Origin: Acidobacteriota bacterium
GTDB lineage: Bacteria; Acidobacteriota; Thermoanaerobaculia; Multivoradales; Multivoraceae
Direction: 5' to 3'
Length of the DNA: 64,000 nt
Assembly (NCBI GenBank): GCA_026707325.1
Contig: JAPOXA010000165.1
Location: 22,481 to 86,480 of the forward strand
The position numbers and the translations under genes are program-made. The notes beneath the pieces are model-generated. The model searched no databases and was not told the DNA's origin. It was given only the letters and a program-made list of their open reading frames with translations. Shown piece after piece: positions 1-64,000 of this stretch (the first letter of the stretch is position 1; each line of letters starts with the position of its first letter).

Positions 1-112
1 GGACGCGAGAAGGCGAGCGTGGTCCGCGATCTTCCTGACCAACCATGTCTTCCGGTACTTCGAGAATCACACGGCTTACGGCCATGCGTTTGCTGCTGAA
101 GCGTGTCGCCGC

Positions 113-1147
113 GTGGCGGACCTTTCCGTAGCCGTGGCGGAAGCCTATGGCTACCCAGTGATCATGTCTAGCTGGATAAGGATCGGCGACCTGATCGAAG
201 GTCTAGGCGCACTCAGAAAGGAAGTAGGACGCGACATCCTGCCATTGCCGACCAAGGAGATAGACGAGTTCGACGGCTCGACCATCTTCAAGGTTCGGAT
301 GCCAGTCACCGGAGTGATCGAGACCGTGACCGAGAGAGAGGCCGTGTTCTTCGGGCGCAGGCGGCTCAAGAACGCGGAACATGAACTCCTCCTCGCCGTG
401 CAGGCTCTTGTCGTGCGCGACAACCCTCTCAACCTCGAAGACTGTGCAAGCCACCTGCGAATGTCCGAGAAGTGGCTCAAGGAGGCAGCCGGCTACATCG
501 TCGGGTCAAGGGCGTTCGCCACCGAAGTCGAGATGTTTCGACTCTGCATCGACGTCATGATCGACAGGCTGAACAAGCTGCCGATATCGAAGAAGATGCC
601 CAACGCCTACGACCGTTTCTGCGATCACCTGCACGAGGTCTTTGCCGACAGGGAAGCCGGACGGGCTTACCTGGAGGATGCGCTATGGCCAGCCGGGCCG
701 CGCTGCCCTTACTGCAAAGGCGACAACGTCAGGCGATCGACCCGGCGCGAGCGCAAGTCCGAGCAGAAGAGCGGCCACAAGCTGATGCTCTATCGGCCGC
801 ACTGGTGCCGAACGTGCGAGCGGCCATTCAAGGTCACGGACAGAACACCGCTCGGTCGACACTTCTACCCGGAACACCTCTCAGCGCGAGCCGCCTTGGT
901 GATCGCGAACTTTTCCGTTCGACAAGCACTCCTGGCTCAAGCCGTCGGAGTTCACGTAACAGTCGTGCGGGTATTCCGAGAACGGATGAGGACCATGGAT
1001 CTGCGGCCGTTCGGCATAGAGGTCCTGGATCCGGCTGTGATTCGGGCCTGGGCGGCTCACGCTTCGCGGGCCGGCAGACGGATCACCTTGGCTTCGGCGA
1101 CGGGATCGTCACTGGACGGCACTTCATCGAGATCGGCGCGAACGTAA
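113..1147 (+). CDS. Zn-ribbon/HTH protein resembling the N-terminal module of IS1595-type transposases (no DDE domain seen)
   Basis: 344-aa ORF; CPYC...CRTC ribbon followed by helical SARAALVIANFSVRQALLAQAVGV segment; rare + strand gene; 3' end overlaps convergent 1057..1596. Confidence 0.4.
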   Translation: MADLSVAVAEAYGYPVIMSSWIRIGDLIEGLGALRKEVGRDILPLPTKEIDEFDGSTIFKVRMPVTGVIETVTEREAVFFGRRRLKNAEHELLLAVQALVVRDNPLNLEDCASHLRMSEKWLKEAAGYIVGSRAFATEVEMFRLCIDVMIDRLNKLPISKKMPNAYDRFCDHLHEVFADREAGRAYLEDALWPAGPRCPYCKGDNVRRSTRRERKSEQKSGHKLMLYRPHWCRTCERPFKVTDRTPLGRHFYPEHLSARAALVIANFSVRQALLAQAVGVHVTVVRVFRERMRTMDLRPFGIEVLDPAVIRAWAAHASRAGRRITLASATGSSLDGTSSRSART

Positions 1148-1596
1148 TCCAACTTCTCGTCCCGATGATCTCCCATGTCGAGGAGGAACGGGTCCTCCTT
1201 TGAGCCGGTGACGGCATCTTCGTCGTAGTAGCCGAGCCAGTCCTGCTGCTCTTGTTCTCTCGTGGCGATGATGTCCGGCAACGCGATGTCGAGCATGATC
1301 TTGGCCTTGATCGCTGGGTGAGCATTCGGGTCTGCGATGATCGCGCCGAGGCCGGCCATCGACCGTGAGCGCAGCCAGTACGCCTGATGCAGACGCGTCT
1401 CGGCTGATTCCGTGTACTCACGCCGGACAACCGCCTGGAAACGCTCATCGTGCTCCCAGCGCCTGACATCCGACTCTTCGACCCCGAGCTCCTTGGCGAT
1501 CTGCGAGTGCGGGAGACCTCGGAACCTCAGGAACGCGGCACGCTCAACGTTCTTGAGTAGATCGACGTCAGGAAGCGGCCGGTCGTCCTTGGGCAT
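1057..1596 (-). CDS. HTH DNA-binding protein (regulator or small-terminase-like)
   Basis: 179-aa ORF; LRFRGLPHSQIAKELGVEESDVRRWE helix-turn-helix; acidic C-terminus. Confidence 0.45.
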   Translation of the reverse strand: MPKDDRPLPDVDLLKNVERAAFLRFRGLPHSQIAKELGVEESDVRRWEHDERFQAVVRREYTESAETRLHQAYWLRSRSMAGLGAIIADPNAHPAIKAKIMLDIALPDIIATREQEQQDWLGYYDEDAVTGSKEDPFLLDMGDHRDEKLDYVRADLDEVPSSDDPVAEAKVIRLPAREA

Positions 1597-1605
1597 GGCC
1601 CAATG

Positions 1606-1851
1606 CTAGCGGATGGCCTTGACGACGTTCTCGAAACGAAGGATGTTGCCCGGAAGCATGTCCGCGGCCCACTGCCCGGGCGGCAGTGCTCGGATCACTT
1701 CGCGCTCCGTGGCTTGACCGCTGTTGAAGTCGATCAGAACCCGGGCGATGGACTCGAGGATGAAGGCGCAAGCCTCGATGTCCATTGCCAGCGAGACGAC
1801 TTGGTCCTTCTCCGGCGGCTTGGTGGAAGCTGGCTCCTCAGCGCCGGTCAC
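1606..1851 (-). CDS. hypothetical protein
   Basis: 81-aa ORF in minus-strand gene train, start overlaps stop of 1848..2129. Confidence 0.35.
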   Translation of the reverse strand: MTGAEEPASTKPPEKDQVVSLAMDIEACAFILESIARVLIDFNSGQATEREVIRALPPGQWAADMLPGNILRFENVVKAIR

Positions 1852-2129
1852 GCCGGCGCTTCCAGGCCGGCGAGCGCCTCGGCAACGGCTTCCGGCTTCT
1901 CAGCCTTCAACTGTTCGATCTTCGCTGCTCTGATTCGAGCACGCCGTTCCCGAGACAGCCTGACGTTGGTCTGCCGGCGAAGCTGCTTTGAGCAGGCGCT
2001 CGAGCAGGTCTTGGTCTTGGGCTGAGCCTCAATCCTCGGCCGAGGAATCTCGTTCTCGCACGAATCGACCGCACACTTGGTGATGACATCTGCCATGAGA
2101 TCTCTCCCCTTATACCGCAAGGCTGACAT
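1848..2129 (-). CDS. small Zn-ribbon protein with basic tail (4-member family in window)
   Basis: CAVDSCENEIP...KTKTCSSACSKQLRRQ motif shared with 38553..38759, 44255..44458, 52109..52642. Confidence 0.5.
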   Translation of the reverse strand: MSALRYKGRDLMADVITKCAVDSCENEIPRPRIEAQPKTKTCSSACSKQLRRQTNVRLSRERRARIRAAKIEQLKAEKPEAVAEALAGLEAPA

Positions 2130-2174
2130 TCGCCGCCAGCCTCAACGGCATTCTAGTCTAGTGGACACCAGCAG

Positions 2175-2624
2175 TCAACCCAATATCCAGATCTTGCTCC
2201 GCCACAAGTGAACGTCATCGCCGAGCTTGCGGAGAACTGACGGCGACCCAGGACGAACCGCACCGAACCGAAACGGCGTGTAGCAGCGGTGATCTCGAGG
2301 ATCGAGCAGCGCGGGTACATGATCCGGCAACTGCCAGTGATTCAACGGGAAACGCCCGGCATCTTTCGGCTGCACGATCTCCCGCAAAGTGCCGACGACG
2401 GCGATGCAGGGTGTCTTCTGGCCTCCGCGTTTGATCAAGGCGACAGAGTTGGCGGCGTAGTGGACCTTTGCGTTGTCGATTCGGACCAGTGCGCCCGGCG
2501 CAGTGTGGTGGTGAGCCCGCGAGTAGATGGGCTGTTGCCGGCGAAGGTCCAGTTGGTGGAATGTCAGGACCCCCGGAAGCCGGAGGTTCGGACGGACGGC
2601 GTAGGCGATGCCGCGGACAGGCAC
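2175..2624 (-). CDS. hypothetical protein
   Basis: 149-aa ORF co-oriented with neighbours; no motif recognised. Confidence 0.35.
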   Translation of the reverse strand: MPVRGIAYAVRPNLRLPGVLTFHQLDLRRQQPIYSRAHHHTAPGALVRIDNAKVHYAANSVALIKRGGQKTPCIAVVGTLREIVQPKDAGRFPLNHWQLPDHVPALLDPRDHRCYTPFRFGAVRPGSPSVLRKLGDDVHLWRSKIWILG

Positions 2625-2858
2625 CTACTCGACGCGCCAGCCCAGCTTCCGCTTTCGGATTGGGGCCCCCGGCCAGCACCCCCTTGGCCAGAAGATGGCG
2701 GAGAAAACGAATGCAGCCGGCACGGTCGGGAGCAACGCCCAGTACCAGCCGTAGTTGATCCACACCAGGACGATGACGGCCGTGTACGCGAGCGCGGCAT
2801 CAACCAGGAGCGACCAGATGAATGTCTTGCGGCCCCGCAGGGCTCCTTCTATGCCCAT
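2625..2858 (-). CDS. small membrane protein
   Basis: 77 aa with two hydrophobic spans (IWSLLVDAALAYTAVIVLVWI, ALLPTVPAAFVFSAIFW). Confidence 0.4.
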   Translation of the reverse strand: MGIEGALRGRKTFIWSLLVDAALAYTAVIVLVWINYGWYWALLPTVPAAFVFSAIFWPRGCWPGAPIRKRKLGWRVE

Positions 2859-3057
2859 CGCTCCCTCCTGTACTGCTGCCTCAGTTCACGTCGCCGGTGA
2901 CGTGCGAGCCGCTTCTTGATCTCGTGCGGCGACCTGGCGCCGCGCGGCCAGATGTAGTGGCGACGCCACGCAACGCACACCCAGTCCATCGCGTCATGCC
3001 CCACTGCCAACCGCTCTTTTCGGCGCATCGAACTATTACCTCGAGATCGACTCGGAC

Positions 3058-3468
3058 CTAGAGCTGGTCGATGTAAACATTCGCCCCTTCCAGTGCAGGG
3101 TTGTCGGCCCACGTCTTGGAGGCGTGGATAGAGGCAACCTGAGAGTCCTTGCTGTAGGCGATGCCGTCGAGAGCATCCATGATCGTCTTGAGCAGGTTAT
3201 CGAGGTCAGGACGCTGCGACACGTACTTGCCGGCAAAGGACCGGCGCTTGACCTTCGGCCAGGACTTCGCCATCAGCAGCGTGAAGTGGACCGTAATGCT
3301 GACCGGGCCTTCTAGCGGCTCGATGGAAGCGGCTTTGGCGTAGCCCTTGACGAGGGCCTCGTAGTCCCTGGTCTTGTTGGGCGTGTAGGTGATTCCGCGG
3401 CGAGTGACGCGGGGACGGCCTTTGCCGACCGGCCTTCCTGGGACAGTGAACTCGTACATCTTCGACAA
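3058..3468 (-). CDS. rusA: RusA-family Holliday junction resolvase
   Basis: MYEFTVPGRPVGKGRPRVT...RPDLDNLLKTIMDALDGIAY, typical RusA motifs; ATG at 3459 is the likelier start. Confidence 0.9.
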   Translation of the reverse strand: MSKMYEFTVPGRPVGKGRPRVTRRGITYTPNKTRDYEALVKGYAKAASIEPLEGPVSITVHFTLLMAKSWPKVKRRSFAGKYVSQRPDLDNLLKTIMDALDGIAYSKDSQVASIHASKTWADNPALEGANVYIDQL

Positions 3469-3521
3469 CTATAGCCAACTCGCCTATCACTTCAGCCATG
3501 ACTTACCCCCCTTTGAGGCTC

Positions 3522-3530
3522 AGTGTATCA
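3522..3530 (-). promoter_or_regulatory. extended -10 promoter (TGATACACT) upstream of rusA block
   Basis: TGn + TACACT read on minus strand, about 55 nt upstream of rusA; followed by GGGGGG Shine-Dalgarno. Confidence 0.35.
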
Positions 3531-3618
3531 CAGTTGTACACCGGCCAACTTGGCCGGTCGCTTGCGGCTGATACATTGACGGAACCAAGCAGTCCCTATC
3601 CTGACTGCCGGTAATCAA

Positions 3619-3649
3619 GAAGCCGCTGGCCTGACCAGCCAGCGGCTTC
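3619..3649 (-). terminator. intrinsic terminator-like hairpin
   Basis: 12-bp perfect stem GAAGCCGCTGGC/GCCAGCGGCTTC, 7-nt loop; followed on minus strand by UUGAUU, on plus by UUCC. Confidence 0.5.
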
Positions 3650-3659
3650 TTCCCGTAGC

Positions 3660-4122
3660 GCTGGCTTCGCCCATCCCTGTCCAGATTGGGGACAGGGTGA
3701 CCACCGCTTACCGCCGTGTACTACCGGCAGGGTGGCCGAACCGCGCGCGCCTCCGTGGGTCCGCCCGTCAGGGCGGTCCGGACAGTCCGGGATGCAGGGC
3801 TGGGCAGAGCCCGGGTTTCAAGGTGGAGGGACCACTCGGGCCTTGAAAGTCCCTGTCGCAATGCCTGGGGGTGTACCCCAGACCCAGCCCGAGTGCGGCT
3901 GCGCGCCGGCCGATTGACGCAGTGAGGCGAGCACCCCTTCGGGATTGTTCCGACGGTGTAGGCGGGGACTGTTCCCACCGCACGTCGGCTCCCAGGCTTT
4001 GGCTCTTCGCTTGTTCTCGACAAGACCAGCCGAGCGTACCACGGGCCATCGAGGGTGTCCACGCCTCGATGGCCCGTGGGAAGGCGGTGCTCGTCTTGTC
4101 GAGGGAAGAGCTAAAGCCAGTG
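3660..4122. ncRNA. candidate large structured RNA or DNA structural element (identity unknown)
   Basis: No credible ORF; nested helices 3995-4008/4105-4118 (13 of 14 pairs), 4016-4026/4093-4103 and 4039-4054/4064-4079 (both perfect), plus at least 6 more local hairpins. Confidence 0.3.
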
Positions 4123-4128
4123 GTCAGG

Positions 4129-4137
4129 ACTGTACCA
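4129..4137 (-). promoter_or_regulatory. extended -10 promoter (TGGTACAGT) pointing into the structured region
   Basis: TGn + TACAGT on minus strand at the right edge of the ORF-free region. Confidence 0.3.
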
Positions 4138-4314
4138 CACTTTGCGTACAACTGACGGTGGCGCTGCTGGCTCGGTTTCTGCACATCGTACAGATCGGAA
4201 GATCAAGCCGCTCGTCGACTTCAACGTACTTGCGCCAGTTCAAGCCGCCAGTGGACCACATGCGACAGGCAGTATCTGGACCAGTCCAGACATGGGCCAC
4301 GCGACTCTTACCGC

Positions 4315-4323
4315 TGCTATGAT
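4315..4323 (+). promoter_or_regulatory. extended -10 promoter (TGCTATGAT), near-leaderless start of 4330..4716
   Basis: TGn + TATGAT ends 6 nt before the ATG at 4330. Confidence 0.35.
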
Positions 4324-4329
4324 CGAGAC

Positions 4330-4716
4330 ATGACCGACTCTGAGGTTTTGCACCATGCGGACGGCCGCACCAGCGTTCCCGAAGACCTCTACAACCACAT
4401 CTTCAACGAGGGCAAGTGCGGCGACTGGTTCTGGTCGTCAGAGAACCGAGACGGCAAGGTTCACCGGACCATCTGGATTCTCGTACCTGCGGTCGGCAAT
4501 CCGGCGACTGGCAAGCCGCTGGCCGATCGAGGACTCGAACTGGCGATCGTGTTCCCGATTCACGGACCGAACAACTGGGCCGAACCAGGCGACATCAACG
4601 GCTGGGACGGGAACGAGGAAGCACCAACGCTGGAGCCGTCGATCTGGGTCAGAGGCGAGACCGACAACCCAGGCTGGCATGGGTTCTTTCGGCACGGCAG
4701 ACTGGTCTCAGCATGA
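4330..4716 (+). CDS. DUF6527-like protein
   Basis: 128 aa; ...INGWDGNEEAPTLEPSIWV...GWHGFFRHGRL resembles the W-x-NG-x3-PT-x-PS / WHG-x-L-x-G signature (from memory). Confidence 0.45.
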   Translation: MTDSEVLHHADGRTSVPEDLYNHIFNEGKCGDWFWSSENRDGKVHRTIWILVPAVGNPATGKPLADRGLELAIVFPIHGPNNWAEPGDINGWDGNEEAPTLEPSIWVRGETDNPGWHGFFRHGRLVSA

Positions 4717-4835
4717 CAGTCTTGGCTGACCACCGCCCCGTTCGACGACGACGATTCCGTTCTCCGGGATCAGCTCGGACTTGATCGCGGCTCGGTTTCC
4801 GCGCAGCGTCAAGCCCGGAGGGCGGTCACTTGGAG

Positions 4836-5945
4836 TCACAGGACTTCCGGGGCGCGGTCCGGGTAGAACGCCATCACCACGTCTGGCTTCTCGAGTCTCC
4901 GCAGAAACACGGGATCGGGGCTCCTTGACGTCCACGCGATGATCTGGTTTTCACCGATCGTCGAGATGACCGGCTGCGACACCTTGAGGTGCCCGACGTT
5001 CGTGGCCGGAGCCAGCACGCTGATCTTGCCGCCCTCGAACTTCGCCGCCGGGATAGCGCACTTCTGGACGGACGTGCTGTGACCCTCCCAGGCCGTCAAC
5101 ACGTCGTCGCCCTTGCGCTCGATGATGAACCGTCCGATTGGCTTCGGCAGCCGGAAGTCCGCGAGGTCCTCCAAGTAGACCTGCACGTTGGCGATCCTCG
5201 ACAGCAGCATCCGCCTCAGGCTGTAGGTCCAGGGCAGAGGCGTATTGGCGATCAGCTTGTAGGCGTGGAAGTACCAGTGCGGGCTCCGTGTCGTTCGGCC
5301 AGCCTCATAGTCCTGCGGCGTGACCGGCGCGGTCGCTTCGTCCCAGGTGCCGTTGATGCGATACGGGACGCCGAGCACTTCGGAGAGAAGCGGGCAGACC
5401 ATCGGATCGGCGATCGACGCGACGTTGGCCCTCATGCCGGTCGGAGGCAGGTACAGGCCGGACAGCTGGCGCACCGGCAAGGTGGTCTTCTCGTCGCCCC
5501 ACACGAACGACATCTCCTTGGGCTTGCGGCTGACGAACACCGACTGCAACGCCAGGAAGATCGTCCACTTGCGGAAGAAATCCCATTCGGGATTGAAGCC
5601 GCGAGCCCAAGCGCCGAGCGCGGCGGCCATGTACACCCGGCCCGTGTACAGGGGCGAGTTGAACTCTCTCAGGCCCCAGCCATAGCTCTTGTACAGATCG
5701 AAGAACTGCTCCAGGCCCGACCAGTCTCCGCGGGCTGCCCGCAGGCCCGGGCAGAAGTTGCCCGAACCGTCGACCATCAGATCGGGCAGAGCATAGTCCT
5801 GAGGCCGACAGTAGTGTGACCACTCGGCGGCCAGGTTGGCCGCTGCGTCGTCGCCGGCAATGGCCTTGGCCCTGTACCACATTCCGACGTCACCAGCGAC
5901 GCGGGCGCCGAGGTTCCGTTCAGTCTCAGAAAGGGATGTCGTCAT
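4836..5945 (-). CDS. hypothetical protein (369 aa)
   Basis: Start MTTSLSETERN at 5945, overlapping ssb 3' end; upstream part of the 494-aa track ORF is Arg-rich read-through. Confidence 0.55.
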   Translation of the reverse strand: MTTSLSETERNLGARVAGDVGMWYRAKAIAGDDAAANLAAEWSHYCRPQDYALPDLMVDGSGNFCPGLRAARGDWSGLEQFFDLYKSYGWGLREFNSPLYTGRVYMAAALGAWARGFNPEWDFFRKWTIFLALQSVFVSRKPKEMSFVWGDEKTTLPVRQLSGLYLPPTGMRANVASIADPMVCPLLSEVLGVPYRINGTWDEATAPVTPQDYEAGRTTRSPHWYFHAYKLIANTPLPWTYSLRRMLLSRIANVQVYLEDLADFRLPKPIGRFIIERKGDDVLTAWEGHSTSVQKCAIPAAKFEGGKISVLAPATNVGHLKVSQPVISTIGENQIIAWTSRSPDPVFLRRLEKPDVVMAFYPDRAPEVL

Positions 5946-6342
5946 CGCCGTCGTCCGGGTTGTAGGGCGGATCTTCGTACTGGCGCGACCGCTCGTTGCG
6001 TCCGCCGGCACTATCGGACTTGCCGAGCATCTGGAAGTTCTCGCAGACGACCTCCGTGCGGTAGCGCTTCTGGCCGGTCTCGCGATCGTCCCAGGAGCGC
6101 GTTTGCAGCCTGCCTTCGACCGACAGCAGCCGACCCCTCTGGAGGTACTGGCCGGCAACCTCGGCCTGACGGCCCCAGCAGACAATATAGTGCCACTCCA
6201 CCTGCTCTTGACGGTTGCCGTCGCGATCCTTCCAGCGCCGCGTGGTGGCGAGCGAGAAGTTGGCGACAGTTTGCCCACTATTCGTGGATCGAATCTCGGG
6301 GTCTCTACCGATGTTCCCAATGAGCAGAACCTTGTTCAACAT
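5926..6342 (-). CDS. ssb: single-stranded DNA-binding protein
   Basis: MLNKVLLIGNIGRDPEIR...OB fold, C-terminal DDGDDDIPF tip. Confidence 0.92.
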   Translation of the reverse strand: MLNKVLLIGNIGRDPEIRSTNSGQTVANFSLATTRRWKDRDGNRQEQVEWHYIVCWGRQAEVAGQYLQRGRLLSVEGRLQTRSWDDRETGQKRYRTEVVCENFQMLGKSDSAGGRNERSRQYEDPPYNPDDGDDDIPF

Positions 6343-6429
6343 GCTTCCAGACCTTTCCGTTCCTGATGCGCTTGGCGACCTTGCCCACAAGTCTTCACGC
6401 CCCAAGCATAGGCGCGTAGGCACCAGTTG

Positions 6430-6654
6430 TCAACGCGATTTCCGAGCATGGATGTCGGACTGCTTCACCCAGGTGTGCCCCCGAGCGTGAGCACGCTTCA
6501 AGGCTTCTTGTCTCGAGCCGGCTACGACGAATCGAGCAGCCCGGTTCGGCTGGCCGGCGAGCGGGTGCCAGACATGGCGCTTGCGGCCGTGGAAGACGAC
6601 CGGCAGCTTATCGGGGAAGATCCGACTCGGATCTCTGAACCAATAGAGATTCAT
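6430..6654 (-). CDS. hypothetical protein
   Basis: 74-aa ORF, co-oriented. Confidence 0.3.
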   Translation of the reverse strand: MNLYWFRDPSRIFPDKLPVVFHGRKRHVWHPLAGQPNRAARFVVAGSRQEALKRAHARGHTWVKQSDIHARKSR

Positions 6655-6782
6655 GGTGTTGCCCTCTCAACTTCTTGACGATGTTCAGCAGACCCGAGCC
6701 GACCCAGGCTGCGCGGCCCGCGGGCGGTGGTCCATGAATGTCTGTCCAGTCAGCCGGCATCGCAGCCTTGGCGGTCATGCCG

Positions 6783-7112
6783 TCAATCGCCATATTGCCT
6801 CCGCAGCGGGTCCTTCATCGTGTGAGTCTTCCGATACGCCCAGGCCGCCGCCCGGGCAAGGACCTGACCGTGACACGGCTTCGGAGCGCAGTGGCACGCG
6901 AGAGTTCTACCGTGAAGGTTGGCCACTGCATGGATCAGGTCCGGTTCGTTCTTGAGTCGTTTCCACAGCCACGCGCGGTAGTGGTTGATCACCTTCAGTC
7001 GGTCGCCGTCCTTGCCGATGATGAATGGGTTGCCCCATCGAGTTTTCCGGTCGATACGAACCGCTCCCTTGGCTTGCGGGGTGCCGAGACGGACGACCCT
7101 TGCCGGCTTCAC
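6783..7112 (-). CDS. DUF4326-like protein
   Basis: RWGNPFIIGKDGDRLKVINHYRAWL...LACHCAPKPCHGQVL matches DUF4326 signature (memory). Confidence 0.7.
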   Translation of the reverse strand: MKPARVVRLGTPQAKGAVRIDRKTRWGNPFIIGKDGDRLKVINHYRAWLWKRLKNEPDLIHAVANLHGRTLACHCAPKPCHGQVLARAAAWAYRKTHTMKDPLRRQYGD

Positions 7113-7297
7113 GGCACGACTTCTCTCGCCTTGTCGATGATGGATTGGGCCTTCTGATGGTTCATGTTTGGAGACTCGAAGCCATGCTTGGCCGCGGTCT
7201 CGTAGAACCTGGTCACTTCATCGGACGTGAACAGATCGAGCAGGTTCTGGGCCAGGTCAGCCAACCGTCGCACGGCGACCCGCTCACGCTTGTTCAC
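7109..7297 (-). CDS. hypothetical protein
   Basis: 62-aa ORF with overlapping stop/start on both sides. Confidence 0.4.
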   Translation of the reverse strand: MNKRERVAVRRLADLAQNLLDLFTSDEVTRFYETAAKHGFESPNMNHQKAQSIIDKAREVVP

Positions 7298-8448
7298 TGA
7301 GACTCCCCATGATTCTCACGCTTCCTCCTGTCGTCGCCCTTCTTCGGGGCCCTCATGATGACGTCGCCGAACGAGGGGGCGAAGGTGCTCGGCCTCTTCG
7401 GTGATGGCGTTGGACTTGATTTTACGGGACGTGGACTGCCGTTGCCAACGCGGCCAAGTTGGCCGGGGACCGCACTGGGCTTCTTCTTCGACTCTGGCTC
7501 CGGCTTGGGTTGGAAGCCCGACACGGCCGTCTTCTCGACGAAGAACGCCTCGCGCAGATGGAGCATCAACTCCTCGATTCCGCGCTCCTGGTGCAGGTCG
7601 TTCGCGTCGCCGCGCTCCGGCGGCATCCACCAGCGGCATCCGGTTCGCTCAGCATAGGAAGCGCCGACCTGATTCGGGTCATGGTCAGCGACCACGAAGT
7701 CGCCGCGTCTGGCGACGTTGAGCAGGTTCGCTGCCGAGAAGGAGACCTTGATCGAGACCTCGTGCTCCATGCGCTTGAGGGCCTCGGCAACGGACAGGGC
7801 TGTCGCGAGACCTTCAACGACCCAGATGCCGCTTCGCGAGCGTCCGTGGGTGTACCGGCCTCCGGTGATGCGGCCGCCTGGGAGGAACCGCTTCTCGCCT
7901 TCGTCGGAGATGGTCTGCGCGGACATGATGTTCAGCTTCCAGTCGCGGATCGGGATGAACAACAGTCCGTCATGAACCAGCCACTTCTGCTCTGGGAAGC
8001 CCTTGTCGGCAAGGTACTGGTGGAGCTTCCACTCGCACTTCTCGATCATCGCCTGGGCGCGTTCCGCCGCGCGGCGGTGACGATCGACCTCTTCCTTCCG
8101 GGCCTCCTTCCTCCGCTTCGCTCGTCGTATGCGTTGCTGCGGAGTCGGAAGCGGGAGATCCCGGCCCCAGACCGTTTCCATGAGTCTGCCGTAGACCGCC
8201 CGTCGCTCGGTGGACGCCAAACCGTCCATGCAACCACGACAACCGACCAGAGTACGGCCATCAAGGTCTCGGACGTGGAAGCGGTCCGTGCCGCCGCATA
8301 GCGGGCAACTGCCGTGCCATTCGCGGCCGGAGCGGACGAGGCCGAGACGCTTCGCCCAGTCCTCTGCCGTGCGATCGAAGTTATACCGAAAGGTTGACAG
8401 CGGAATGCCTACTCGTCGTCGCCCAGTGGCGTGAACGTGACCCGGCAC
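7294..8448 (-). CDS. DNA primase (Zn-finger + Toprim)
   Basis: CPLCGGTDRFHV...GCRGC zinc finger; Toprim-like VVEGLATALSV...VVADHDPNQVG...GDANDL. Confidence 0.8.
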   Translation of the reverse strand: MPGHVHATGRRRVGIPLSTFRYNFDRTAEDWAKRLGLVRSGREWHGSCPLCGGTDRFHVRDLDGRTLVGCRGCMDGLASTERRAVYGRLMETVWGRDLPLPTPQQRIRRAKRRKEARKEEVDRHRRAAERAQAMIEKCEWKLHQYLADKGFPEQKWLVHDGLLFIPIRDWKLNIMSAQTISDEGEKRFLPGGRITGGRYTHGRSRSGIWVVEGLATALSVAEALKRMEHEVSIKVSFSAANLLNVARRGDFVVADHDPNQVGASYAERTGCRWWMPPERGDANDLHQERGIEELMLHLREAFFVEKTAVSGFQPKPEPESKKKPSAVPGQLGRVGNGSPRPVKSSPTPSPKRPSTFAPSFGDVIMRAPKKGDDRRKRENHGESQ

Positions 8449-8696
8449 TGGTTCCCGACCTTGAACTTCTCGCCGTCCTCCTTGCTATAGAGAATCAGCC
8501 TCACGCCGTCGGTGCCGAGTTCGACATGGACCGAGTGCCCAGGCGCAGGCTCCCGGTCATCTTCCCACTCGGACTTGACGATCTCGCCGTAGACGACAAG
8601 GGATTCGAGGTCGCTGGCGACGCCGATGTTCTCCGGCGGCACTTCAGGTTCCTTCATCTGCTTTCTCCTTTTGGTTGAACGGGTCATCGACAACAC
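8409..8696 (-). CDS. hypothetical protein
   Basis: 95-aa ORF; likely start MKEPEV after AAAGGAGAAAGCAG. Confidence 0.4.
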   Translation of the reverse strand: MLSMTRSTKRRKQMKEPEVPPENIGVASDLESLVVYGEIVKSEWEDDREPAPGHSVHVELGTDGVRLILYSKEDGEKFKVGNQCRVTFTPLGDDE

Positions 8697-8775
8697 GGAA
8701 GCCGAACACGTTGCCCTGGATTGCTGACGGGCAGCGCCGCCGCGTTGTTTCGACGATCGGCGACGCGGGTCTTCA

Positions 8776-9063
8776 TCACAGCAGCAGGGAGATCACGCCG
8801 GCCTGAACGAAGGTGAGCACCAGGAAGATTCGGCACCGAGTCAGGATTGAGTGGCAGTTCAGTTCCGCGTGGCACAGAGTAAGCGCCAGTTGCGCCGAGT
8901 TCCAGTCCGTGAGTTCCTTGACCCGTCCAGGATCGACATCGACCTTCTCGACCGGACTCGCGTAGACGCGGTAGATACGCGGCCGGCCCCGAGCGGCGAT
9001 GCCAGCCCAGATCACGGTCGTCAGCCACACAGTCAACGTCAGGATGGCGAGAGCATTCATCAT
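8776..9063 (-). CDS. membrane protein
   Basis: 95 aa, hydrophobic N- and C-terminal spans. Confidence 0.4.
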   Translation of the reverse strand: MMNALAILTLTVWLTTVIWAGIAARGRPRIYRVYASPVEKVDVDPGRVKELTDWNSAQLALTLCHAELNCHSILTRCRIFLVLTFVQAGVISLLL

Positions 9064-9087
9064 CTAGTGACTCCATACCAGTGCTTG

Positions 9088-9477
9088 TCAGTCATCTTGG
9101 ACCACCCAGATGCGCCGGCCGCGCTCCGCTCGGTCAACGGCGGCCATCGCCCTCTTGACGTCCTTGGCCATGCGCTTCTTCAATCTCCGAGCGGACTCGG
9201 CAAACGGAGTGAACACGGTATTGCCGCATGACCAACATCGATGACGCATGAGCAGGCCGCCGGCCGCCGCACCCATGAACTCGTACCGCGACTGGCTCTC
9301 GCAGATAGCGCACCAGTCGACGAAGGTACTGCTGTTCTCATTGCGCTCAATCTTCGACTCCCCGCCTCTGACCATCTCGATCAGGATCTCTTCGGCGACC
9401 TTCTTCAGAATCTCCTCTCGCGTTCCGGTGTAGACCGTTCGGTATTCGCCGGCCGCGAGGTCCATGCCCGCGCTCAC
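9088..9477 (-). CDS. hypothetical protein
   Basis: 129-aa ORF with CAIC...CWSC cysteine pairs. Confidence 0.45.
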   Translation of the reverse strand: MSAGMDLAAGEYRTVYTGTREEILKKVAEEILIEMVRGGESKIERNENSSTFVDWCAICESQSRYEFMGAAAGGLLMRHRCWSCGNTVFTPFAESARRLKKRMAKDVKRAMAAVDRAERGRRIWVVQDD

Positions 9478-9508
9478 GGCGCGAACAGTACGCGCAGCTC
9501 ATAGGGGT

Positions 9509-9754
9509 TCATGGCCGTTCGACCTCCTTCTTCATCAGTGCATCGAGTTCCTTGCGGACCGACGCGGCCTCGGCCTGTTGCTCGAGCCAGTCGGCGCGCA
9601 TCACGTCCAGTTCCTTCCTCACGGCCTCGATTCGCTCGGACAGGTGATGGTGTTCTTCCTGCCGGGCCAGCATCTCGCACGACCGCTCGTTGATGCGGCC
9701 GATCACCGCGTCGAGGCGCTCGGACAGAGCCTTGTAAGCCTCACTCGTCGGCAT
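9509..9754 (-). CDS. coiled-coil protein
   Basis: 81 aa, heptad-like charged sequence. Confidence 0.45.
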   Translation of the reverse strand: MPTSEAYKALSERLDAVIGRINERSCEMLARQEEHHHLSERIEAVRKELDVMRADWLEQQAEAASVRKELDALMKKEVERP

Positions 9755-9784
9755 CGGGGTAGAACATGAAGATCAGGGTGCAAC

Positions 9785-9833
9785 TCATATCGGTAATCTC
9801 CCAGCTTGTCGAAACCCTCAAGGTCTTCCTCGG
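9785..9833. repeat. direct repeat copy (pairs with 10722-10768)
   Basis: tcatatcggtaatc(tc)ccagcttgtcgaaac(c/a)ctcaaggtcttcctcgg on both sides of the PAPS-reductase-like gene. Confidence 0.8.
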
Positions 9834-9876
9834 CGGCCCCTGGCAGCAGATTGACGTCATCGTGCGGACGAGGCTC

Positions 9877-10725
9877 CTAGTCGCCGCAGAAACAACTGAT
9901 CCCCTCGTCGACGGACCCGAGCGGCAACGGCGCCTGCGATTCCGCGATGCGGACGAGGTCGGAATACGACCACGGCTTTTCGAACGATGAACCAACGCCG
10001 CGCTCCTGCGCCATCCACCATTCGGCGAGGGATGGATCCTCCCTGATGAGGGAAACCAACCGCCTCTTCCCCTTCAGGAAACAGAGATCGCAATTGCTCT
10101 GATCGGACCGGAGCGCAAGATCGAAGGGCGACCGATTCCAATACCTGGTGATGTCGCGCTCAGTGACGCCGGCCAACACGAGCGGGTACATGACTCGGCA
10201 CTCCTCCACGAGCGCCATCTTGACGCGACGGGGCTCATCGGAGCGGATGCCGAGCACGTTCACCCACTGGTTGCGAGGCCAGCCGAGCGTCCGATGTACG
10301 TATCGCTCGACCGTGCGGACCTTCAAGTGGGACGTGCAGATCCGCATCTTCGGGTTGGGCAGCATCCCGCGAGAAATCAGCATCTCGAAGGGCTCGCCGG
10401 CGCGGCTGGCCGTCTCGTAGTCGACGACGGCGTAAGTGCCCCGGTAGTCGCCGGCACGTCCGGACGCTTCGGGTCGCCACCGGAACTCGAGCCAGATCAG
10501 CGGCACCGACCACTCGATCTCGATTCGATGCAGGAACTCAAGCGTCTCCTCTCGCTCCTTGCCCGTGTTGGTGAACACCGGCACCACATGAGCAGGCAAG
10601 GCGCCGTCATGGGCGTCGAGAACCGCACGCAGCAGATAGGCGCTGGTGCGACCTCCGGAGATGTTGAGCGCATAGCGCCGAGCGGCGCCGAACGTGTCGG
10701 CCGCTGGCAGATAATAGGGGTTCAT
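9877..10725 (-). CDS. PAPS reductase-like / PP-loop ATP pyrophosphatase family protein
   Basis: ISGGRTSAYLL PP-loop; length and C-terminal Cys pair typical of phage PAPS-reductase-like proteins. Confidence 0.85.
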   Translation of the reverse strand: MNPYYLPAADTFGAARRYALNISGGRTSAYLLRAVLDAHDGALPAHVVPVFTNTGKEREETLEFLHRIEIEWSVPLIWLEFRWRPEASGRAGDYRGTYAVVDYETASRAGEPFEMLISRGMLPNPKMRICTSHLKVRTVERYVHRTLGWPRNQWVNVLGIRSDEPRRVKMALVEECRVMYPLVLAGVTERDITRYWNRSPFDLALRSDQSNCDLCFLKGKRRLVSLIREDPSLAEWWMAQERGVGSSFEKPWSYSDLVRIAESQAPLPLGSVDEGISCFCGD

Positions 10726-10768
10726 ATCGGTAATCCCAGCTTGTCGAAACACTCAAGGTCTTCCTCGG
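10722..10768. repeat. direct repeat copy (pairs with 9785-9833)
   Basis: Encodes the EEDLECFDKLG C-terminus of 10722..11021; second copy lies just after the PAPS-reductase stop. Confidence 0.8.
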
Positions 10769-11021
10769 TCAACTCCGGGAACAGGATCTCGATGCCGCAC
10801 ATGCAGCGGTCCGGCTCGATGTCGGCCGGACAGACCATCGTCGTAGTCGAGCAGACGCGGCATCCGCAGCGGGATACCTGCGGCAGCTTGCCGCACCGCC
10901 CGCAGGGCGGGCGAGAATCGGGGCCGGGCAATGCGAGTGCCCGGCCCCGGAACCGGCCGTCAAGCCGGCTGGACACCACCGAGTCTCGGAGAAAGGACTT
11001 CAAGATGGAGCCCAAAAACAT
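10722..11021 (-). CDS. Cys-rich small protein
   Basis: 99-aa ORF, CGRCG...CGCRVC...CMCG. Confidence 0.4.
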   Translation of the reverse strand: MFLGSILKSFLRDSVVSSRLDGRFRGRALALPGPDSRPPCGRCGKLPQVSRCGCRVCSTTTMVCPADIEPDRCMCGIEILFPELTEEDLECFDKLGLPI

Positions 11022-11079
11022 GTCCCCAAAGATCCTGTCCGCCGCCTACCGCCCCAAGCCGCGACGTGAGGTTGGCGCT

Positions 11080-11124
11080 GCTCAACGACAGGCGAAGTAT
11101 AGCAGAGAGAATCCCTCCTGACCG
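11080..11124 (-). promoter_or_regulatory. class A-like promoter-leader module (weak -35)
   Basis: -10 TATACT (11096-11101), 8 nt, CGTTGAGC box (11080-11087). Confidence 0.4.
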
Positions 11125-11189
11125 GCGCCCCAGACTGGCTCTCCGTGTCATCCGACGGCTCAATCCGGACAGGTTCGGCCACTTCAAGG

Positions 11190-12137
11190 CTACGGGTACA
11201 CGAAGCCGCCGCAATCCTCTGGCGCTATCGGAAACCACGGTTCCGTGAGAGCCAAACTACTGCTGTACGGCGCCTCGGGCGGCTTTCCGTCATTCAACTC
11301 CCAAGCGAAGATCCACTCATTGGTCCGATTGCGAACCACGATCTGCCAGGGCAAGTTGGTCATGCCAGCCGCAAAGAGCCAAGCGTGAACGTAGGTGGTC
11401 GGCGCACGGATGACGCACGGGATGACCTTCACGTCCAGTTCCACGTTCCCGGGGCTGAAGAAGTAGAAGCGAGCCAGCGATGTGTCTCCGGGCGAACTGT
11501 CCAGAATCTTGGCCGGCTTGCCCGATACACCCTCAAGATCCCACTGAGTCCAGTAGTACGCGGTGAGTTCGACGGCTCCATCCAGCAAGCAGATGACCGA
11601 TTCGGTCGGCTCGCAGACATCGGTGCGCCGAGGATCGTTCAGCATCACCGGCGGCCAGAAGTACGATTCTTCGCTGTAGCCCTCCGTGCCATCGCGATAA
11701 CTCCGATGTTCGGTCGCGCGGAACCAGAGAGCAGTTCGGCCGTCTAACGGCGGGCTAAAGACAATGACCTGAGCCACGCAGCGGATACGATCGCCGCTCC
11801 CCCGGCACCGCTCATAGTTCCGGTCCGCCAAGGATCCAGCCGCTGGAAACGAGCAATCCTGGTTCTTCCTCCAGCGAACGGCCATGTCGACGGGAACAGC
11901 GCAGACGTCGAATACGACCCGGTGGTTGAACGTGTTCGCTGTTCGCCCCGCCGTGAAGTACAGCAGGTCAAAGACGAAACCTGGATTCCACGAGCCATCG
12001 GCCGCCCTGCTGTGGAGGCGGTCCTCCTCTGGAACCCTGAACACCCACGACGCATCGAAGTCGTCGATCTCGGTTCCCGCCAGCGTTGACGGCATGGCCA
12101 ACGCGGCCAGTACCACCATGGACTTGAGCCTATTCAT
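11190..12137 (-). CDS. secreted protein of unknown function
   Basis: 315 aa; signal peptide MNRLKSMVVLAALAMPSTLAG. Confidence 0.6.
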   Translation of the reverse strand: MNRLKSMVVLAALAMPSTLAGTEIDDFDASWVFRVPEEDRLHSRAADGSWNPGFVFDLLYFTAGRTANTFNHRVVFDVCAVPVDMAVRWRKNQDCSFPAAGSLADRNYERCRGSGDRIRCVAQVIVFSPPLDGRTALWFRATEHRSYRDGTEGYSEESYFWPPVMLNDPRRTDVCEPTESVICLLDGAVELTAYYWTQWDLEGVSGKPAKILDSSPGDTSLARFYFFSPGNVELDVKVIPCVIRAPTTYVHAWLFAAGMTNLPWQIVVRNRTNEWIFAWELNDGKPPEAPYSSSLALTEPWFPIAPEDCGGFVYP

Positions 12138-12676
12138 CCAGTCACCCCTTTCTGGAAGAGCACCGACCCCTGGATTGGCGCCGGGCTACTCACTTCGGAG
12201 CTGGAGTGGAGGCCCGGGGAGTCGATGCCTCCACGGGCCTCCGGGCCGTCTGTCCGCCCCGAAAAGATGATCGCGTCAGGATCATTGCTCTCCTCTTTTG
12301 TCAGCGTGAACGAGGAAGGTCGATGCCTCCCCGGCCCTCCGGGCGGTCTCAGCGTGAACCGGAAGGTCTTGCCGGCCCACAAGTCAACCAGCGCATCCAG
12401 CTTCGACTCGGCATCCTCCTTCGACATCTCGGACATGCTGTCGAACTCGTCGATGAAGTGCCGAGCCCGAGCAGACATCCGGTATGCGCCGATCACGTTG
12501 CCTTCCTCGTTCACGAAGTGGCAATCGCCCTTGACGTGCGGCCGGCAATCGTCGTTCACGAACCACAGATGCACAACCGACAGCGCCAGCGGACACAGGA
12601 ACGGCTCACCGCAGACGCCGCCGCGGATGGCACCCTCGTCCAGCGTCACAGTGATGTGCCGAGGCCAGCCGTTCAT
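12134..12676 (-). CDS. hypothetical protein (paralog family with 25080..25331 and 26263..26580)
   Basis: ITVTLDEGAIRGGVCGEPFLCPLALSV motif shared by three ORFs. Confidence 0.5.
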   Translation of the reverse strand: MNGWPRHITVTLDEGAIRGGVCGEPFLCPLALSVVHLWFVNDDCRPHVKGDCHFVNEEGNVIGAYRMSARARHFIDEFDSMSEMSKEDAESKLDALVDLWAGKTFRFTLRPPGGPGRHRPSSFTLTKEESNDPDAIIFSGRTDGPEARGGIDSPGLHSSSEVSSPAPIQGSVLFQKGVTG

Positions 12677-12990
12677 ACCTTCACCCCGCCGATCTCCGGA
12701 CAGGCGTAGACCACTTCAAGATCGAATGACAGATCGGAGTCCGAGTCGTCCAGCCTCGGGTAGTAGCGGTTGAAGTAGGCGCCCGTCGGTTGCCCGGGCT
12801 TCGCATAGGTCTTGTACCGAGCCACCGTCAGCAACGGGAACCTCTTGTTCGGGAAGACTCGCTTCTCAGCCTCTTCCCTCGTCTCGAACCCGACCGACCA
12901 ATCGGCCAGCGTCGTAGCCATCCAGGCTTCGCGCGGCTCGCCCTGAACCTCGATCGGCTCCTTGCACCAGTCCTTCTCGAGCGTCTTCAT
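12673..12990 (-). CDS. hypothetical protein
   Basis: 105-aa ORF preceded by AAAGGAGGGTGA. Confidence 0.45.
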   Translation of the reverse strand: MKTLEKDWCKEPIEVQGEPREAWMATTLADWSVGFETREEAEKRVFPNKRFPLLTVARYKTYAKPGQPTGAYFNRYYPRLDDSDSDLSFDLEVVYACPEIGGVKV

Positions 12991-13116
12991 TCACCCTCCT
13001 TTCAGAATCGCGGGGGCGGCCGCACGTCCATGAGTCAACGCCGTTTTACCGAGCCACGGTCACGGCGGCCGACCCCGCGAAAGATCACTCCACCTGAATC
13101 CTCGGATTACTCTCGT

Positions 13117-13458
13117 TCATGTTCCGGCCTCCGCGTAGGCAGCGCGCTTGTCGGCCAACACGGCGCGGAGCGGACGGGCCTCGAAGTCGCCGCCAAGCTC
13201 CGTCAGCGCGTCGTTTCCGGGCCGGTACGGCCACAGCGGGCAACGGCTCGATTCGCAGGCCGCGACCTGGGCGCGCCAACTTCCCGCTCCGCTCGCGCCG
13301 GGATCGTAGATGCACTCCGCACAGAACGCCGCGACCGCCACGCCCATCGCAGGTACTCCGGCCGCCTTGCGGGCACTCGATACGGCGCGCTTGCTGGCCT
13401 GGGCCTTCGCCGCCGCGTCGGCCCGCTGTTTCGACGTCAGGTCGGCAAGACCGCTCAT
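13117..13458 (-). CDS. hypothetical protein
   Basis: 113-aa ORF, stop/start overlap. Confidence 0.4.
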   Translation of the reverse strand: MSGLADLTSKQRADAAAKAQASKRAVSSARKAAGVPAMGVAVAAFCAECIYDPGASGAGSWRAQVAACESSRCPLWPYRPGNDALTELGGDFEARPLRAVLADKRAAYAEAGT

Positions 13459-13676
13459 CGCGCCTCCTCCGGTCTCAGGGCCTTACGAGCCGGTGTCAGC
13501 GGTCCGTCCACTGCCGGCGCCTCAAATCCGCCGGCCGGGTAGCCGGCGCGCCGCTTGACCAGAATCTCGCAGCCGCACTCCCCGCACCGGGCGATCCCTG
13601 CGTAGTCGCCGAGGCACTCGGCCAAGGGCAGGCCGACCAGGGACGCGCCGCACTTCGGGCAAGCGGGATCGTTCAT
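13455..13676 (-). CDS. Zn-ribbon protein
   Basis: MNDPACPKCG...CGECGC; start trimmed to 13676. Confidence 0.4.
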   Translation of the reverse strand: MNDPACPKCGASLVGLPLAECLGDYAGIARCGECGCEILVKRRAGYPAGGFEAPAVDGPLTPARKALRPEEAR

Positions 13677-13720
13677 CGACTCAGCTGCCGCTGAGCCTCG
13701 CAGTCGGCGGCCGCCGGCGC

Positions 13721-14053
13721 TCACGACGCGCCCTCCATGCAATTCTGACAGGTGATCGAGCCCGCCACGATCACCATCGAACCGGGGTACGTCTCCTGAC
13801 ATACACCGCACTGCCAACGATCCATCACAGAATCGTCACCGGACCGCTGGTAGAAGTCGCCACCGTGCCCGGGCGAACCAGACGGCTCCCCGTCGACCAC
13901 CGTCACGCGAGTAGGAGAAACCGCAGCCTCGATCAACTCCAGCAGCGTACCCGCTACCTCCTGACGATGACGCAGACAACAACCGCCCTCAGCCTTCGAT
14001 TGGTTCCAGTCGTGACCGCACCATTCGCAGACGTTCGAGGCAGCCACGCTCAC
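13721..14053 (-). CDS. Cys-rich protein
   Basis: GTG start after GGAGGA; CEWCGH...CGVC...CQNC. Confidence 0.4.
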   Translation of the reverse strand: MSVAASNVCEWCGHDWNQSKAEGGCCLRHRQEVAGTLLELIEAAVSPTRVTVVDGEPSGSPGHGGDFYQRSGDDSVMDRWQCGVCQETYPGSMVIVAGSITCQNCMEGAS

Positions 14054-14442
14054 GGCGTCCTCCGGTCCGCGTCGACACGGTCCAACGGCCGACGCTCGGG
14101 GCCGCCGCCGTACAGCACGCACTCCGGCCGCAAGATGCGGACGCGCAGCACATCGCCGACCTCGACCGCCTCCACCTCGAAGCCGGCGCGCATGGCGGCG
14201 CGGCAGGTACGCTGCGCCTCGGCTCGACTCATCGGCCGGCCGTCACGGCCGTCGGCGTAGCTGCCGGTCCAGCGGGTAACGGTGCGCAAGGCCTCACGAG
14301 CCGGCGTCAGCAGCCCGCCGTCCACTGCCGGCGCATCCAGGAGCGGCCGCTCACCGGCCGCAATCCTCGCCATGCGCTCACGGTCGACGGCATCGCCGGC
14401 GTCCAAGTCCAAACGCGCACCGACGAACGGATCAGCGCTCAT
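14050..14442 (-). CDS. hypothetical protein
   Basis: 130-aa ORF; shares APAVDG-LTPAR-ALR segment with 13455..13676. Confidence 0.45.
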   Translation of the reverse strand: MSADPFVGARLDLDAGDAVDRERMARIAAGERPLLDAPAVDGGLLTPAREALRTVTRWTGSYADGRDGRPMSRAEAQRTCRAAMRAGFEVEAVEVGDVLRVRILRPECVLYGGGPERRPLDRVDADRRTP

Positions 14443-14687
14443 GCCAGCGCCTCGCGAAGACTACGACGCAAAGCGGGATCGCCGGCCAGACGCCGACGCG
14501 CAAGCACGACCGCAGACTCCGCCTCGCGACGCGGAACGCCAGCACCGAGAGACATGCCCGCTCCAGCCGTGCTGTTACCACGCTCGGCTCCGTCGCCGCT
14601 GGACGGGTCCTCGATCAACAACCGGCAAGCCAAACGAATCAGACGCTCGCGGACACCCACCACGCCGACTCCACTCTCACCCGTCAT
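14439..14687 (-). CDS. hypothetical protein
   Basis: Start trimmed to MTGESG. Confidence 0.35.
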   Translation of the reverse strand: MTGESGVGVVGVRERLIRLACRLLIEDPSSGDGAERGNSTAGAGMSLGAGVPRREAESAVVLARRRLAGDPALRRSLREALA

Positions 14688-15048
14688 CCGACACATCACC
14701 TTCATGACAGTCCAAACACTCCCAAGGCACATCAGTGTCCTCGTAACGCAAACGGCCCCCCTCCTCAACTAACTCCTGAACCCAAGACGTCTCAACACCA
14801 CAACCAGGACACAACGGACAAACCGAAACCTCCTCCACGTCCGTGCGAAATACCTCAGCACCCATCCAGCCGCGAGCGTCCACACGAGGATGAGAAGACA
14901 ACAACCCACCCGAACAACCAGAACCCGGCTCTACCGACGGCCGAACAACCTCCCCCACATCCGACGACCCCTCAACGTCCGATGCTGGACGCGAACGATC
15001 AGGAAATATGAGCACTTTGGCGTTGACCATCGCTGTACACTCTACCAT
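14677..15048 (-). CDS. hypothetical Cys-rich protein
   Basis: CPLCPGCG...CLDC; first gene after the terminator at 15086-15128. Confidence 0.4.
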   Translation of the reverse strand: MVECTAMVNAKVLIFPDRSRPASDVEGSSDVGEVVRPSVEPGSGCSGGLLSSHPRVDARGWMGAEVFRTDVEEVSVCPLCPGCGVETSWVQELVEEGGRLRYEDTDVPWECLDCHEGDVSDDG

Positions 15049-15085
15049 ATTTTTTCCCTGGATCCGTGAGGAGGTTGGCCGGCCG

Positions 15086-15128
15086 AAAAGAGGAGGCAAC
15101 GGGATCCGTTGGATCGCGTTGCCTCCTC
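15086..15128 (-). terminator. rho-independent terminator
   Basis: 12-bp stem GAGGAGGCAACG/CGTTGCCTCCTC followed on minus strand by CUUUUCGG; lies after the stop at 15181. Confidence 0.7.
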
Positions 15129-15180
15129 CGGGCCGGGTTGCGCGGGCCGGCCCGGTCCGGGCCGGCCCGCAGCTCCGGGC

Positions 15181-15909
15181 CTAGGCGCCGCCCGCGATGG
15201 ACACGGCGATCGCCACGCTTTCCGCGTCCGCGGCCGCGGCCGCATTTCGGCGGCGCGTGGCCCAGGCTTTCAGCGCGCGGGCCGTTCCCGCCGCGGCCTT
15301 CTCCTCAGGCGTCAGCTCGCGCTTCGGCGGCGGCGGCGTCCAGTCAGGCCCGCGCCGCGTGGCCCAGGCTTTCAGCGCGCGGGCCGTCCCAGCCGCGGCC
15401 TTCTCCTCAGGCGTCAGCTCGCGCTTCGGCGGCGGCGGCGTCCAGTCAGGCCCGCGCCGCGTGGCCCAGGCTTTCAGCGCGCGGGCCGTCCCAGCCGCGG
15501 CCTTCTCCTCAGGCGTCAGCTCGCGCTTCGGCGGCGGCGGCGTCCAGTCAGGCCCGCGGCGAGTCCGCCACGCTTTCAGCGCGCGGGCCGTCCCCTCCAC
15601 GGAGGCCTGGGTGTCGGCCTCCGCCTGGACCGGCTCCGGCTCCGCAGCCGCAGCCCGGTCCAGCGCGTCAGCCAGCGCATCCGTTGCGCGGCGCGTCGGC
15701 TCCGGCTCCGGCTCCGGCTCCGTCTGAGAGCGGACCACGTCGCGGACCGCGTCGTAGAGGCGGCGCCGCTCCACGGCGCCGCCCACCGCGTGGTAGCCCG
15801 TGGTCGTGACGTCGATCCAGCCGACGGGCTCCTCGCCGCACGTCACGACGACGGCCGCACCGTCATCCTCGACCGCGTAGGCAGTGCCGTTGAGCGTGTA
15901 GCTCTTCAT
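15181..15909 (-). CDS. tandem-repeat protein (34-aa KAWATRRGPDW units)
   Basis: Start MKSYTLNG after GGAGAAACGCAATG; 3.5 copies of TARALKAWATRRGPDWTPPPPKRELTPEEKAAAG; paralog of 24345..24980. Confidence 0.6.
   Translation of the reverse strand: MKSYTLNGTAYAVEDDGAAVVVTCGEEPVGWIDVTTTGYHAVGGAVERRRLYDAVRDVVRSQTEPEPEPEPTRRATDALADALDRAAAAEPEPVQAEADTQASVEGTARALKAWRTRRGPDWTPPPPKRELTPEEKAAAGTARALKAWATRRGPDWTPPPPKRELTPEEKAAAGTARALKAWATRRGPDWTPPPPKRELTPEEKAAAGTARALKAWATRRRNAAAAADAESVAIAVSIAGGA
15245..15600. repeat. 102-bp tandem repeat, about 3.5 copies, in-frame
   Basis: Unit starts at 15257, 15359, 15461, 15563. Confidence 0.85.
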
Positions 15910-16081
15910 TGCGTTTCTCCTTGCTGTGGTGGGCCTGGAAGGCCCGTTCTCTGCTCCGGCGGGGCACACCCCCGCACGACATCCAAAACCTCGTTCCCAA
16001 GCGCGTCGCGCGAGACTCTCTGCGGGGTGGTCGTCGCCGACGAACGCGGGCATTCCGTGAATTGGTGGCATCCGGACCATT

Positions 16082-16720
16082 TCACCTGTCTCCGGCGCGG
16101 TGCAGCCGCAGCGCGTCGCGCATCGCGGCGGAAATGCTGGTGCGCGGCTCCGGCACCCACCTCGGTGCGTCAGCGGCCGGAATCGCGCGCCACGTCGTCA
16201 CGTCGACGACCGAGACCTCGAGCACACCGATCACAGCTCCGGACTCCGCCGTGACGTGCAGGAGGTCCGGCCACCTGGAATCGACGTCCAGCTCGAGGAA
16301 CTCGCCATCAATCTCGCGGATGTGCGCCGGCTCGTACCGGGCCGGCTCCGGCGTGGGCTCCGGCGTGGGCTCGGGCTCCGGCTCGGGCTCCGGCTCGGGC
16401 TCCGGCTCGGGCTCCGGCTCGGGCTCCGCCGCATCGCAGCGGTGGCCCGTGTAGGGCTCGCCGCTCCACGGATCCCAGGGCTCGGTGAACTCCGGGTTGC
16501 CCCCCCGTGCGATCCTCACCGCGTCCAGGACCGCCCCGAAGATGCACGTCCGCGAGTGGAGCGGCGGCGACGAACCGTCCAGCGGGACGGCCGCGAACCG
16601 GCGGTTCACCTCTATCGCGGCGATTTCTTCTCCGGACTGGCAGTCAGTCACCGCCAGGAGGTCCGAGTCGGTCGGATCGGCCGCGACGGCGAAAAAGTCG
16701 TTGTCAATGCAGAAGGTCAT
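16082..16720 (-). CDS. hypothetical protein with (PE)n linker
   Basis: Start MTFCIDNDFF after GGAGAAAACGGAATG; central EPEPEP...TPEPTPEP run. Confidence 0.5.
   Translation of the reverse strand: MTFCIDNDFFAVAADPTDSDLLAVTDCQSGEEIAAIEVNRRFAAVPLDGSSPPLHSRTCIFGAVLDAVRIARGGNPEFTEPWDPWSGEPYTGHRCDAAEPEPEPEPEPEPEPEPEPEPTPEPTPEPARYEPAHIREIDGEFLELDVDSRWPDLLHVTAESGAVIGVLEVSVVDVTTWRAIPAADAPRWVPEPRTSISAAMRDALRLHRAGDR
16343..16428. repeat. 12-bp microsatellite (ggctcgggctcc)n encoding (PE)n
   Basis: Read directly; in-frame within 16082..16720. Confidence 0.8.
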
Positions 16721-16765
16721 TCCGTTTTCTCCCTTTGTGGGCCTTCCGGCCCGGTTGTGTTGTCT

Positions 16766-16810
16766 CACCAACGATGAACGGATCGTTGCACAGATCTCAC
16801 AATCCGTCAG
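16766..16810 (-). promoter_or_regulatory. class C promoter with 20-nt palindrome
   Basis: -35 CTGACG, 17 nt, -10 AACGAT; palindrome CAACGATccgttcATCGTTG at 16769-16788. Confidence 0.45.
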
Positions 16811-17121
16811 GCCACCTCTGCCAGCGCGTCCCGACGTCTCCACGTCCGGTCCAGTCTGCGAGTCAGGCGTTCGCAGGCGTCCATCCTCTGCGTTGTCGGC
16901 CGACAGCCGGCCGCAGCGGCCAGCGACCGGGTGGCATCGTCCAGCGCGTCGTCCGCCGCGCGGAGCAACTGCCAGCGCGCGAATGTGACCGCGGTCGCGG
17001 AGTCGACACCCGGCGGCAGCACCAGCCGCTCCGCCGTGCATTCGCGCCCCTCGTCGACCAAGTCCTGGAGCAGGTCCAGGCAGCGGTTCGCGTTGTCCAA
17101 CTTGCGGCTGAAGAAGTTCAT
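16807..17121 (-). CDS. hypothetical protein (paralog of 17323..17613)
   Basis: Start MNFFSRKL after GGGAGAAAACGGAATG; both end in ALAEV. Confidence 0.45.
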   Translation of the reverse strand: MNFFSRKLDNANRCLDLLQDLVDEGRECTAERLVLPPGVDSATAVTFARWQLLRAADDALDDATRSLAAAAGCRPTTQRMDACERLTRRLDRTWRRRDALAEVA

Positions 17122-17322
17122 TCCGTTTTCTCCCTTCGTGAAGTGATTCCTCATTCTCCAGTCTCCTGTCTCACACAGAAGATCCGCGGACAGTCGAGGT
17201 GGTGGTCCGGGTTGACCGGCGTGGCCACCTCGTGGACCAGGACGACAGCTCCCAGCGCGATCGCACCCAGCGACAGCGTGATCACGACGGCGCACAGTCC
17301 GATGACGATCGAATGCCTCACG

Positions 17323-17613
17323 TCAAACCACCTCCGCCAGCGCGGCGTAGCGGCGCCGGCACTCCACGATCGCAGCGACCAGCCGAGCGGGCTCGGCGAC
17401 TCGCCAGACTGCGGGCCACACGTGGGGATCGCGGGCGGCGATCCGCTCCGCGGTGTCCAGGTGGTGATCGATCGTGTCGAGTCTCTGCCAGTTGGGACAC
17501 GTCGTCCGGCGATCCTCCGCGACCAGCCGCTCGAGGATGGTCAGGCACCGGCGCGCCGTGGTCACCGCCCGTGCGGCCTCGGTGTCGGGGGTTGAACGTC
17601 CGATTCGGCTCAT
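17323..17613 (-). CDS. hypothetical protein (paralog of 16807..17121)
   Basis: Start MSRIGRS after GGAGAAAACGGAATG. Confidence 0.45.
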   Translation of the reverse strand: MSRIGRSTPDTEAARAVTTARRCLTILERLVAEDRRTTCPNWQRLDTIDHHLDTAERIAARDPHVWPAVWRVAEPARLVAAIVECRRRYAALAEVV

Positions 17614-17646
17614 TCCGTTTTCTCCTCGCCCCGTCGGGGGCCGCAA

Positions 17647-17689
17647 TCAACGATGAACGGATCGTTGCACAGATCTCACAATCCGTCAA
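17647..17689 (-). promoter_or_regulatory. class C promoter with 20-nt palindrome
   Basis: -35 TTGACG (17684-17689), 17 nt, -10 AACGAT (17661-17666); palindrome 17648-17667. Confidence 0.5.
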
Positions 17690-17699
17690 CCCCCCCCCC
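17690..17699. repeat. C10/G10 homopolymer abutting the -35
   Basis: Ten consecutive C on + strand directly upstream of the TTGACG hexamer. Confidence 0.9.
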
Positions 17700-17724
17700 A
17701 ACAAAAGGGGCCTGGGTAAACCCC

Positions 17725-18003
17725 CGCGGACCACGACCGCGGCCTCCTGGTCGACCGGCGCGGACCACGACCGCGGACCACGACCGCGGACCACGACCGC
17801 GGCCTCCTGGTCGACCGGCGCGGACCACGACCGCGGCCTCCTGGTCGACCGGCGCGGACCACGACCGCGGACCACGACCGCGGACCACGACCGCGGCCTC
17901 CTGGTCGACCGGCGCGGACCACGACCGCGGCCTCCTGGTCGACCGGCGCGGACCACGACCGCGGACCACGACCGCGGACCACGGGACCACGACCGCGGAC
18001 CAC
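17725..18003. repeat. non-coding tandem array of 13-bp (GCGGACCACGACC) and 21-bp (GCGGCCTCCTGGTCGACCGGC) units
   Basis: Order X Y X X X Y gives a 94-bp higher-order period, about 3 copies (17725, 17819, 17913). Confidence 0.9.
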
Positions 18004-18011
18004 GCACGTGA

Positions 18012-18281
18012 CCAATTGAGCTTTCCCTCTTTCCCTTCCTTGACCAATCGAGCTTTCCCCATCCCAGTCCCGGAGCCAATCCCTTCGCCAATCGAGCTTT
18101 CCCCATCCCAGTCCCGGAGCCAATCCCTTCGCCAATCGAGCTTTCCCCATCCCAGTCCCGGAGCCAATCCCTTCGCCAATCGAGCTTTCCCCATCCCAGT
18201 CCCGGAGCCAATCCCTTCGCCAATCGAGCTTTCCCCATCCCAGTCCCGGAGCCAATCCCTTCGCCAATCGAGCTTTCCCTC
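18012..18281. repeat. non-coding 44-bp tandem array, about 5.5 copies
   Basis: Unit ccaatcgagctttccccatcccagtcccggagccaatcccttcg starts at 18044, 18088, 18132, 18176, 18220, 18264. Confidence 0.9.
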
Positions 18282-18395
18282 AGATGCCAAGCGGCCACCC
18301 AGCGGGCCAGCGGACGGTGGACCATGAACCAGCCCTTCGGCCAGTCCCGTGCTTTCCCCCGGAAGCCATTTCCGCTACGGGCAGCAGAGACCAGA

Positions 18396-18617
18396 TCAGA
18401 CTTCCACGACGATCCTCTGGATACGGTCCACGATTTCCATGACCTTGTCGCTGTCGGGGTCGCTGCCAACCATCTCAGCGATGTCGACCGCGGCTTCCAT
18501 CGTTGCCATGACGATGCCTTCCTGAGCATCATCGTTGGTGTGTCCCATCCGTTCCAGGGCCGATTCCGCCAGCAGGCAGATGTTCGTGGCCGGGACGTTC
18601 TTTCGTGTCGTTGCCAT
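18396..18617 (-). CDS. small acidic protein
   Basis: 73-aa ORF behind a class A module. Confidence 0.5.
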   Translation of the reverse strand: MATTRKNVPATNICLLAESALERMGHTNDDAQEGIVMATMEAAVDIAEMVGSDPDSDKVMEIVDRIQRIVVEV

Positions 18618-18648
18618 GTTGCGTTTTCCTTTCGCCCGGTGGGCCTGT

Positions 18649-18692
18649 GTTCAACGTGAGAGAAGTATGGCGGAGTGGATCCCGGCGGTCAA
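18649..18692 (-). promoter_or_regulatory. class A promoter-leader module
   Basis: -35 TTGACC (18687-18692), 17 nt, -10 CATACT (18664-18669), 7 nt, CGTTGAAC (18649-18656). Confidence 0.6.
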
Positions 18693-18786
18693 GCAGCCAC
18701 CCAGCGGGCCAGCGGACCGCGGCGGTGGACCATGAACCAGTTCCGCCGGCTGGCCCGTGGTCTCACTCGTGCTTTCCCTCTTTCCC

Positions 18787-18975
18787 TCAGTCGGCCAGTT
18801 CGACGATCTGGCCCACGGCCATGCCGGGCCGGGCATCCACGATCCGGCGATCGGCTTCGGGATGCAGCTTCTGGCTGATGGCCTTGTAGACACTCGATAT
18901 CCGTGTCCGGCGACCGGATTCGGCTTCGGCTTCGGGATGCAGCTTCTGGCTGATGGCCTTGTAGACATTCGACAT
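18787..18975 (-). CDS. small protein with internal VYKAISQKLHPEA duplication
   Basis: Start MSNVYKA after GGAAGAAAAACGAAATG. Confidence 0.45.
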   Translation of the reverse strand: MSNVYKAISQKLHPEAEAESGRRTRISSVYKAISQKLHPEADRRIVDARPGMAVGQIVELAD

Positions 18976-19005
18976 TTCGTTTTTCTTCCTGCCCGGTGGG
19001 CTGTC

Positions 19006-19049
19006 GTTCAACGTGTTAAGAGTATGGCGGAGTGGATCCCGGCGGTCAA
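19006..19049 (-). promoter_or_regulatory. class A promoter-leader module
   Basis: -35 TTGACC, 17 nt, -10 CATACT, CGTTGAAC box. Confidence 0.6.
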
Positions 19050-19217
19050 GCGGCCACCCAGCGGGGCCAGCGTACCGCGGCGGTGGACCATGGCCGCAGC
19101 CTGTCTACCAATCGAGCCTTCCCGGACCGCGTCGGTGTCGAGCTCACTGGCTGGTTTGTGCTTTCCCCGACAGAATCCCTCACTGTATCGAGCTTTCCCT
19201 GTACGAGGCGAGAGCCC

Positions 19218-19604
19218 TCATTTCGGTTCCCCGTTCAGAGCTTCGGCCCAGGACCGGCGGCTCAGGATGGCTTTCGCTTCGGCGACGTTGATGCTGCGCC
19301 GTTGTGAGTGCTTGACCCGCCTCAATATCTGGGTCGGTTCCGCGCTCAGGTATCCGGAGACTGCATTGATGAACGAGGCCAGCGGCCTGTCCTGCCGCCG
19401 AGAGTTGCATTGGTGGCAGGCCGTAACCAAGTTCGTTTCGTGGTTCCAACCGCCCTTGCTGCGGGGCTTGACGTGATCCAGAGTCAGCCTAGCTTCGTCT
19501 TCCACCGTCGATCCGCAGTAAACGCAGGCCAGACCGTCGCGCATGTAGATCGCCAGTCGTTTCTCCCGGCGAATCCAGTTCATGCCCTGAGTATGTGTCG
19601 TCAT
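19218..19604 (-). CDS. HNH endonuclease
   Basis: CVYCGS...LTLDHVKPRSKGGWNHETNLVTACHQCNSRR. Confidence 0.85.
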   Translation of the reverse strand: MTTHTQGMNWIRREKRLAIYMRDGLACVYCGSTVEDEARLTLDHVKPRSKGGWNHETNLVTACHQCNSRRQDRPLASFINAVSGYLSAEPTQILRRVKHSQRRSINVAEAKAILSRRSWAEALNGEPK

Positions 19605-19637
19605 TCCGTTTTCGTTTCCGGCGGCGTGCCGCCCTGC

Positions 19638-19681
19638 GTTCAACGTGAGAAAAGTATGACTGAGTGGGTCCCGGTTGTCCA
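19638..19681 (-). promoter_or_regulatory. class A promoter-leader module
   Basis: -35 TGGACA, 17 nt, -10 CATACT, CGTTGAAC box. Confidence 0.55.
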
Positions 19682-19712
19682 CGAACCAGGCCCTGCGCGG
19701 GCGAGCCCGCTC

Positions 19713-19952
19713 CTAGTCGAACGCCCGCCGCAGATCGCGACGCGCCGCCCGGAGCTCGAAGCCGTCAAAGGCGCCGCCGAGCATGTGCGCCAAGCAGACC
19801 TCGTCGCGGGACAGGTAGCCGACCACGTTGCCGTCGACGCGAACCGCCCACTCGCTCGCGTCGTCGCAGAAGTCGTCGCAGCACTTGATGGTCAGGATGG
19901 AGCAGGGGTGCCGGCGGCCGTCGCGACTGGGCATCCCGTGAATCGTGGTCAT
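19713..19952 (-). CDS. hypothetical protein
   Basis: 79-aa ORF behind a class A module. Confidence 0.45.
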   Translation of the reverse strand: MTTIHGMPSRDGRRHPCSILTIKCCDDFCDDASEWAVRVDGNVVGYLSRDEVCLAHMLGGAFDGFELRAARRDLRRAFD

Positions 19953-19980
19953 TTCGTTTCCCCTTGCCCTGTGGGCTGTC

Positions 19981-20024
19981 GTTCAACGTGGTAAGAGTAT
20001 GACTGAGTGGATCCCGGCGGTCAA
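19981..20024 (-). promoter_or_regulatory. class A promoter-leader module
   Basis: -35 TTGACC, 17 nt, -10 CATACT, CGTTGAAC box. Confidence 0.6.
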
Positions 20025-20117
20025 CGAACCACCCCAGCGGGGCCAGCGGACCGCGGGCGGTGGACCGCCGCCGGCTCCCAGCGCCAGCCTCGGTCCGATT
20101 CTCGCGTTCAGGCTACT

Positions 20118-20363
20118 TCATCCTCGGACTCCTTCCCGTTCGCTCGCACTTTCCCTCAGTGACAGGCTGGGCTTCCAGATGCCCGACTCCACGAACCGGT
20201 ATCGCTCCAGCATGTCGATCCGCGCTTGCGCGGCCTCCTCCGTGCCGAAGCGCTCGACCGAGAAGTCGCCGCGCATCTCGTTGCCATCGGCATCGATCAG
20301 GCGCCAGTCGCCGCGATTCGCCGCCTCGGCCTCTTCGATCCGATCGTGGACTCGCGACCTCAC
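20118..20363 (-). CDS. hypothetical protein
   Basis: GTG start overlapping the stop of 20360..20485 (GTGA); charged 81-aa product. Confidence 0.4.
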   Translation of the reverse strand: MRSRVHDRIEEAEAANRGDWRLIDADGNEMRGDFSVERFGTEEAAQARIDMLERYRFVESGIWKPSLSLRESASEREGVRG

Positions 20364-20485
20364 GATGACACCACGCGGAACCGAATGGCCATGCTCAAGC
20401 CCAACCCGTGAGCCTGACGCGCCGTGAAGCAGCGGGCCACCGCGACCCACTTGCCGTTGAGCCATTGCTCGAGAATGAACTTCAT
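20360..20485 (-). CDS. 41-aa micro-ORF
   Basis: ATG placed exactly as in other modules (GAGAGAAACGCAATG); below the track size cut-off. Confidence 0.3.
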   Translation of the reverse strand: MKFILEQWLNGKWVAVARCFTARQAHGLGLSMAIRFRVVSS

Positions 20486-20519
20486 TGCGTTTCTCTCTCC
20501 CTGCCCCGGCGGGGCTGCC

Positions 20520-20563
20520 GTTCAACGTGAGAACAGTATGGCAGAGTGGATCCCGGCGGTCAA
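20520..20563 (-). promoter_or_regulatory. class A promoter-leader module
   Basis: -35 TTGACC, 17 nt, -10 CATACT, CGTTGAAC box. Confidence 0.6.
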
Positions 20564-20639
20564 TGCACCACCCAGCAGGGCCGGAAACCTACCGGTCCGC
20601 ACCAGCCGGCGCGCCAGACACGACAGCTCGCACTTTCCC

Positions 20640-20885
20640 TCAACGATCGGCATCGGGTTCGTCCACCGCGCTCCAGAGACCCACAAGCTGCGCCGGCCGC
20701 ATCTCCCGAAACCGGGCCACGGTGAACTCCACGCACAAGCCGTTGCCCAAACCCTCAAACATGGACAACGACCATCGCGTCAGACCATCCAATCGCACCT
20801 TGTTGAGCTCGCGCTTTCCCTCTGGCAATCGAAGCGCATGCTCGTCCACCGTGCTCCAGCCGCCCACTCGCCGAACTCCCGACAT
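20640..20885 (-). CDS. hypothetical protein
   Basis: ATG overlaps the stop of 20885..21271; stop followed by GGGAAAGTGCGAGC box. Confidence 0.4.
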   Translation of the reverse strand: MSGVRRVGGWSTVDEHALRLPEGKRELNKVRLDGLTRWSLSMFEGLGNGLCVEFTVARFREMRPAQLVGLWSAVDEPDADR

Positions 20886-21271
20886 CAGACGACACCCGGC
20901 GAAAAGTCCACCGCGGCCAAGCACTCCCGCGGACTGCCGAAGGACATCGGCGCCACCGGACCGCGAACCTGTACCCAGCGACCCCAACGAGACTCCTTCA
21001 CGCAGACGATCTCCTCGATCACCCACTCGCCAGGACCAACCTGACGCACACCCAGCGGCCGCGCGAAGACCGGCGACCCGGGTACAACGTCCACGATCGG
21101 ACGACGCTCGATCACCGGCTCATCCTGCCCCCAAGCCGCGTCAGGATGCAAGTCGATCAACCGCTCGATCGCCGCCACGAACGCGGGGTCGCTCACGTTC
21201 ACGGGACCAGGCTCCACAGGAACCTGACCAGCTAGCTGAGCGGCCGACAAGGCCACCGCCAACATCTGCAT
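20885..21271 (-). CDS. hypothetical protein
   Basis: Start MQMLAVAL after AGGAGAAAATGCAATG. Confidence 0.5.
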   Translation of the reverse strand: MQMLAVALSAAQLAGQVPVEPGPVNVSDPAFVAAIERLIDLHPDAAWGQDEPVIERRPIVDVVPGSPVFARPLGVRQVGPGEWVIEEIVCVKESRWGRWVQVRGPVAPMSFGSPRECLAAVDFSPGVV

Positions 21272-21306
21272 TGCATTTTCTCCTGTCTGCCCCCGGCGGG
21301 GCTGCC

Positions 21307-21350
21307 GTTCAACGTGAGAACAGTATGACAGGAGTTGTCCGAAGGGCCAA
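21307..21350 (-). promoter_or_regulatory. class A promoter-leader module
   Basis: -35 TTGGCC, 17 nt, -10 CATACT, CGTTGAAC box. Confidence 0.55.
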
Positions 21351-21368
21351 GGAACCACCCAGCAGGGG

Positions 21369-21809
21369 CTAGCGACGTAACGCCCAGGGATCAACGCCAA
21401 GCCGATTGACGATCCGAGGGTCACCGCGCCTCTCCCAGATCGCCTTTCTCTCGGCCACTCGCCCGAATGGCTCGCTCGAGTGCTCGGACATGACCTCGAC
21501 ACTGAAGCTCGGGCCGAGAGGCTGACTCGCACGATGTCGCTCAAGCCGCTTGCGCAGGTCAACGGTCGACCCGATGTAGTAACTGCCATCGGCCCACTCG
21601 AGCTTGTAGACGACACACGGCTTCGAGTGCTCAGGCCTCGGCTTCTGCGCCGGCCCAGCAGCTTTCGCGGCGGCCGCGGTCGCCAGGACCTCGCCCAAAG
21701 ACACGCTCGACTCAGGAGGATGATCGGCGCTGAACCACGTCACAGCCCGCTCACGCTCGGCTAGCCGACCCACGTCAGCAACGGACAGCGGCCCAATCGT
21801 CGGCTTCAC
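21369..21809 (-). CDS. GIY-YIG nuclease domain protein
   Basis: VYKLEWADGSYYIGSTVDLRKRLERH...E...N core motifs. Confidence 0.8.
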   Translation of the reverse strand: MKPTIGPLSVADVGRLAERERAVTWFSADHPPESSVSLGEVLATAAAAKAAGPAQKPRPEHSKPCVVYKLEWADGSYYIGSTVDLRKRLERHRASQPLGPSFSVEVMSEHSSEPFGRVAERKAIWERRGDPRIVNRLGVDPWALRR

Positions 21810-21815
21810 TTGCCC

Positions 21816-21824
21816 ACTATATCA
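21816..21824 (-). promoter_or_regulatory. extended -10 promoter (TGATATAGT), leaderless GTG start
   Basis: -10 ends 6 nt before the GTG at 21809. Confidence 0.45.
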
Positions 21825-21834
21825 AGCCAGAGTG

Positions 21835-21943
21835 CAGAATCTGAACCGTTCTCGGCGAAACGGTGTGGCCAAAAAGTCTCCTATGGGCCGAGCACCCCAA
21901 GTCGGGAATCTGCACCATTTCCGTCCTGGCGGTTCAGATTCCG
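21835..21943. promoter_or_regulatory. three operator-like GAATCTG(A/C)ACC sites
   Basis: 21835-21847 and 21904-21916 direct, 21930-21943 inverted; first overlaps the -35 region of the GIY-YIG promoter. Confidence 0.45.
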
Positions 21944-22364
21944 TCCATAGCCGTTGGCCTATGCAAGCGGCCAACTTGGCCGGTCGCTGCCCTCGGCGGC
22001 CAACTGGTACCGGACCTCGCTAGTGTGCGAACAGGAGAGAGCGCGCAGGTTGGCTCCCGCGCTTTCCCGTTCGTTCCGGGCCACTTTCCCTTGTCGCAGC
22101 AGGCGTTTTTTCTCGTTGGTCGTTTTGGGTTCGTTGTCGTGTCGTGGTCGTTGCGGGTATTGGGTCGGTATCGGGTTCAGGGGTTTTCGTCGTGTGGTTG
22201 GGTCTTTGTCCCGATCCCGATGGTGGTATGTGTCTGGTTCTTGGGGTGTGTCGAGGGGTGTTTCGCGCTTTCCCTGTAGGTATATGTGTACGGGACCGGA
22301 TCCGAAGGCGCTGGTCGGTGGTGCTTGCCTATGTTCTTGGCCGTTTGTGTGGCTTGGGCTCTTG

Positions 22365-22619
22365 CTAGTGCGAGTCGGTGTCGCAACGCCAGCACATGGG
22401 CCGGTCGTGGGTGATCCGGTAGATGCCGCACTTGGGGCAGTCCTTGGTCTTGGCCGCTTTCAGTGCGTCGGTCGCGGTCGGGTATGGGCCGTCTGTTTGT
22501 GCTGGGCCTGTGCGCCTGTACCAGCCGGCCGGGTATCCGTCTGAGGATCGCGGCAGCTTGAGCACGAGTCCGTTGCGCTTGGCTTCGGCGACTCGCTCGG
22601 CGAGTTCGTTGCGGGTCAT
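22365..22619 (-). CDS. small Zn-ribbon protein
   Basis: 84 aa, CPKCG...CWRC. Confidence 0.5.
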   Translation of the reverse strand: MTRNELAERVAEAKRNGLVLKLPRSSDGYPAGWYRRTGPAQTDGPYPTATDALKAAKTKDCPKCGIYRITHDRPMCWRCDTDSH

Positions 22620-22801
22620 CGCGGCGCCTCGTTGGCGCGCTTGCGGGCTCGTCGGCAGTCGTCGATGTAGGCGCCAACGCCGAGAAGCAAGATGGGTACC
22701 AGGATCGGCAACATGATCAGTCGAATAACACGCCTGACCATCAGTGCCTCCACGTCCGGTTTCGTCGGAACAGCTTGCGGAGTCCCGTCCGTGGAGTCCA
22801 C
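22616..22801 (-). CDS. single-pass membrane protein
   Basis: 61 aa, IRLIMLPILVPILLLGVGAYI span. Confidence 0.4.
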   Translation of the reverse strand: MDSTDGTPQAVPTKPDVEALMVRRVIRLIMLPILVPILLLGVGAYIDDCRRARKRANEAPR

Positions 22802-23082
22802 GGCATGGTCACCCTGCCTTCCGCCATTTCGCGGGCGACTCGGGCGACCTTCTGGAAGGTACGAGAGATCGAGTGCGTAGCCGCGTGGTAGGACTCAAGC
22901 TCTCCTTTGTGAGCCGGATCCCGCCTGATGACGATGACCGGGCCACTCCCGAGGTCTTGGTACAGCTTGCCCATCCGTTCGAGCAGTTCGTGCAGTTCGC
23001 ACTCGGCCTCGATGATCTGGTCCCTGTGAGCACGGATGGCATCGATCTCGGTCGCGATCATCACTGACCTTTTCGTGTTCAC
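22741..23082 (-). CDS. hypothetical protein (tandem paralog of 23157..23438)
   Basis: Shared IIEAECEL...LYQDLG.GP..VIR...SYHAATHSISR.FQKVARVAREMAEG. Confidence 0.5.
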   Translation of the reverse strand: MNTKRSVMIATEIDAIRAHRDQIIEAECELHELLERMGKLYQDLGSGPVIVIRRDPAHKGELESYHAATHSISRTFQKVARVAREMAEGRVTMPWTPRTGLRKLFRRNRTWRH

Positions 23083-23156
23083 TTTTGCGTCTCCTTTGCC
23101 CTCGCGGGCGGTCGTTCAACGTGGTAAGAGTCCGGCTGTGGAGTCCACGGCATGAC

Positions 23157-23438
23157 TCAGCCTTCCGCCATTTCGCGGGCGACTCGGGCGACCTTCTGGA
23201 AGGCGCGAGAGATCGAGTGCGTAGCCGCGTGGTAGGACTGAACCTCTTCTCGGTCAGCCGTCTCCGGCCTGATGACGATGGCCGGGCCATTGCCCAGGTC
23301 TTGGTACAGCTCCCGCATCCGAGAAAGCATGGCGCGCAGTTCACACTCGGCCTCGATGATCCGCAGAGTGCGATCGCCGATCTCCGAGATCTCATGGGCG
23401 GTCTGCGCGTCCAACAGAACGCTCGGCTTCACTGACAT
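23157..23438 (-). CDS. hypothetical protein (tandem paralog of 22741..23082)
   Basis: Start MSVKPSV after AGGAAACGCAAAATG. Confidence 0.5.
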   Translation of the reverse strand: MSVKPSVLLDAQTAHEISEIGDRTLRIIEAECELRAMLSRMRELYQDLGNGPAIVIRPETADREEVQSYHAATHSISRAFQKVARVAREMAEG

Positions 23439-23468
23439 TTTGCGTTTCCTTTGCCCTCGCGGGCGGTC

Positions 23469-23512
23469 GTTCAACGTGGTAAGAGTATGACAGCGTTGGT
23501 CCCGGCGGTCAA
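23469..23512 (-). promoter_or_regulatory. class A promoter-leader module
   Basis: -35 TTGACC, 17 nt, -10 CATACT, CGTTGAAC box. Confidence 0.6.
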
Positions 23513-23597
23513 CGAACCACCCCAGCAGGGCCAGCGGACCGCGGGCGGTGGACCCGCGCCGGAAACCAGCGACAGGCCCTCACTTCGTCTTGGCCAG

Positions 23598-23960
23598 CTA
23601 TTCCCTCTTTCCCGCTACCCGGGCATACTGCCCGATAAGCGATCTCAGACGCTCCAGTGCCCGTGTCTCGTCCTTGATGTGGAACAGTTGTTCCGCGATT
23701 GCCAACGGCAAGCCGAGCAGCAAGGCTGCTTCCTCCTCCCACTCCGGCTCGTCGCTCTCGGCGGGGTTGGCCAGAGCCCACTTCTGCGCCTCGTTGCCGA
23801 ACATGGCGATTGACCAGCCAGCCAGGCATCCTGACGTCCCGCACTCGTGGTGATGAAACCAGGAGCTCATGTCGAAGAAGCGTCCTGACGGGAACGGCTC
23901 GTGCTTGACCGGCAGCGTCGAGCAGAACTCGAGCAGCTGCTCGCAGCGTTCGATGTTCAT
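23598..23960 (-). CDS. hypothetical protein (paralog of 25328..25711)
   Basis: MNIERCEQLLEFCSTLP...CGTSGCLAGW shared signature. Confidence 0.55.
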   Translation of the reverse strand: MNIERCEQLLEFCSTLPVKHEPFPSGRFFDMSSWFHHHECGTSGCLAGWSIAMFGNEAQKWALANPAESDEPEWEEEAALLLGLPLAIAEQLFHIKDETRALERLRSLIGQYARVAGKRE

Positions 23961-24172
23961 ACCGCCTCCGGGTAGATGAAGACGACGCCCGTGAAATCAG
24001 GGCAACCCTCGATCTCTTCTTCCCAATGCAGAGCGGTGATACCGACCCGGCCGCCGAGGAACAACTTAGAGATGCTCCTGAATCCTCTATCTTGGACGGC
24101 ATCCTTCTCGTGCTTCTTGAAGAACTCCTCGGCATCGTCGTGTTGCAGCTTCAGTTGCATGGGCTTGGTCAC
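23957..24172 (-). CDS. hypothetical protein
   Basis: 71-aa ORF behind a class A module; start codon uncertain (GTG 24172 or ATG 24160). Confidence 0.45.
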   Translation of the reverse strand: MTKPMQLKLQHDDAEEFFKKHEKDAVQDRGFRSISKLFLGGRVGITALHWEEEIEGCPDFTGVVFIYPEAV

Positions 24173-24203
24173 CTTTCATTTCCTCTCGGCCGCGTGGCCT
24201 GTC

Positions 24204-24247
24204 GTTCAACGTAAGAACAGTATGGCAGAGGGGGTCGCGGCGGTCAA
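24204..24247 (-). promoter_or_regulatory. class A promoter-leader module
   Basis: -35 TTGACC, 17 nt, -10 CATACT, CGTTGAAC box. Confidence 0.6.
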
Positions 24248-24344
24248 CGCGCTACCCAGGGAAGCCGTGGGCGGTGGTCGAGGGCTCGACCCGTTGGCCA
24301 GCCGTCATCGACTGGCGTCTTGGGTCGAGCCCTCTGGGACCGGG

Positions 24345-24980
24345 CTACGCAGCCTCGGCCTCGGCGGCCTCGGCGGCCGCAGCGGCCGCGTTGGCCTTGC
24401 GGGTCACCCAGGCCTTCTTCGCGCGGGCGCTCGCCGCCGCCGCCTTCTCCTCGGGCGTCAGCTCCGGCTTCGGCGCCGGGGGCACCCAGTCGGGACCGCG
24501 CCGCGTGGCCCATGCCTTATGGGCGCGGGCGCTGGCCGCAGCCGCCTTCTCCTCGGGCGTCAGCTCCGGCTTCGGCTCCGGGGCCACCCAGTCGGGACCG
24601 CGCCGCGTGGCCCATGCCTTATGGGCGCGGGCGCTGGCCGCAGCCGCCTTCTCCTCGGGCGTCAGCTCCGGCTTCGGCTCCGGGGCCACCCAGTCGGGAC
24701 CGCGCCGCGTGGCCCATGCCTTATGGGCGCGGGCGCTGGCCGCAGCCGCGACGTCGGCCGCCTCGGACTCGACGTGCGCGGACAGCGCGTCGCGGGCGGC
24801 GTCGTAGAGCCGCTTCCGCTCGGTCGCGTCCTGAACGTCGGCCGTGTAGCCGCCGTCGGCGTCCGTGATCGAGCCCACGCTGTTGCCGTCGACCGTAACG
24901 TCGTAGCCGCCGGCGTTGGCCTCGAGCACGACGGCGAAGGCGACCTCGCCGATCGTCAGGTTGTAGTTCGTGTTCGACAT
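24345..24980 (-). CDS. tandem-repeat protein (34-aa KAWATRRGPDW units)
   Basis: 3.5 copies of ASARAHKAWATRRGPDWVAPEPKPELTPEEKAAA; same architecture as 15181..15909. Confidence 0.6.
   Translation of the reverse strand: MSNTNYNLTIGEVAFAVVLEANAGGYDVTVDGNSVGSITDADGGYTADVQDATERKRLYDAARDALSAHVESEAADVAAAASARAHKAWATRRGPDWVAPEPKPELTPEEKAAAASARAHKAWATRRGPDWVAPEPKPELTPEEKAAAASARAHKAWATRRGPDWVPPAPKPELTPEEKAAAASARAKKAWVTRKANAAAAAAEAAEAEAA
24400..24750. repeat. 102-bp tandem repeat, about 3.5 copies, in-frame
   Basis: Unit starts at 24403, 24505, 24607, 24709. Confidence 0.85.
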
Positions 24981-25038
24981 TCCGTTTTCCTCCTTGGACC
25001 TTTCGGCCCGGTTTGTGTGTGCGGGGTGACTGCCCCGC

Positions 25039-25083
25039 GTTTCAACGTGACAGAAGTATGGCAGGGTGGATCCCAGCGGTCAA
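25039..25083 (-). promoter_or_regulatory. class A promoter-leader module
   Basis: -35 TTGACC, 17 nt, -10 CATACT, CGTTGAAA box; longer leader. Confidence 0.55.
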
Positions 25084-25331
25084 CTATCCATGCCAAGGCA
25101 ACCAGGAGAGATTGGACCGCGGGCGGTGGACCAGCCCATGACGTCAAGGTCCGCCTCGGACTCATGGATGAAGACGCTGTTATTCACTCGCACGCACTTT
25201 CCCGGAAACCGGATACCGAGCAGGATCGCCAGCGGGCAGTTGTCCTCGTCACAAGCGGTCCCGGACATGATCGCTGCTTCGGTCATCTCGACTTCGACGA
25301 TTCCCGGCAGGTTGTACTTGTCGGACCTCAC
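25080..25331 (-). CDS. hypothetical protein (CPLA family)
   Basis: IVEVEMTEAAIMSGTACDEDNCPLAILLG. Confidence 0.45.
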   Translation of the reverse strand: MRSDKYNLPGIVEVEMTEAAIMSGTACDEDNCPLAILLGIRFPGKCVRVNNSVFIHESEADLDVMGWSTARGPISPGCLGMDS

Positions 25332-25711
25332 GGCATCTCTCCGTGCTCGATCAGGTGGCGCAGCGTTGCCATTGCCTCATCGGTGCCGGTGTATAAGAAC
25401 AACGACCCGGCCGTGTAGTCGTCGAGCCCGAGCAGCCGTTGCGCTACGTGCATGTAGCCTGACTTGTCGTCGCTGTAGAACTCGGCTTCCTCGAAGTCGT
25501 CGTCGTCGCCGAACAGGTTGACGGTCCAGCCGGCCAAGCAGCCGGTCGTCCGGCACATGCCTCGTTGCCACCAGATGTGCTGGTTGAAGGTGTCCTGATG
25601 GCCGCCGCGCTGATTGGCGGCGACCTCAAGATCGATTCCGTCCTCGGGATAGATTCCGTGCGGCAGCGCCGAGCAGTGCTCGTACAACTTCTCGAGTCGT
25701 TCAATGTTCAT
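25328..25711 (-). CDS. hypothetical protein (paralog of 23598..23960)
   Basis: MNIERLEKLYEHCSALP...CRTTGCLAGW. Confidence 0.55.
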   Translation of the reverse strand: MNIERLEKLYEHCSALPHGIYPEDGIDLEVAANQRGGHQDTFNQHIWWQRGMCRTTGCLAGWTVNLFGDDDDFEEAEFYSDDKSGYMHVAQRLLGLDDYTAGSLFLYTGTDEAMATLRHLIEHGEMP

Positions 25712-25716
25712 GGCCA

Positions 25717-25932
25717 TCACGGCCTCCCCTCAACGTGACCGTTGTCGTTCAACACCCAGGATTGGACCGCCATGCCGGCGAACCAGAACATCAGCATGGC
25801 CGCACCGATCATCAGGATGAACCGCCGCGGTTCGGCTCCCTCCTTGATCTCGACCGCGGCGATTGCACAGTGGATAACACCAAGCGCCATGTATGAGCCG
25901 AAGATCAACAGACTAGGCCGGTAGGGCTTCAT
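25717..25932 (-). CDS. membrane protein
   Basis: 71 aa, two hydrophobic spans. Confidence 0.45.
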   Translation of the reverse strand: MKPYRPSLLIFGSYMALGVIHCAIAAVEIKEGAEPRRFILMIGAAMLMFWFAGMAVQSWVLNDNGHVEGRP

Positions 25933-25977
25933 CGGTCGAACCTTTCGGTTTTGTAGACGACCAAGTAGCCGTTGTCG

Positions 25978-26211
25978 CTAGACATCGCAGGCCACCCCCC
26001 AGTCGTCGGGTTGGTCGGAGAGTTCCATCGCGGCCTGGGCTCGCGACGCTGCTTCGGCGTCGTAGGGCCGCTCACGGCTGCACGTCTGGTCCTTGTACCA
26101 GCCACAGCCGAACTTCTGGAAGCGGGCTGAGTTGTGCATGTAGCCGCCCTCCTCCTCGTGGAACTCGTAGGTGTCGATCGGTTCGCCGCAATGCGGGCAG
26201 GGCACGTCCAT
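25978..26211 (-). CDS. Zn-binding small protein
   Basis: MDVPCPHCGEPI... Confidence 0.5.
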   Translation of the reverse strand: MDVPCPHCGEPIDTYEFHEEEGGYMHNSARFQKFGCGWYKDQTCSRERPYDAEAASRAQAAMELSDQPDDWGVACDV

Positions 26212-26262
26212 TTCGTTTCTCCTGTCAGTGGGTTGTAGTGAGATTCTTCATCAAACCGACAT

Positions 26263-26580
26263 TCAGTTCCTGATGAACTCGAAGCTGACTCCGCGCCAGC
26301 GGTCAATGAAATCTTCACGATCTCGCTCCGTGACCAACCTGTCGAACTCAACCACGAACTCGCCGGCTCGTTTTGGCATGGGGTAGTCCGCACCCGCGAA
26401 GGCGCTGCGCTTGACCGACTCGAAGATCCCGGCTGCTTGGACGCCAACAATGATATCCGCCGCATTAGGGAAGACCTCGGCGATCTTGAGCGCCAAAGCG
26501 CAGCGCCTGCCACTGCCGCAGACACCGTTCTCGATGCAGCCGCGGTCGATCGTGACCGTGAACCTGTCGGGGCAGTTCAC
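26263..26580 (-). CDS. hypothetical protein (CPLA family)
   Basis: GTG start overlapping upstream stop; FTVTIDRGCIENGVCGSGRRCALALK. Confidence 0.5.
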   Translation of the reverse strand: MNCPDRFTVTIDRGCIENGVCGSGRRCALALKIAEVFPNAADIIVGVQAAGIFESVKRSAFAGADYPMPKRAGEFVVEFDRLVTERDREDFIDRWRGVSFEFIRN

Positions 26581-26831
26581 ACCGTCTCCTCTCGTTCGAG
26601 CAGCATCGCGAACGCGCTCCAGAACTGAGGCTCGCCGCAGGCTTCGCACTCGACTCCGGCAGCGTCCTGATCGTCAGGCACGTCCTCGAAGCCGCAGTCG
26701 AGGCACAAGCCTTCGTTGGCGACGAACATCTGATTGATCCGTTCGATCGGCACTTCGTGAATGCGCTCGACGGCGCTGGCCAGATGGCCGGCCTGCCGGT
26801 AGTCGTTGGGGTCCGCGTTCATGTTCTGCAT
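26577..26831 (-). CDS. hypothetical protein
   Basis: 84-aa ORF behind a class A module; CLDCG...CEACG. Confidence 0.5.
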   Translation of the reverse strand: MQNMNADPNDYRQAGHLASAVERIHEVPIERINQMFVANEGLCLDCGFEDVPDDQDAAGVECEACGEPQFWSAFAMLLEREETV

Positions 26832-26860
26832 TTCATTTCCTCTCGGCCGCGTGGCCTGTC

Positions 26861-26904
26861 GTTCAACGTGAGAGAAGTATGGCAGTGGGGGTCCCGGCGG
26901 TCAA
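26861..26904 (-). promoter_or_regulatory. class A promoter-leader module
   Basis: -35 TTGACC, 17 nt, -10 CATACT, CGTTGAAC box. Confidence 0.6.
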
Positions 26905-27044
26905 CGGACGAGCCAGAGCGGCCGGAAGGTTCATGTACGTGGGCGGTGGACGGGATTCTGGGCCAGCAGGGGTTCGTAGGCGTCCTGCATATCGGCCCGA
27001 CCACCATCAGCCTTCATCTCGGCCAATGCCAGATACTCCCCGTC

Positions 27045-27136
27045 ACGCACAGTCACAAGCGCGCGCACTTTCCCGATTTGCCATACGCACTTTCCCCCTC
27101 AGCCTTCGACGTCAATGATGAACAAGGTATCGTCGA
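27045..27136. repeat. direct repeat copy (pairs with 27317-27408)
   Basis: About 92 bp including two GGGAAAGTGCG boxes and the last 12 codons of 27099..27290. Confidence 0.85.
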
Positions 27137-27290
27137 CACTGATCCTCAGTTCTCTGACACAGTGCTCGGTCGCAAGAGAGAGCAGTTCCTGGCCCACGTC
27201 GTAGACCTTCCTGGCAAACTCGAACTCCTTGCCCTTGACCTGCGTGAGCTTGACCTCGGCGACGACCTTCAGCATCTTGACATCAGCCAC
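27099..27290 (-). CDS. hypothetical protein
   Basis: 63-aa ORF ending ...DDTLFIIDVEG. Confidence 0.45.
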   Translation of the reverse strand: MADVKMLKVVAEVKLTQVKGKEFEFARKVYDVGQELLSLATEHCVRELRISVDDTLFIIDVEG

Positions 27291-27316
27291 ATCATCCTCC
27301 TTAACATCTGGGCGTT

Positions 27317-27408
27317 ACGCACGGTCACAAGCGCGCGCACTTTCCCCATTTGTCATGCGCACTTTCCCCCTCAGCCTTCGACGTCGATGATGAACACGGT
27401 GTCGTCAT
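27317..27408. repeat. direct repeat copy (pairs with 27045-27136)
   Basis: Carries a start-less ...DDTVFIIDVEG stub just after the C39-like gene. Confidence 0.85.
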
Positions 27409-27860
27409 CCCTCGTACCCGTGGACCAAGACCACTCCGTCCCAGTGACAGCCGAACAGGTCGACCGTCATCTGGAGTCGTCCCAGTGAAGGATCGTCGAT
27501 GGTCATCTCGGACCACATCCGCACGGACTGAATGACGGCAACGCGCACTGACCGGATCACGGCGAAGTGGTCGCCGTGGACGTGAGCGATCGCCGGCATC
27601 GGTATGTCCTCGAGACGGTCTTCCGGCACCCGTAGCCCCTGGCACTTCAAGCCTCGAGCCTCGATCGCCTTCTTGACCTTCAACATCGTGGCTCCTTGTG
27701 GGCCGCACTCCATTTCCGCGTGCAGGCTCACAAGATCGCTCTCGATCCCGTAGTGACCAAGGAACATCTTGGCAGCGGCCGGACCACAGCCAGTTCGGCA
27801 GTGCTGCCGGATTGCTTCCGGTGGCTGGCGCTCGGCCAGTGACTCATGCCAGAACATCAA
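27405..27860 (-). CDS. stand-alone peptidase C39-like domain protein
   Basis: QHCRTGCGPAAAKMFLGHYG...PAIAHVHGDHFAVI resembles C39 Cys/His motifs (memory). Confidence 0.65.
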   Translation of the reverse strand: MMFWHESLAERQPPEAIRQHCRTGCGPAAAKMFLGHYGIESDLVSLHAEMECGPQGATMLKVKKAIEARGLKCQGLRVPEDRLEDIPMPAIAHVHGDHFAVIRSVRVAVIQSVRMWSEMTIDDPSLGRLQMTVDLFGCHWDGVVLVHGYEG

Positions 27861-27862
27861 TG

Positions 27863-28273
27863 CTACCGGCCAACTTGGCCGGCCAGTTCACCGTCGGTTG
27901 GTATGCGGCGAAGCCCCCGGGCTGCCCGCGCGAAAGCGATCAGCGGCCGCTTCGTCCTGAAGAGCTGGTCGCGTTCAAGCTTCAGGATCTTGGGTCCGCC
28001 CGGGAACGGAGCGATGGCTGTTCTCTCGATGTTAGACAGGAGTTCGTAGCCGAGTTCCGGCTCGCCCATCCCGTGGTCACAAAGGCCGAACAGCCTGCCG
28101 TCCGGCCACAGTTCGGTGAACAGCCAGGTTTGCGGACCGTATGGATTGAATACCTTGATGACTGGAACGTGCTCGGGTGTGTCTCCACCCGTCTCGTTCA
28201 GCATCGTCTCGGTCGCTTCGGCGTTCCGCATCAACTTGTCGCGGATCGCCTTCGTGAAGATCATTCGCTGCAT
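27863..28273 (-). CDS. DUF2958-like protein
   Basis: VKVFNPYGPQTWLFTELWPDGRLFGLCDHGMGEPELGYELLSNIE. Confidence 0.8.
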   Translation of the reverse strand: MQRMIFTKAIRDKLMRNAEATETMLNETGGDTPEHVPVIKVFNPYGPQTWLFTELWPDGRLFGLCDHGMGEPELGYELLSNIERTAIAPFPGGPKILKLERDQLFRTKRPLIAFARAARGLRRIPTDGELAGQVGR

Positions 28274-28455
28274 TGTGTTTCTCCTTGGCCAGGACTTGGC
28301 CATGTCCTGCTGCCGTCCGGCGTCCACACGAGGTCTTCGTGGTACTCCATGTACTCACGCTCGACGACAGCAAGGGCGTGTCTCGCACTCCTGGCGGTAC
28401 TCCTCGAAGGAGATACCGGAAGGTTCACCGCACCGGCCGCCAGCCGCAACGGCAC

Positions 28456-28920
28456 TCATGTCGCTTCCTCGGCGTTTAGCGATTTGACCGCCTCCTTGTA
28501 GAGCCGACGCAGGATGGTACGGGCGTCTCTGATGTCCTGGATCCTCGCCTGCAACTGACGAGAGACCAAACCGAGTTCGATCTGATCGCGCTCCAACTTG
28601 TCGAGTCGATCACGAAGACGGGACAGGACACGCATCTGCCAAGCGCACCGCTCGAACGGCGTGATCAGCGGCACCCAGATCATGCCGAACCGCGTGAAGC
28701 CATCATGAACGTTGTCCAGGTTGTGGACCTCAAGCCGAGCATCGACGCCTTCACCGTCGCTCAGCCCCAGGTTCTTGGGGTCCTGGTTCTCGAACAGGTG
28801 GAGGGCAATCTCGGCTGCCTCTCGGGCGCACTGCGCCTTGATCTCCGTGGCCCAACGAGTGGAACCCGCAGTCGGTGTCGGATGGCCTAGCAACGTCTCG
28901 GTGACTCCGTAGACGTTCAT
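28456..28920 (-). CDS. hypothetical protein
   Basis: Start MNVYGV; upstream part of the track ORF is alternate-frame read-through. Confidence 0.5.
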   Translation of the reverse strand: MNVYGVTETLLGHPTPTAGSTRWATEIKAQCAREAAEIALHLFENQDPKNLGLSDGEGVDARLEVHNLDNVHDGFTRFGMIWVPLITPFERCAWQMRVLSRLRDRLDKLERDQIELGLVSRQLQARIQDIRDARTILRRLYKEAVKSLNAEEAT

Positions 28921-29222
28921 GCCGCCCCCTCGAGCCGGAACACGACACCGCGCGGCCTGACTCCGTGGATCTCGACTGCGGTTTCGTAGCGCAGCCGGCC
29001 GACCGAAACTCCGTGCTGGATGACGTTCACGACGTCGTCCGGCTTCGGGTAGAACGAATCGATCCGGAAGTCCTCGTGCTTCATTCCCATGTTGTCGCAC
29101 CAGTGGTCGATGCAGCGCATGGTGAACTCGTGATCGTCGAAGGCCCGGTGAAAGTAGAACTTTCCACTCCACGGAGCTCGGTGATAGACCTCGAATCTCG
29201 GGGCGTGATGATGACTGGACAT
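28917..29222 (-). CDS. hypothetical protein
   Basis: Start MSSHHHA after AGGAGAAACGCAATG. Confidence 0.5.
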   Translation of the reverse strand: MSSHHHAPRFEVYHRAPWSGKFYFHRAFDDHEFTMRCIDHWCDNMGMKHEDFRIDSFYPKPDDVVNVIQHGVSVGRLRYETAVEIHGVRPRGVVFRLEGAA

Positions 29223-29251
29223 TGCGTTTCTCCTGCCGCGTTGCGGCTGTC

Positions 29252-29295
29252 GTTCAACGTAGGAAGATCCTACGCGAGCGGATCGCAGTTGTCCA
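29252..29295 (-). promoter_or_regulatory. class B promoter-leader module
   Basis: -35 TGGACA, 17 nt, -10 TAGGAT, 7 nt, CGTTGAAC. Confidence 0.55.
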
Positions 29296-29347
29296 CTCGT
29301 AAGGACTGTTCGGTTGAGGATCAGCGGTCCGCGGCCGTGGTCAAGAG

Positions 29348-29602
29348 TCAAGGTTCAGTGCCAGTGAAAGCGCCGGCCAACTCGGACTCGAGAATGCTGC
29401 CGCATCTAAGGCATGTCACTCGAGTTCGCGGCTCTTGGTCGAAGGGAATACGCACGGGCTTTCGGTCGGGCCGATGATGCCAGGCATCTTCAAGATCGAC
29501 GAACGCGCGGATCGTGTGGCCGAACCGCTTGAGCTCAACTCCACAGACGGCGTGTTGAGCCAGTTGGCCTGGCTGAATCGCATGGGTCTTCTTGCTGGAC
29601 AT
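29348..29602 (-). CDS. hypothetical protein
   Basis: 84-aa ORF after GGAGAAACGCAATG. Confidence 0.45.
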   Translation of the reverse strand: MSSKKTHAIQPGQLAQHAVCGVELKRFGHTIRAFVDLEDAWHHRPDRKPVRIPFDQEPRTRVTCLRCGSILESELAGAFTGTEP

Positions 29603-29685
29603 TGCGTTTCTCCGGTCGGCTTAGGCCGGAGGGATCGGCAGCAGTAGCAGTACCGACCCCTCCGACCCAGCCTCGTTGAACGACC

Positions 29686-30057
29686 CTACCGTGGGTCGAG
29701 AGAAGACTGGTGTTCGCGCGCCGCCTTCCGCGCCGCGGCCTTGATCTTCGTGTACTCGTCGTCGAGATCACGAGCCTTGCAGGCGATCATGGCAAGATGC
29801 GCGACAGTGACAGGTCCGTAGGCCAAGCAGAGGCCCCGGATACGTTCGTGGCAGACGGCAAGGTCCGTGTGGTGATCTATGACCTTCCGGACGATCGGAT
29901 CGTTCTTGTCGTCCTCGTCATCGGGCAACGGATGCTCTTCGCCGTTCACCCACAACATGCCCTTGGCCTCGGCCGCAAGTTCACGCTCGAACTCTTCGAT
30001 CGTTCGGGGGTTCAGGAATGGAATACTCTGGCTCATCGACCACGTCGCCCTCTTCAT
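29686..30057 (-). CDS. hypothetical protein
   Basis: ATG overlaps upstream stop (TGATG). Confidence 0.45.
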   Translation of the reverse strand: MKRATWSMSQSIPFLNPRTIEEFERELAAEAKGMLWVNGEEHPLPDDEDDKNDPIVRKVIDHHTDLAVCHERIRGLCLAYGPVTVAHLAMIACKARDLDDEYTKIKAAARKAAREHQSSLDPR

Positions 30058-30368
30058 CAGTCCGCCATCCTTCCCAGCCGGCCAGTCCAAGTTTCGCGTG
30101 TCATCCGACTGACCCTAGCCTCGGCCCGGGCTGTGTCCCGCCGCCACTTCTCAGCCGCAGCCTTGTTCAGCTTCCGGCGCTGTGCCGGCGTGACCCCGGC
30201 CTTGATGTCCCTGATCTTCCACTGCGCATCGGTAAGTTCGTTGCCGACCCGAAGCATCTCGTCGTGAAGTTCTGAGCTGTAGCCGCGCCGACGCCGCTCA
30301 CACAGGTCGTCGTACTGCTTCTTGAGCCTTACGACATGAGCCTCCCACTGAGCCAGTGTTCGTGCCAC
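30057..30368 (-). CDS. hypothetical protein
   Basis: GTG start after GGGGGAAAGAAG; basic coiled-coil-like. Confidence 0.45.
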   Translation of the reverse strand: MARTLAQWEAHVVRLKKQYDDLCERRRRGYSSELHDEMLRVGNELTDAQWKIRDIKAGVTPAQRRKLNKAAAEKWRRDTARAEARVSRMTRETWTGRLGRMAD

Positions 30369-30443
30369 CTTCTTTCCCCCTTATCCAAACAGTGAGCCCG
30401 GCACCGTTTCGATCGCAGATTGACTTCGCTGACGCGGGCTGTC

Positions 30444-30487
30444 GTTCAACGTGACAGAAGTATGGAAGAAGAGTTCCGGCTGGTCAA
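30444..30487 (-). promoter_or_regulatory. class A promoter-leader module
   Basis: -35 TTGACC, 17 nt, -10 CATACT, CGTTGAAC box. Confidence 0.55.
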
Positions 30488-30571
30488 CTCAGGCACGAGA
30501 TGAGACTGGCGCTCGCGCGCATTCCCGGGCAAGACGATGACGGCACTGCTTGCGGCGTTCCTCCGGCTTCA

Positions 30572-30928
30572 TCAGTGGGAACACCCCATCTCGTTCTCGG
30601 TGTCTTCGGCGATTGCGTGAGCGAGGGCATCCGCCGCCTCGCCGACCGTGAGCTGCGCGTTCAGATCGTCGACCAGATCCTTCTTGAAATGATGGAACCG
30701 TATCTCGAACGGCTGACAGTTCACGATCATCAGCAAGATCAGACGGCCCATGCGGCGCTTGTCGCCCTCCGCTGCGTAGTAGATGTCCCGGTCGTCACCG
30801 TAGGACGTCTCCGTGTACAGGACCCAACCGCACTGCTCGCAGTTGATCTCCTTGGGCTCGCTGGCCGATTGCCGCTCGAAGCTAAGCAAGCTGAGACAAC
30901 TGGCGCACCGGCACTCGACCGGCCTCAA
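30572..30928 (-). CDS. hypothetical Cys-containing protein
   Basis: Proposed TTG start overlapping the preceding stop; CRCASC...CEQCG. Confidence 0.35.
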   Translation of the reverse strand: MRPVECRCASCLSLLSFERQSASEPKEINCEQCGWVLYTETSYGDDRDIYYAAEGDKRRMGRLILLMIVNCQPFEIRFHHFKKDLVDDLNAQLTVGEAADALAHAIAEDTENEMGCSH

Positions 30929-31043
30929 AAGGGCACCTCGTCGCAAGAGGATTGCCGATGATCCTCGTTGAAGCCACGGGCCAACTTCTCCGCGTAGACT
31001 TCGTCTTCGTACATACCCCAACCTTGTTCCTCGCGTTCTTCTT

Positions 31044-31355
31044 CTAGCGGATCGGGCAAGTTCCTGAACCGCTCGTTCGTGTAGATGCGGATGCCGCTCT
31101 TGCGTGTAGCCCACGCCTTCTTCGTGGCGTTACAATCTCGTCGATGCTCGACAGGTGACTAGGCAGGCATCCCTTGTTGCACCTGAGCCATCCCGCATAG
31201 CGTTCGGAACGAACCGAGAAACGGACGTCGGGCCAACGATCTCGAAGGTAGCCCCTTATCAGAGACGCAACATCAACGAGACCAATGGATGGGGCCACAC
31301 CGGAACTCGTGTACTTGCTTCGTGCTTCCTCAACGATCTTCCTGGCGCTTGGCAT
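31044..31355 (-). CDS. hypothetical protein; C-terminal part doubtful
   Basis: N-terminal 75 aa look protein-like (WPDVRFSVRSERYAG); the tail is Arg-rich while the -1 frame (31158 down to 30925) reads as a plausible protein. Confidence 0.35.
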   Translation of the reverse strand: MPSARKIVEEARSKYTSSGVAPSIGLVDVASLIRGYLRDRWPDVRFSVRSERYAGWLRCNKGCLPSHLSSIDEIVTPRRRRGLHARAASASTRTSGSGTCPIR

Positions 31356-31551
31356 TCAGCACCTCCTTGTCGAATCCTCGTGCGGCACAGGACAGAATCT
31401 CGATCGCCAGCCCCGCACTTACCTTTCCGGAGTCGAGCAGCTTCTCTAGACTTGGCCAGCCATCGCCGGTTGCCTTTCGCAGCCACTCACGCTTCATGTA
31501 CTCGCGTTCTTCCGACTCCTTGAGGAGCCGACCATCCTTGCTCATGGTCAT
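31330..31551 (-). CDS. hypothetical protein
   Basis: 73-aa ORF. Confidence 0.4.
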   Translation of the reverse strand: MTMSKDGRLLKESEEREYMKREWLRKATGDGWPSLEKLLDSGKVSAGLAIEILSCAARGFDKEVLNAKRQEDR

Positions 31552-31554
31552 GGC

Positions 31555-31728
31555 CTAGAAGCTCAGGTCCTCGAGTGGCGAGTCGAGGCCCGAGCATTCG
31601 ATGACCTCAACGACCTCTTCGCACTCGACGATTATGTCGGCGACTTCGGCACCCTCGATCACGTCAAAGGTCTCCACCAGTTCGAGGCCGCAGGCAATGA
31701 CGAGGATGCGTTCGATCAGCTTCCACAT
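31555..31728 (-). CDS. small acidic protein
   Basis: 57 aa from MWKLIERILV. Confidence 0.35.
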   Translation of the reverse strand: MWKLIERILVIACGLELVETFDVIEGAEVADIIVECEEVVEVIECSGLDSPLEDLSF

Positions 31729-32201
31729 CTCCGCTCTTCCCGAAATCTCTCGAGCAGACCACGCCAGAAGTCCTTGACCTCTTCGGTGTGGTTCGGGTAC
31801 TCGGCCGCGTGCTTGAGAGAGCCGAAGTAGTCGGCCTCCGCCATCTCGACGAGGAACTGCGCCGAGTTCTCGTACTCTCCAGCCTTTGCGTAGAAGGAAA
31901 ACACCTTCTTGTGGGCATCCTCCCAAACTAGAGACCCGCTATCGGTGGCGCGTTCACGGAAGAAGGCTTCGCTCTGGCACAGACTCTCCATCCTGCCAAC
32001 GATCACGTCAAAGCAGTTCTTGACGCGACGATGGAACCGGCCGCACATGGCCGGATTACTGGCGTGTCTGGCCTTGCCGCAGGCGAAGCCGAAGTCCTCG
32101 ATCTCTTGCAAGTTGCGTCGAACCGACTTCAGATCGGACAATACCGCACGGTAGTTGATTCGGACAGTTTCTTCCTCTGTCGCCAGAGGGATGCTGGACA
32201 T
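31716..32201 (-). CDS. hypothetical protein
   Basis: Start MSSIPLATEE after AGGAGGACCGCAATG. Confidence 0.5.
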   Translation of the reverse strand: MSSIPLATEEETVRINYRAVLSDLKSVRRNLQEIEDFGFACGKARHASNPAMCGRFHRRVKNCFDVIVGRMESLCQSEAFFRERATDSGSLVWEDAHKKVFSFYAKAGEYENSAQFLVEMAEADYFGSLKHAAEYPNHTEEVKDFWRGLLERFREERRCGS

Positions 32202-32231
32202 TGCGGTCCTCCTTGCCCCGAGTAGGGCCTC

Positions 32232-32276
32232 GTTCAACGATGAGAGGATCCTACGTCAGAGGGTCGCGGGTGTCAA
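32232..32276 (-). promoter_or_regulatory. class B promoter-leader module
   Basis: -35 TTGACA, 17 nt, -10 TAGGAT, 8 nt, CGTTGAAC. Confidence 0.6.
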
Positions 32277-32561
32277 CTCTCTGCGCGTCACCGGCCGCAA
32301 CGACATCGAGTAGATGCACCGTGGCCCTGGGCCGACCATGATGGCGTACTCGTCGTAGTCCATCGCCTCGATGTGGACAAAGTGGCCTCGAACAATCAAC
32401 TCATCCAGCGTCTCGATCTCGCTGTCATCGTCCAGCCGCATCTTGCGGCCTTTCGGGTAGCGATCGCACGGACCATCCGGCCGCTCCTCGATCTCGCGCT
32501 TGAAGCGGTCGCAAAGATCGCGCCAGAACCGATACCAGCGTCGCGTGAAGAAGGCGAGCAC
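32256..32561 (-). CDS. hypothetical protein
   Basis: 101-aa ORF; 3' end runs into the downstream promoter. Confidence 0.45.
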   Translation of the reverse strand: MLAFFTRRWYRFWRDLCDRFKREIEERPDGPCDRYPKGRKMRLDDDSEIETLDELIVRGHFVHIEAMDYDEYAIMVGPGPRCIYSMSLRPVTRRELTPATL

Positions 32562-32848
32562 TAGACGAACTCGATTCTCATGACCTGGACCGTCGCTTTG
32601 TCGTCTTTGGCGTACTCCAGCCGGCCCCTGACGACGATCGAAGACCTGTCTCGGGCTTTCTCGAGCAACCTCGCAGTGCCGCCGAACGCGCGGCAGGTAT
32701 GGACCTCGGAGCCCTGACCCACCGTGCCGTCGTTGTTCCGCCAGCGTCGGTGAGTCTCGACTCCCAGGAAGGTGATCGGCGTACCGTTGGACGCCGTTGG
32801 CGTCTTGGCAGGCCCGTGGACCTTGCCAACCAGTGTGACCCTGTTCAC
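32561..32848 (-). CDS. short OB-fold SSB-like protein lacking an acidic tail
   Basis: MNRVTLVGKVHGPAKTP...VETHRRWRNNDG...VHTCRAFGGTA...VVRGRLEY resembles an SSB OB core. Confidence 0.6.
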   Translation of the reverse strand: MNRVTLVGKVHGPAKTPTASNGTPITFLGVETHRRWRNNDGTVGQGSEVHTCRAFGGTARLLEKARDRSSIVVRGRLEYAKDDKATVQVMRIEFV

Positions 32849-32987
32849 TGCGTTTCTCCTATCGTCGTGGACGCAGCCTCGCCAGACTCCGATCGATGTA
32901 TGTTCCCATCCTCAGCGCCAACTGGCGCATCTTCTCGTCTTCGCTTGCCGCTGAGCCGGTGCAACCTGGCCCTATCGTTGCCGATCG

Positions 32988-33155
32988 TCATTCGCCGGCA
33001 CTCGGACGGCCGACCTGGTTCCTGACCAGCTCCGGAAGCAACAGAAAAACCAGAAGACCGGGCAGGATTTTCCACACGAACAGCCACAAGGCCGTGGCGC
33101 ACAAGGCGATCGTGATGATCGCTACAACGATGTCGCCAGCACTCTTTGATTCCAT
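32988..33155 (-). CDS. 55-aa membrane micro-protein
   Basis: MESKSAGDIVVAIITIALCATALWLFVWKILPGLLVFLLLPE... after GGAAAGGAGGAAACGGAAAGC; below the track cut-off. Confidence 0.4.
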   Translation of the reverse strand: MESKSAGDIVVAIITIALCATALWLFVWKILPGLLVFLLLPELVRNQVGRPSAGE

Positions 33156-33243
33156 GCTTTCCGTTTCCTCCTTTCCGCGTTTGTCTCGCGGCGTAGTTGT
33201 CCCCGACTTTGAGAATGGTGGCAGGAAGGATCGCGGGTGTCAA

Positions 33244-33292
33244 CTCAGTTGTACACCACATCGGAGACTGTCTACCTCGCGGTATAAGCCCC
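33244..33292 (-). mobile_element. solo copy of the TnpB-element left end
   Basis: GGGGCTTATACCGCGAGGTAGACAGTCTCCGATGTGGTGTACAACTGA (minus strand) matches the first 49 nt of the three full elements. Confidence 0.7.
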
Positions 33293-33295
33293 TGC

Positions 33296-33571
33296 TCATT
33301 CATCACCCTCGGCCAGTGCCTTGCTGGCCAGACCACAGTATTCCGACACGTCGTCCAGGAAGTTCTCGACGTGCTCGATGGTCAAGCGCCGGTCGTCCTC
33401 ATCGCAGTCCGGCTGCGAGTCGAGGTGGCGATCGAACGCGCGCCAAGACGGCTCAAGCAGACGGCCGGCCTGGAACTCGAGTTCGGTTTGCAGGTCGTAG
33501 TCGGTTTGGTGTTCAACCTTGCCGTCTACGAGAAGTCGAGCTTCAAGCTCGATCCTGACGTTCTTCGTCAT
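33296..33571 (-). CDS. hypothetical protein
   Basis: Start MTKNVRIE preferred. Confidence 0.45.
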   Translation of the reverse strand: MTKNVRIELEARLLVDGKVEHQTDYDLQTELEFQAGRLLEPSWRAFDRHLDSQPDCDEDDRRLTIEHVENFLDDVSEYCGLASKALAEGDE

Positions 33572-33601
33572 GCGTTGAATGCGAGCCCCTTTTCGCGTGA
33601 A

Positions 33602-33646
33602 GTTCAACGACATGAAGATCCTACTTGCGCGGATCGCAGTTGTCAA
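33602..33646 (-). promoter_or_regulatory. class B promoter-leader module
   Basis: -35 TTGACA (33641-33646), 17 nt, -10 TAGGAT (33618-33623), CGTTGAAC (33602-33609). Confidence 0.6.
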
Positions 33647-33706
33647 CTCACGACAGCACTGCCGAACAAGGATCGCGGGCGGTGGCCGAGATGTCGCACC
33701 TGACTT

Positions 33707-36700
33707 CTAGGCGTCGGCCTGTTGACGCTTCCAACGGAGGTACTGCTGCCGGCAATATTTGTCGACCCGGACGTCGGGATCGCGCCAGATGACCTCGAAC
33801 TCTCGGTGGCACTTCCGCCCCATGAGGTCCCAATACTTCGCTCGTGCGATCTTGTTCGCTTTCTCAATGTTCGTCGGTGAAATGCGGCAGGCGATCGCGC
33901 ACAGTTCCGGCCAGATGTCGAGACTCGGCGGCCACGGAAGGTAGTCGTCTTCGCCATCGACGCCTCGAACCTCTGTCAGTTCGCCTGGACGGGACACGAG
34001 CTTTCCCCTTGGGCGCACTCGAGTAGCGCCGCAGGCTGGACATGACTCCATGTCTTTCTCGAGTACGAAACCGCACCGGCACCGCATCTCCGCAGCCTTG
34101 CGCTTGTAGCTCACCGTGCTGACGCGCCTGGGGCGTGTACTCAGCTTTGGACAGCCCTCTGCGAAGAACCTGAAGATCTCGTCCATGAACCGGAGGTAGT
34201 TGCCCGAGTTATGAGTCAGGAGCCCTTCCACAGTGAAGCGATTTCTGGGTCCGGCTCCACGAATGTCCCATACCTCCCTTTCGGTTTCAACGACGGCAGG
34301 GACCACCGTTCGGCGATCTCTTCGTCCGTCAAGCCCTCGACCATCAACGCTCTGAGCGTGGCATCTCGATAGCGGACCTCCGGGTACTTGATCTTGAACG
34401 CATTCATACGCGGAGACCACTTGGTTCCGCGCCTGTTGTTCGTGTTGAGAATCCGAGTAGCCCAACGCAGGTTCCCAGGCTCGTAGTGACCGTCGTTCTC
34501 GACCCGGTCTAGATCGGGCAACGGAGGCTCGGGCACTCCTAGATGAGCGACGACCCATCGCGCGGCAACGGCCACCGACTTCCAGCGAAACTCGATGCCA
34601 CGACCGCCATAGTTGTCGTATCCAACCGCGTTGGGGTTTGTGCAGCGCTGCTTCGCCGCGGCAAGACGCGCGTACAGCCACGAGGGGTAAGCCTTCGGCC
34701 GTGCCTGATTGCACCATCGGCAACCCTGGCTGCGGCCTCGTCTTAGATTCTGATACGAGACGACGGAGCGAAAGCCACAGGTCACGCACTCGCAGATGAC
34801 GTACAGCTTCCTTTCGTCTCGATGGCCCAGACGAAGAGCCGTAGCGGAAACGACCTTGACTGAGCCTAAGCGCTTGCCCTCCAAATCCGGTCTCTGCGAT
34901 TCCAAGGCGTCGATCCGCGGCCTCCCGTAGCGTGGCCCAGCCTTCTGATGTGTAGACCTTGTGATCTTCAGTTCCGATGAGTCCTGCATACTCGATGACC
35001 TTCCGCCTGCCAACGCGGACAGCGCCACAATGATGAACCCACTCAACGCCGTCCCAAAGCAGATCGGTGCCTAGTATATCTCGAATACACTGCAACCCAC
35101 GATCTCTTGTTAGCACTCGCTGGTCAGCCGCAATGCAGTGGTCGATGAGCAAGCCGTACTTCTTGCCTGAAGCGGCGCGCATGACCCGGCCGAGACGCTG
35201 AATCTCCAGGTCGACTGCCTTCCTCAGTGTGTAGGCGTCGATCATGACTCGGGTCTGCGGCACGTCGAAGCCCTTGGCCAACGACGAACAAGAGATAAGA
35301 CCTAGGTACTTTCCCTCTCTGTACGCATCAATGATCGGCTGCTTCTCCTTCCACTTCTGCTTGTAGGTGATCGAGCGGAAGTCATGGCCACGACGCTGGA
35401 ACCGCTGTGCGAGGTCCTGGCAATCCGCCACTGATGGACAGAAGACGATCGTCTGCACTGGCTGGCCGTAGAACTGGTCGCACCGCGCCTCCCACTCACC
35501 GAGGATGTCGCCCGTGATTGCCTGGACACGCCGGCCGAGGTCTTCTCGAACGTACTCCCCATCGCTCTTGCGCTGAACACCAACCGTGTTGACCTGGATG
35601 TTGGGGGCAACCACTTTGATCGGACTCAGGTAGCTGCGCCTGACCAGTTCGTTCGTGTTCGAGGCATTCACCACGTCCTGGTAGTGCTTGCCGCACTTGA
35701 ACGGCGTTGCCGACAGACCGAGCAGCGTGATGTCCTTCTCCCTGATCTGGCGCAAGATAGAAGTCCACATCGTGTGACAGTTGCCAGCCACGCAGACTTT
35801 CCCGTTTCGGCGAACCACAATCGCCCCGGAAGGAACTTCGACGCAGTAAACGGGGCCACAGTACGGCACCCTCGACCTTCGGGCAGTCTGAGTTGAAACG
35901 CTGTCAACATTCCAGCCAATGAAGAGACGCCAAATGTCTCTGTGCTGCTCAGACTCATGGACCTGCCGAGTCTTTCGGCAACGGCAACCAGCGATAGCAG
36001 CCAGCGCCTGATAGTAGTCGGCGACCGACTCATCGGCCGTCGAGAAATAGCCCAACCCCTCTGAAACCTCGCTACCGTCCCAGTGCAGCATCTCCTTCAG
36101 CACTGCCAGCGCTGACGACGCGGACATCGAACCAGGAGGCATCAGGCTCGGAAGATGCAGCATGGCAGCGTCAACTCCATACACGAAGAACCGTCGCTTT
36201 GCTCGATTGCACTTTCCCTCTTTCCACGAGAAGCTACCGCGCTTCATGAGCGCTAGGAACCGGTCGATCTTCCGCTGGCGACTGAATGAGAAAGCCAGCG
36301 TCGCTCTTCCATCTGCCCATCTATAATGAAGGTTGCCGTCCGCCTGAAACGCAATCGCCAGCCTGTGGAATGTCCGAAGCTCCACGGGTGGCATCGACGA
36401 CTTTCCTGAAACAGGGATGCGCCGATAACCATTCAGCTTGACATCCTTGGCACGGTCTTTGTGGACTCTACCAACGGGAGTAGTCGTAACGACATCATGG
36501 TTCGGTGTCACCAGAAGATCGGCATGTCGATGCTGGATGTGAACAAGCTCTCCATCGAAGTTCTGCTTGATCTTCCTGGCCGGACTCGTGAAGTCGATGC
36601 TGCCATCTGAGTGCCACTGCGCGACTTTCTCGCTGCCAAGATCAGCGAAGGGCACAAAGCCAGATTCCGTCAAAATCTCCGTGCTCGCGTGAAAACACTC

Positions 36701-37117
36701 GTCGATGACCACAAGATCGGGAGGCTCTTCGCGTCCCGTGACCTTGTTGATGTAGTCGAAACCTCGACGGATCAGGGTCTGAGCCGAGCAGATCACCGTG
36801 CGGGACCAAAGGCCACGGGTCATTCCGTGCATGAGCACCCCGTGGCGGATCCCATAGCTGGAGAACCGTCGGCTGGTCTGGCGCACCAGTTCACGCTGGT
36901 CACAGATGAAGAGAGAGTGGCTCCCCTTCGTCTGTGACGACTTGATGATCGCCATCGACATTTCGGTCTTTCCCGATCCTGGCGGAGCGCAGAGGACCAG
37001 CCGCTTAGCGCCGGCCCGGTACTTTCGCCGAAGCTCGTTGACCGCTGTGATCTGGTAGTCGTAGAGGGTCAGACCAGATGCCGGCTGACCCGACTCATCA
37101 AGCGTGATCTGGCTCAA
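33707..37117 (-). CDS. SF2 (DECH-box) phage helicase interrupted by two inteins
   Basis: APPGSGKT (I), VVIDE|intein|CH (II), LSAT (III), QRLGRVMR (VI); C-terminal CRCG...CPACG ribbon. Confidence 0.9.
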   Translation of the reverse strand: MSQITLDESGQPASGLTLYDYQITAVNELRRKYRAGAKRLVLCAPPGSGKTEMSMAIIKSSQTKGSHSLFICDQRELVRQTSRRFSSYGIRHGVLMHGMTRGLWSRTVICSAQTLIRRGFDYINKVTGREEPPDLVVIDECFHASTEILTESGFVPFADLGSEKVAQWHSDGSIDFTSPARKIKQNFDGELVHIQHRHADLLVTPNHDVVTTTPVGRVHKDRAKDVKLNGYRRIPVSGKSSMPPVELRTFHRLAIAFQADGNLHYRWADGRATLAFSFSRQRKIDRFLALMKRGSFSWKEGKCNRAKRRFFVYGVDAAMLHLPSLMPPGSMSASSALAVLKEMLHWDGSEVSEGLGYFSTADESVADYYQALAAIAGCRCRKTRQVHESEQHRDIWRLFIGWNVDSVSTQTARRSRVPYCGPVYCVEVPSGAIVVRRNGKVCVAGNCHTMWTSILRQIREKDITLLGLSATPFKCGKHYQDVVNASNTNELVRRSYLSPIKVVAPNIQVNTVGVQRKSDGEYVREDLGRRVQAITGDILGEWEARCDQFYGQPVQTIVFCPSVADCQDLAQRFQRRGHDFRSITYKQKWKEKQPIIDAYREGKYLGLISCSSLAKGFDVPQTRVMIDAYTLRKAVDLEIQRLGRVMRAASGKKYGLLIDHCIAADQRVLTRDRGLQCIRDILGTDLLWDGVEWVHHCGAVRVGRRKVIEYAGLIGTEDHKVYTSEGWATLREAADRRLGIAETGFGGQALRLSQGRFRYGSSSGPSRRKEAVRHLRVRDLWLSLRRLVSESKTRPQPGLPMVQSGTAEGLPLVAVRASCRGEAALHKPQRGWIRQLWRSWHRVSLEVGGRCRAMGRRSSRSARASVARSRPGRERRSLRAWEPALGYSDSQHEQQARNQVVSAYECVQDQVPGGPLSRCHAQSVDGRGLDGRRDRRTVVPAVVETEREVWDIRGAGPRNRFTVEGLLTHNSGNYLRFMDEIFRFFAEGCPKLSTRPRRVSTVSYKRKAAEMRCRCGFVLEKDMESCPACGATRVRPRGKLVSRPGELTEVRGVDGEDDYLPWPPSLDIWPELCAIACRISPTNIEKANKIARAKYWDLMGRKCHREFEVIWRDPDVRVDKYCRQQYLRWKRQQADA
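34208..35137 (-). other. intein 2 (310 codons) in helicase
   Basis: Starts CIAADQRVLT after LLIDH, block B GTEDHKVYT, ends VWDIRG...FTVEGLLTHN followed by S. Confidence 0.75.
34216..34989 (-). CDS. HNH-family homing endonuclease encoded in an alternate frame inside intein 2
   Basis: GKRLGSVKVV...CECVTCG...CRWCN...YGGRGIEFRW...LDRVENDGHYEPGNLRWATRILNTNN; frame differs from the helicase frame. Confidence 0.6.
   Translation of the reverse strand: MQDSSELKITRSTHQKAGPRYGRPRIDALESQRPDLEGKRLGSVKVVSATALRLGHRDERKLYVICECVTCGFRSVVSYQNLRRGRSQGCRWCNQARPKAYPSWLYARLAAAKQRCTNPNAVGYDNYGGRGIEFRWKSVAVAARWVVAHLGVPEPPLPDLDRVENDGHYEPGNLRWATRILNTNNRRGTKWSPRMNAFKIKYPEVRYRDATLRALMVEGLTDEEIAERWSLPSLKPKGRYGTFVEPDPEIASLWKGS
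35780..36697 (-). other. intein 1 (306 codons) in helicase motif II
   Basis: Starts CFHASTEILT after VVIDE, ends KVCVAGN followed by CH; LAGLIDADG-like LAIAFQADGN and LKEMLHWDGS. Confidence 0.8.
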
Positions 37118-37419
37118 AGCTCAAGTAACCTTGCCAGTTCTTCCAACTGCCACGGCTCGAATGACTCCCCTGCCAACAGTGCGCCACCCGACAACGGCGT
37201 CTCGTCGGTCACAACCCGGACTCGACGAGCCACCTGCTCAAGATCACCGCGTATGTCCTTCACCGGACCGACCTTGATCTGCTCTTCCTGGGTCAGCAGG
37301 CGGCGCAGGTGAAACACAGGCCAGCCGCGCGGATCGAAAGACAACTCCGTGTCGATGTCTTCCGCACCCAGGCCGCCAAGCTGACCACGAGCGATCGCCA
37401 GAAGCTTCCGCTCTGGCAT
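37114..37419 (-). CDS. hypothetical protein
   Basis: 101-aa ORF, stop overlaps the helicase start. Confidence 0.45.
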   Translation of the reverse strand: MPERKLLAIARGQLGGLGAEDIDTELSFDPRGWPVFHLRRLLTQEEQIKVGPVKDIRGDLEQVARRVRVVTDETPLSGGALLAGESFEPWQLEELARLLEL

Positions 37420-37635
37420 AGGAGCCTTGATCGAGACGTGCCAGACCGGCCCGCCGAAACCTTGCTCGATTCACTCGTAGCCAGCGTTGACGGTGAGATT
37501 CACCGTGTAGCGGACCGCTGGCGGAACCTTGACTAACCGACCGTAGCGAGGGCGAACCGTCTCGCAGGCCAGATAGCAAGGGTACGCCAGCGCAGTCCGC
37601 TGGTGAGGACGGAGCTTTCTCACTCGAGCGTGACC

Positions 37636-38556
37636 CTAGCTCTTCTTCGCAGGGGCCTTCCTAGCGCCAGCCTTCTTCTTGGCCGGAGCAGCCTTCTTGG
37701 CCGGAGCAGCCTTCTCCGCTGGCGGAGCCTTCTTGACCTCGACCGCCTGGCCATCAGTCAACTGGCGGATCTGCTTGTCCTTGTCGCGCATCCGGTAGTT
37801 CAGCCGGCGGTTCTCGCGAGTGAGTTCTTCGTTCTTCGTCCGAAGCTCCTCGATCTCGCTGTCCTTGCGACGGATGACCGCCTGGAGGTCTTCGATCGTG
37901 GACACCGAAGACTCGAAACCGTCAGCAACCCGAGCATCGTCCTGAAGCTGGTTGATGATCTGGTTCTTCTCCTCGACCGTGGTCGAGCAAATGCGGAGAT
38001 CCCGCTTCAACTCCTCGTTCTCCTCGATCAGATGATCGCGCTCGATGATGCGCTTCTCGGCTGCCGTCAGCTTCGGCGCTTCCTCGGCCGCCACGTCGAC
38101 CGACGGAGTCTCAGTATCTTCCGGCGCCGAAGCCGGCGGCAGAGCCTTGAAAGCTTCGGAGACCGAACTGAAGGACTCAACCTGCTCCAGGGTGAAGCTC
38201 TGATGGAAGTGACGGTAGCGCCGCTCGGTGCGCTCCTTCATGCCGACCGTCTCGACCCACTCACGCCACGACTCGTGCTCGACGTCGCTGTCCTCCTGGT
38301 GTGCCTTGTCGTACTTCTCCTTCAGCGCGCCCAGCAGCCGACCGACGTGCCAGACCTCGGGAACGCTCCGACGCCTCAGCGTGTCGAACACTGCCTGACG
38401 CTTTCGGATGTGCTCCGCGATGTCGGACATCGACATCGAAGCTGTGTCGAGGTCGACCGGGTCGGCCTCAAGAATGGTGATCAGAGCCGGGCTCTGGATT
38501 TCAGCCTCAGCCGAGTCGTCCTGCGCGGCCTGCACGGCCTCTTTCTCGTTGCTCAT
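37636..38556 (-). CDS. DUF3102-like coiled-coil protein with Lys/Ala/Pro-rich tail
   Basis: VWHVGRLLGALKEKY...WREWVE...ERTERRYRHF; C-terminal KKAPPAEKAAPAKKAAPAKKKAGARKAPAKKS. Confidence 0.55.
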   Translation of the reverse strand: MSNEKEAVQAAQDDSAEAEIQSPALITILEADPVDLDTASMSMSDIAEHIRKRQAVFDTLRRRSVPEVWHVGRLLGALKEKYDKAHQEDSDVEHESWREWVETVGMKERTERRYRHFHQSFTLEQVESFSSVSEAFKALPPASAPEDTETPSVDVAAEEAPKLTAAEKRIIERDHLIEENEELKRDLRICSTTVEEKNQIINQLQDDARVADGFESSVSTIEDLQAVIRRKDSEIEELRTKNEELTRENRRLNYRMRDKDKQIRQLTDGQAVEVKKAPPAEKAAPAKKAAPAKKKAGARKAPAKKS

Positions 38557-38759
38557 TGAGCATTCTCCTTGTGGCGCTGTTCTTGTTTGCGACGCTTGCG
38601 AAAGCGCCTCTGCCTCTTTGTGCCCAAGCGACGTTCGCGCCGAGACGAACACTCAGGGCTACAAGTCTTGACGTGAGGATAGGACTGCCGGCGAGACTCC
38701 TTGATCGCCCTGCCGCATTCGCTACAGCCACCCCACAAAAAACGAACCAGCCGAATCAT
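38553..38759 (-). CDS. small Zn-ribbon protein with basic tail (family member)
   Basis: CSECGRAIKESRRQSYPHVKTCSPECSSRRERR. Confidence 0.45.
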   Translation of the reverse strand: MIRLVRFLWGGCSECGRAIKESRRQSYPHVKTCSPECSSRRERRLGTKRQRRFRKRRKQEQRHKENAQ

Positions 38760-38787
38760 GCGATCCGCCACTACGCGCGGCCGCACC

Positions 38788-39693
38788 CTATACATCGGCG
38801 ACCTCCTTGACCGTCGCGTACTCGCTGGCAGGCTTGCGGAAGTCCTCGGCGTAAGCATCGAACTCCTCGTCGGTCCCGTCGAACAGACCGCGGGCAAGTC
38901 GCTTGAAATCGACCGAACCCTTCTTTTCGACCATGCTCACCTGTACGCCTGATGCTCGACCGACACCCAAGGAAATGATCCGGCTACGGAGATCCTTCAA
39001 CTCGGCATCAGCCTCTTCCTTCACGCTCTTGGCGGCGAGCCAACGTGGAGCCAGGCTCTCCCACTCTTCGGACGGGGCTACGAACTGCTTGCCACCAGCG
39101 CGGAACCGCTCCCACTCGGACTTGAGCGCGGGCCAGTCAGGATCGAGTTCTTCGACCGGAATGTCGACGATGGTGTAGTCGAGTGCGTTCACCCACACGA
39201 CTACAGAGCAGAGCTTTCCCCTCTCCTGGAGGACCCCGCGCTGTTGAACCAGTTGCCACCAGAGGTGCGCCGGCAGCGCGTCTTTCGGCAGCATCCTCTC
39301 GCACTTGCGAGCCGCCACCATGAGCCTGGACTTGCTGCCCTGCTTGGCGATCGGACTCTTGATCTCCCACCAGTGACCCTCTTCCTCAAGCCACGAATCG
39401 AGTGACACCGAGTTGCTGCCGCGCTCGAAGAACGCTGCCGGAGGCAGACCCAGGTACTCCCGGACCTCCTCTTCCTTGCGGTGACCGTGGTCAAACGCCC
39501 TCTGCGCGAACTCGGACGGATCATCAGCGAGTCCGACCTTGGCAACCCGCAGGTCTTCCCAGGTCTTCATGTCGGCGTAGTACGCCGGCTGGCCCATGAT
39601 CACCGCAGCCTCCGACGCGCCGCACAGACGATCACGCCACGAGTGCCACTCCTCAGTTCCGTGCTCCAGATCGCGCTCGATCAGTTCGCTCAC
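38788..39693 (-). CDS. YqaJ-type (lambda Exo-like) recombination exonuclease
   Basis: GTEEWHSWRDRLCGASEAAVIMG...WWEIKSP... typical YqaJ motifs. Confidence 0.85.
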   Translation of the reverse strand: MSELIERDLEHGTEEWHSWRDRLCGASEAAVIMGQPAYYADMKTWEDLRVAKVGLADDPSEFAQRAFDHGHRKEEEVREYLGLPPAAFFERGSNSVSLDSWLEEEGHWWEIKSPIAKQGSKSRLMVAARKCERMLPKDALPAHLWWQLVQQRGVLQERGKLCSVVVWVNALDYTIVDIPVEELDPDWPALKSEWERFRAGGKQFVAPSEEWESLAPRWLAAKSVKEEADAELKDLRSRIISLGVGRASGVQVSMVEKKGSVDFKRLARGLFDGTDEEFDAYAEDFRKPASEYATVKEVADV

Positions 39694-40103
39694 TTGATCT
39701 CCGCAGGCGTGATCTCAAGCGGGTCGCATTCGATCTCCGCCGCGATTTCACGGACAGCCTCCTCGAAGTATTCGTTGAAGTCCTGTTGCGACATCGACTC
39801 AAAGTCCGTGGACCGGAGCTTGAAGTAGACCCGATCCGAGTCCGCAGAGATCACTTCGTCGAACATCTTGAGTTGGAACAGGATCCACTGATGGAGTTCG
39901 TGCTTTGTGCGCCAGCGGCCCGTCGCCTCGACCACGTTGGTCAGCATGGCCCAGTACAGACGATGGTGCCTGAGACTGCGGCCTTTCCTGAGTCCGATCA
40001 GGAACGACTCGCCGGGCTTGGGTGGTGGCTCCCCGGTCGGAAAGCACTTCACCGTGAACGATCGCTCGTTCACTTCCGTGATTCGACCGGGATACCACTT
40101 CAC
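39690..40103 (-). CDS. hypothetical protein (possibly DUF1367-like)
   Basis: GTG start overlapping upstream stop; ...RHHRLYWAMLTNVV...STDFESMSQQDFNEYFE. Confidence 0.45.
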   Translation of the reverse strand: MKWYPGRITEVNERSFTVKCFPTGEPPPKPGESFLIGLRKGRSLRHHRLYWAMLTNVVEATGRWRTKHELHQWILFQLKMFDEVISADSDRVYFKLRSTDFESMSQQDFNEYFEEAVREIAAEIECDPLEITPAEIK

Positions 40104-40432
40104 TTCTTCTTCGCGGCAGCCTTCTTGGCCGGCTGCTTTGACGGCTCCGGCACAGGCGCAGGCTCGACGAACTCGAGGTCTCCCTGGTTCTTGAGGAACT
40201 TCTCCTCGGCGATCCGGTGGATGTCGTCGAAGTACGCCTGGATGGCGCGGCGTGTCTCGGACTTCGCGGTTCGCAACTTCTCCCATGTCTTACCGCCGAC
40301 CTGGGCGGCTGCTTCAGCGTGGGCCTTGCATGTCCAGCCAGCGGCACTGCCGCGTAACTCGGCCACAACAGCCTGCCGGAAGATCACGGGAACCGTGATC
40401 TGCTTCTCGCCAAACGCGATCTTGCTCTTCAA
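40100..40432 (-). CDS. hypothetical protein with KKAAAKKK tail
   Basis: 110-aa ORF. Confidence 0.45.
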   Translation of the reverse strand: MKSKIAFGEKQITVPVIFRQAVVAELRGSAAGWTCKAHAEAAAQVGGKTWEKLRTAKSETRRAIQAYFDDIHRIAEEKFLKNQGDLEFVEPAPVPEPSKQPAKKAAAKKK

Positions 40433-40452
40433 CCCACTTTCCCTCCTTTGGG

Positions 40453-40788
40453 TCAGAACGGGATGTCCTCATCCTCGTTCCCGGTTTGCCGGCTCGGAGC
40501 CAGCTTCTGCACTTCGGCCCGAATGGCCGCGTGTTCCTCTTCTCTGGCTAGCTGAACCGCCCGCTGTACGCGCTCCGCAACCATCTTCTCGCGGTACCAG
40601 ATGTTCTTCCGGTAGTCACGCGCTTTGACCAGGATCTCGCTCTCTTTCGGAATAATCTCGCGAGCCTCGACCAACAGAGCGCACTCGGACTTGCTGATGT
40701 CCAGCCGCAGTTGCTCGTCGGACGGCTCTTCGGCCATCAGCCGGTTCAGGTGATCCTCGAATGAGCCTGGAGCCGGCCTCTCACTCAT
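40453..40788 (-). CDS. small protein ending in an SSB-like DEDIPF tip
   Basis: 111 aa, no OB-fold features, C-terminus ...GNEDEDIPF. Confidence 0.55.
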   Translation of the reverse strand: MSERPAPGSFEDHLNRLMAEEPSDEQLRLDISKSECALLVEAREIIPKESEILVKARDYRKNIWYREKMVAERVQRAVQLAREEEHAAIRAEVQKLAPSRQTGNEDEDIPF

Positions 40789-41566
40789 CCGAGCTTTCCC
40801 TCTGGGCCTCTTGGTCAGCGCTCAGACGATCCTTGATCCCCTTGACCTGGCGCGCGATCTCTTCTTTCGCCTGGTCGGTCAAGCGGCTGATACCGTCACG
40901 GTTGTTCTCGACCAGCTTGAGCCGGCGCTCGTCGTCGATCGTGTCGTCGGAGACGCTCCGCATGATCAGTTTGTAGAACTCGGCCGCAGCTTCCTTCTTG
41001 GTCTTGAACTTGCCCTGGCTTCGCAGAACAAGGTCAGGGCCGACAGTCCACTTTCCCGCAGGGGCTCTAGCAGCCGCGGGCGGTGGTCCATCTGCTTTCG
41101 AGTCGTCCGTGTCCCGCTCGCCGGTCGCCAGCAACGTCTTCGGCCGCAGGTAATACTTGGCGGCGTAGGTTCGCACCGAGCCGAGAGACTGGGCGTCACG
41201 CAGCCGCTCCATCACAGTGATGCGCTCCGTCTTGTCCTCTGCCGGCGCTTCACCGTTTGGAGTCATCGCCATGTCGTAAGTGGCCTTGATCCAGGGAGCT
41301 TCCGGCTTCTCTCCAGAGCGCGGAGTGAACGGTTGGATGACCTCGAGTTCTTTCTGATCCATCCAGAGACCTAGCCCCGCAGCAGCAAGAGACGGCCGAA
41401 CCGCCTTGAAGACGGCATCGGCCGATGAATAGTCGTAGCCCTTGTGGCTGTTCCTGGCATCGAACACCGCTGTCGAGGGCATCGCCAACATGGCGGCGGA
41501 AAGACCTTGCCCTTCCACCGGACGCTCCGCTTCGTCGCCCTGTTCGGGCTGCTTCTTCTCCGTCAT
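40781..41566 (-). CDS. ERF-family single-strand annealing protein
   Basis: YDYSSADAVFKAVRPSLAAAGLGL...QSLGSVRTYAAKYYL...DTDDS. Confidence 0.75.
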   Translation of the reverse strand: MTEKKQPEQGDEAERPVEGQGLSAAMLAMPSTAVFDARNSHKGYDYSSADAVFKAVRPSLAAAGLGLWMDQKELEVIQPFTPRSGEKPEAPWIKATYDMAMTPNGEAPAEDKTERITVMERLRDAQSLGSVRTYAAKYYLRPKTLLATGERDTDDSKADGPPPAAARAPAGKWTVGPDLVLRSQGKFKTKKEAAAEFYKLIMRSVSDDTIDDERRLKLVENNRDGISRLTDQAKEEIARQVKGIKDRLSADQEAQRESSDE

Positions 41567-41664
41567 GGACCCCCCTAAGGTCGGTTGAGCACCCACCGTA
41601 ACAGGACCGTGACGGAGCCGTCAAGGGGTTCGCGACCCATCGTTCTGGCGTGGATGCGCCGGCC

Positions 41665-41985
41665 TCAGGCCAGGGCCTCGCGGGCGACGTCAATCGCTGC
41701 CTGCGCCCGGTCCAGCACCTCGCGCAACTCGTCCGAGTCCACGTCCACTATCAGCCGCTCGCCATCCCACAGCCCGGCACTTTCCAGGTCGGTCAGGACG
41801 GCCGCGGCGGTAGCACCGTCGAACGGCGCGCCCCGGTTCGGGCAGGCGAACCAGTAGCGCGGACCGCTCGCCGGGTCCTGGTAGCGCACAAGGTGCGCGT
41901 CATGGCGCTTCGCCACGGCGTCCACCGCGACGGCCACGTGGTCGGGGACCCGGCCGCTGCCGAGTCCGAAGAAGTGCTCGCTCAT
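41665..41985 (-). CDS. hypothetical protein
   Basis: 106-aa ORF. Confidence 0.45.
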   Translation of the reverse strand: MSEHFFGLGSGRVPDHVAVAVDAVAKRHDAHLVRYQDPASGPRYWFACPNRGAPFDGATAAAVLTDLESAGLWDGERLIVDVDSDELREVLDRAQAAIDVAREALA

Positions 41986-42131
41986 CGTCCGCCCCTTTCC
42001 TGCGCCGCCCGGCAGGCGGCGGCAATCAGGTCGTGGAAGGCTTCCTCTGCCGGCAACAGCCGGATGTTTCTCGCGGTCACCCGGCCGTCCGGCTGGACCA
42101 TCCGCTTGCGCGAGATGCAGACTACTTGCAT
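41982..42131 (-). CDS. 49-aa micro-protein
   Basis: ATG after GAAAGGAGATCGCA. Confidence 0.4.
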   Translation of the reverse strand: MQVVCISRKRMVQPDGRVTARNIRLLPAEEAFHDLIAAACRAAQERGGR

Positions 42132-42144
42132 TGCGATCTCCTTT

Positions 42145-42462
42145 CTACTCGCCGATGGCGACCTGGGCGGCGAACACCGCCAGTTCGGCATCGCGCTTCG
42201 ACCTGAATCGATCTTCGAGCATGATGTAGGTGTCTGTCAGAGTGCGGTACTGAGCGCGCCAGGGAGCCACCACGGGCTTTACGTCACGCCCCGGGATGTA
42301 GAGGTTCCGTTCCTTCCAGACTCGACCTATAACGAAGCCTGTGTGATCCTCGACCGGCTCGTAGACCTTCGCAGACCTCATGCTCCAGATATCGGGCTTT
42401 GGCATGGTCCGCTGGCGATCGGCATTCACGACGCACTGCTTCTTGTTGACGTAAAAGCCCAT
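42145..42462 (-). CDS. hypothetical protein
   Basis: Start MGFYVNKK overlapping upstream stop. Confidence 0.45.
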   Translation of the reverse strand: MGFYVNKKQCVVNADRQRTMPKPDIWSMRSAKVYEPVEDHTGFVIGRVWKERNLYIPGRDVKPVVAPWRAQYRTLTDTYIMLEDRFRSKRDAELAVFAAQVAIGE

Positions 42463-42971
42463 CAGCCAGCCTCCGGCGGTCCAGGAGCGACCGGGATGTA
42501 GTTGACCTCGTGACGGAACGCAGCTGTGGCCCGCTGCCACTCCCGGCCAAGCGACTCCTCACACTCGATCGCTTGCCGCAACAGCTTGGCGAGACAATCC
42601 GCGAGATCAGCCGGGTCTTCCTCATCGACGTTGACGCGATTCAGCGTCGCCATCGTGGTCTTGATCGCCGAGTCAAGCTGACGCAACCGCAGCAGATAGC
42701 CGGCCATGCCTTCGATGCGGTCACGAAGGTCACCGCCAAAACGGCGACGGTACGGCTCAACCGGATCATGCTCTTCATCCTGGTATACCCGTCCTTCACA
42801 GGTGGCGACCAACCGATAGATCGTGCACTTCCGACCTTCCGGGAAGCACTCTTGCGCAAACTCGACCGCGTCATCGACGCGAGCAAACATGCCAGCCTTG
42901 GTGCCGAGAGAACCTGCCTCGATCCAGTAGACGGACGGATCGCTCTCGATCTTCGTTTCTGTGGGGCTCAT
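42462..42971 (-). CDS. hypothetical protein whose ATG lies in the TnpB-element end
   Basis: MSPTETKIESDPSVYW...; ATG overlaps the tnpB TGA (ATGA) at 42968-42971. Confidence 0.5.
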   Translation of the reverse strand: MSPTETKIESDPSVYWIEAGSLGTKAGMFARVDDAVEFAQECFPEGRKCTIYRLVATCEGRVYQDEEHDPVEPYRRRFGGDLRDRIEGMAGYLLRLRQLDSAIKTTMATLNRVNVDEEDPADLADCLAKLLRQAIECEESLGREWQRATAAFRHEVNYIPVAPGPPEAG

Positions 42972-44207
42972 ACCGAAAGATTGACGGCGGAAGCCGCCAG
43001 CCTCAACGGCATGTATTGACGGATCACCGAGGTGGCCAGCGCCAACGCCTCTCCCCGCCCAGTTGCCCCTGCTCCAGAGGCCAGTATGTTGCGAGCAGCG
43101 TTCAGGTCCGCGTGATCGCGGTACCCGCACTCGCAACGAAACACGGTTCGACGACGCTCACCGCGAGCGCCGCAACCAGCACAAGACACCGAAGTGCCGG
43201 ATGGGTTCACCGCAACCGTAGAGGCGGCCTTGTAGCCGATCTTGGCGAGCAGTCCACCCCAGCCTGGCTTGAGGTTCTCACGGTTCAGGCCATGCTTGCC
43301 GCGACCCTTGCGGGACATCGCCTTGACCTTCAGCGCCTCATGGCAGACGAGACCAGCGGTGTCCGCAAGGCAACGACTGACGTGATGCTGCCAGTTCTTT
43401 CGCACGTTCCGCAGCTTCCGCTCGGTCTTGGCCTTCCGGTAACGAGCCACGGCCCGACGACCGGAACCCTTCTTCCGACGAGACATCATCCGCTGATACC
43501 GCTTCTTCCGCGCTTCCAGACGATTCACGTCCGTGAACGGCATGATCTGGCCGGTAGAGCAGGCCACAGCGCGGCTCGCGTGGTTCAGGTCGATGCCGAT
43601 GGACAAGCCGTTGTCTTCCGGCTCCTCGTCCGGCACCGAGTAGCAGACCGTCGCGTAGTACCGCCCAAGCTCTCGTTTCACGACCACCTTCACCGGGTCG
43701 CCGTCAGGATACGGATTCGAGCCGACGATCTGGACCCATCCGAGCTTCGGTATCCACAGGCGGCCGGAGCGGATGCGGATGTCCTGCGGGATCGTGAACG
43801 TGTCGTTCCAACGCTTGAAACGAGGATGACCACCTTGACCCTTGAAGTAGCGAGACCACGCCTCCGACTGATACTTAAGCGAGTACCGGACCACACCGAA
43901 CGGCTGCTCAGACAACCACGGGTGCTCACGACGAAGACCAGGCATCCGCTTGCCGAGAGCGAAGAACGAGGTTGAAGGCTTCTCCACGCCGTACATCTCG
44001 TGCAGAAGCATGTCCTCTTCGTTCTCCGAAAGAACCTTGTTCCAGACGAAGCGGCACGCCTGCATCACACCATCGAGACGAGACGCCATGCCCCGGCTGC
44101 CTGGACGCAAGCGGTAAATCACCTGACGGTGCATTCCGTTCATTGTACTAGAGTTGACGTCAGTTGTACACCGCATCGGAGACGGTCTACCTTGCGGTAT
44201 AAGCCCC
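42963..44207 (-). mobile_element. TnpB-only IS element, copy 1 (1245 bp)
   Basis: Ends GGGGCTTATACCG(C/A)AAGGT(A/T)GAC inverted; internal promoter TGTACA-17-TACAAT at 44142-44170. Confidence 0.8.
42968..44143 (-). CDS. tnpB: TnpB RNA-guided endonuclease, RuvC residues intact
   Basis: SIGIDLN, VCHEALKVKAM, CAGCG...CECG, HADLNAARNI; start MNGMHRQ. Confidence 0.88.
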   Translation of the reverse strand: MNGMHRQVIYRLRPGSRGMASRLDGVMQACRFVWNKVLSENEEDMLLHEMYGVEKPSTSFFALGKRMPGLRREHPWLSEQPFGVVRYSLKYQSEAWSRYFKGQGGHPRFKRWNDTFTIPQDIRIRSGRLWIPKLGWVQIVGSNPYPDGDPVKVVVKRELGRYYATVCYSVPDEEPEDNGLSIGIDLNHASRAVACSTGQIMPFTDVNRLEARKKRYQRMMSRRKKGSGRRAVARYRKAKTERKLRNVRKNWQHHVSRCLADTAGLVCHEALKVKAMSRKGRGKHGLNRENLKPGWGGLLAKIGYKAASTVAVNPSGTSVSCAGCGARGERRRTVFRCECGYRDHADLNAARNILASGAGATGRGEALALATSVIRQYMPLRLAASAVNLSV

Positions 44208-44254
44208 GGACGAGTCCTTGCGTATAGCGATTGTCCACTGCTAGTCTCGAACCC

Positions 44255-44458
44255 ATGAAGTGCGAAGTCTGCCCGAAAGAGATCCCGCCCGAACGTCTAG
44301 AGGTTCAGCCGAAAACGAAGACGTGCTCAGCCGTCTGCACCAAGGAACGGCAGCGCCGGATGAACCGACTGCTCTCGCGAAAGAGACGCGAGAAGCAGCG
44401 CATCCTTCGCCGGCGCAAGAAGCAGGCGATGGAACGGAAGGCTGCGTCAGGCGACTAG
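44255..44458 (+). CDS. small Zn-ribbon protein with basic tail (family member)
   Basis: MKCEVCPKEIPPERLEVQPKTKTCSAVCTKERQRR; + strand, 48 nt from the element end. Confidence 0.5.
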   Translation: MKCEVCPKEIPPERLEVQPKTKTCSAVCTKERQRRMNRLLSRKRREKQRILRRRKKQAMERKAASGD

Positions 44459-44469
44459 ACCGGTAGTTG

Positions 44470-45126
44470 TCACGGCTCTTCGTTGACCCCCAGTCGCTGG
44501 AGCAACCCGTTCGCGATCTGTTCCGAGTCTTCGCCGTAGTCAGCAGCAAGACTCGTGAGCAGCGATTCCAGTTCCTCCTTGGTGATCTTGAACCGATACG
44601 GCCCGATCACCGCGTTCAGGCCGGCCTCGCGCTTCTTGGGCTTGACTGGCTCGGCCTCTTCTTCCGCTTCGTCAGCCGCCTCATCTTCTAAGCCAGCTTC
44701 CCATTCCAGTTCGTCTGTGAACGCATCGGCCGGGAACCATTCCTCAATCTCGACAGCCTCGGCAACCTCTGGAACCGTGGCGGCAAGGTCAACCTCTTTC
44801 AGTTCTTCGAGTTCGGTTTCCAGCCGGTCGAAGTCCCACTGTGAATACTCGAGGATGCGATTGTCGATGATCCGAAGCGCCCTGATCTCTTCGTCGCCCA
44901 GGTTATCGGCGACGTGCACCGGCAGCGTTTCCATCTCGAGACGCTGCGCGGCGCGGAACGTGACGTGGCCCATGCAAATGACGTGATCCTTGTCGAGCAC
45001 AATCGCCTGACGCACTCCGAAGGTTTGCATCGACCGGGCAACCGCTTCGACTGCCTCTTCGGTGATCAGCCGCGGATTCCGGTCGTACTCCCGAATCTCC
45101 GAGAGCGGCATGTCTACCACCTTCAT
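44470..45126 (-). CDS. ParB N-terminal (ParB/Srx) domain protein
   Basis: LSEIREYDRNPRLITEEAVEAVARSMQTFGVRQAIVL...GHVTFRAAQRL; acidic C-terminal half. Confidence 0.8.
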   Translation of the reverse strand: MKVVDMPLSEIREYDRNPRLITEEAVEAVARSMQTFGVRQAIVLDKDHVICMGHVTFRAAQRLEMETLPVHVADNLGDEEIRALRIIDNRILEYSQWDFDRLETELEELKEVDLAATVPEVAEAVEIEEWFPADAFTDELEWEAGLEDEAADEAEEEAEPVKPKKREAGLNAVIGPYRFKITKEELESLLTSLAADYGEDSEQIANGLLQRLGVNEEP

Positions 45127-45671
45127 GCCGTGGCCTCCTTGTTCACCAGCGACCTGAACATCCGGCGCTTCAACTCAGCCTCAGCGTCTTCCATCAACGG
45201 ATACTCCTTATCGAAGGCCCAGACCCAGGACACGATCTCGTCCAGCTTCTCGAGGCGGATCTTGCTGCCGATGCTGATGTACCAGCGCGGCTGCTCGTCT
45301 TCCCAGAGGCGCATCACTTCCAGGTCCTCCTGGAGGTTCAGCGAGTCGATCTCACGCTGCAAACCGAACGGGTCCCAGCGGGCGAACTCGGCGCTGCGAT
45401 TGTCGACGAGCCGGTAAGCCTTGATCTGCTCGGGCGTCAGTTCCGACGCGACATGCACCGGAAGCTTCTTGATGCCGAGCTTCTTGGCGGCAACCAATCG
45501 AGCGTGACCAGCAACGATGACGCCCTCCTCGTCCACGACAATGCATCGGCGTATACCGAACCTGTCGATCGACTCGGCAACTGCCGAGATCAAGGTATCC
45601 TGGAGAAACCTCGGGTTGTTATGGTATGGGATCACCTTGTCGATGTCCCACATTTCGATCTTGAAGCTCAT
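45123..45671 (-). CDS. ParB N-terminal (ParB/Srx) domain protein
   Basis: IDKVIPYHNNPRFL...SIDRFGIRRCIVVDEEGVIVAGHARLVAAKKLG. Confidence 0.8.
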   Translation of the reverse strand: MSFKIEMWDIDKVIPYHNNPRFLQDTLISAVAESIDRFGIRRCIVVDEEGVIVAGHARLVAAKKLGIKKLPVHVASELTPEQIKAYRLVDNRSAEFARWDPFGLQREIDSLNLQEDLEVMRLWEDEQPRWYISIGSKIRLEKLDEIVSWVWAFDKEYPLMEDAEAELKRRMFRSLVNKEATA

Positions 45672-45847
45672 ACTGTTAGCTCCGCCGCTGGTTGGCAGCC
45701 GGCCAACGGCACAGATTGACGGATAACGGAGGTGGCGAGCGCCTTGCCGGCTTCGCCGGGCCGCTGCCCCGGCTGCCTGGACGCAAGCGGTAAATCACCT
45801 GACGGTACATTCCGTTCATTGTACTAGAGTTGGCCTCAGTTGTCCAC
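45669..45847 (-). mobile_element. internally deleted TnpB-element remnant
   Basis: Keeps promoter TGGACA-17-TACAAT (45818-45846), first about 20 tnpB codons and about 110 nt of the right end; outermost left end missing. Confidence 0.7.
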
Positions 45848-46489
45848 GCGGCCAGGGTAGCAGGTGAACCAAAAGTAGTCGGTCCGGCCTGCGATCTTGT
45901 GCAGACGGGGAATACCGCCGTAGCGCCGCATCCAGGCTTCCGTCTCCATCCGGAACTTGTCTAGCTGCTCGTGTGCCGCGCGCTGGTTGAGAACGGGTGC
46001 ATACTCCATCGCCCTCCAACTGAACGGGCGTCGTCGGCGCGAGATCGCAATGCGGATGCTCACCGTCAGGATAACCTCCACCTTCTCGGTGAAGCGAGCC
46101 CGCTTCATGAAGTGCATCACGGCCCGGAACGGGTTGCTGTACGCGTCGAAGTCCGCGTAGCCGAACTCGACGTCAGACGGGAACGGCAACTGCTCCGCCG
46201 CCTTGTGGATCATGTGGGAGCCCGGGAAAGCGGTCCGGCAGTGCAGCGCAGCGGCCTTCTTGATGTCACAGCCGTAGATGCGACCTGGAGGGTACGGCAC
46301 GAGCTTTCCCAGTTCGCCGTAGCCAGAGAACGGCATGAAGATAGCTGATTCCGGGTCAGCCTCGGCGAGAGCCTGACGCCTCATACCCACCTTCGAGGCG
46401 ATGTCCTGCGAACTGGTCTTCCGGGCGTAGACGACGAGATCCGATTCCTTTGGGGCGCTGGCACCCCCCAGTCTGGTTCGCCGTGCCAT
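45836..46489 (-). CDS. putative methyltransferase-like partner of the Gp37/Gp68 protein (TcmP-like?)
   Basis: FMPFSGYGELG and YADFDAYSNPF resemble SAM-MTase motifs I and IV; directly downstream of the DUF5131 gene. Confidence 0.4.
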   Translation of the reverse strand: MARRTRLGGASAPKESDLVVYARKTSSQDIASKVGMRRQALAEADPESAIFMPFSGYGELGKLVPYPPGRIYGCDIKKAAALHCRTAFPGSHMIHKAAEQLPFPSDVEFGYADFDAYSNPFRAVMHFMKRARFTEKVEVILTVSIRIAISRRRRPFSWRAMEYAPVLNQRAAHEQLDKFRMETEAWMRRYGGIPRLHKIAGRTDYFWFTCYPGRVDN

Positions 46490-46494
46490 TGCCT

Positions 46495-48364
46495 CTACAC
46501 GAACAGTGCTGCCTGCGGCTCTGGCTCAGGAACCAGACCGGGAACCGGAAGGGCGCTCGGGGGAATCTGGCGGATGATCTCACCGTCGATGCGTCCGCCG
46601 CCCTTGCCGTCCTTGTCGAGTTTCCTGGCTTCGGCCGTCGTCATGCCTACCTCTCTGACAAGCGGGTTGCTCAGATAGGTGCCCCATTGCTTGAAGAAGA
46701 AGGCAACGCCAAGCTCTGCACACTCGTCACGGTTTTGCCTTGCCCACTCAGGCTTGTTCGTGCGAGCCCCTGGCCCGCTCTCTCCACCGTAGATGGACAG
46801 GTCCGGGTACGTCGAGTGGTCCTTCATGCTGATCGGACCTAGAGCTGGCTCGTAGCTGATGAAGCGGATGGCGGCTGGAACTGCGGCAAGGATCGGCCAG
46901 CGAAGATCGTAGTGATTCTGGTCCTCAGCCGAGATGCCGAGCCAGACGTTCTTGTAGCCGAAGCCCCAGTCGTCTGGAAGCATCCGCTCGATCGACTGCG
47001 GCCTCTTGGTCAGCAGCAGCCAGTCGAGGTTCGGAGTCTCGCGAATGAGTGGCCAGAGGTCTTCACGGGCACCTTCCGGCGCTCTCGAGTCGAAGACGTC
47101 GGCGAGGCTCGCGCAGAAGACTCGGTGGCGACGCCGCTCCTTCTCAGCCTTGCGATTCCAGGATAGCGGCTTGCGCCAGTAGGATGCCGATGTCCGTTTG
47201 CGGGCACCCTTCGGCCCCCACGTCGACCAACCGTAGCGGTTCGCTAGCGATTCTGCGTAGCAGTTGTGGGTGACGAAGCCGTTCGCCATGAACGTCCTGG
47301 TGCTGGTCTGGATGTCGATCAACTCTCTGTTGCCCAGTGCAGACAGGCCAGTAACTGGCGACTCCCTTGCAAGAAGACGATGCCCAAGACATGAATCTGT
47401 CTTGTAAGAGAGAGCTGGCTGCGTCATGCCGAAGAAGCGGCCACGCTCAGCGACATCTCCATAAAGCCGAGCGTGACCGCAGTGGCCAACGTAAGCTTCA
47501 ACTCGGAAGTCAAAACCCAGACAAACGCCTGCGTCGACTACTCGGCCAAGAAGCTCGTGGTCAGTATTGCCAATCGTCAGGCTGCTGAGCTTTCTCCCAC
47601 TGGACAAGTAGCTGCCGGATGACCCTTCGGCGTCGAACATTCCAGCCAGCCAGCCGCGATCGTAGTCGTTGTTACGTGGACACTCCATAGCTGACTTGAC
47701 CCGAAGAAGAGAATCCGGCCTCCTTGATTCAACCTTGAGCATCTCACTTCCGGTGCCGCCATCAAACCCTTGGACCTCCAAGTCAACAGCCCAGAGATCA
47801 CTGAAGTAGCACACCAGACGCTCCAGAATCTCTATCTGGTCGGCAGCAATAGCGACACGCCAATAGGACTGCCTGGATTCCGAGCTCCTGAACGTACCAT
47901 CGCCAGCCGTCATGCCAGCTATGTAGCCTCGCTTGTAGTCGTTCGACTTCTGCTCTCTAGCTACACAATGGATGTAGCGCAGCCTATGTCCAAGCTGGAA
48001 AGCGCTCGGATTCCTCCAGCGCCAACGGCCGCCTCCTGGCGGAGACGCCCAGAAAGGATGATCTGTGGAAGCGACGATCGACCCGTCAAGAGTAGAGAGT
48101 TCAACAGCCGGCTTCTTTACCGACCAAATCTTCTCGACTACCGAAACTTCCAATGCCTTACTAGCACTGCTCTCGGGAATAGCCAAAAGCTCGTCGCCGG
48201 TCTTGACGTCCCGGAGTGGCCTCCACGTCCAATCGCGGTACAGAATAAGAGTGTCAGGATCTAAGCAATGATCGCAACCCGCGCTGACCTTGGAACAGCC
48301 GATCCAAGGGTTAATTCCAGGTGCTGTCCGACCACTCTATCTTTGTGACCTCACCCATCGGCAT
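46495..48364 (-). CDS. Gp37/Gp68 (DUF5131) family protein with a LAGLIDADG intein and a +1 frame break near the 5' end
   Basis: MPMGEVTKIEWSDSTWN stop, then +1 frame NPWIGCSKVSAGCDH|C-intein-N|CYAESLANRYGW... Confidence 0.75.
47263..48267 (-). other. intein (335 codons) with LAGLIDADG endonuclease domain
   Basis: Starts CLDPDTLIL, YIAGMTAGDGTF and WLAGMFDAEGS motifs, ends NGFVTHN followed by C. Confidence 0.8.
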
Positions 48365-48417
48365 CACCACCCCTCGACGGCACGAAGGTGCCGTGACTGT
48401 TTGCTTTCATGCCTTGG

Positions 48418-48446
48418 AGTGTATACGAGTAGATCGCAGTTGTCCA
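48418..48446 (-). promoter_or_regulatory. class B-type promoter without leader box
   Basis: -35 TGGACA (48441-48446), 17 nt, -10 TACACT (48418-48423); 54 nt upstream of the ATG at 48364. Confidence 0.5.
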
Positions 48447-48531
48447 CTCAGGTGTTGGGCGTAGATTTTGCCGTGCCCCAGATTGGCCGCGATCCTGACG
48501 TCCCGGACCGGAATGTCCTTTGCTGCCCAAG

Positions 48532-48651
48532 TCATCGAGGATACGACCACTTCTTCGTACAGCCGCAGGTGCCGCACTGGTGGCAGCCGCCGCAACCACA
48601 GCAAAGCGTGTAGTGCCCACAGGAGCCGCAGCGGATCGTCGTGATGGTCAT
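48532..48651 (-). CDS. 39-aa cysteine-rich micro-ORF
   Basis: MTITTIRCGSCGHYTLCCGCGGCHQCGTCGCTKKWSYPR; ATG overlaps the upstream stop; below the track cut-off. Confidence 0.3.
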   Translation of the reverse strand: MTITTIRCGSCGHYTLCCGCGGCHQCGTCGCTKKWSYPR

Positions 48652-48887
48652 CCGCGCACCTGATTCGACAGCCACCCGAGAACCGTCTCAGCGATGTGGG
48701 AAGGTCCGCCGATCACGCCCCAGGAATGCTGGCCGCCGACGCCAGAACAGAACCCGCGGGCAACGCGAGCGTCGTCCGGTGCTACCTCCGAACGCACGAA
48801 CTCGAGCGAGGCCGCGTGGCAGTTCTTGGCCCAGGGCTCAAGGCTGACTCCGACTGCCTCGATGATCTGCTTGTCTTCAAGCTGCAT
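48648..48887 (-). CDS. hypothetical protein
   Basis: Start MQLEDKQ. Confidence 0.4.
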   Translation of the reverse strand: MQLEDKQIIEAVGVSLEPWAKNCHAASLEFVRSEVAPDDARVARGFCSGVGGQHSWGVIGGPSHIAETVLGWLSNQVRG

Positions 48888-50712
48888 TCCGCCCCTCCAA
48901 TAGTTCGAGCATCGCCGCGATTCCAGGGATGATCGACAGGTAGTTCGACCGGGCCTCGCGGTTCTCCATGTAGTAGACAAGGTCTTCGGGATCCGCTTCC
49001 TTGAGCCGCAGATGGGTGAAGCTCTGACCCCAGCCGTCGTTACTTGACTCTGGCAGCATCACCTTGGCGTCGAACTCGCGCTCGCGGTAGCTCCACTTCC
49101 GATACCACCCGTCTGTGTCGTGGTAGCCCCAAGAGCCACCTTCGACTGGAACCTTGATGTAGTGGCGATCCTTCTGCCGCCGCGCGATGCTGACGCCGAT
49201 CCGCTCCTTGGGCGTGAAGTACCGCTCAGGGTTATGCCAGTGGCGACTCCAGCATCCAGGCGCGTTCTCGGCGGTGATCAGCTTGTCCCAGTAGCAGGCG
49301 ACCTCGTCGCCGCTCTCGATCTTGTCGTTGTGGTACTTGATCCACTGCCAGAAGTTGGGCCGACCATCGGCGAGCACTTTCTCCTTGTCGTGGACGAACC
49401 GGAAGAAGCGTTCCTGCGACTCGATGGAGTACAGATTGGGCCGGCCTCCCTCGAACTGACCTAGAAGGCCCAGCCGATCGCTCAGACCTGACAGCAGGAT
49501 CAGGATGCGTCGGTAGTACAGCGCGAGTTCGTCGGCCTCGTGCTTCTTTCCGGGATACTCCAGGCTCTCAGGTGTGATCACGTATGCCTTGCGCTTGAAG
49601 AACGAGTCGCCCTTGACGTGGAACGGCTCCTCGAACTCACCTTCGTTCGGGAACAACTGGTGCATGATCTTTATGCTAGAGAACACGGCGTGAAGGTTCT
49701 CGCCGTCTCGGATCAGCAGGAATGCGCGCTTGTACTCCTTGTTCAGGTTCGCTTCCAGCCACGGGTCTTTCGTGCCGTAGTCCTTGAGATTGCGTCGGAT
49801 CTGCATGGCCACAACGGCTCGCTCAGCCGGAATGACGCGCTCGACCAGCTTCGGGTCCTCATTGAGTTGCTTCCCGAATGCCTGCATGTCCCTGAAATCC
49901 GCTCCGCCCCGATGAAGGTGGATCAGCGATTCCTCGTCCATGTAGAGACGGCGCTGGAACAGGCAGACAGGCTCCGACGGCTTCGCGCCGGTGCCTTCCT
50001 TGAAGGTGCGCACCACGACGCCGTTGCCCGTATAGAGGCCGATGGTTTGGAGCTTGGAGCTGATCTTCTTGAGCTGGCCTTGCACGGCGTCGCTCATGAT
50101 CTCTGCCACCATCGACTGTTCTTCGAGGAACTTCCGCACCGGCTCCATTGAGGCTTCGACCCGTTCGAGTTGAGCGGTGGCATCCTCCGCGTAGGCGGTC
50201 AGCTTCACCATCGAGTCTTGAGCCTTTTCCACTGACTCCAGATTGGTCGGTGCAGCCGGATTGCTCGGCAGAAGGGCCAGTTGATCGTTGACTTCGCTTT
50301 GGGCAGCCGCAAGCAATCTCTGGCGCTTGACCGCACCTTCAGGATCGTGCTCGTATTCGTCGATGAAATCGTCAACGAGATAGCGACGGTGCTGGTCCAT
50401 GTAGCGATCGCGACCGCCCCAGTTGTCGTACTTCCTCCACAGATCGGGATGCTGCACAACGGTAACGCTGTGCGGCTCCTTGTCGACGGTATGGACCTTC
50501 GACAGGATCACGAGTTCGCCGGCCGCAGCTTCGCGGCCGTGGCGAGCTTTCCAGTACGACCCGAGCGGGAGTTCGACATACGAATCGACCCGCTCCACCG
50601 TCTGGAGCTTGGCAATCTCAGTGGTCACCGAGACACCGACGATTGAGTCTAGGCGACTCTCCGGTCTTGTTCCGCGGACGATCGACTGGAGAACGATGGC
50701 GTGAACAACCAT
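48877..50712 (-). CDS. large hypothetical protein (about 610 aa)
   Basis: Long ORF with normal composition; start uncertain (ATG 50712 or downstream GTG). Confidence 0.55.
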   Translation of the reverse strand: MVVHAIVLQSIVRGTRPESRLDSIVGVSVTTEIAKLQTVERVDSYVELPLGSYWKARHGREAAAGELVILSKVHTVDKEPHSVTVVQHPDLWRKYDNWGGRDRYMDQHRRYLVDDFIDEYEHDPEGAVKRQRLLAAAQSEVNDQLALLPSNPAAPTNLESVEKAQDSMVKLTAYAEDATAQLERVEASMEPVRKFLEEQSMVAEIMSDAVQGQLKKISSKLQTIGLYTGNGVVVRTFKEGTGAKPSEPVCLFQRRLYMDEESLIHLHRGGADFRDMQAFGKQLNEDPKLVERVIPAERAVVAMQIRRNLKDYGTKDPWLEANLNKEYKRAFLLIRDGENLHAVFSSIKIMHQLFPNEGEFEEPFHVKGDSFFKRKAYVITPESLEYPGKKHEADELALYYRRILILLSGLSDRLGLLGQFEGGRPNLYSIESQERFFRFVHDKEKVLADGRPNFWQWIKYHNDKIESGDEVACYWDKLITAENAPGCWSRHWHNPERYFTPKERIGVSIARRQKDRHYIKVPVEGGSWGYHDTDGWYRKWSYREREFDAKVMLPESSNDGWGQSFTHLRLKEADPEDLVYYMENREARSNYLSIIPGIAAMLELLEGRNAA

Positions 50713-50975
50713 TGCTCGAATCCGTCGCCGATGAAGCCATTGGACTCCACCCACTCGCGTAGTGGCCGAGTGCGCCTGAGAAGGCCGTAGGCCCTCTCTG
50801 CGGCTGCCTTCCAGGAGACCCGGCCCGGCTGGACTACTCGCTGCACTTTGAGTCCGTCAGCGTCCATCTCTCCGCACTCGATGAGTGCCTGACGGAGCTC
50901 GCCCTCACGCTCTTCGGCGCGGGTCAGTTCGGTCTTGGCCTCAAGCCAGTCCTGGGCCAGTTGAGCCCTGTCCAT
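50649..50975 (-). CDS. hypothetical protein
   Basis: Start MDRAQLAQDW after GGGGGAAAG. Confidence 0.45.
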   Translation of the reverse strand: MDRAQLAQDWLEAKTELTRAEEREGELRQALIECGEMDADGLKVQRVVQPGRVSWKAAAERAYGLLRRTRPLREWVESNGFIGDGFEQWLFTPSFSSRSSAEQDRRVA

Positions 50976-51006
50976 CTTTCCCCCTTTCTGCCTCTGCATA
51001 CAGCAG

Positions 51007-51050
51007 GTTCAACGTGAGAGAAGTATGGCAGAGGGGGTCCCGGTTGTCCA
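51007..51050 (-). promoter_or_regulatory. class A promoter-leader module
   Basis: -35 TGGACA, 17 nt, -10 CATACT, CGTTGAAC box. Confidence 0.55.
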
Positions 51051-51425
51051 CACACCACCTTCCCGGGAAGTGCCGCAAGGTGCCCGCCAAAGCCCCTGCT
51101 GTCTCGCCTGGGCCTCCTCCCGGGCTCGGCGAATCTCGGCGCGTCGCTCCTCGCGCTCCCGCCGCCGCGACGCCTCGGCGTCGTCCAGGCCGAAGAGCCA
51201 TTTGTCGGCGGTGGCGTCCAGTTCCGTGTGCGGCCGAGCACTCCAGGTCCTGACGATACCAAGGGCCGCGTCGGCCATCGCCTCCAGATGGCGTTGCATC
51301 AGCAACAGCGCCGCCGCTTCCGCTGCGCGGCGAGAGTTGAACGGCGTGCCTCGGGACGTATCCGGCAGGTCGTTCCGCAGCTCCCACGGCCAGTCAGCAT
51401 CACCCGTGGGCCGCACCTCGATCAC
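51009..51425 (-). CDS. hypothetical protein
   Basis: 138-aa ORF; last codons run through the promoter. Confidence 0.45.
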   Translation of the reverse strand: MIEVRPTGDADWPWELRNDLPDTSRGTPFNSRRAAEAAALLLMQRHLEAMADAALGIVRTWSARPHTELDATADKWLFGLDDAEASRRREREERRAEIRRAREEAQARQQGLWRAPCGTSREGGVWTTGTPSAILLSR

Positions 51426-51904
51426 CGGCTCAGCCTCTCGGACAGCGCGAAAACGGCTCGACGAATCGGGGCCAACAGGCGCGGATCGTAGATGTGCCCG
51501 ACCTGCATGTCGCTGCCGATCAGCGTGTCAGTGGGGCCGCGACCATGAGCGGAGAGTATCTCCAGCGCGCCGGCCGCGACGCCGCCGTCAGGTTGCGGGC
51601 CATGTGGCATACACCACAGGACGTGACGATGCATCCCGGCCGCGTTGAGCGCGATGTGGGCGTCGCGGACCGCCTCCCACATGATGTCCATGCCGATCAG
51701 GAGCGGTTGGCCTCCCTGCCGCCTGACCTCGCGACCGCCGGCCAGCAGGAGCGCCCCGTCTCCGCAAGCGGGGTCGAAGACGGCGTACTCGTCGGCTGTG
51801 TCCTGGACCTCGATCGCCAGCCGGGACAGCATGGCCCCGCCCACCGCCCCGGTGTAGAACGCACCGTCACTGGTTCGCCGGGTGCCTCGGCGGCCGCTGC
51901 TCAT
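51422..51904 (-). CDS. truncated N6-adenine methyltransferase-like protein (motifs X and I only)
   Basis: GAFYTGAVGGAML...VFDPACGDGALLLA; no NPPY/F-type catalytic motif in 160 aa. Confidence 0.55.
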   Translation of the reverse strand: MSSGRRGTRRTSDGAFYTGAVGGAMLSRLAIEVQDTADEYAVFDPACGDGALLLAGGREVRRQGGQPLLIGMDIMWEAVRDAHIALNAAGMHRHVLWCMPHGPQPDGGVAAGALEILSAHGRGPTDTLIGSDMQVGHIYDPRLLAPIRRAVFALSERLSR

Positions 51905-51908
51905 TGTC

Positions 51909-52112
51909 TCACCAGAGCGCCCGCTGAGGTTCGCAGTCCGGGCATGTCCGCTGCTTGCGCGTCGTCTCAGTCTGCGGACACTGAGCGACCAGGTAACGAC
52001 CGCACATCGAGCAGGATCCGGTGACCCAGATCCAGTCAGGACGAATGCCGCGACGCCGCAGATGCTCGAGCTCGCTCATCGGACGCTTTCTCTTCACCTC
52101 GTCCATCCTCAC
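51909..52112 (-). CDS. small Zn-finger protein
   Basis: CSMCG...CPDC. Confidence 0.4.
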   Translation of the reverse strand: MRMDEVKRKRPMSELEHLRRRGIRPDWIWVTGSCSMCGRYLVAQCPQTETTRKQRTCPDCEPQRALW

Positions 52113-52642
52113 CGGCTCAGCCTCTCCAGGATCTCGGACAGCGCGATCTCGATGCGGTCCAGCCGCCTGCCGATCGACTCGGGCTGCTCACCGGCTGGCT
52201 CCATGCTGACCGGATCCGAGTTGCCGACGATGTGCTTGTGTGTGGCCCGCCGCTTCTCGGCCGGCCACGGCCGGTAGGCACCGTTCCGTGCGATCGCTTC
52301 GCGACGCTTCTTCGCCCGTTGCCGGCGGCGGTCCGCGATCCGACGACACGTCTCGGAGCACCGTTTCGCGTGATCCGGCCGCGACGTCTCGAATGTGGAC
52401 GAGCAGATGTCACAGGTCGCGGTGTGCAGGGCCTGGGGACCGACAAACCTGATCGGCCCCTGGTCCACGATCGTCGCGTCGGGCGCCCGCGCAGCCGCGC
52501 GTTCTCGCTCGCGGGTCTGGTGCACCGCGATCTCTCCGGCGTGACCGTTGAGGATGCGCTCGGCCTGCTGCTGCCGCGTCTTGTCCTCGCCGGGTTGTCG
52601 GTTGTGCCGCGAGCGATGCGGCTTGTGTGTCTGGCGCGCCAT
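52109..52642 (-). CDS. basic protein with family Zn-ribbon (CDIC...AKRCSETC)
   Basis: ATG at 52642 abuts the TnpB-element end at 52643. Confidence 0.5.
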   Translation of the reverse strand: MARQTHKPHRSRHNRQPGEDKTRQQQAERILNGHAGEIAVHQTRERERAAARAPDATIVDQGPIRFVGPQALHTATCDICSSTFETSRPDHAKRCSETCRRIADRRRQRAKKRREAIARNGAYRPWPAEKRRATHKHIVGNSDPVSMEPAGEQPESIGRRLDRIEIALSEILERLSR

Positions 52643-53887
52643 GGGGCTTATACCGAAAGGTTGACAGCAGCAGCTGCCAGCCTCAACGGCACGTATTGAC
52701 GGATCACCGAGGTGGCCAGCGCCAACGCCTCTCCCCGCCCAGTTGCCCCTGCTCCAGAGGCCAGTATGTTGCGAGCAGCGTTCAGGTCCGCGTGATCGCG
52801 GTACCCGCACTCGCAACGAAACACGGTTCGACGACGCTCACCGCGAGCGCCGCAACTAGAACAAGACACCGAAGTGCCGGACGGGTTTACCGCAGCCTTC
52901 GAGGCAGCCTTGTAGCCGATCTTGTCGAGAAGACCCGACCATCCCGGCTTGAGGTTCTCGCGGTTCAGACCATGCTTGCCGCGACCCTTGCGGGACATCG
53001 CCTTGACCTTCAGAGCCTCGTGACACACGAGACCAGCGGTGTCCGCGAGGCAACGGCTGACGTGGTGCTGCCAGTTCTTCCTCGTGTTCCTCAGCTTCCG
53101 CTCGGTCTTGGCCTTCCGGTGACGAGCCACGGCGCGGCGACCGGAACCCTTCTTCCGTCTCGACATCATCCGCTGATACCGCTTTTTCCGCGCTTCCAGG
53201 CGATCCACTTCTGGGAACGGCATGATCTCGCCAGTGGAACAGGCCACGGCGCGGGCAGCATGATTCAGGTCGATGCCGATGGACAAGCCGTTGTCTTCCG
53301 GCGCCTCATCCGGCACCGAGTAACAGACTGTCGCGTAGTACCGGCCGAGCTCCCGCTTCACGACCACCTTCACGGGCTCGCCGTCAGGATACGGATTCGA
53401 GCCGACGAGTCGAACCCAACCGAGCTTCGGTATCCATAGACGACTGGAGCGGATACGGATGCCTTGGGGAATCGTGAACGTGTCGTTCCAACGCTTGAAA
53501 CGAGGACGACCACCCTGACCCTTGAAAAAGCGAGACCACGCCTCCGACTGATACTTCAGTGTGTAGCGAACCACGGCACATGGCTGCTCTACCAACCACT
53601 CGTGATTGCGACGAAGAGAGGCTACACGCTTGCCCATCGTGAAAAACGAGGTGGATGGCTTCTCCACGCCGTACATCTCGTGCAACAACATGTCCTCTTC
53701 GTTCTCCGAAAGAACCTTGTTCCAGACGAAGCGGCACGCCTGCATCACACCATCGAGACGAGACGCCATGCCCCGGCTGCCTGGACGCAAGCGGTAAATA
53801 ACCTGACGGTGCATTCCGTTCATTGTACCAGAGTTGACGTCAGTTGTACACCGCATCGGAGACGGTCTACCTTGCGATATAAGCCCC
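52643..53887 (-). mobile_element. TnpB-only IS element, copy 2 (1245 bp)
   Basis: Same termini and length as copy 1; 19 nt after the stop of 53907..54179. Confidence 0.8.
52648..53823 (-). CDS. tnpB: TnpB RNA-guided endonuclease
   Basis: By eye roughly 90 percent identical to copy 1; D/E/D and Zn-finger motifs intact. Confidence 0.88.
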   Translation of the reverse strand: MNGMHRQVIYRLRPGSRGMASRLDGVMQACRFVWNKVLSENEEDMLLHEMYGVEKPSTSFFTMGKRVASLRRNHEWLVEQPCAVVRYTLKYQSEAWSRFFKGQGGRPRFKRWNDTFTIPQGIRIRSSRLWIPKLGWVRLVGSNPYPDGEPVKVVVKRELGRYYATVCYSVPDEAPEDNGLSIGIDLNHAARAVACSTGEIMPFPEVDRLEARKKRYQRMMSRRKKGSGRRAVARHRKAKTERKLRNTRKNWQHHVSRCLADTAGLVCHEALKVKAMSRKGRGKHGLNRENLKPGWSGLLDKIGYKAASKAAVNPSGTSVSCSSCGARGERRRTVFRCECGYRDHADLNAARNILASGAGATGRGEALALATSVIRQYVPLRLAAAAVNLSV

Positions 53888-53906
53888 GTCTGGGGCATTA
53901 GGGGTT

Positions 53907-54179
53907 CTACGGCTTCTCCGGCGTCCGACCGTGAACCCGCAAGGTCACCGATGTCCCGTCGCTGAATCGGAGCCATGCCTCTCGCGAGCCCAGGAGGAGG
54001 CCGAGGAGCTCGCCCCGGCCTCCCGTCAGTTGATCGAGCGTCACCAGCCCTCCTTCGACGCCGTGCTCATCCGTCAGGCGCACCGCGTCCAGCGGGAGAG
54101 AGATCGCCACCTGCGCGACGGTTTCCGCCAGCGTCGGCCCCGTGAACGCGGACCGAGGTTCCATGGGCACCGGATTCAC
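53907..54179 (-). CDS. hypothetical protein
   Basis: 90-aa ORF. Confidence 0.4.
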   Translation of the reverse strand: MNPVPMEPRSAFTGPTLAETVAQVAISLPLDAVRLTDEHGVEGGLVTLDQLTGGRGELLGLLLGSREAWLRFSDGTSVTLRVHGRTPEKP

Positions 54180-54180
54180 C

Positions 54181-56412
54181 CTAGTCGCCCCCGCTGAACT
54201 TCCAGTCGCTGTAGTTCACGCCGTCGGGGCCGCGCGCGCCCACCTGGACGCCGATCACCGTCGATCCGGTCAGCTCGCCCTCGATCGGAAAGACCACGCG
54301 GCGGCGCGAGCGGTCGCCGGCCGGCTCCGGGCGGTAGCCGACGTGCTGCGTCTTGACCTCGCGCGGGAACTGACCCCGCTGGAGTCGATTCTCGTAGCTG
54401 ATGTTCGCGCGTCGCGGCCGGCAATCGATTGTTGACCCCGGCTCGATGATCCAGGTCGGGCAGTGGATGTTCGGCTCCTCGGCGAACATCATCACGCGGA
54501 TCACGAAGGAGAGCTCGTCGTCGGAGAGGTCAGTCCAGGTGATGTCGAGGTCGTAGTAGCCGGGCTCGCCCCAGGCCCAATACGCCGTGATCCTCGGCGC
54601 TCGCGGGATGTCCCAGGTGAGGTCGCTGTACGCCGCGAGGTACATCGACGTGCGGTTCAGCGCTCCGGCCGCGTCGTAGAGGTACACGCTGTGCTTGGCC
54701 TTGTTCTTCGCCTTCAAGTCCGGGCTGGCGTTCGGCCAGTCCGGATGGTGCATGTCGTTCCGCGAACTGCCCAGGTGCCACATGGTCCCCGGATGCAGCA
54801 TCACGCCCTTCTTCATCGTCGGCTTCTTCCCGCGCAGGCCGTAGGGCGCCAGCCAGCCCTCGCCGGGGTTGCGCTTGTGAACGAGCCAGATGTCCGGGTT
54901 GGAGAAGAACGGCAATCGGCGGTAGTCGGAGTTGACCGGGTAACCCATGATCGTCAGCGCGCCCGTTTTCTGGGCGCGCCGGTCGGGATACGGACCCCGG
55001 AGCCGACCGCGGTAGCTCAACGCGCCCGTGCACGCCCGGTTCTCGGAGCGCTCTTTCGCGCTGTCGCACCACATGCCATGTTCCGCCTTGACCCACGGAT
55101 TGATGAAGACCCCGTGCCCGTTCCGATGCGTCGGCCAGCCGGAGTAGGGCATCGGATGCCAGCTCTCGTCGGGCCGGGCCGGGACGCGCACGCTGTCGTC
55201 ATAGGGACCGTAGTTCGGCAGCTGCCGGGCGTGATTGAGGCCGAGGTTGTGACCGATCTCATGGGCGAACGTGAACGCCGCTTCGTAGTGCGAGATGCCC
55301 TGGATCGACGAGCCGAACGCGCTGCGCAGGTTCCTGATCGCGCAGCCCAGATCCGTGAAGCCGTAGGTCTGGTCCATCACCGTCCACCAGCGGTTCTCCT
55401 GATTCAGGTCGGTTTCGCGGATTAGGCTCGCCTGGCCGCAGAGGCCGCGAGAGTCATTGGCGCCGTTCCAGGAGACCACGTGAACGAGATCGGCCTGATA
55501 TTGGTGGCGCAGGGCCTGGATCCGCATCGGGTAGCGGCTGATCGTCCAGTCCATGTTGCGCCACTGGGTCCGGCGGGCGCCGGTCTCCCTGATCTCCTCG
55601 GTGGTGAGGCCGGCGATGCCGTCCAGCCCGTCGATCGGCGACGGCTCGATGCCGACCAGCCGGAGCGATGCGCCGGTCTGGGAGTTGCGCAGGATTCGGT
55701 TCATGTTGGCGAACCAATATTCGAGCACCGAGTGGATGCCGTCTCGCTCGTCGCCCCACCGCTGCGCGTTCGGCGTCGTGATGACGAGCACGTCGATCTC
55801 GCGGTGGCCGTCTCGCGGCTCGAATGTCGAGCTCGACACCGCGACGGACGGACCGTTGCCCGCTCGGGGCAAGCCTCGGGCGAGTGGGTTCATCTCCGGC
55901 GGAATGACGGCGCGCTCCGCCTCCGCCACGTGATCCACGCCGCACCAGTGCTCGGACCGCTCGAACGTCGGTACCTCGCCGATGGTCCCGCGGCCGTCCG
56001 GGCCGACGTCGAGCGCGTAGTGGACTCCACCGAGCCAGAGGTCACCGATGACGCCCGATTCCGTGATCGAAAACAGCGTCGGCTCGCCCTGGGCGCCGAG
56101 TGGGCCGCCGGACCACGTCCCCGGGGCGCGGTGCATGGCCAGGTGTTGCTCGTGGCGCCCGTCGGGACGCGGCAGCAGGACCGAGTCCGGACCGGACCTG
56201 AGCTGGGCCATGTCCACCTCGACAGGCACGCCCTGAACGCGAACGGACGGCCCGAAGCCGTCCGATGTGGAATACGAAGCGACCATGCCGGCGTCGTCCG
56301 GTTCCCATTGCGCCTCGAACAGCAGTTGACCGCGCGCCGACGTCGACACCAGCAAGCCGGCGGCCAGCGCGAGGCACGCGAGAAACAGTCTACGCGCGGT
56401 GCGGCGCGACAT
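54181..56412 (-). CDS. secreted zinc metalloprotease (HExxH, reprolysin/M12B-like)
   Basis: Signal peptide MSRRTARRLFLACLALAAGLLVSTSARG; FAHEIGHNLGLNHA. Confidence 0.8.
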   Translation of the reverse strand: MSRRTARRLFLACLALAAGLLVSTSARGQLLFEAQWEPDDAGMVASYSTSDGFGPSVRVQGVPVEVDMAQLRSGPDSVLLPRPDGRHEQHLAMHRAPGTWSGGPLGAQGEPTLFSITESGVIGDLWLGGVHYALDVGPDGRGTIGEVPTFERSEHWCGVDHVAEAERAVIPPEMNPLARGLPRAGNGPSVAVSSSTFEPRDGHREIDVLVITTPNAQRWGDERDGIHSVLEYWFANMNRILRNSQTGASLRLVGIEPSPIDGLDGIAGLTTEEIRETGARRTQWRNMDWTISRYPMRIQALRHQYQADLVHVVSWNGANDSRGLCGQASLIRETDLNQENRWWTVMDQTYGFTDLGCAIRNLRSAFGSSIQGISHYEAAFTFAHEIGHNLGLNHARQLPNYGPYDDSVRVPARPDESWHPMPYSGWPTHRNGHGVFINPWVKAEHGMWCDSAKERSENRACTGALSYRGRLRGPYPDRRAQKTGALTIMGYPVNSDYRRLPFFSNPDIWLVHKRNPGEGWLAPYGLRGKKPTMKKGVMLHPGTMWHLGSSRNDMHHPDWPNASPDLKAKNKAKHSVYLYDAAGALNRTSMYLAAYSDLTWDIPRAPRITAYWAWGEPGYYDLDITWTDLSDDELSFVIRVMMFAEEPNIHCPTWIIEPGSTIDCRPRRANISYENRLQRGQFPREVKTQHVGYRPEPAGDRSRRRVVFPIEGELTGSTVIGVQVGARGPDGVNYSDWKFSGGD

Positions 56413-56638
56413 CCGCGCCACCTGCACCGTGCATCCGGTCGGGCCATAGCTCCTCATCGTCACGCTCCTTTGCAGTGGTTTGTGATCCGACACGAACATC
56501 ATATACGCCGGGGTCTCATGGACCCCGCCGCGCAGCATCCGCAACGGTGCTACGCTCTGATCGCTCATCGTCGATCCTCCATGGTTGATCGGCGGTCAGC
56601 CCGCCGGGCCGCGGGGCTCCTCTCGCCCCGCCCCGGCA

Positions 56639-56809
56639 TTATACACACTCCCGTTCATCCGATTCCACCGAGACGACGGCACCGTCGGACGGCATCACGC
56701 CGTGGGTGGCGTAGGTCGCGTCCAGGTCGTCCGGTCCGTAGATCTCCTCGCAGCGTGGCACGTCGTGACCGTCGTCGCTGACTGCATCGATGCGGTAGGT
56801 GGTCGTCAT
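56639..56809 (-). CDS. 56-aa acidic micro-protein
   Basis: MTTTYRIDAV...; same upstream element and MTTT start as 56866..57435. Confidence 0.35.
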   Translation of the reverse strand: MTTTYRIDAVSDDGHDVPRCEEIYGPDDLDATYATHGVMPSDGAVVSVESDERECV

Positions 56810-56865
56810 TGTTCATGCACCTCCTGGGTTGTTCTCTTCCTGTCTCGCTGGATCGCCGCGACGTA

Positions 56866-57435
56866 CTACGACACGATGCCCATGTCGTCGCCGAGCGCTT
56901 GGAGCTCGTCCGCGTACTCGTCGCCGAGGATCGCGGCATGCTCGGCGGGGGTGATGGCGCGGACCGCGTGGCCCGGCACCCACTGCCGGCACGGCTCCCA
57001 AGCGGCGCGAAAAGCGTCCGAGTAAGGCGCGCCGGCGTCCGCCGCCCAATAGAAGGTTTCGTCGATCTGTTCGATGGTCGCTGTGGTCGGAATCGGACAG
57101 TAGCGGCCGACGATCACGGGATCCGACCAGCTATAGGTCACGGCCGCGCCGGGGACCGGCATCCCATCAATCCGTCGTTCGGCGCGCACCAGCACCGGCA
57201 GATCCGGCGTCAGTTTCGGCGCGCCAGGGAGCCAGGCAACCCCATTGCGCGTACACGGCCGGTCGAACCCCCATGCGTTGTCGGGCACCTGATGCGCCGC
57301 GACCGTGGCCGCGACCCGTGCGAACACATACTCGCGGCCCTGCGCAGCCTCGTCCTCGGGAAATTCGATCTCCTCGATGGCGGTAGCGGTCGGGATCGTC
57401 TCGGTCATAGTGGGTTCGTCGTGGGTGGTCGTCAT
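56866..57435 (-). CDS. protein carrying one tail-fibre repeat module
   Basis: GREYVFARVAATVAAHQVPDNAWGFDRPCTRNGVAWLPGAPKLTPDLPVLVRAERRIDG matches units in 61160..64000. Confidence 0.55.
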   Translation of the reverse strand: MTTTHDEPTMTETIPTATAIEEIEFPEDEAAQGREYVFARVAATVAAHQVPDNAWGFDRPCTRNGVAWLPGAPKLTPDLPVLVRAERRIDGMPVPGAAVTYSWSDPVIVGRYCPIPTTATIEQIDETFYWAADAGAPYSDAFRAAWEPCRQWVPGHAVRAITPAEHAAILGDEYADELQALGDDMGIVS

Positions 57436-57537
57436 TGTTCGTCCTCCTTGTGTTGGGATGTTCTCTTACTGTCTCTCTGGATCGCCACGACGTACTCGGT
57501 GCCGCGCGCCGTGTCTTGGTGCAGCGTCACGCCGCCG

Positions 57538-57726
57538 TCATCGCAGCGAACCGATCATGACTTTCGGCTCGACACCGTACATGGCGGCCTGGATCAGCCG
57601 GCGCAAGAACCCGGACCGGCTGTATCTCGCCGTCTCGGTGGGGTCGGACGACGGAAGTTCGAGGTGCTTGTCAACCCATGCGACCTCGGCGTTGTCGAGG
57701 TAAATGACGATGCGGTTCTTGTTCAT
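57538..57726 (-). CDS. possible ribbon-helix-helix protein
   Basis: MNKNRIVIYLDNAEVAWVDKHL... beta-strand then helices. Confidence 0.35.
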   Translation of the reverse strand: MNKNRIVIYLDNAEVAWVDKHLELPSSDPTETARYSRSGFLRRLIQAAMYGVEPKVMIGSLR

Positions 57727-57968
57727 GCTGATTCCTTTTCGCGGTGGAATAGACAGGTGGTGCACAAGCAATCTGTCGCCGACTCGGTGATTTTTGCCTC
57801 GACGCCAAACCTGGCGTGCCTTGCGCTCGCAGCCGTGTCGAATGTCGGCCTGCGCCGGATGAAGTGCACGTACGAGCACCGCCGGCAGGGGCGGCAGTCA
57901 TCGCTGAGGGTGCGGTGGTGCCACATCTGACCGCAGAGCGTGTACCTCGGATCTACCTCGTCGCGCAT
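57723..57968 (-). CDS. hypothetical Cys-rich protein
   Basis: Start MRDEVDP. Confidence 0.35.
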   Translation of the reverse strand: MRDEVDPRYTLCGQMWHHRTLSDDCRPCRRCSYVHFIRRRPTFDTAASARHARFGVEAKITESATDCLCTTCLFHREKESA

Positions 57969-57979
57969 GTGCAGAATTG

Positions 57980-58204
57980 TCAATCTGTGTTCCTCCGGTG
58001 TTTTGGCCACTGGGCCAACGTGGCCTGCGGCCGGCACCCGGACGGGTCCCGCAAGGCGGTTCCGCCAGGTCCATCGGCGTTGAAGTCGAACAATTTGGCA
58101 GCCAGCGCACTCGCGGACTTGTTACCGTAGGCGGCGCAGTCATGCAGCAGGACGAGCACCTCGTCAAGCCGCTCCGTCACCGCCCGTTCGCTTGGGTGCT
58201 TCAA
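57980..58204 (-). CDS. hypothetical protein starting 3 nt after the TnpB-element end
   Basis: TTG start at 58204; element end at 58208. Confidence 0.4.
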   Translation of the reverse strand: MKHPSERAVTERLDEVLVLLHDCAAYGNKSASALAAKLFDFNADGPGGTALRDPSGCRPQATLAQWPKHRRNTD

Positions 58205-58207
58205 GGT

Positions 58208-59452
58208 GGGGCTTATACCGAAAGGTTGACAGCGGCAGCTGCCAGCCTCAACGGCACGTATTGACGGATCACAGAGGTGGCCAGCGCCAACGCCTCTCCC
58301 CGCCCAGTTGCCCCTGCTCCAGAGGCCAGTATGTTACGAGCAGCGTTCAGGTCCGCGTGATCGCGGTACCCGCACTCGCAGCGAAACACGGTTCGACGAC
58401 GCTCACCACGAGCGCCGCAACTAGAACAAGACACCGAAGTGCCGGATGGGTTCACCGCAACCGTAGAACCGGCCTTGTAGCCGATCTTGTCGAGAAGACC
58501 CGACCACCCCGGCTTGAGGTTCTCGCGGTTCAGACCATGCTTGCCCCGACCCTTGCGGGACATCGCCTTGACCTTCAGAGCCTCGTGGCACACGAGACCA
58601 GCAGTATCAGCGAGACATCGGCTCACGTGGTGTTGCCAGTTCTTTCGCACGTTCCGCAGCTTCCGCTCCGTCTTGGCCTTCCGGTAACGAGCCACGGCGC
58701 GGCGACCGGAACCCTTCTTCCGTCTCGACATCATCCGCTGATACCGCTTTTTCCGCGCTTCCAGGCGATCCACTTCTGGGAACGGCATGATCTCGCCAGT
58801 GGAACAGGCCACGGCGCGGTCGGCATGGTTCAGGTCGATGCCGATGGACAAGCCGTTGTCTTCCGGCGCCTCATCTGGCACCGAGTAGCAGACCGTCGCG
58901 TAGTACCGCCCAAGCTCCCGCTTCACGACCACCTTCACCGGCTCGCCGTCAGAATACGGGTTCGAGCCGAGGAGTCGTACCCAGCCAAGCTTCGGTATCC
59001 AGAGGCGGCCAGCTCGGATGCGGATGTCCTGGGGAATCGTGAACGTGTCGTTCCAACGCTTGAAACGGGGCCGACCACGATCACCCTTGAAGAAGCCCCG
59101 CCATGCCTCCGACTGATACTTCAGCGCATACCGAACCACTGCGCACGGCTGCTCAGACAACCACGGGTGTTCACGACGAAGACCAGGCATCCGCTTGCCG
59201 AGAGCGAAGAACGAGGTTGAAGGCTTCTCCACGCCGTACATCTCGTGCAGAAGCATGTCCTCTTCGTTCTCCGAAAGAACCTTGTTCCAGACGAAGCGGC
59301 ACGCCTGCATCACACCATCGAGACGAGACGCCATGCCCCGGCTGCCTGGACGCAAGCGGTAAATCACCTGACGGTACATTCCGTTCATTGTACTAGAGTT
59401 GACGTCAGTTGTCCACCGCATTGGAGCCTGTCTACCTTGCGGTATAAGCCCC
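58208..59452 (-). mobile_element. TnpB-only IS element, copy 3 (1245 bp)
   Basis: Same termini and length; 7 nt after the dam stop. Confidence 0.8.
58213..59388 (-). CDS. tnpB: TnpB RNA-guided endonuclease
   Basis: Intact motifs; start MNGMYRQ. Confidence 0.88.
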   Translation of the reverse strand: MNGMYRQVIYRLRPGSRGMASRLDGVMQACRFVWNKVLSENEEDMLLHEMYGVEKPSTSFFALGKRMPGLRREHPWLSEQPCAVVRYALKYQSEAWRGFFKGDRGRPRFKRWNDTFTIPQDIRIRAGRLWIPKLGWVRLLGSNPYSDGEPVKVVVKRELGRYYATVCYSVPDEAPEDNGLSIGIDLNHADRAVACSTGEIMPFPEVDRLEARKKRYQRMMSRRKKGSGRRAVARYRKAKTERKLRNVRKNWQHHVSRCLADTAGLVCHEALKVKAMSRKGRGKHGLNRENLKPGWSGLLDKIGYKAGSTVAVNPSGTSVSCSSCGARGERRRTVFRCECGYRDHADLNAARNILASGAGATGRGEALALATSVIRQYVPLRLAAAAVNLSV

Positions 59453-59459
59453 CTGTTAC

Positions 59460-60591
59460 TCACGGCGCGGCGAACAGCGGCCGTTGTCGGTCGTTCAGGC
59501 AGGCGGGGCTGAACAGAATGGCGTCTCGTTTTCGCCGCGCGGCCTCGGTGTTGGGGCCACCAAACGCCCGCGTCTGCACCGTCCATCCCGGCGGCGCTTG
59601 CACATCGCCGTCATGGGCGCAGTAGGCGATGCGGTGGCGGTCGCCGTGTTCCTGCGCCCACTGCCAAGCAGCAGCCGCCACATCATCCGACGTGGCGTCC
59701 AGGTCAGAGCGGTACAGGCTGTCGGAACGGTTGCCGGTGGCATAGGGCGGGTCCAGGAACACGCACCGCGTGGCGCGTTCGCCGGGTCCCGTGCGGGTGT
59801 CTGCCAGAACAGTCGGGGTCAGGGCAGCGGTCCAGTCGCGGTTCAGGACGACCACCGCTTGAAGCCGCGCGGCAAGCGCCTCGAACCAGGGCAACAGAGC
59901 GGACCCGTGGGGCATCGTCAGTCGCTGCTCGCTGACACCCTGTACGCCTACCGACGAGAAGATCGTCGGCATCTGCGACCGCTGCTTCGACACGCCCGCG
60001 CCTGCGCCCACATCCTTGCAGACCTTCGGCATCTGCCCGCGCTGCGCGCTGACACCGCGCCCGTTGCCGGGGTCGAGGTGAATGTAGGGGCGCTTCTCGT
60101 GCGGCAGGTTCTTCCGCTGCCTGCTGATCTCGGAACCGCCGCCCACCTGTGCGTCTTTCATCTTCGGCATCTGGTCCACGTCCAGCGCGCACCAACCGCC
60201 GCCGATCCAGATGCTGATACCCCAGACCCACCAGCCCGCCGCCTTCGCGTCAAAGTAGTCCGGGTCCTCGCTTAACCGGTGTGCGTGGTCCTGGACCCAA
60301 CGGCGCAGCCATGCATGGCGTGCGGTCAGGTCCTGGTGAATCGTGGGCCAGTCCGCCCAATGCGCGACCGCTTCGGGGTCCGTTCGCAGGGCGCGCCAAA
60401 AATTGCACAATGCACCGTCCGTGTCGCAAATCACCTCACGTGGCGCGGGGTTCGGGTTTGCCAAGAGCACTGCGAGCGAACCCGCGAACGGCTCGGCGTA
60501 GACGTCAGCTTGCCCGAAGCGCGCCCACACGTCTCGCGCCCAGCGGGATTTCCCGCCGTAGTCAATAGGGGAACGGCGCGGTCAGCGCCAT
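59460..60591 (-). CDS. Dam-type (D12 class) N6-adenine DNA methyltransferase with a +1 frame break after codon 9
   Basis: MALTAPFPY stop, then +1 frame DYGGKSRWA...YAEPFAGSLAV...FLDPPY. Confidence 0.75.
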
Positions 60592-60632
60592 TCCCCATCC
60601 TCCCCTCTACGTGTACGCACGTGCGACCTTGC

Positions 60633-60676
60633 TTTCAACGTCAGAGAAGTATGACAGAGTGTGTTCCAGTTGTCCA
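60633..60676 (-). promoter_or_regulatory. class A promoter-leader module
   Basis: -35 TGGACA, 17 nt, -10 CATACT, CGTTGAAA box. Confidence 0.55.
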
Positions 60677-60722
60677 CGATCCAGGTCCTGCGCGGGCGAG
60701 CCCGCAGTGGTGGGGCCGACGA

Positions 60723-61163
60723 TCAGGCGGCCGAATCCACAATCGAGACGAGGTACGCGCCGTCCGCGAGCTCGCCGAACTCAAGGCCGTCGAGCGTTGC
60801 CGCCAGATACGACGCCTCGCCCGACCCCACTTGGAGCGCGACGGTCTCGATGCCGAGATTGCAGAGCCACCCGGCAATGTGAGCACCGTCGATCTCGCCG
60901 TGCGCCTCGACTTCCGCCGTCACCAGGTCGTCGTCGAACACGATCGTCGCGATGCCATCCACCGCCACGTCGTCCCGGGTGGCGACCAGAACGCGGCGGG
61001 TCAATCCATCCGGCTGCTCGCGGTAGTCGTCCGTCTGATCCAGGGTCAGTTGATGCGAGACGATTCGGTCGCACTCGACGTAGGTCGGGGGCGCGTCCAG
61101 GTGCTCGCACAGCTCGAACAGGATCTGCTCGTCGCCGGGTTGAAGCTGGCGATAGAGCGTCAT
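60723..61163 (-). CDS. hypothetical protein
   Basis: ATG overlaps the tail-fibre stop (TCATGA). Confidence 0.45.
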   Translation of the reverse strand: MTLYRQLQPGDEQILFELCEHLDAPPTYVECDRIVSHQLTLDQTDDYREQPDGLTRRVLVATRDDVAVDGIATIVFDDDLVTAEVEAHGEIDGAHIAGWLCNLGIETVALQVGSGEASYLAATLDGLEFGELADGAYLVSIVDSAA

Positions 61164-64000
61164 GAGCTGCTGTAGAGCCGGAACGCGCTGTAAACGCCGG
61201 TGGACATGACCGCGTAGATCGTCTGCAACGGGCCGTTCCCGGTGAGCGCAGCGGAGACGAAATACCGTCGGTACGTTCCCCGCGCCACCGAAACCGGGGT
61301 CGGCGGGCCGCCCGCGAGCGGAGGCGACATCGCCCAGACGCCATTGGTGTAGGAGCCCCGAGTCGTGCCGGTGCCGAGGTTCGGTCGGCCCGCCCACATG
61401 TCGGCGTCGGTCGACGAGAAAAAGGCGCCCGTGGAGATCAGGCGCGCCCGATTCGCGCTGCTGCCATACGACTGGAACCATTGCTCGTCGCCGCTGGAGA
61501 TGTACGCGCCGGCCCCGCCACCGCCGACCCACGGCGCACTGGTCCATGCGCTGACGGTGCCCTCGCGTTCGGCCGCCGCCACGTTCGGATCGTTTCTGAC
61601 CGTCGGAACCACCTGTTGCCAGCTCGACCAGTCGCCCCAGCGGAACACGGGGGCCGCCCTCGCGGGCGTTCTCGCGGTCACGCGCACCCAGGACGAGCTC
61701 CCGCCGGCGTTGAACGCCTGGACCTCGATCTGATAGCTCGTGTCGACGGTCAGACCTCGGATCGTCGTGTCACGGCTCAGGCCGGATGATTGATGGGTTG
61801 TCCAGGCGCCGGTCGAACCCGCGCGATAACGGACGCGGTAGCCGGTGGGATCGCCGCCGGTGTTCGGGGCGGCGAACCTGACACGGAACTGTTGCGCGGC
61901 CGGAGTCGCTGTCAGAGAGCGGATCGGACCCGGCGCGTCCGGCGCGTCCGGCGCGGCCACGGTCGTCACGCTGTACGTCGGCGTTGCCGACTCCGATCCT
62001 CTGGTCACGACGCATCGATACGGAACGCTGTCGCTGTACCTGCTGGAACTCGTCACGGTCAGTTGCCGCCCGCTACCGAGGACGGCGGCCTGGCCGACGA
62101 TGTACCAGGCGTAGCTGAGTGAGCCGCTACCGCCGGTGTAGGTCACCGACAACACGACCGTGGCCGACCGCGGGACCGGATTCGCCGGCGAGGCCGTGAT
62201 CGAGGCGGAGAACGCGGCGGTCGGCGTAACGGTGATCGTCGCTGACCACGGCCCCAGGACATTGCCCGCAACCGCGCGGACCTGGAACTGCTGCGCGACA
62301 TCGTTCAGCAGGCCGGTGCGCGTCGCGGTCAGGACATTGCCGAGCGTGACCGTCAGCCATACCCGCGTCGGGCTGTCGCCTTGGCGGTAGCGGTAGTGGT
62401 AGGCGGTCGCTCCCGTCACGCGACCCCATGACAGCACGACGCGGGCGTTCCCCGGAATGCCCCGGACCGTGGGAGCGGCGAGGGTAACGGCCGCACCAGT
62501 GAGGGTGATCAGGACGCGGGCCGGAGCCGAGATGAATGTCTCGCCCGCCACCGTTTTCACCGATTCGACCGTGACCACCATGTTGCCGGGCACCGTGTGG
62601 TCCCAGCCGACGGGATTGGACACCTCGTCGCCCGAATCGACGTCCTCGAAGAACTGCGTGTAGCCGGTGCCGCCGACGATCTGGATGCCGACCCGGTAGC
62701 TGTCGGCGCCGTCGACGTCGTTCCAGGTCGGCGTGACCCGGATCGAGCGGACTCTTCCGGCGCCGAGGACCGGATACGGCGCCGAGTAGGTGCCGGTCGC
62801 CTTCAACCCGCCGGGCACGGCCAAGCTCAGGCCGTACCGACCCACGATCACCGGCGAGCTCCAGCCGGTCCAGCCGTTAGCTGGCAGGGACGACGGCGGC
62901 GTATCGCCCTTGTCCGGGGTTCCGGGCACCCGGCGCTCGCAGCGCACCAGCACCGGCAGATCCGGCGTCAGGTCCGGAGCTCCGTCCGTCCACGCGAGCC
63001 CATTGCGGATCTCGGGCGTGTCGAACGCCCAGTCGTCCTCAGGCACCTGGTTCGCGGCCACGGTCGCGGCCACCCGCGCAAAGACATACTCGCGGCCCTG
63101 AGCGCTTTCCCCGTCCTCGCCCTTGGCCCCGGGCACGCCGTCGCGGCCGTAGTGGCCGACGATGACCGGAGTGCTCCAGTTCGCCGCCACGGCATCGCCG
63201 GCACTCGGCGAACCGTCGAGCTCGCGCTCGGCGCGGAACAGGTTGCTCGCGTCGGCGGTGATTCCGGGCGAACCGTCATGCCAGGTCAGGCCGCCGACCG
63301 TGCCCTGCCGCTCGTAACCCCAGTCGTTGTCGGGGAGCTGATTCGAGGGGATCGAGGACGCGGACGACGCGGCGAATGCGTATTCGACCCCGATGCCGGC
63401 GGCTCCGGGCGCGCCGTCATCGCCCCTGGCCCCCGGGACGCCGGCATCGCCCTTGTCGCCTTTCGGGCCATAGCGACCGACGATGGTTGGCTCGTCCCAA
63501 TCGTCGGAAACGGCGGCGCCCTTGGTCGGGGAACCAACGATGTCGCGCTCGCAGCGGAACAGCACGGGATTGGCCAGCGTCACCGAGGGCGCACCGTCGT
63601 GCCACGCTTTGCCGTTGACCGTCGTCGGCTCGTCGAAGCCCCAAGTGTTCAGCGGACGCTGATTCGTCGGCAGCGAGTCGCCCGAATGGACGCAGAAGAT
63701 GTACTCGCGGCCGTGTGCGTCCTCCCCGTCCGCGCCCGGGACCCCGTCCTCGCCGAACCGGCCGACGACGACGGGCGCGTCCCAGTCGTCGGAAACGGCG
63801 GCGCCGACGGCAGGCACGCCTTCGATCTCGCGCTCGCATCTGAGCAGGATCGGTTTCGCCGCCGTCAGCGTCGGCGCGCCGTCTTGCCAGGCAACGCCGT
63901 TACGGGTCGCCGGCTGGTCGAACCCCCAGGTGTTGAGCGGCAACTGATTCTGGTTGACCGCGTTCCGATCATGGGCCGCGAAGATGTACTCGTAGCCGTG
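61160..64000 (-). CDS. tail fibre protein, 5'-partial (collagen-like triplets, repeated domain, FN3-like domains)
   Basis: GPKGDKGDAGVPGARGDDGAPGAAG; at least 5 repeats of ...NTWGFD.P...NG.AW.DGAP...; FN3-like PGPIRSLTATPAAQQFRVRF...; frame open to the window edge. Confidence 0.8.
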   Translation of the reverse strand, partial: HGYEYIFAAHDRNAVNQNQLPLNTWGFDQPATRNGVAWQDGAPTLTAAKPILLRCEREIEGVPAVGAAVSDDWDAPVVVGRFGEDGVPGADGEDAHGREYIFCVHSGDSLPTNQRPLNTWGFDEPTTVNGKAWHDGAPSVTLANPVLFRCERDIVGSPTKGAAVSDDWDEPTIVGRYGPKGDKGDAGVPGARGDDGAPGAAGIGVEYAFAASSASSIPSNQLPDNDWGYERQGTVGGLTWHDGSPGITADASNLFRAERELDGSPSAGDAVAANWSTPVIVGHYGRDGVPGAKGEDGESAQGREYVFARVAATVAANQVPEDDWAFDTPEIRNGLAWTDGAPDLTPDLPVLVRCERRVPGTPDKGDTPPSSLPANGWTGWSSPVIVGRYGLSLAVPGGLKATGTYSAPYPVLGAGRVRSIRVTPTWNDVDGADSYRVGIQIVGGTGYTQFFEDVDSGDEVSNPVGWDHTVPGNMVVTVESVKTVAGETFISAPARVLITLTGAAVTLAAPTVRGIPGNARVVLSWGRVTGATAYHYRYRQGDSPTRVWLTVTLGNVLTATRTGLLNDVAQQFQVRAVAGNVLGPWSATITVTPTAAFSASITASPANPVPRSATVVLSVTYTGGSGSLSYAWYIVGQAAVLGSGRQLTVTSSSRYSDSVPYRCVVTRGSESATPTYSVTTVAAPDAPDAPGPIRSLTATPAAQQFRVRFAAPNTGGDPTGYRVRYRAGSTGAWTTHQSSGLSRDTTIRGLTVDTSYQIEVQAFNAGGSSSWVRVTARTPARAAPVFRWGDWSSWQQVVPTVRNDPNVAAAEREGTVSAWTSAPWVGGGGAGAYISSGDEQWFQSYGSSANRARLISTGAFFSSTDADMWAGRPNLGTGTTRGSYTNGVWAMSPPLAGGPPTPVSVARGTYRRYFVSAALTGNGPLQTIYAVMSTGVYSAFRLYSSS

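What the first reader, a model, noticed from the sequence alone, without database searches (positions are those of the whole stretch)
42963..44207. Three diverged, equal-length (1245 bp) TnpB-only elements with 23-nt terminal inverted repeats, each inserted immediately upstream of a gene start
Copies lie at 42963-44207, 52643-53887 and 58208-59452, all co-oriented with phage transcription. Their proteins look roughly 90 percent identical by eye, have the same length, and keep intact RuvC D/E/D and Zn-finger motifs. That argues for selection rather than decay. The ends read GGGGCTTATACCG(C/A)AAGGT(A/T)GAC on both sides in inverted orientation, whereas IS200/IS605-type tnpB elements are usually described with subterminal hairpins rather than inverted repeats. 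Each right end abuts a start codon: ATG at 52642, TTG at 58204, and in copy 1 a TAA-to-TGA change creates the ATG of 42462..42971 inside the element end. Each left end carries a promoter of the phage class B type (TGTACA or TGGACA, 17 nt, TACAAT). Any omega-RNA guide would therefore match the first codons of the adjacent phage gene. The true boundary is uncertain by about 4 nt (GGGG/CCCC), and I see no shared TAM.
Basis: partly seen in the sequence, partly recalled or inferred. Interest (0 to 1): 0.65.

Follow-up and report, generated by a model that had tools for sequence, protein, structure and literature searches.

The report
TnpB transposon copies in a phage
Three intact copies, plus two remnants, of a small mobile element encoding the RNA-guided nuclease TnpB sit between genes of an uncultured ~100 kb phage; their inverted-repeat ends place them in a large family moved by an IS1595-type transposase, not in the classical IS605 type.

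Summary
Three 1245-bp, co-oriented copies share sharp ends, 23-nt terminal inverted repeats (TIRs), an intact TnpB gene (dN/dS about 0.15) and an internal phage-type promoter.

The TIRs are a family trait. TnpB relatives at 40-50% identity, hugely amplified in sponge-symbiont genomes, carry homologous TIRs (GGGnnTTATA...TTGAC). In 46 independent insertions they also have 8-bp target-site duplications (TSDs).

In one Rhodothermales genome the same TIRs bound an IS1595-family DDE transposase gene. One TSD flanks the transposase+TnpB unit at three different sites.

The last ~170 nt of the gene holds a covariation-supported RNA scaffold, probably the omega-RNA. It is followed by a hairpin whose 3' arm is the right TIR.

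The phage copies are therefore non-autonomous TnpB elements of a DDE/IS1595-linked family, not IS200/IS605 or IS607 elements. They differ from the bacterial copies in four ways:
- They have no TSD.
- They use a phage-type promoter.
- The TnpB stop codon lies in the right TIR, 0-8 nt from the next gene's start.
- A solo left end and an internally deleted copy also persist.

No empty sites were found. Guide use, TAM and any homing are inferred, not shown.

The parts
42963..44207 (-). Element copy 1 (1245 bp). Left TIR 44185-44207, promoter 44142-44170, TnpB CDS 42968-44134 (388 aa; ORF open from 44176), omega-RNA core 43010-43087, right-end hairpin about 42969-43013, right TIR 42963-42985.
   Evidence: The stop is TGA, and the ATG of the next gene (42462-42971) overlaps it as ATGA.
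52643..53887 (-). Element copy 2 (1245 bp). Left TIR 53865-53887, promoter 53822-53850, TnpB CDS 52648-53814, omega-RNA core 52690-52767, right-end hairpin 52650-52692, right TIR 52643-52665.
   Evidence: The stop TAA lies in the TIR, and the ATG of the next gene is at 52642.
58208..59452 (-). Element copy 3 (1245 bp). Left TIR 59430-59452, promoter 59387-59415, TnpB CDS 58213-59379, omega-RNA core 58255-58332, right-end hairpin 58215-58257, right TIR 58208-58230.
   Evidence: The start of the next gene is ambiguous: TTG 58204 or GTG 58180.
45672..45847 (-). Internally deleted, decayed copy. It keeps the promoter (45818-45846) and the first ~17 TnpB codons, 98% identical to copy 3. These are fused at a GGGGCA repeat to a ~90-nt remnant of the 3' end (~80% identical). 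It ends ...GTATGAGC, and that ATG is the start of the ParB-like gene (45671).
   Evidence: (family D4). The omega-RNA model does not detect it.
33245..33292 (-). Solo left end: the TIR plus 25 nt up to the -35 box (GGGGCTTATACCGCGAGGTAGACAGTCTCCGATGTGGTGTACAACTGA). It lies 3 nt after the stop of the upstream gene, then switches into a different phage promoter.

Best explanation
These are three long-resident copies, plus two remnants, of a non-autonomous TnpB/omega-RNA transposon. It belongs to a large TIR-bounded family.

In bacteria, members of this family insert with 8-bp target duplications. They are moved in trans, or as a composite, by an IS1595-family DDE transposase that recognises the same ends (shown in relatives).

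In the phage, each copy is probably transcribed from its own phage-type promoter as a leaderless TnpB mRNA (inferred from promoter geometry).

The last ~170 nt of the gene fold into a conserved scaffold. The core helices are shown by covariation. The terminal hairpin, whose 3' arm is the right TIR, rests on single-sequence folds that recur across families.

By analogy with characterised TnpB systems, the 16-20 nt just beyond the right end would serve as the guide. That is the first codons of the next phage gene (inferred).

The most likely role is selfish retention or homing. TnpB would cut an allele lacking the element, for example in a co-infecting relative, where the guide match sits next to a permissive flank instead of the element end. 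Repair from the element-bearing genome would then copy the element in (inferred).

The TnpB stop codon lies in the right TIR, 0-8 nt from the next start codon and behind a strong hairpin. Translation of the downstream gene, and part of its transcription, has therefore probably become coupled to the element (inferred).
For: Copies, boundaries, TIR, intact TnpB.

Purifying selection: dN/dS 0.15-0.16.

Family-level TIR: the right-end consensus GTCAA-N8-9-TATAAGYCCC, with the stop codon in the TIR, recurs in many bacterial lineages.

Target duplications: 46 independent insertions have perfect or near-perfect 8-bp TSDs.

DDE partner: L097:1659-2615 matches DDE_Tnp_IS1595 (4.6e-37) plus Zn_ribbon_IS1595. 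It lies between the same TIRs. A single TSD flanks the transposase+TnpB composite at three different sites (TAACTTTA, AATACTAT, ATCTGTAA). The IS1595 family is described with 8-bp TSDs and this domain pair (PMC8101967).

Precedent: DDE-associated TnpBs with inverted ends, and solo TnpBs mobilised in trans, are described in PMC10691335.

Omega-RNA core: 18 pairs, 95.3% paired against 78.6% in shuffles, covariation score 0.464 against 0.183 (0 of 500 shuffles), and collapse when partners are slid. The model built from this alignment also finds the TnpBs of L003 and L004, which were not in the training set (58 and 64 bits).

Right-end hairpin: the same architecture is predicted in all 11 families folded. 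The phage version has dG -24.4 and z -3.65.

Synonymous sites are constrained over the omega-RNA region: pS 0.08-0.12 against 0.16-0.43 in the middle of the gene.

Phage-type promoter.

No transposase in the window.
Against: The phage copies have no target-site duplication. Flank similarity is no better than in shuffles, and the flanks are not AT-rich like the bacterial targets.

The DDE partnership is shown in only one bacterial genome. Its TIR shares only the GGGnnTTATA core with the phage TIR.

No IS1595 transposase with the phage-type TIR was found.

No element-free allele of any of the three sites could be found. Recent mobility, boundaries at single-base resolution, TAM and homing are therefore untested.

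The RNA's ends, the guide, and nuclease activity are inferred only.

The low synonymous divergence at the two ends could reflect gene conversion rather than constraint. A mosaic pattern among the copies supports that possibility.
Confidence: 0.72

Rival explanations
1. These are IS200/IS605-family TnpB-only (IS1341-type) or IS607-derived elements. They would be mobilised as single-stranded DNA by a Y1 TnpA, or by a serine recombinase, and the inverted repeats would be incidental.
For: The TnpB matches Pfam OrfB_IS605. The phage copies have no TSD. A subterminal hairpin exists at the right end.
Against: The TIRs are conserved across the whole clade. In 46 bacterial insertions they come with 8-bp TSDs. 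Neither the Y1 nor the serine mechanism produces TSDs (PMC13565253 section 5.1; PMC6188088 abstract).

No conserved tetra- or pentanucleotide abuts the left end.

The only transposase found within matching ends is a DDE of the IS1595 family. No recurrent Y1 or serine recombinase gene lies next to the 80 relatives. That clustering only covered ORFs of at least 180 aa, so a short Y1 TnpA could have been missed.
Confidence: 0.04
2. These are domesticated cassettes. The elements no longer transpose. The phage keeps three diverged TnpB genes as RNA-guided nucleases against competing phages or element-free relatives, like free-standing homing endonuclease genes, or as promoter and translational-coupling modules for the downstream genes. 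The TIRs would persist because they are part of the omega-RNA.
For: - The copies have no TSD.
- They show strong purifying selection over dS of about 0.3.
- They use a promoter of the phage's own class.
- Their stop codons abut or overlap the next start codons.
- The same three copies are fixed in contigs from several samples.
- The right TIR is the 3' arm of an RNA hairpin.
- In another phage-like contig (L003), a 59%-identical TnpB keeps the RNA core but has lost the inner TIR.
Against: Both TIRs are kept at 21-23 of 23 positions in all three copies, including the left one, which has no evident RNA role. That argues for continued transposase recognition or recent mobility.

The remnants (a solo left end and an internally deleted copy) look like ordinary transposon decay.

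No target outside the element's own flanks was found in the window.

This reading overlaps with the best explanation. The origin is the same, and only present-day mobility differs.
Confidence: 0.2
3. This is an ordinary segmental duplication of a phage gene with its promoter, made by recombination. It would not be a mobile element.
For: The copies are co-oriented and equal in length, and the pattern of differences suggests gene conversion.
Against: Similarity ends at exactly the same base on both sides in all three copies, at inverted repeats. Homologous ends bound independently inserted copies with TSDs in many bacteria.
Confidence: 0.02

Closest known systems
DDE-transposase-associated TnpB elements with inverted terminal repeats (branches DDE-1 to DDE-6 of Altae-Tran et al. 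2023, PMC10691335). A 2026 review names the partner families as ISL2, IS630 and IS1031 (PMC13565253).
   Same: The ends are symmetrical (inverted). The TnpB 3' end lies within 250 bp of a transposon end. Solo TnpB copies are bounded by the same ends as transposase-bearing units, so mobilisation is in trans.
   Different: The partner found here is an IS1595-family transposase (DDE_Tnp_IS1595 plus a zinc ribbon). That family is not named in the texts I could read; the paper's supplement was not available. The phage copies also lack TSDs and carry a phage promoter.
IS1595 family of insertion sequences (related to eukaryotic Merlin).
   Same: In the bacterial relatives: 8-bp TSDs, TIRs starting GG, and a transposase with an N-terminal zinc ribbon and a DDE_Tnp_IS1595 domain (PMC8101967). 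From my memory of ISfinder, the ISNwi1 subgroup has ends 'ggnnatTAT' and members with passenger genes. This was not checked here.
   Different: Canonical members carry only the transposase. Here the cargo is TnpB with an omega-RNA. Most copies lack the transposase altogether. The target shows an orientation-specific G just 5' of the TSD.
IS200/IS605 TnpB elements (ISDra2; IS1341-type TnpB-only) and their omega-RNA.
   Same: The protein family and RuvC/zinc-finger core are the same. A structured RNA overlaps the 3' end of tnpB and runs to the right end. There is a subterminal hairpin at the right end.
   Different: The IS200/IS605 elements have no TIRs and no TSDs. They insert 3' of a fixed 4-5-nt motif that doubles as the TAM, and they use a Y1 transposase.
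Free-standing homing endonuclease genes of T-even phages (Seg, Mob).
   Same: They are nuclease genes wedged between conserved phage genes. They are transcribed with the phage programme and are expected to act on related co-infecting genomes.
   Different: Here recognition would be RNA-guided. The gene sits inside a transposon with TIRs. No homing or marker exclusion has been shown.

Membership tests
TnpB / OMEGA RNA-guided nuclease | OrfB_IS605 (RuvC) and zinc-ribbon/TNB domains with an intact D-E-D triad | tested here: met
   Pfam hits appear in all three copies. D196, E280, D357 and the four Cys are conserved in the 36-sequence alignment. The protein aligns to ISDra2 TnpB structures 8H1J/8EXA at E about 4e-17.
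TnpB / OMEGA RNA-guided nuclease | Structured omega-RNA scaffold overlapping the 3' end of tnpB and reaching the right end | tested here: met
   Covariation supports 4 helices. The covariance model finds held-out homologues. The terminal hairpin is conserved across families. Actual transcript ends were not measured.
TnpB / OMEGA RNA-guided nuclease | Guide- and TAM-dependent DNA cleavage | not testable with these tools
   This needs biochemistry. The only pointer is a G at -1 of the TSD in 43 of 46 bacterial insertions.
IS200/IS605 (including IS1341-type TnpB-only) | No terminal inverted repeats; the ends are asymmetric hairpins | tested here: not met
   A 23-nt TIR is present in every copy and is homologous to the TIRs across the clade.
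IS200/IS605 (including IS1341-type TnpB-only) | No TSD; insertion 3' of a fixed tetra- or pentanucleotide | tested here: not met
   Relatives make 8-bp TSDs. The phage left flanks share no adjacent motif.
IS607 | Serine-recombinase TnpA; no TIR and no TSD | tested here: not met
   TIRs and TSDs are present in the family. No recurrent neighbouring gene appeared in a clustering of ORFs of at least 180 aa, and only the recurring clusters were scanned against Pfam.
IS1595-family-type (DDE) transposon, non-autonomous derivative | Terminal inverted repeats shared with an element that encodes a DDE_Tnp_IS1595 transposase | tested here: met
   This was met in Rhodothermales relatives. The transposase at L097:1659-2615 lies between GGGAGTTATAT... 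ends, and the TnpB element's left end is 36/40 identical to one of them. For the phage TIR itself only the GGGnnTTATA core is shared, and no cognate transposase was found.
IS1595-family-type (DDE) transposon, non-autonomous derivative | 8-bp target-site duplication | tested here: inconclusive
   This was met in 46 bacterial insertions. It was not met in any of the three phage copies. The four phage left flanks do keep G at -9, as in the bacterial target logo.
IS1595-family-type (DDE) transposon, non-autonomous derivative | Actual mobilisation by that transposase | tested here: inconclusive
   The evidence is indirect. The transposase+TnpB composite is flanked by one TSD at three different sites. 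No experiment was possible, and nothing was shown for the phage copies.

The most novel reading that the evidence does not exclude
TnpB/omega-RNA has formed a stable and very successful partnership with IS1595-family DDE transposons, reaching more than 40 copies in one sponge-symbiont genome. In this reading, the orientation-specific G just 5' of the 8-bp duplication is the TAM, so the nuclease polices element-free sites even for a cut-and-paste element. In the phage, the copies have become fixed promoter+nuclease cassettes that act as RNA-guided homing or exclusion endonucleases against co-infecting relatives. Their right flanks would have been remodelled, for example by transposase-mediated adjacent deletion up to the next gene start. 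That would explain both the missing TSDs and the start-codon abutment.
Probability: 0.25. Interest if true: 0.7.

Novelty: new variant of a known kind. Interest (0 to 1): 0.5.

Why it matters
These copies are not classical IS605-type elements.
- It points to an IS1595-linked TnpB family that is large, active and easy to delimit, because it has clear TIRs and TSDs. It comes with a ready-made omega-RNA model and a one-base TAM candidate that a depletion assay could test.
- It gives a natural case for asking what an RNA-guided nuclease does for a cut-and-paste DDE transposon. A recent review treats that pairing as rare and hard to rationalise.
- The phage shows how such elements can settle into a dense viral genome. 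They adopt the phage's promoter, place their stop codon at the next gene's start, and stay under selection.
- If homing were shown, this would be an RNA-guided counterpart of phage free-standing homing endonucleases.

Tried and rejected
Empty sites and close relatives of the phage:
- Other contigs carrying these exact TnpBs have the same three copies at the same places.
- IMG/VR scans with TnpB, the peptidase, the DUF5131 protein, the methyltransferase and the 177-aa neighbour found no syntenic relative.
- JGI metagenome scans with the TIR pattern and with the 625-aa anchor protein found nothing.
- The two diverged relatives found through protein searches (L085, L194) share only a single gene each with the window.

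Other searches:
- Megablast of the element against GenBank phages gave no match.
- Rfam at gathering threshold gave no hit in the window.
- An IMG/VR scan with a looser TIR pattern returned 10 single matches, none with TnpB or an IS1595 transposase. These are probably chance.
- A search for other targets of the three putative guides in the window found only the elements' own flanks.

Rejected ideas:
- The internally deleted copy at 45.7 kb is not a stand-alone omega-RNA gene. The covariance model does not detect it.
- IS607-style GG core crossover does not fit. The ends are inverted (GGGG/CCCC), with no direct dinucleotide repeat.
- A cryptic or displaced TSD, or swapped flanks between copies, was not found. 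No flank pair scores above shuffles.
- Pairing of the terminal AAGYCCC with the upstream GGGAYU motif co-varies by family, but one variant gives a U-U mismatch. I did not claim it.
- The Altae-Tran 2023 supplement was not held as text, so I could not check whether one of their DDE branches is IS1595.
Full report
**1. What is in the window**

Repeat finding and a three-way alignment confirm three co-oriented copies of a 1245-bp unit on the minus strand. They lie at 42963-44207, 52643-53887 and 58208-59452.
- Similarity begins and ends at the same base in all three copies: GGGGCTTATACC... on the upstream side and ...GGTATAAGCCCC on the downstream side.
- The two ends are 23-nt inverted repeats, with 21-23 of 23 positions matching.
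- A degenerate TIR pattern gives 7 matches in 64 kb against 0.00 expected by chance.

Each copy carries one ORF with Pfam OrfB_IS605 and Cas12f1-like_TNB domains.
- It aligns to ISDra2 TnpB structures.
- The RuvC residues D196/E280/D357 and the four zinc-finger cysteines fall in invariant or near-invariant columns of a 36-sequence alignment.
- Copies are 89.5-91.4% identical in DNA.
- dN/dS is 0.15-0.16 at dS 0.27-0.34, so all three have been kept by selection for a long time.

**2. Promoter and start codon**

Its -35 motif GTGKACAAC occurs 11 times in the window, always on the transcribed strand, against 0.63 expected. Six of these are unrelated to full copies. The element therefore uses a promoter of the phage's own type.

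Homologue N-termini (consensus ..HRxITYRL..) indicate that translation starts at the ATG about 7 nt after the -10 box (MHRQVIYRL, 388 aa). The database also holds 388-aa cluster members from an NCBI record. The mRNA is thus probably leaderless. This is an inference.

**3. Context**

The window is part of an uncultured ~100-107 kb phage-like genome seen in several metagenomes.
- All of these contigs have the same three copies at the same places.
- All genes around the copies run on the minus strand.
- Recognisable functions include ParB-like proteins, a DNA methyltransferase, a DUF5131 protein, an M12 peptidase, a helicase and tail proteins.
- There is no close relative among GenBank phages.
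- TnpB genes as such are common in isolated phages: 93 records, all below 33% identity to this one.

**4. The inverted repeats are a family trait linked to a DDE transposase**

The closest TnpB homologues (40-59% identity) come from metagenomes. A scan of species-representative genomes found them highly amplified in sponge-associated MAGs. One Rhodothermales chromosome accounts for about 40 of the best 80 loci.

Aligning the Rhodothermales copies shows sharp ends with TIRs: GGGAGTTATATGGCTGAGTG... and ...CACTCACGTATATAATTCCC. They are flanked by clear 8-bp AT-rich direct repeats.

Across many lineages the ends read GGG(G/A)NTTATAT-N8-TTGAC(A/G). This is plainly homologous to the phage's GGGGCTTATACCG(C/A)AAGGT(A/T)GAC. 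I collected 46 independent insertions with perfect or one-mismatch 8-bp TSDs.

In three loci of the Rhodothermales genome, a 318-aa protein lies between the same TIRs. It matches DDE_Tnp_IS1595 (4.6e-37) and Zn_ribbon_IS1595.
- At each of the three sites, one TSD (TAACTTTA, AATACTAT or ATCTGTAA) flanks the whole transposase+TnpB unit.
- The outer left end of the transposase element and the right end of the TnpB element were therefore used together in transposition.
- The left end of the long-form TnpB element is 36/40 identical to one end of the transposase element.

The IS1595 family is described as having 8-bp TSDs and exactly this domain pair (PMC8101967). TnpBs associated with DDE transposases, with inverted ends and solo copies mobilised in trans, are already described (PMC10691335). 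A 2026 review names ISL2, IS630 and IS1031 as the partner families (PMC13565253). I found no text linking TnpB mechanistically with IS1595. The relevant supplement was not available.

IS200/IS605 and IS607 membership fails on TIRs and TSDs.

**5. The RNA**

No Rfam family matches. An alignment of the 3' ends of 24-26 representatives gives a conserved structure inside the last ~130 nt of the ORF.
- It has four helices and 18 pairs, of which 11 show compensatory changes.
- 95.3% of cells are paired against 78.6% in shuffles.
- The covariation score is 0.464 against 0.183 (0 of 500 shuffles reach it).
- Sliding the partners drops pairing to 34-52%.
- A covariance model built from it scores the three phage copies at 83 bits. 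It also finds the TnpBs of two phage-like contigs that were not used to build it (58 and 64 bits).

Downstream of this core, every family folded shows the same long hairpin.
- Its 3' arm is the right TIR, and only the last 6-9 nt (AUAAGYCCC) are left single-stranded.
- The phage version has dG -24.4 kcal/mol and z -3.65.
- The element therefore has both a TIR and a subterminal right-end hairpin.

The TnpB stop codon (TAA) lies in the TATAA of the right TIR in the phage and in many bacterial families. Synonymous divergence among the phage copies drops to 0.08-0.12 over this region, against 0.16-0.43 in the middle of the gene.

By analogy with characterised TnpBs, the guide would be the 16-20 nt beyond the right end. 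This is not shown here.

**6. How the phage copies differ from the bacterial ones**

They have no TSD. No pairing of left and right flanks, within or between copies, scores above shuffles, and the flanks are not AT-rich.

The bacterial target logo has a strongly orientation-specific G immediately 5' of the TSD (43 of 46). There is no mirrored C after the downstream TSD copy. All four phage left-end flanks, including the solo end, have G at the equivalent position -9:
- AGG|ACTCGTCC
- ATG|CCCCAGAC
- GTG|AGTAACAG
- ATG|AATGAGCA

The chance of this is about 1% at this base composition. It suggests, weakly, that the left junctions are original insertion junctions and the right flanks were later remodelled, by adjacent deletion or by recombination. 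That would also fit the right ends lying at gene starts. This is a hypothesis only.

No IS1595 transposase is encoded in the window.

**7. Relation to the neighbouring genes**

- Copy 2: the next gene's ATG follows the last base of the element.
- Copy 1: the TnpB stop is TGA instead of TAA, and the next gene's ATG overlaps it as ATGA inside the TIR.
- Decayed copy at 45.7 kb: the same GTATGAGC arrangement provides the ATG of a ParB-like gene.
- Copy 3: the start is either TTG 3 nt after the element or GTG 27 nt after it.

A -24 kcal/mol hairpin lies inside the last 15 TnpB codons, and there is no obvious Shine-Dalgarno sequence. Translation of the downstream genes is therefore probably coupled to TnpB translation. 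This is an inference.

In a tightly packed phage genome, only intergenic insertions survive. Proximity to stop and start codons is thus partly expected.

**8. Remnants**

A solo left end at 33245-33292 keeps the TIR and the -35 box, then switches into another phage promoter.

An internally deleted copy at 45672-45847 keeps the promoter and 17 codons at 98% identity to copy 3. These are fused to a more diverged 3' remnant. It is not an intact omega-RNA.

The unequal conservation in that remnant, and the mosaic pattern of synonymous differences among the copies, point to gene conversion between copies. An unrecognised function of the first ~130 nt is the alternative.

**9. What could not be settled**

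I found no element-free allele despite eight collection scans and three protein searches (section 'tried and rejected'). The few diverged relatives share single genes only, which shows strong mosaicism. The following therefore remain untested:
- current mobility of the phage copies;
- the transposase that would move them;
- the RNA's real ends;
- the TAM;
- any homing or exclusion activity.

**10. Verdict**

This is a variant of the already described DDE-associated TnpBs, and here it has adapted to a phage genome.

Interest is moderate. The phage case is a tidy example rather than a new principle. The family-level findings are concrete and testable:
- the IS1595 link;
- very high copy numbers;
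- the one-base target asymmetry that could be a TAM;
- the TIR embedded in the omega-RNA hairpin.

Noticed in passing
window 33245-33292 (-): A solo left end of the element: the TIR plus 25 nt including the -35 box, 46/48 identical to the full copies. It lies 3 nt after the stop of the upstream gene and is joined directly to a different promoter (AGTTGACACCCGCGATCC...).
   Followed up: partly
window 45672-45847 (-): An internally deleted element copy. The promoter and first 17 TnpB codons are 98% identical to copy 3, while the left TIR and the 3' remnant are decayed. It drives and abuts the ParB-like gene that starts at 45671. This unequal conservation suggests gene conversion or a function of the first ~130 nt.
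   Followed up: partly
window, 11 sites on the minus strand (3533, 19674, 29288, 33248, 44163, 45839, 48439, 51043, 53843, 59408, 60669): GTGKACAAC is a phage-wide -35-like motif: 11 matches against 0.63 expected, all on the transcribed strand. It is followed 17 nt later by CATACT/TACAAT/TAGGAT-type -10 boxes.
   Followed up: partly
window 29280, 32261, 33228, 33631 (-): A second recurrent promoter-like motif, AGTTGACAnnnGCGAnCC followed by TAGGAT (7 matches against 0.7 expected).
   Followed up: no
window 15250-15594, 24407-24749, 17725-17983, 18044-18279: Several long tandem repeats. Two arrays have a 102-nt unit (3.4 copies each, 96% matches) and lie 9 kb apart. There is also a 94-nt x2.8 array and a perfect 44-nt x5.4 array. 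They lie in the most GC-rich part of the window.
   Followed up: no
window 33707-37117 (-): The 1136-aa helicase ORF matches a helicase PHROG in two separated parts. A segment between them matches ribonucleotide-reductase and PhoH PHROGs. This may be an intein or another insertion.
   Followed up: no
window 54162-56397 and 48902-50616: Single-gene mosaicism. The M12 peptidase gene is 94-96% identical in DNA to a contig binned as Caldilineaceae (L085). The 625-aa gene is 82% identical to another phage-like contig (L194). In both cases the neighbouring genes are unrelated.
   Followed up: partly
loci L086-L165 (bacterial relatives): The target sites of 46 insertions have G immediately 5' of the 8-bp TSD in 43 cases, with no mirrored C on the other side. 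This is an orientation-specific signal that could be a TnpB TAM. One Rhodothermales chromosome (OY760427.1) accounts for about 40 of the 80 loci returned.
   Followed up: partly
L003:9099-9215 (phage-like contig, TnpB 59% identical): This TnpB keeps the omega-RNA core (58 bits) but lacks the inner part of the right TIR and its hairpin, and has no left TIR. It looks like an immobilised relative in another phage.
   Followed up: partly
window copies, codons 1-55 of TnpB: Synonymous sites are almost frozen in the first 55 codons (pS 0-0.14, and 0/36 between copies 1 and 3) although no RNA structure is known there. Which pair of copies is closest changes along the gene.
   Followed up: partly
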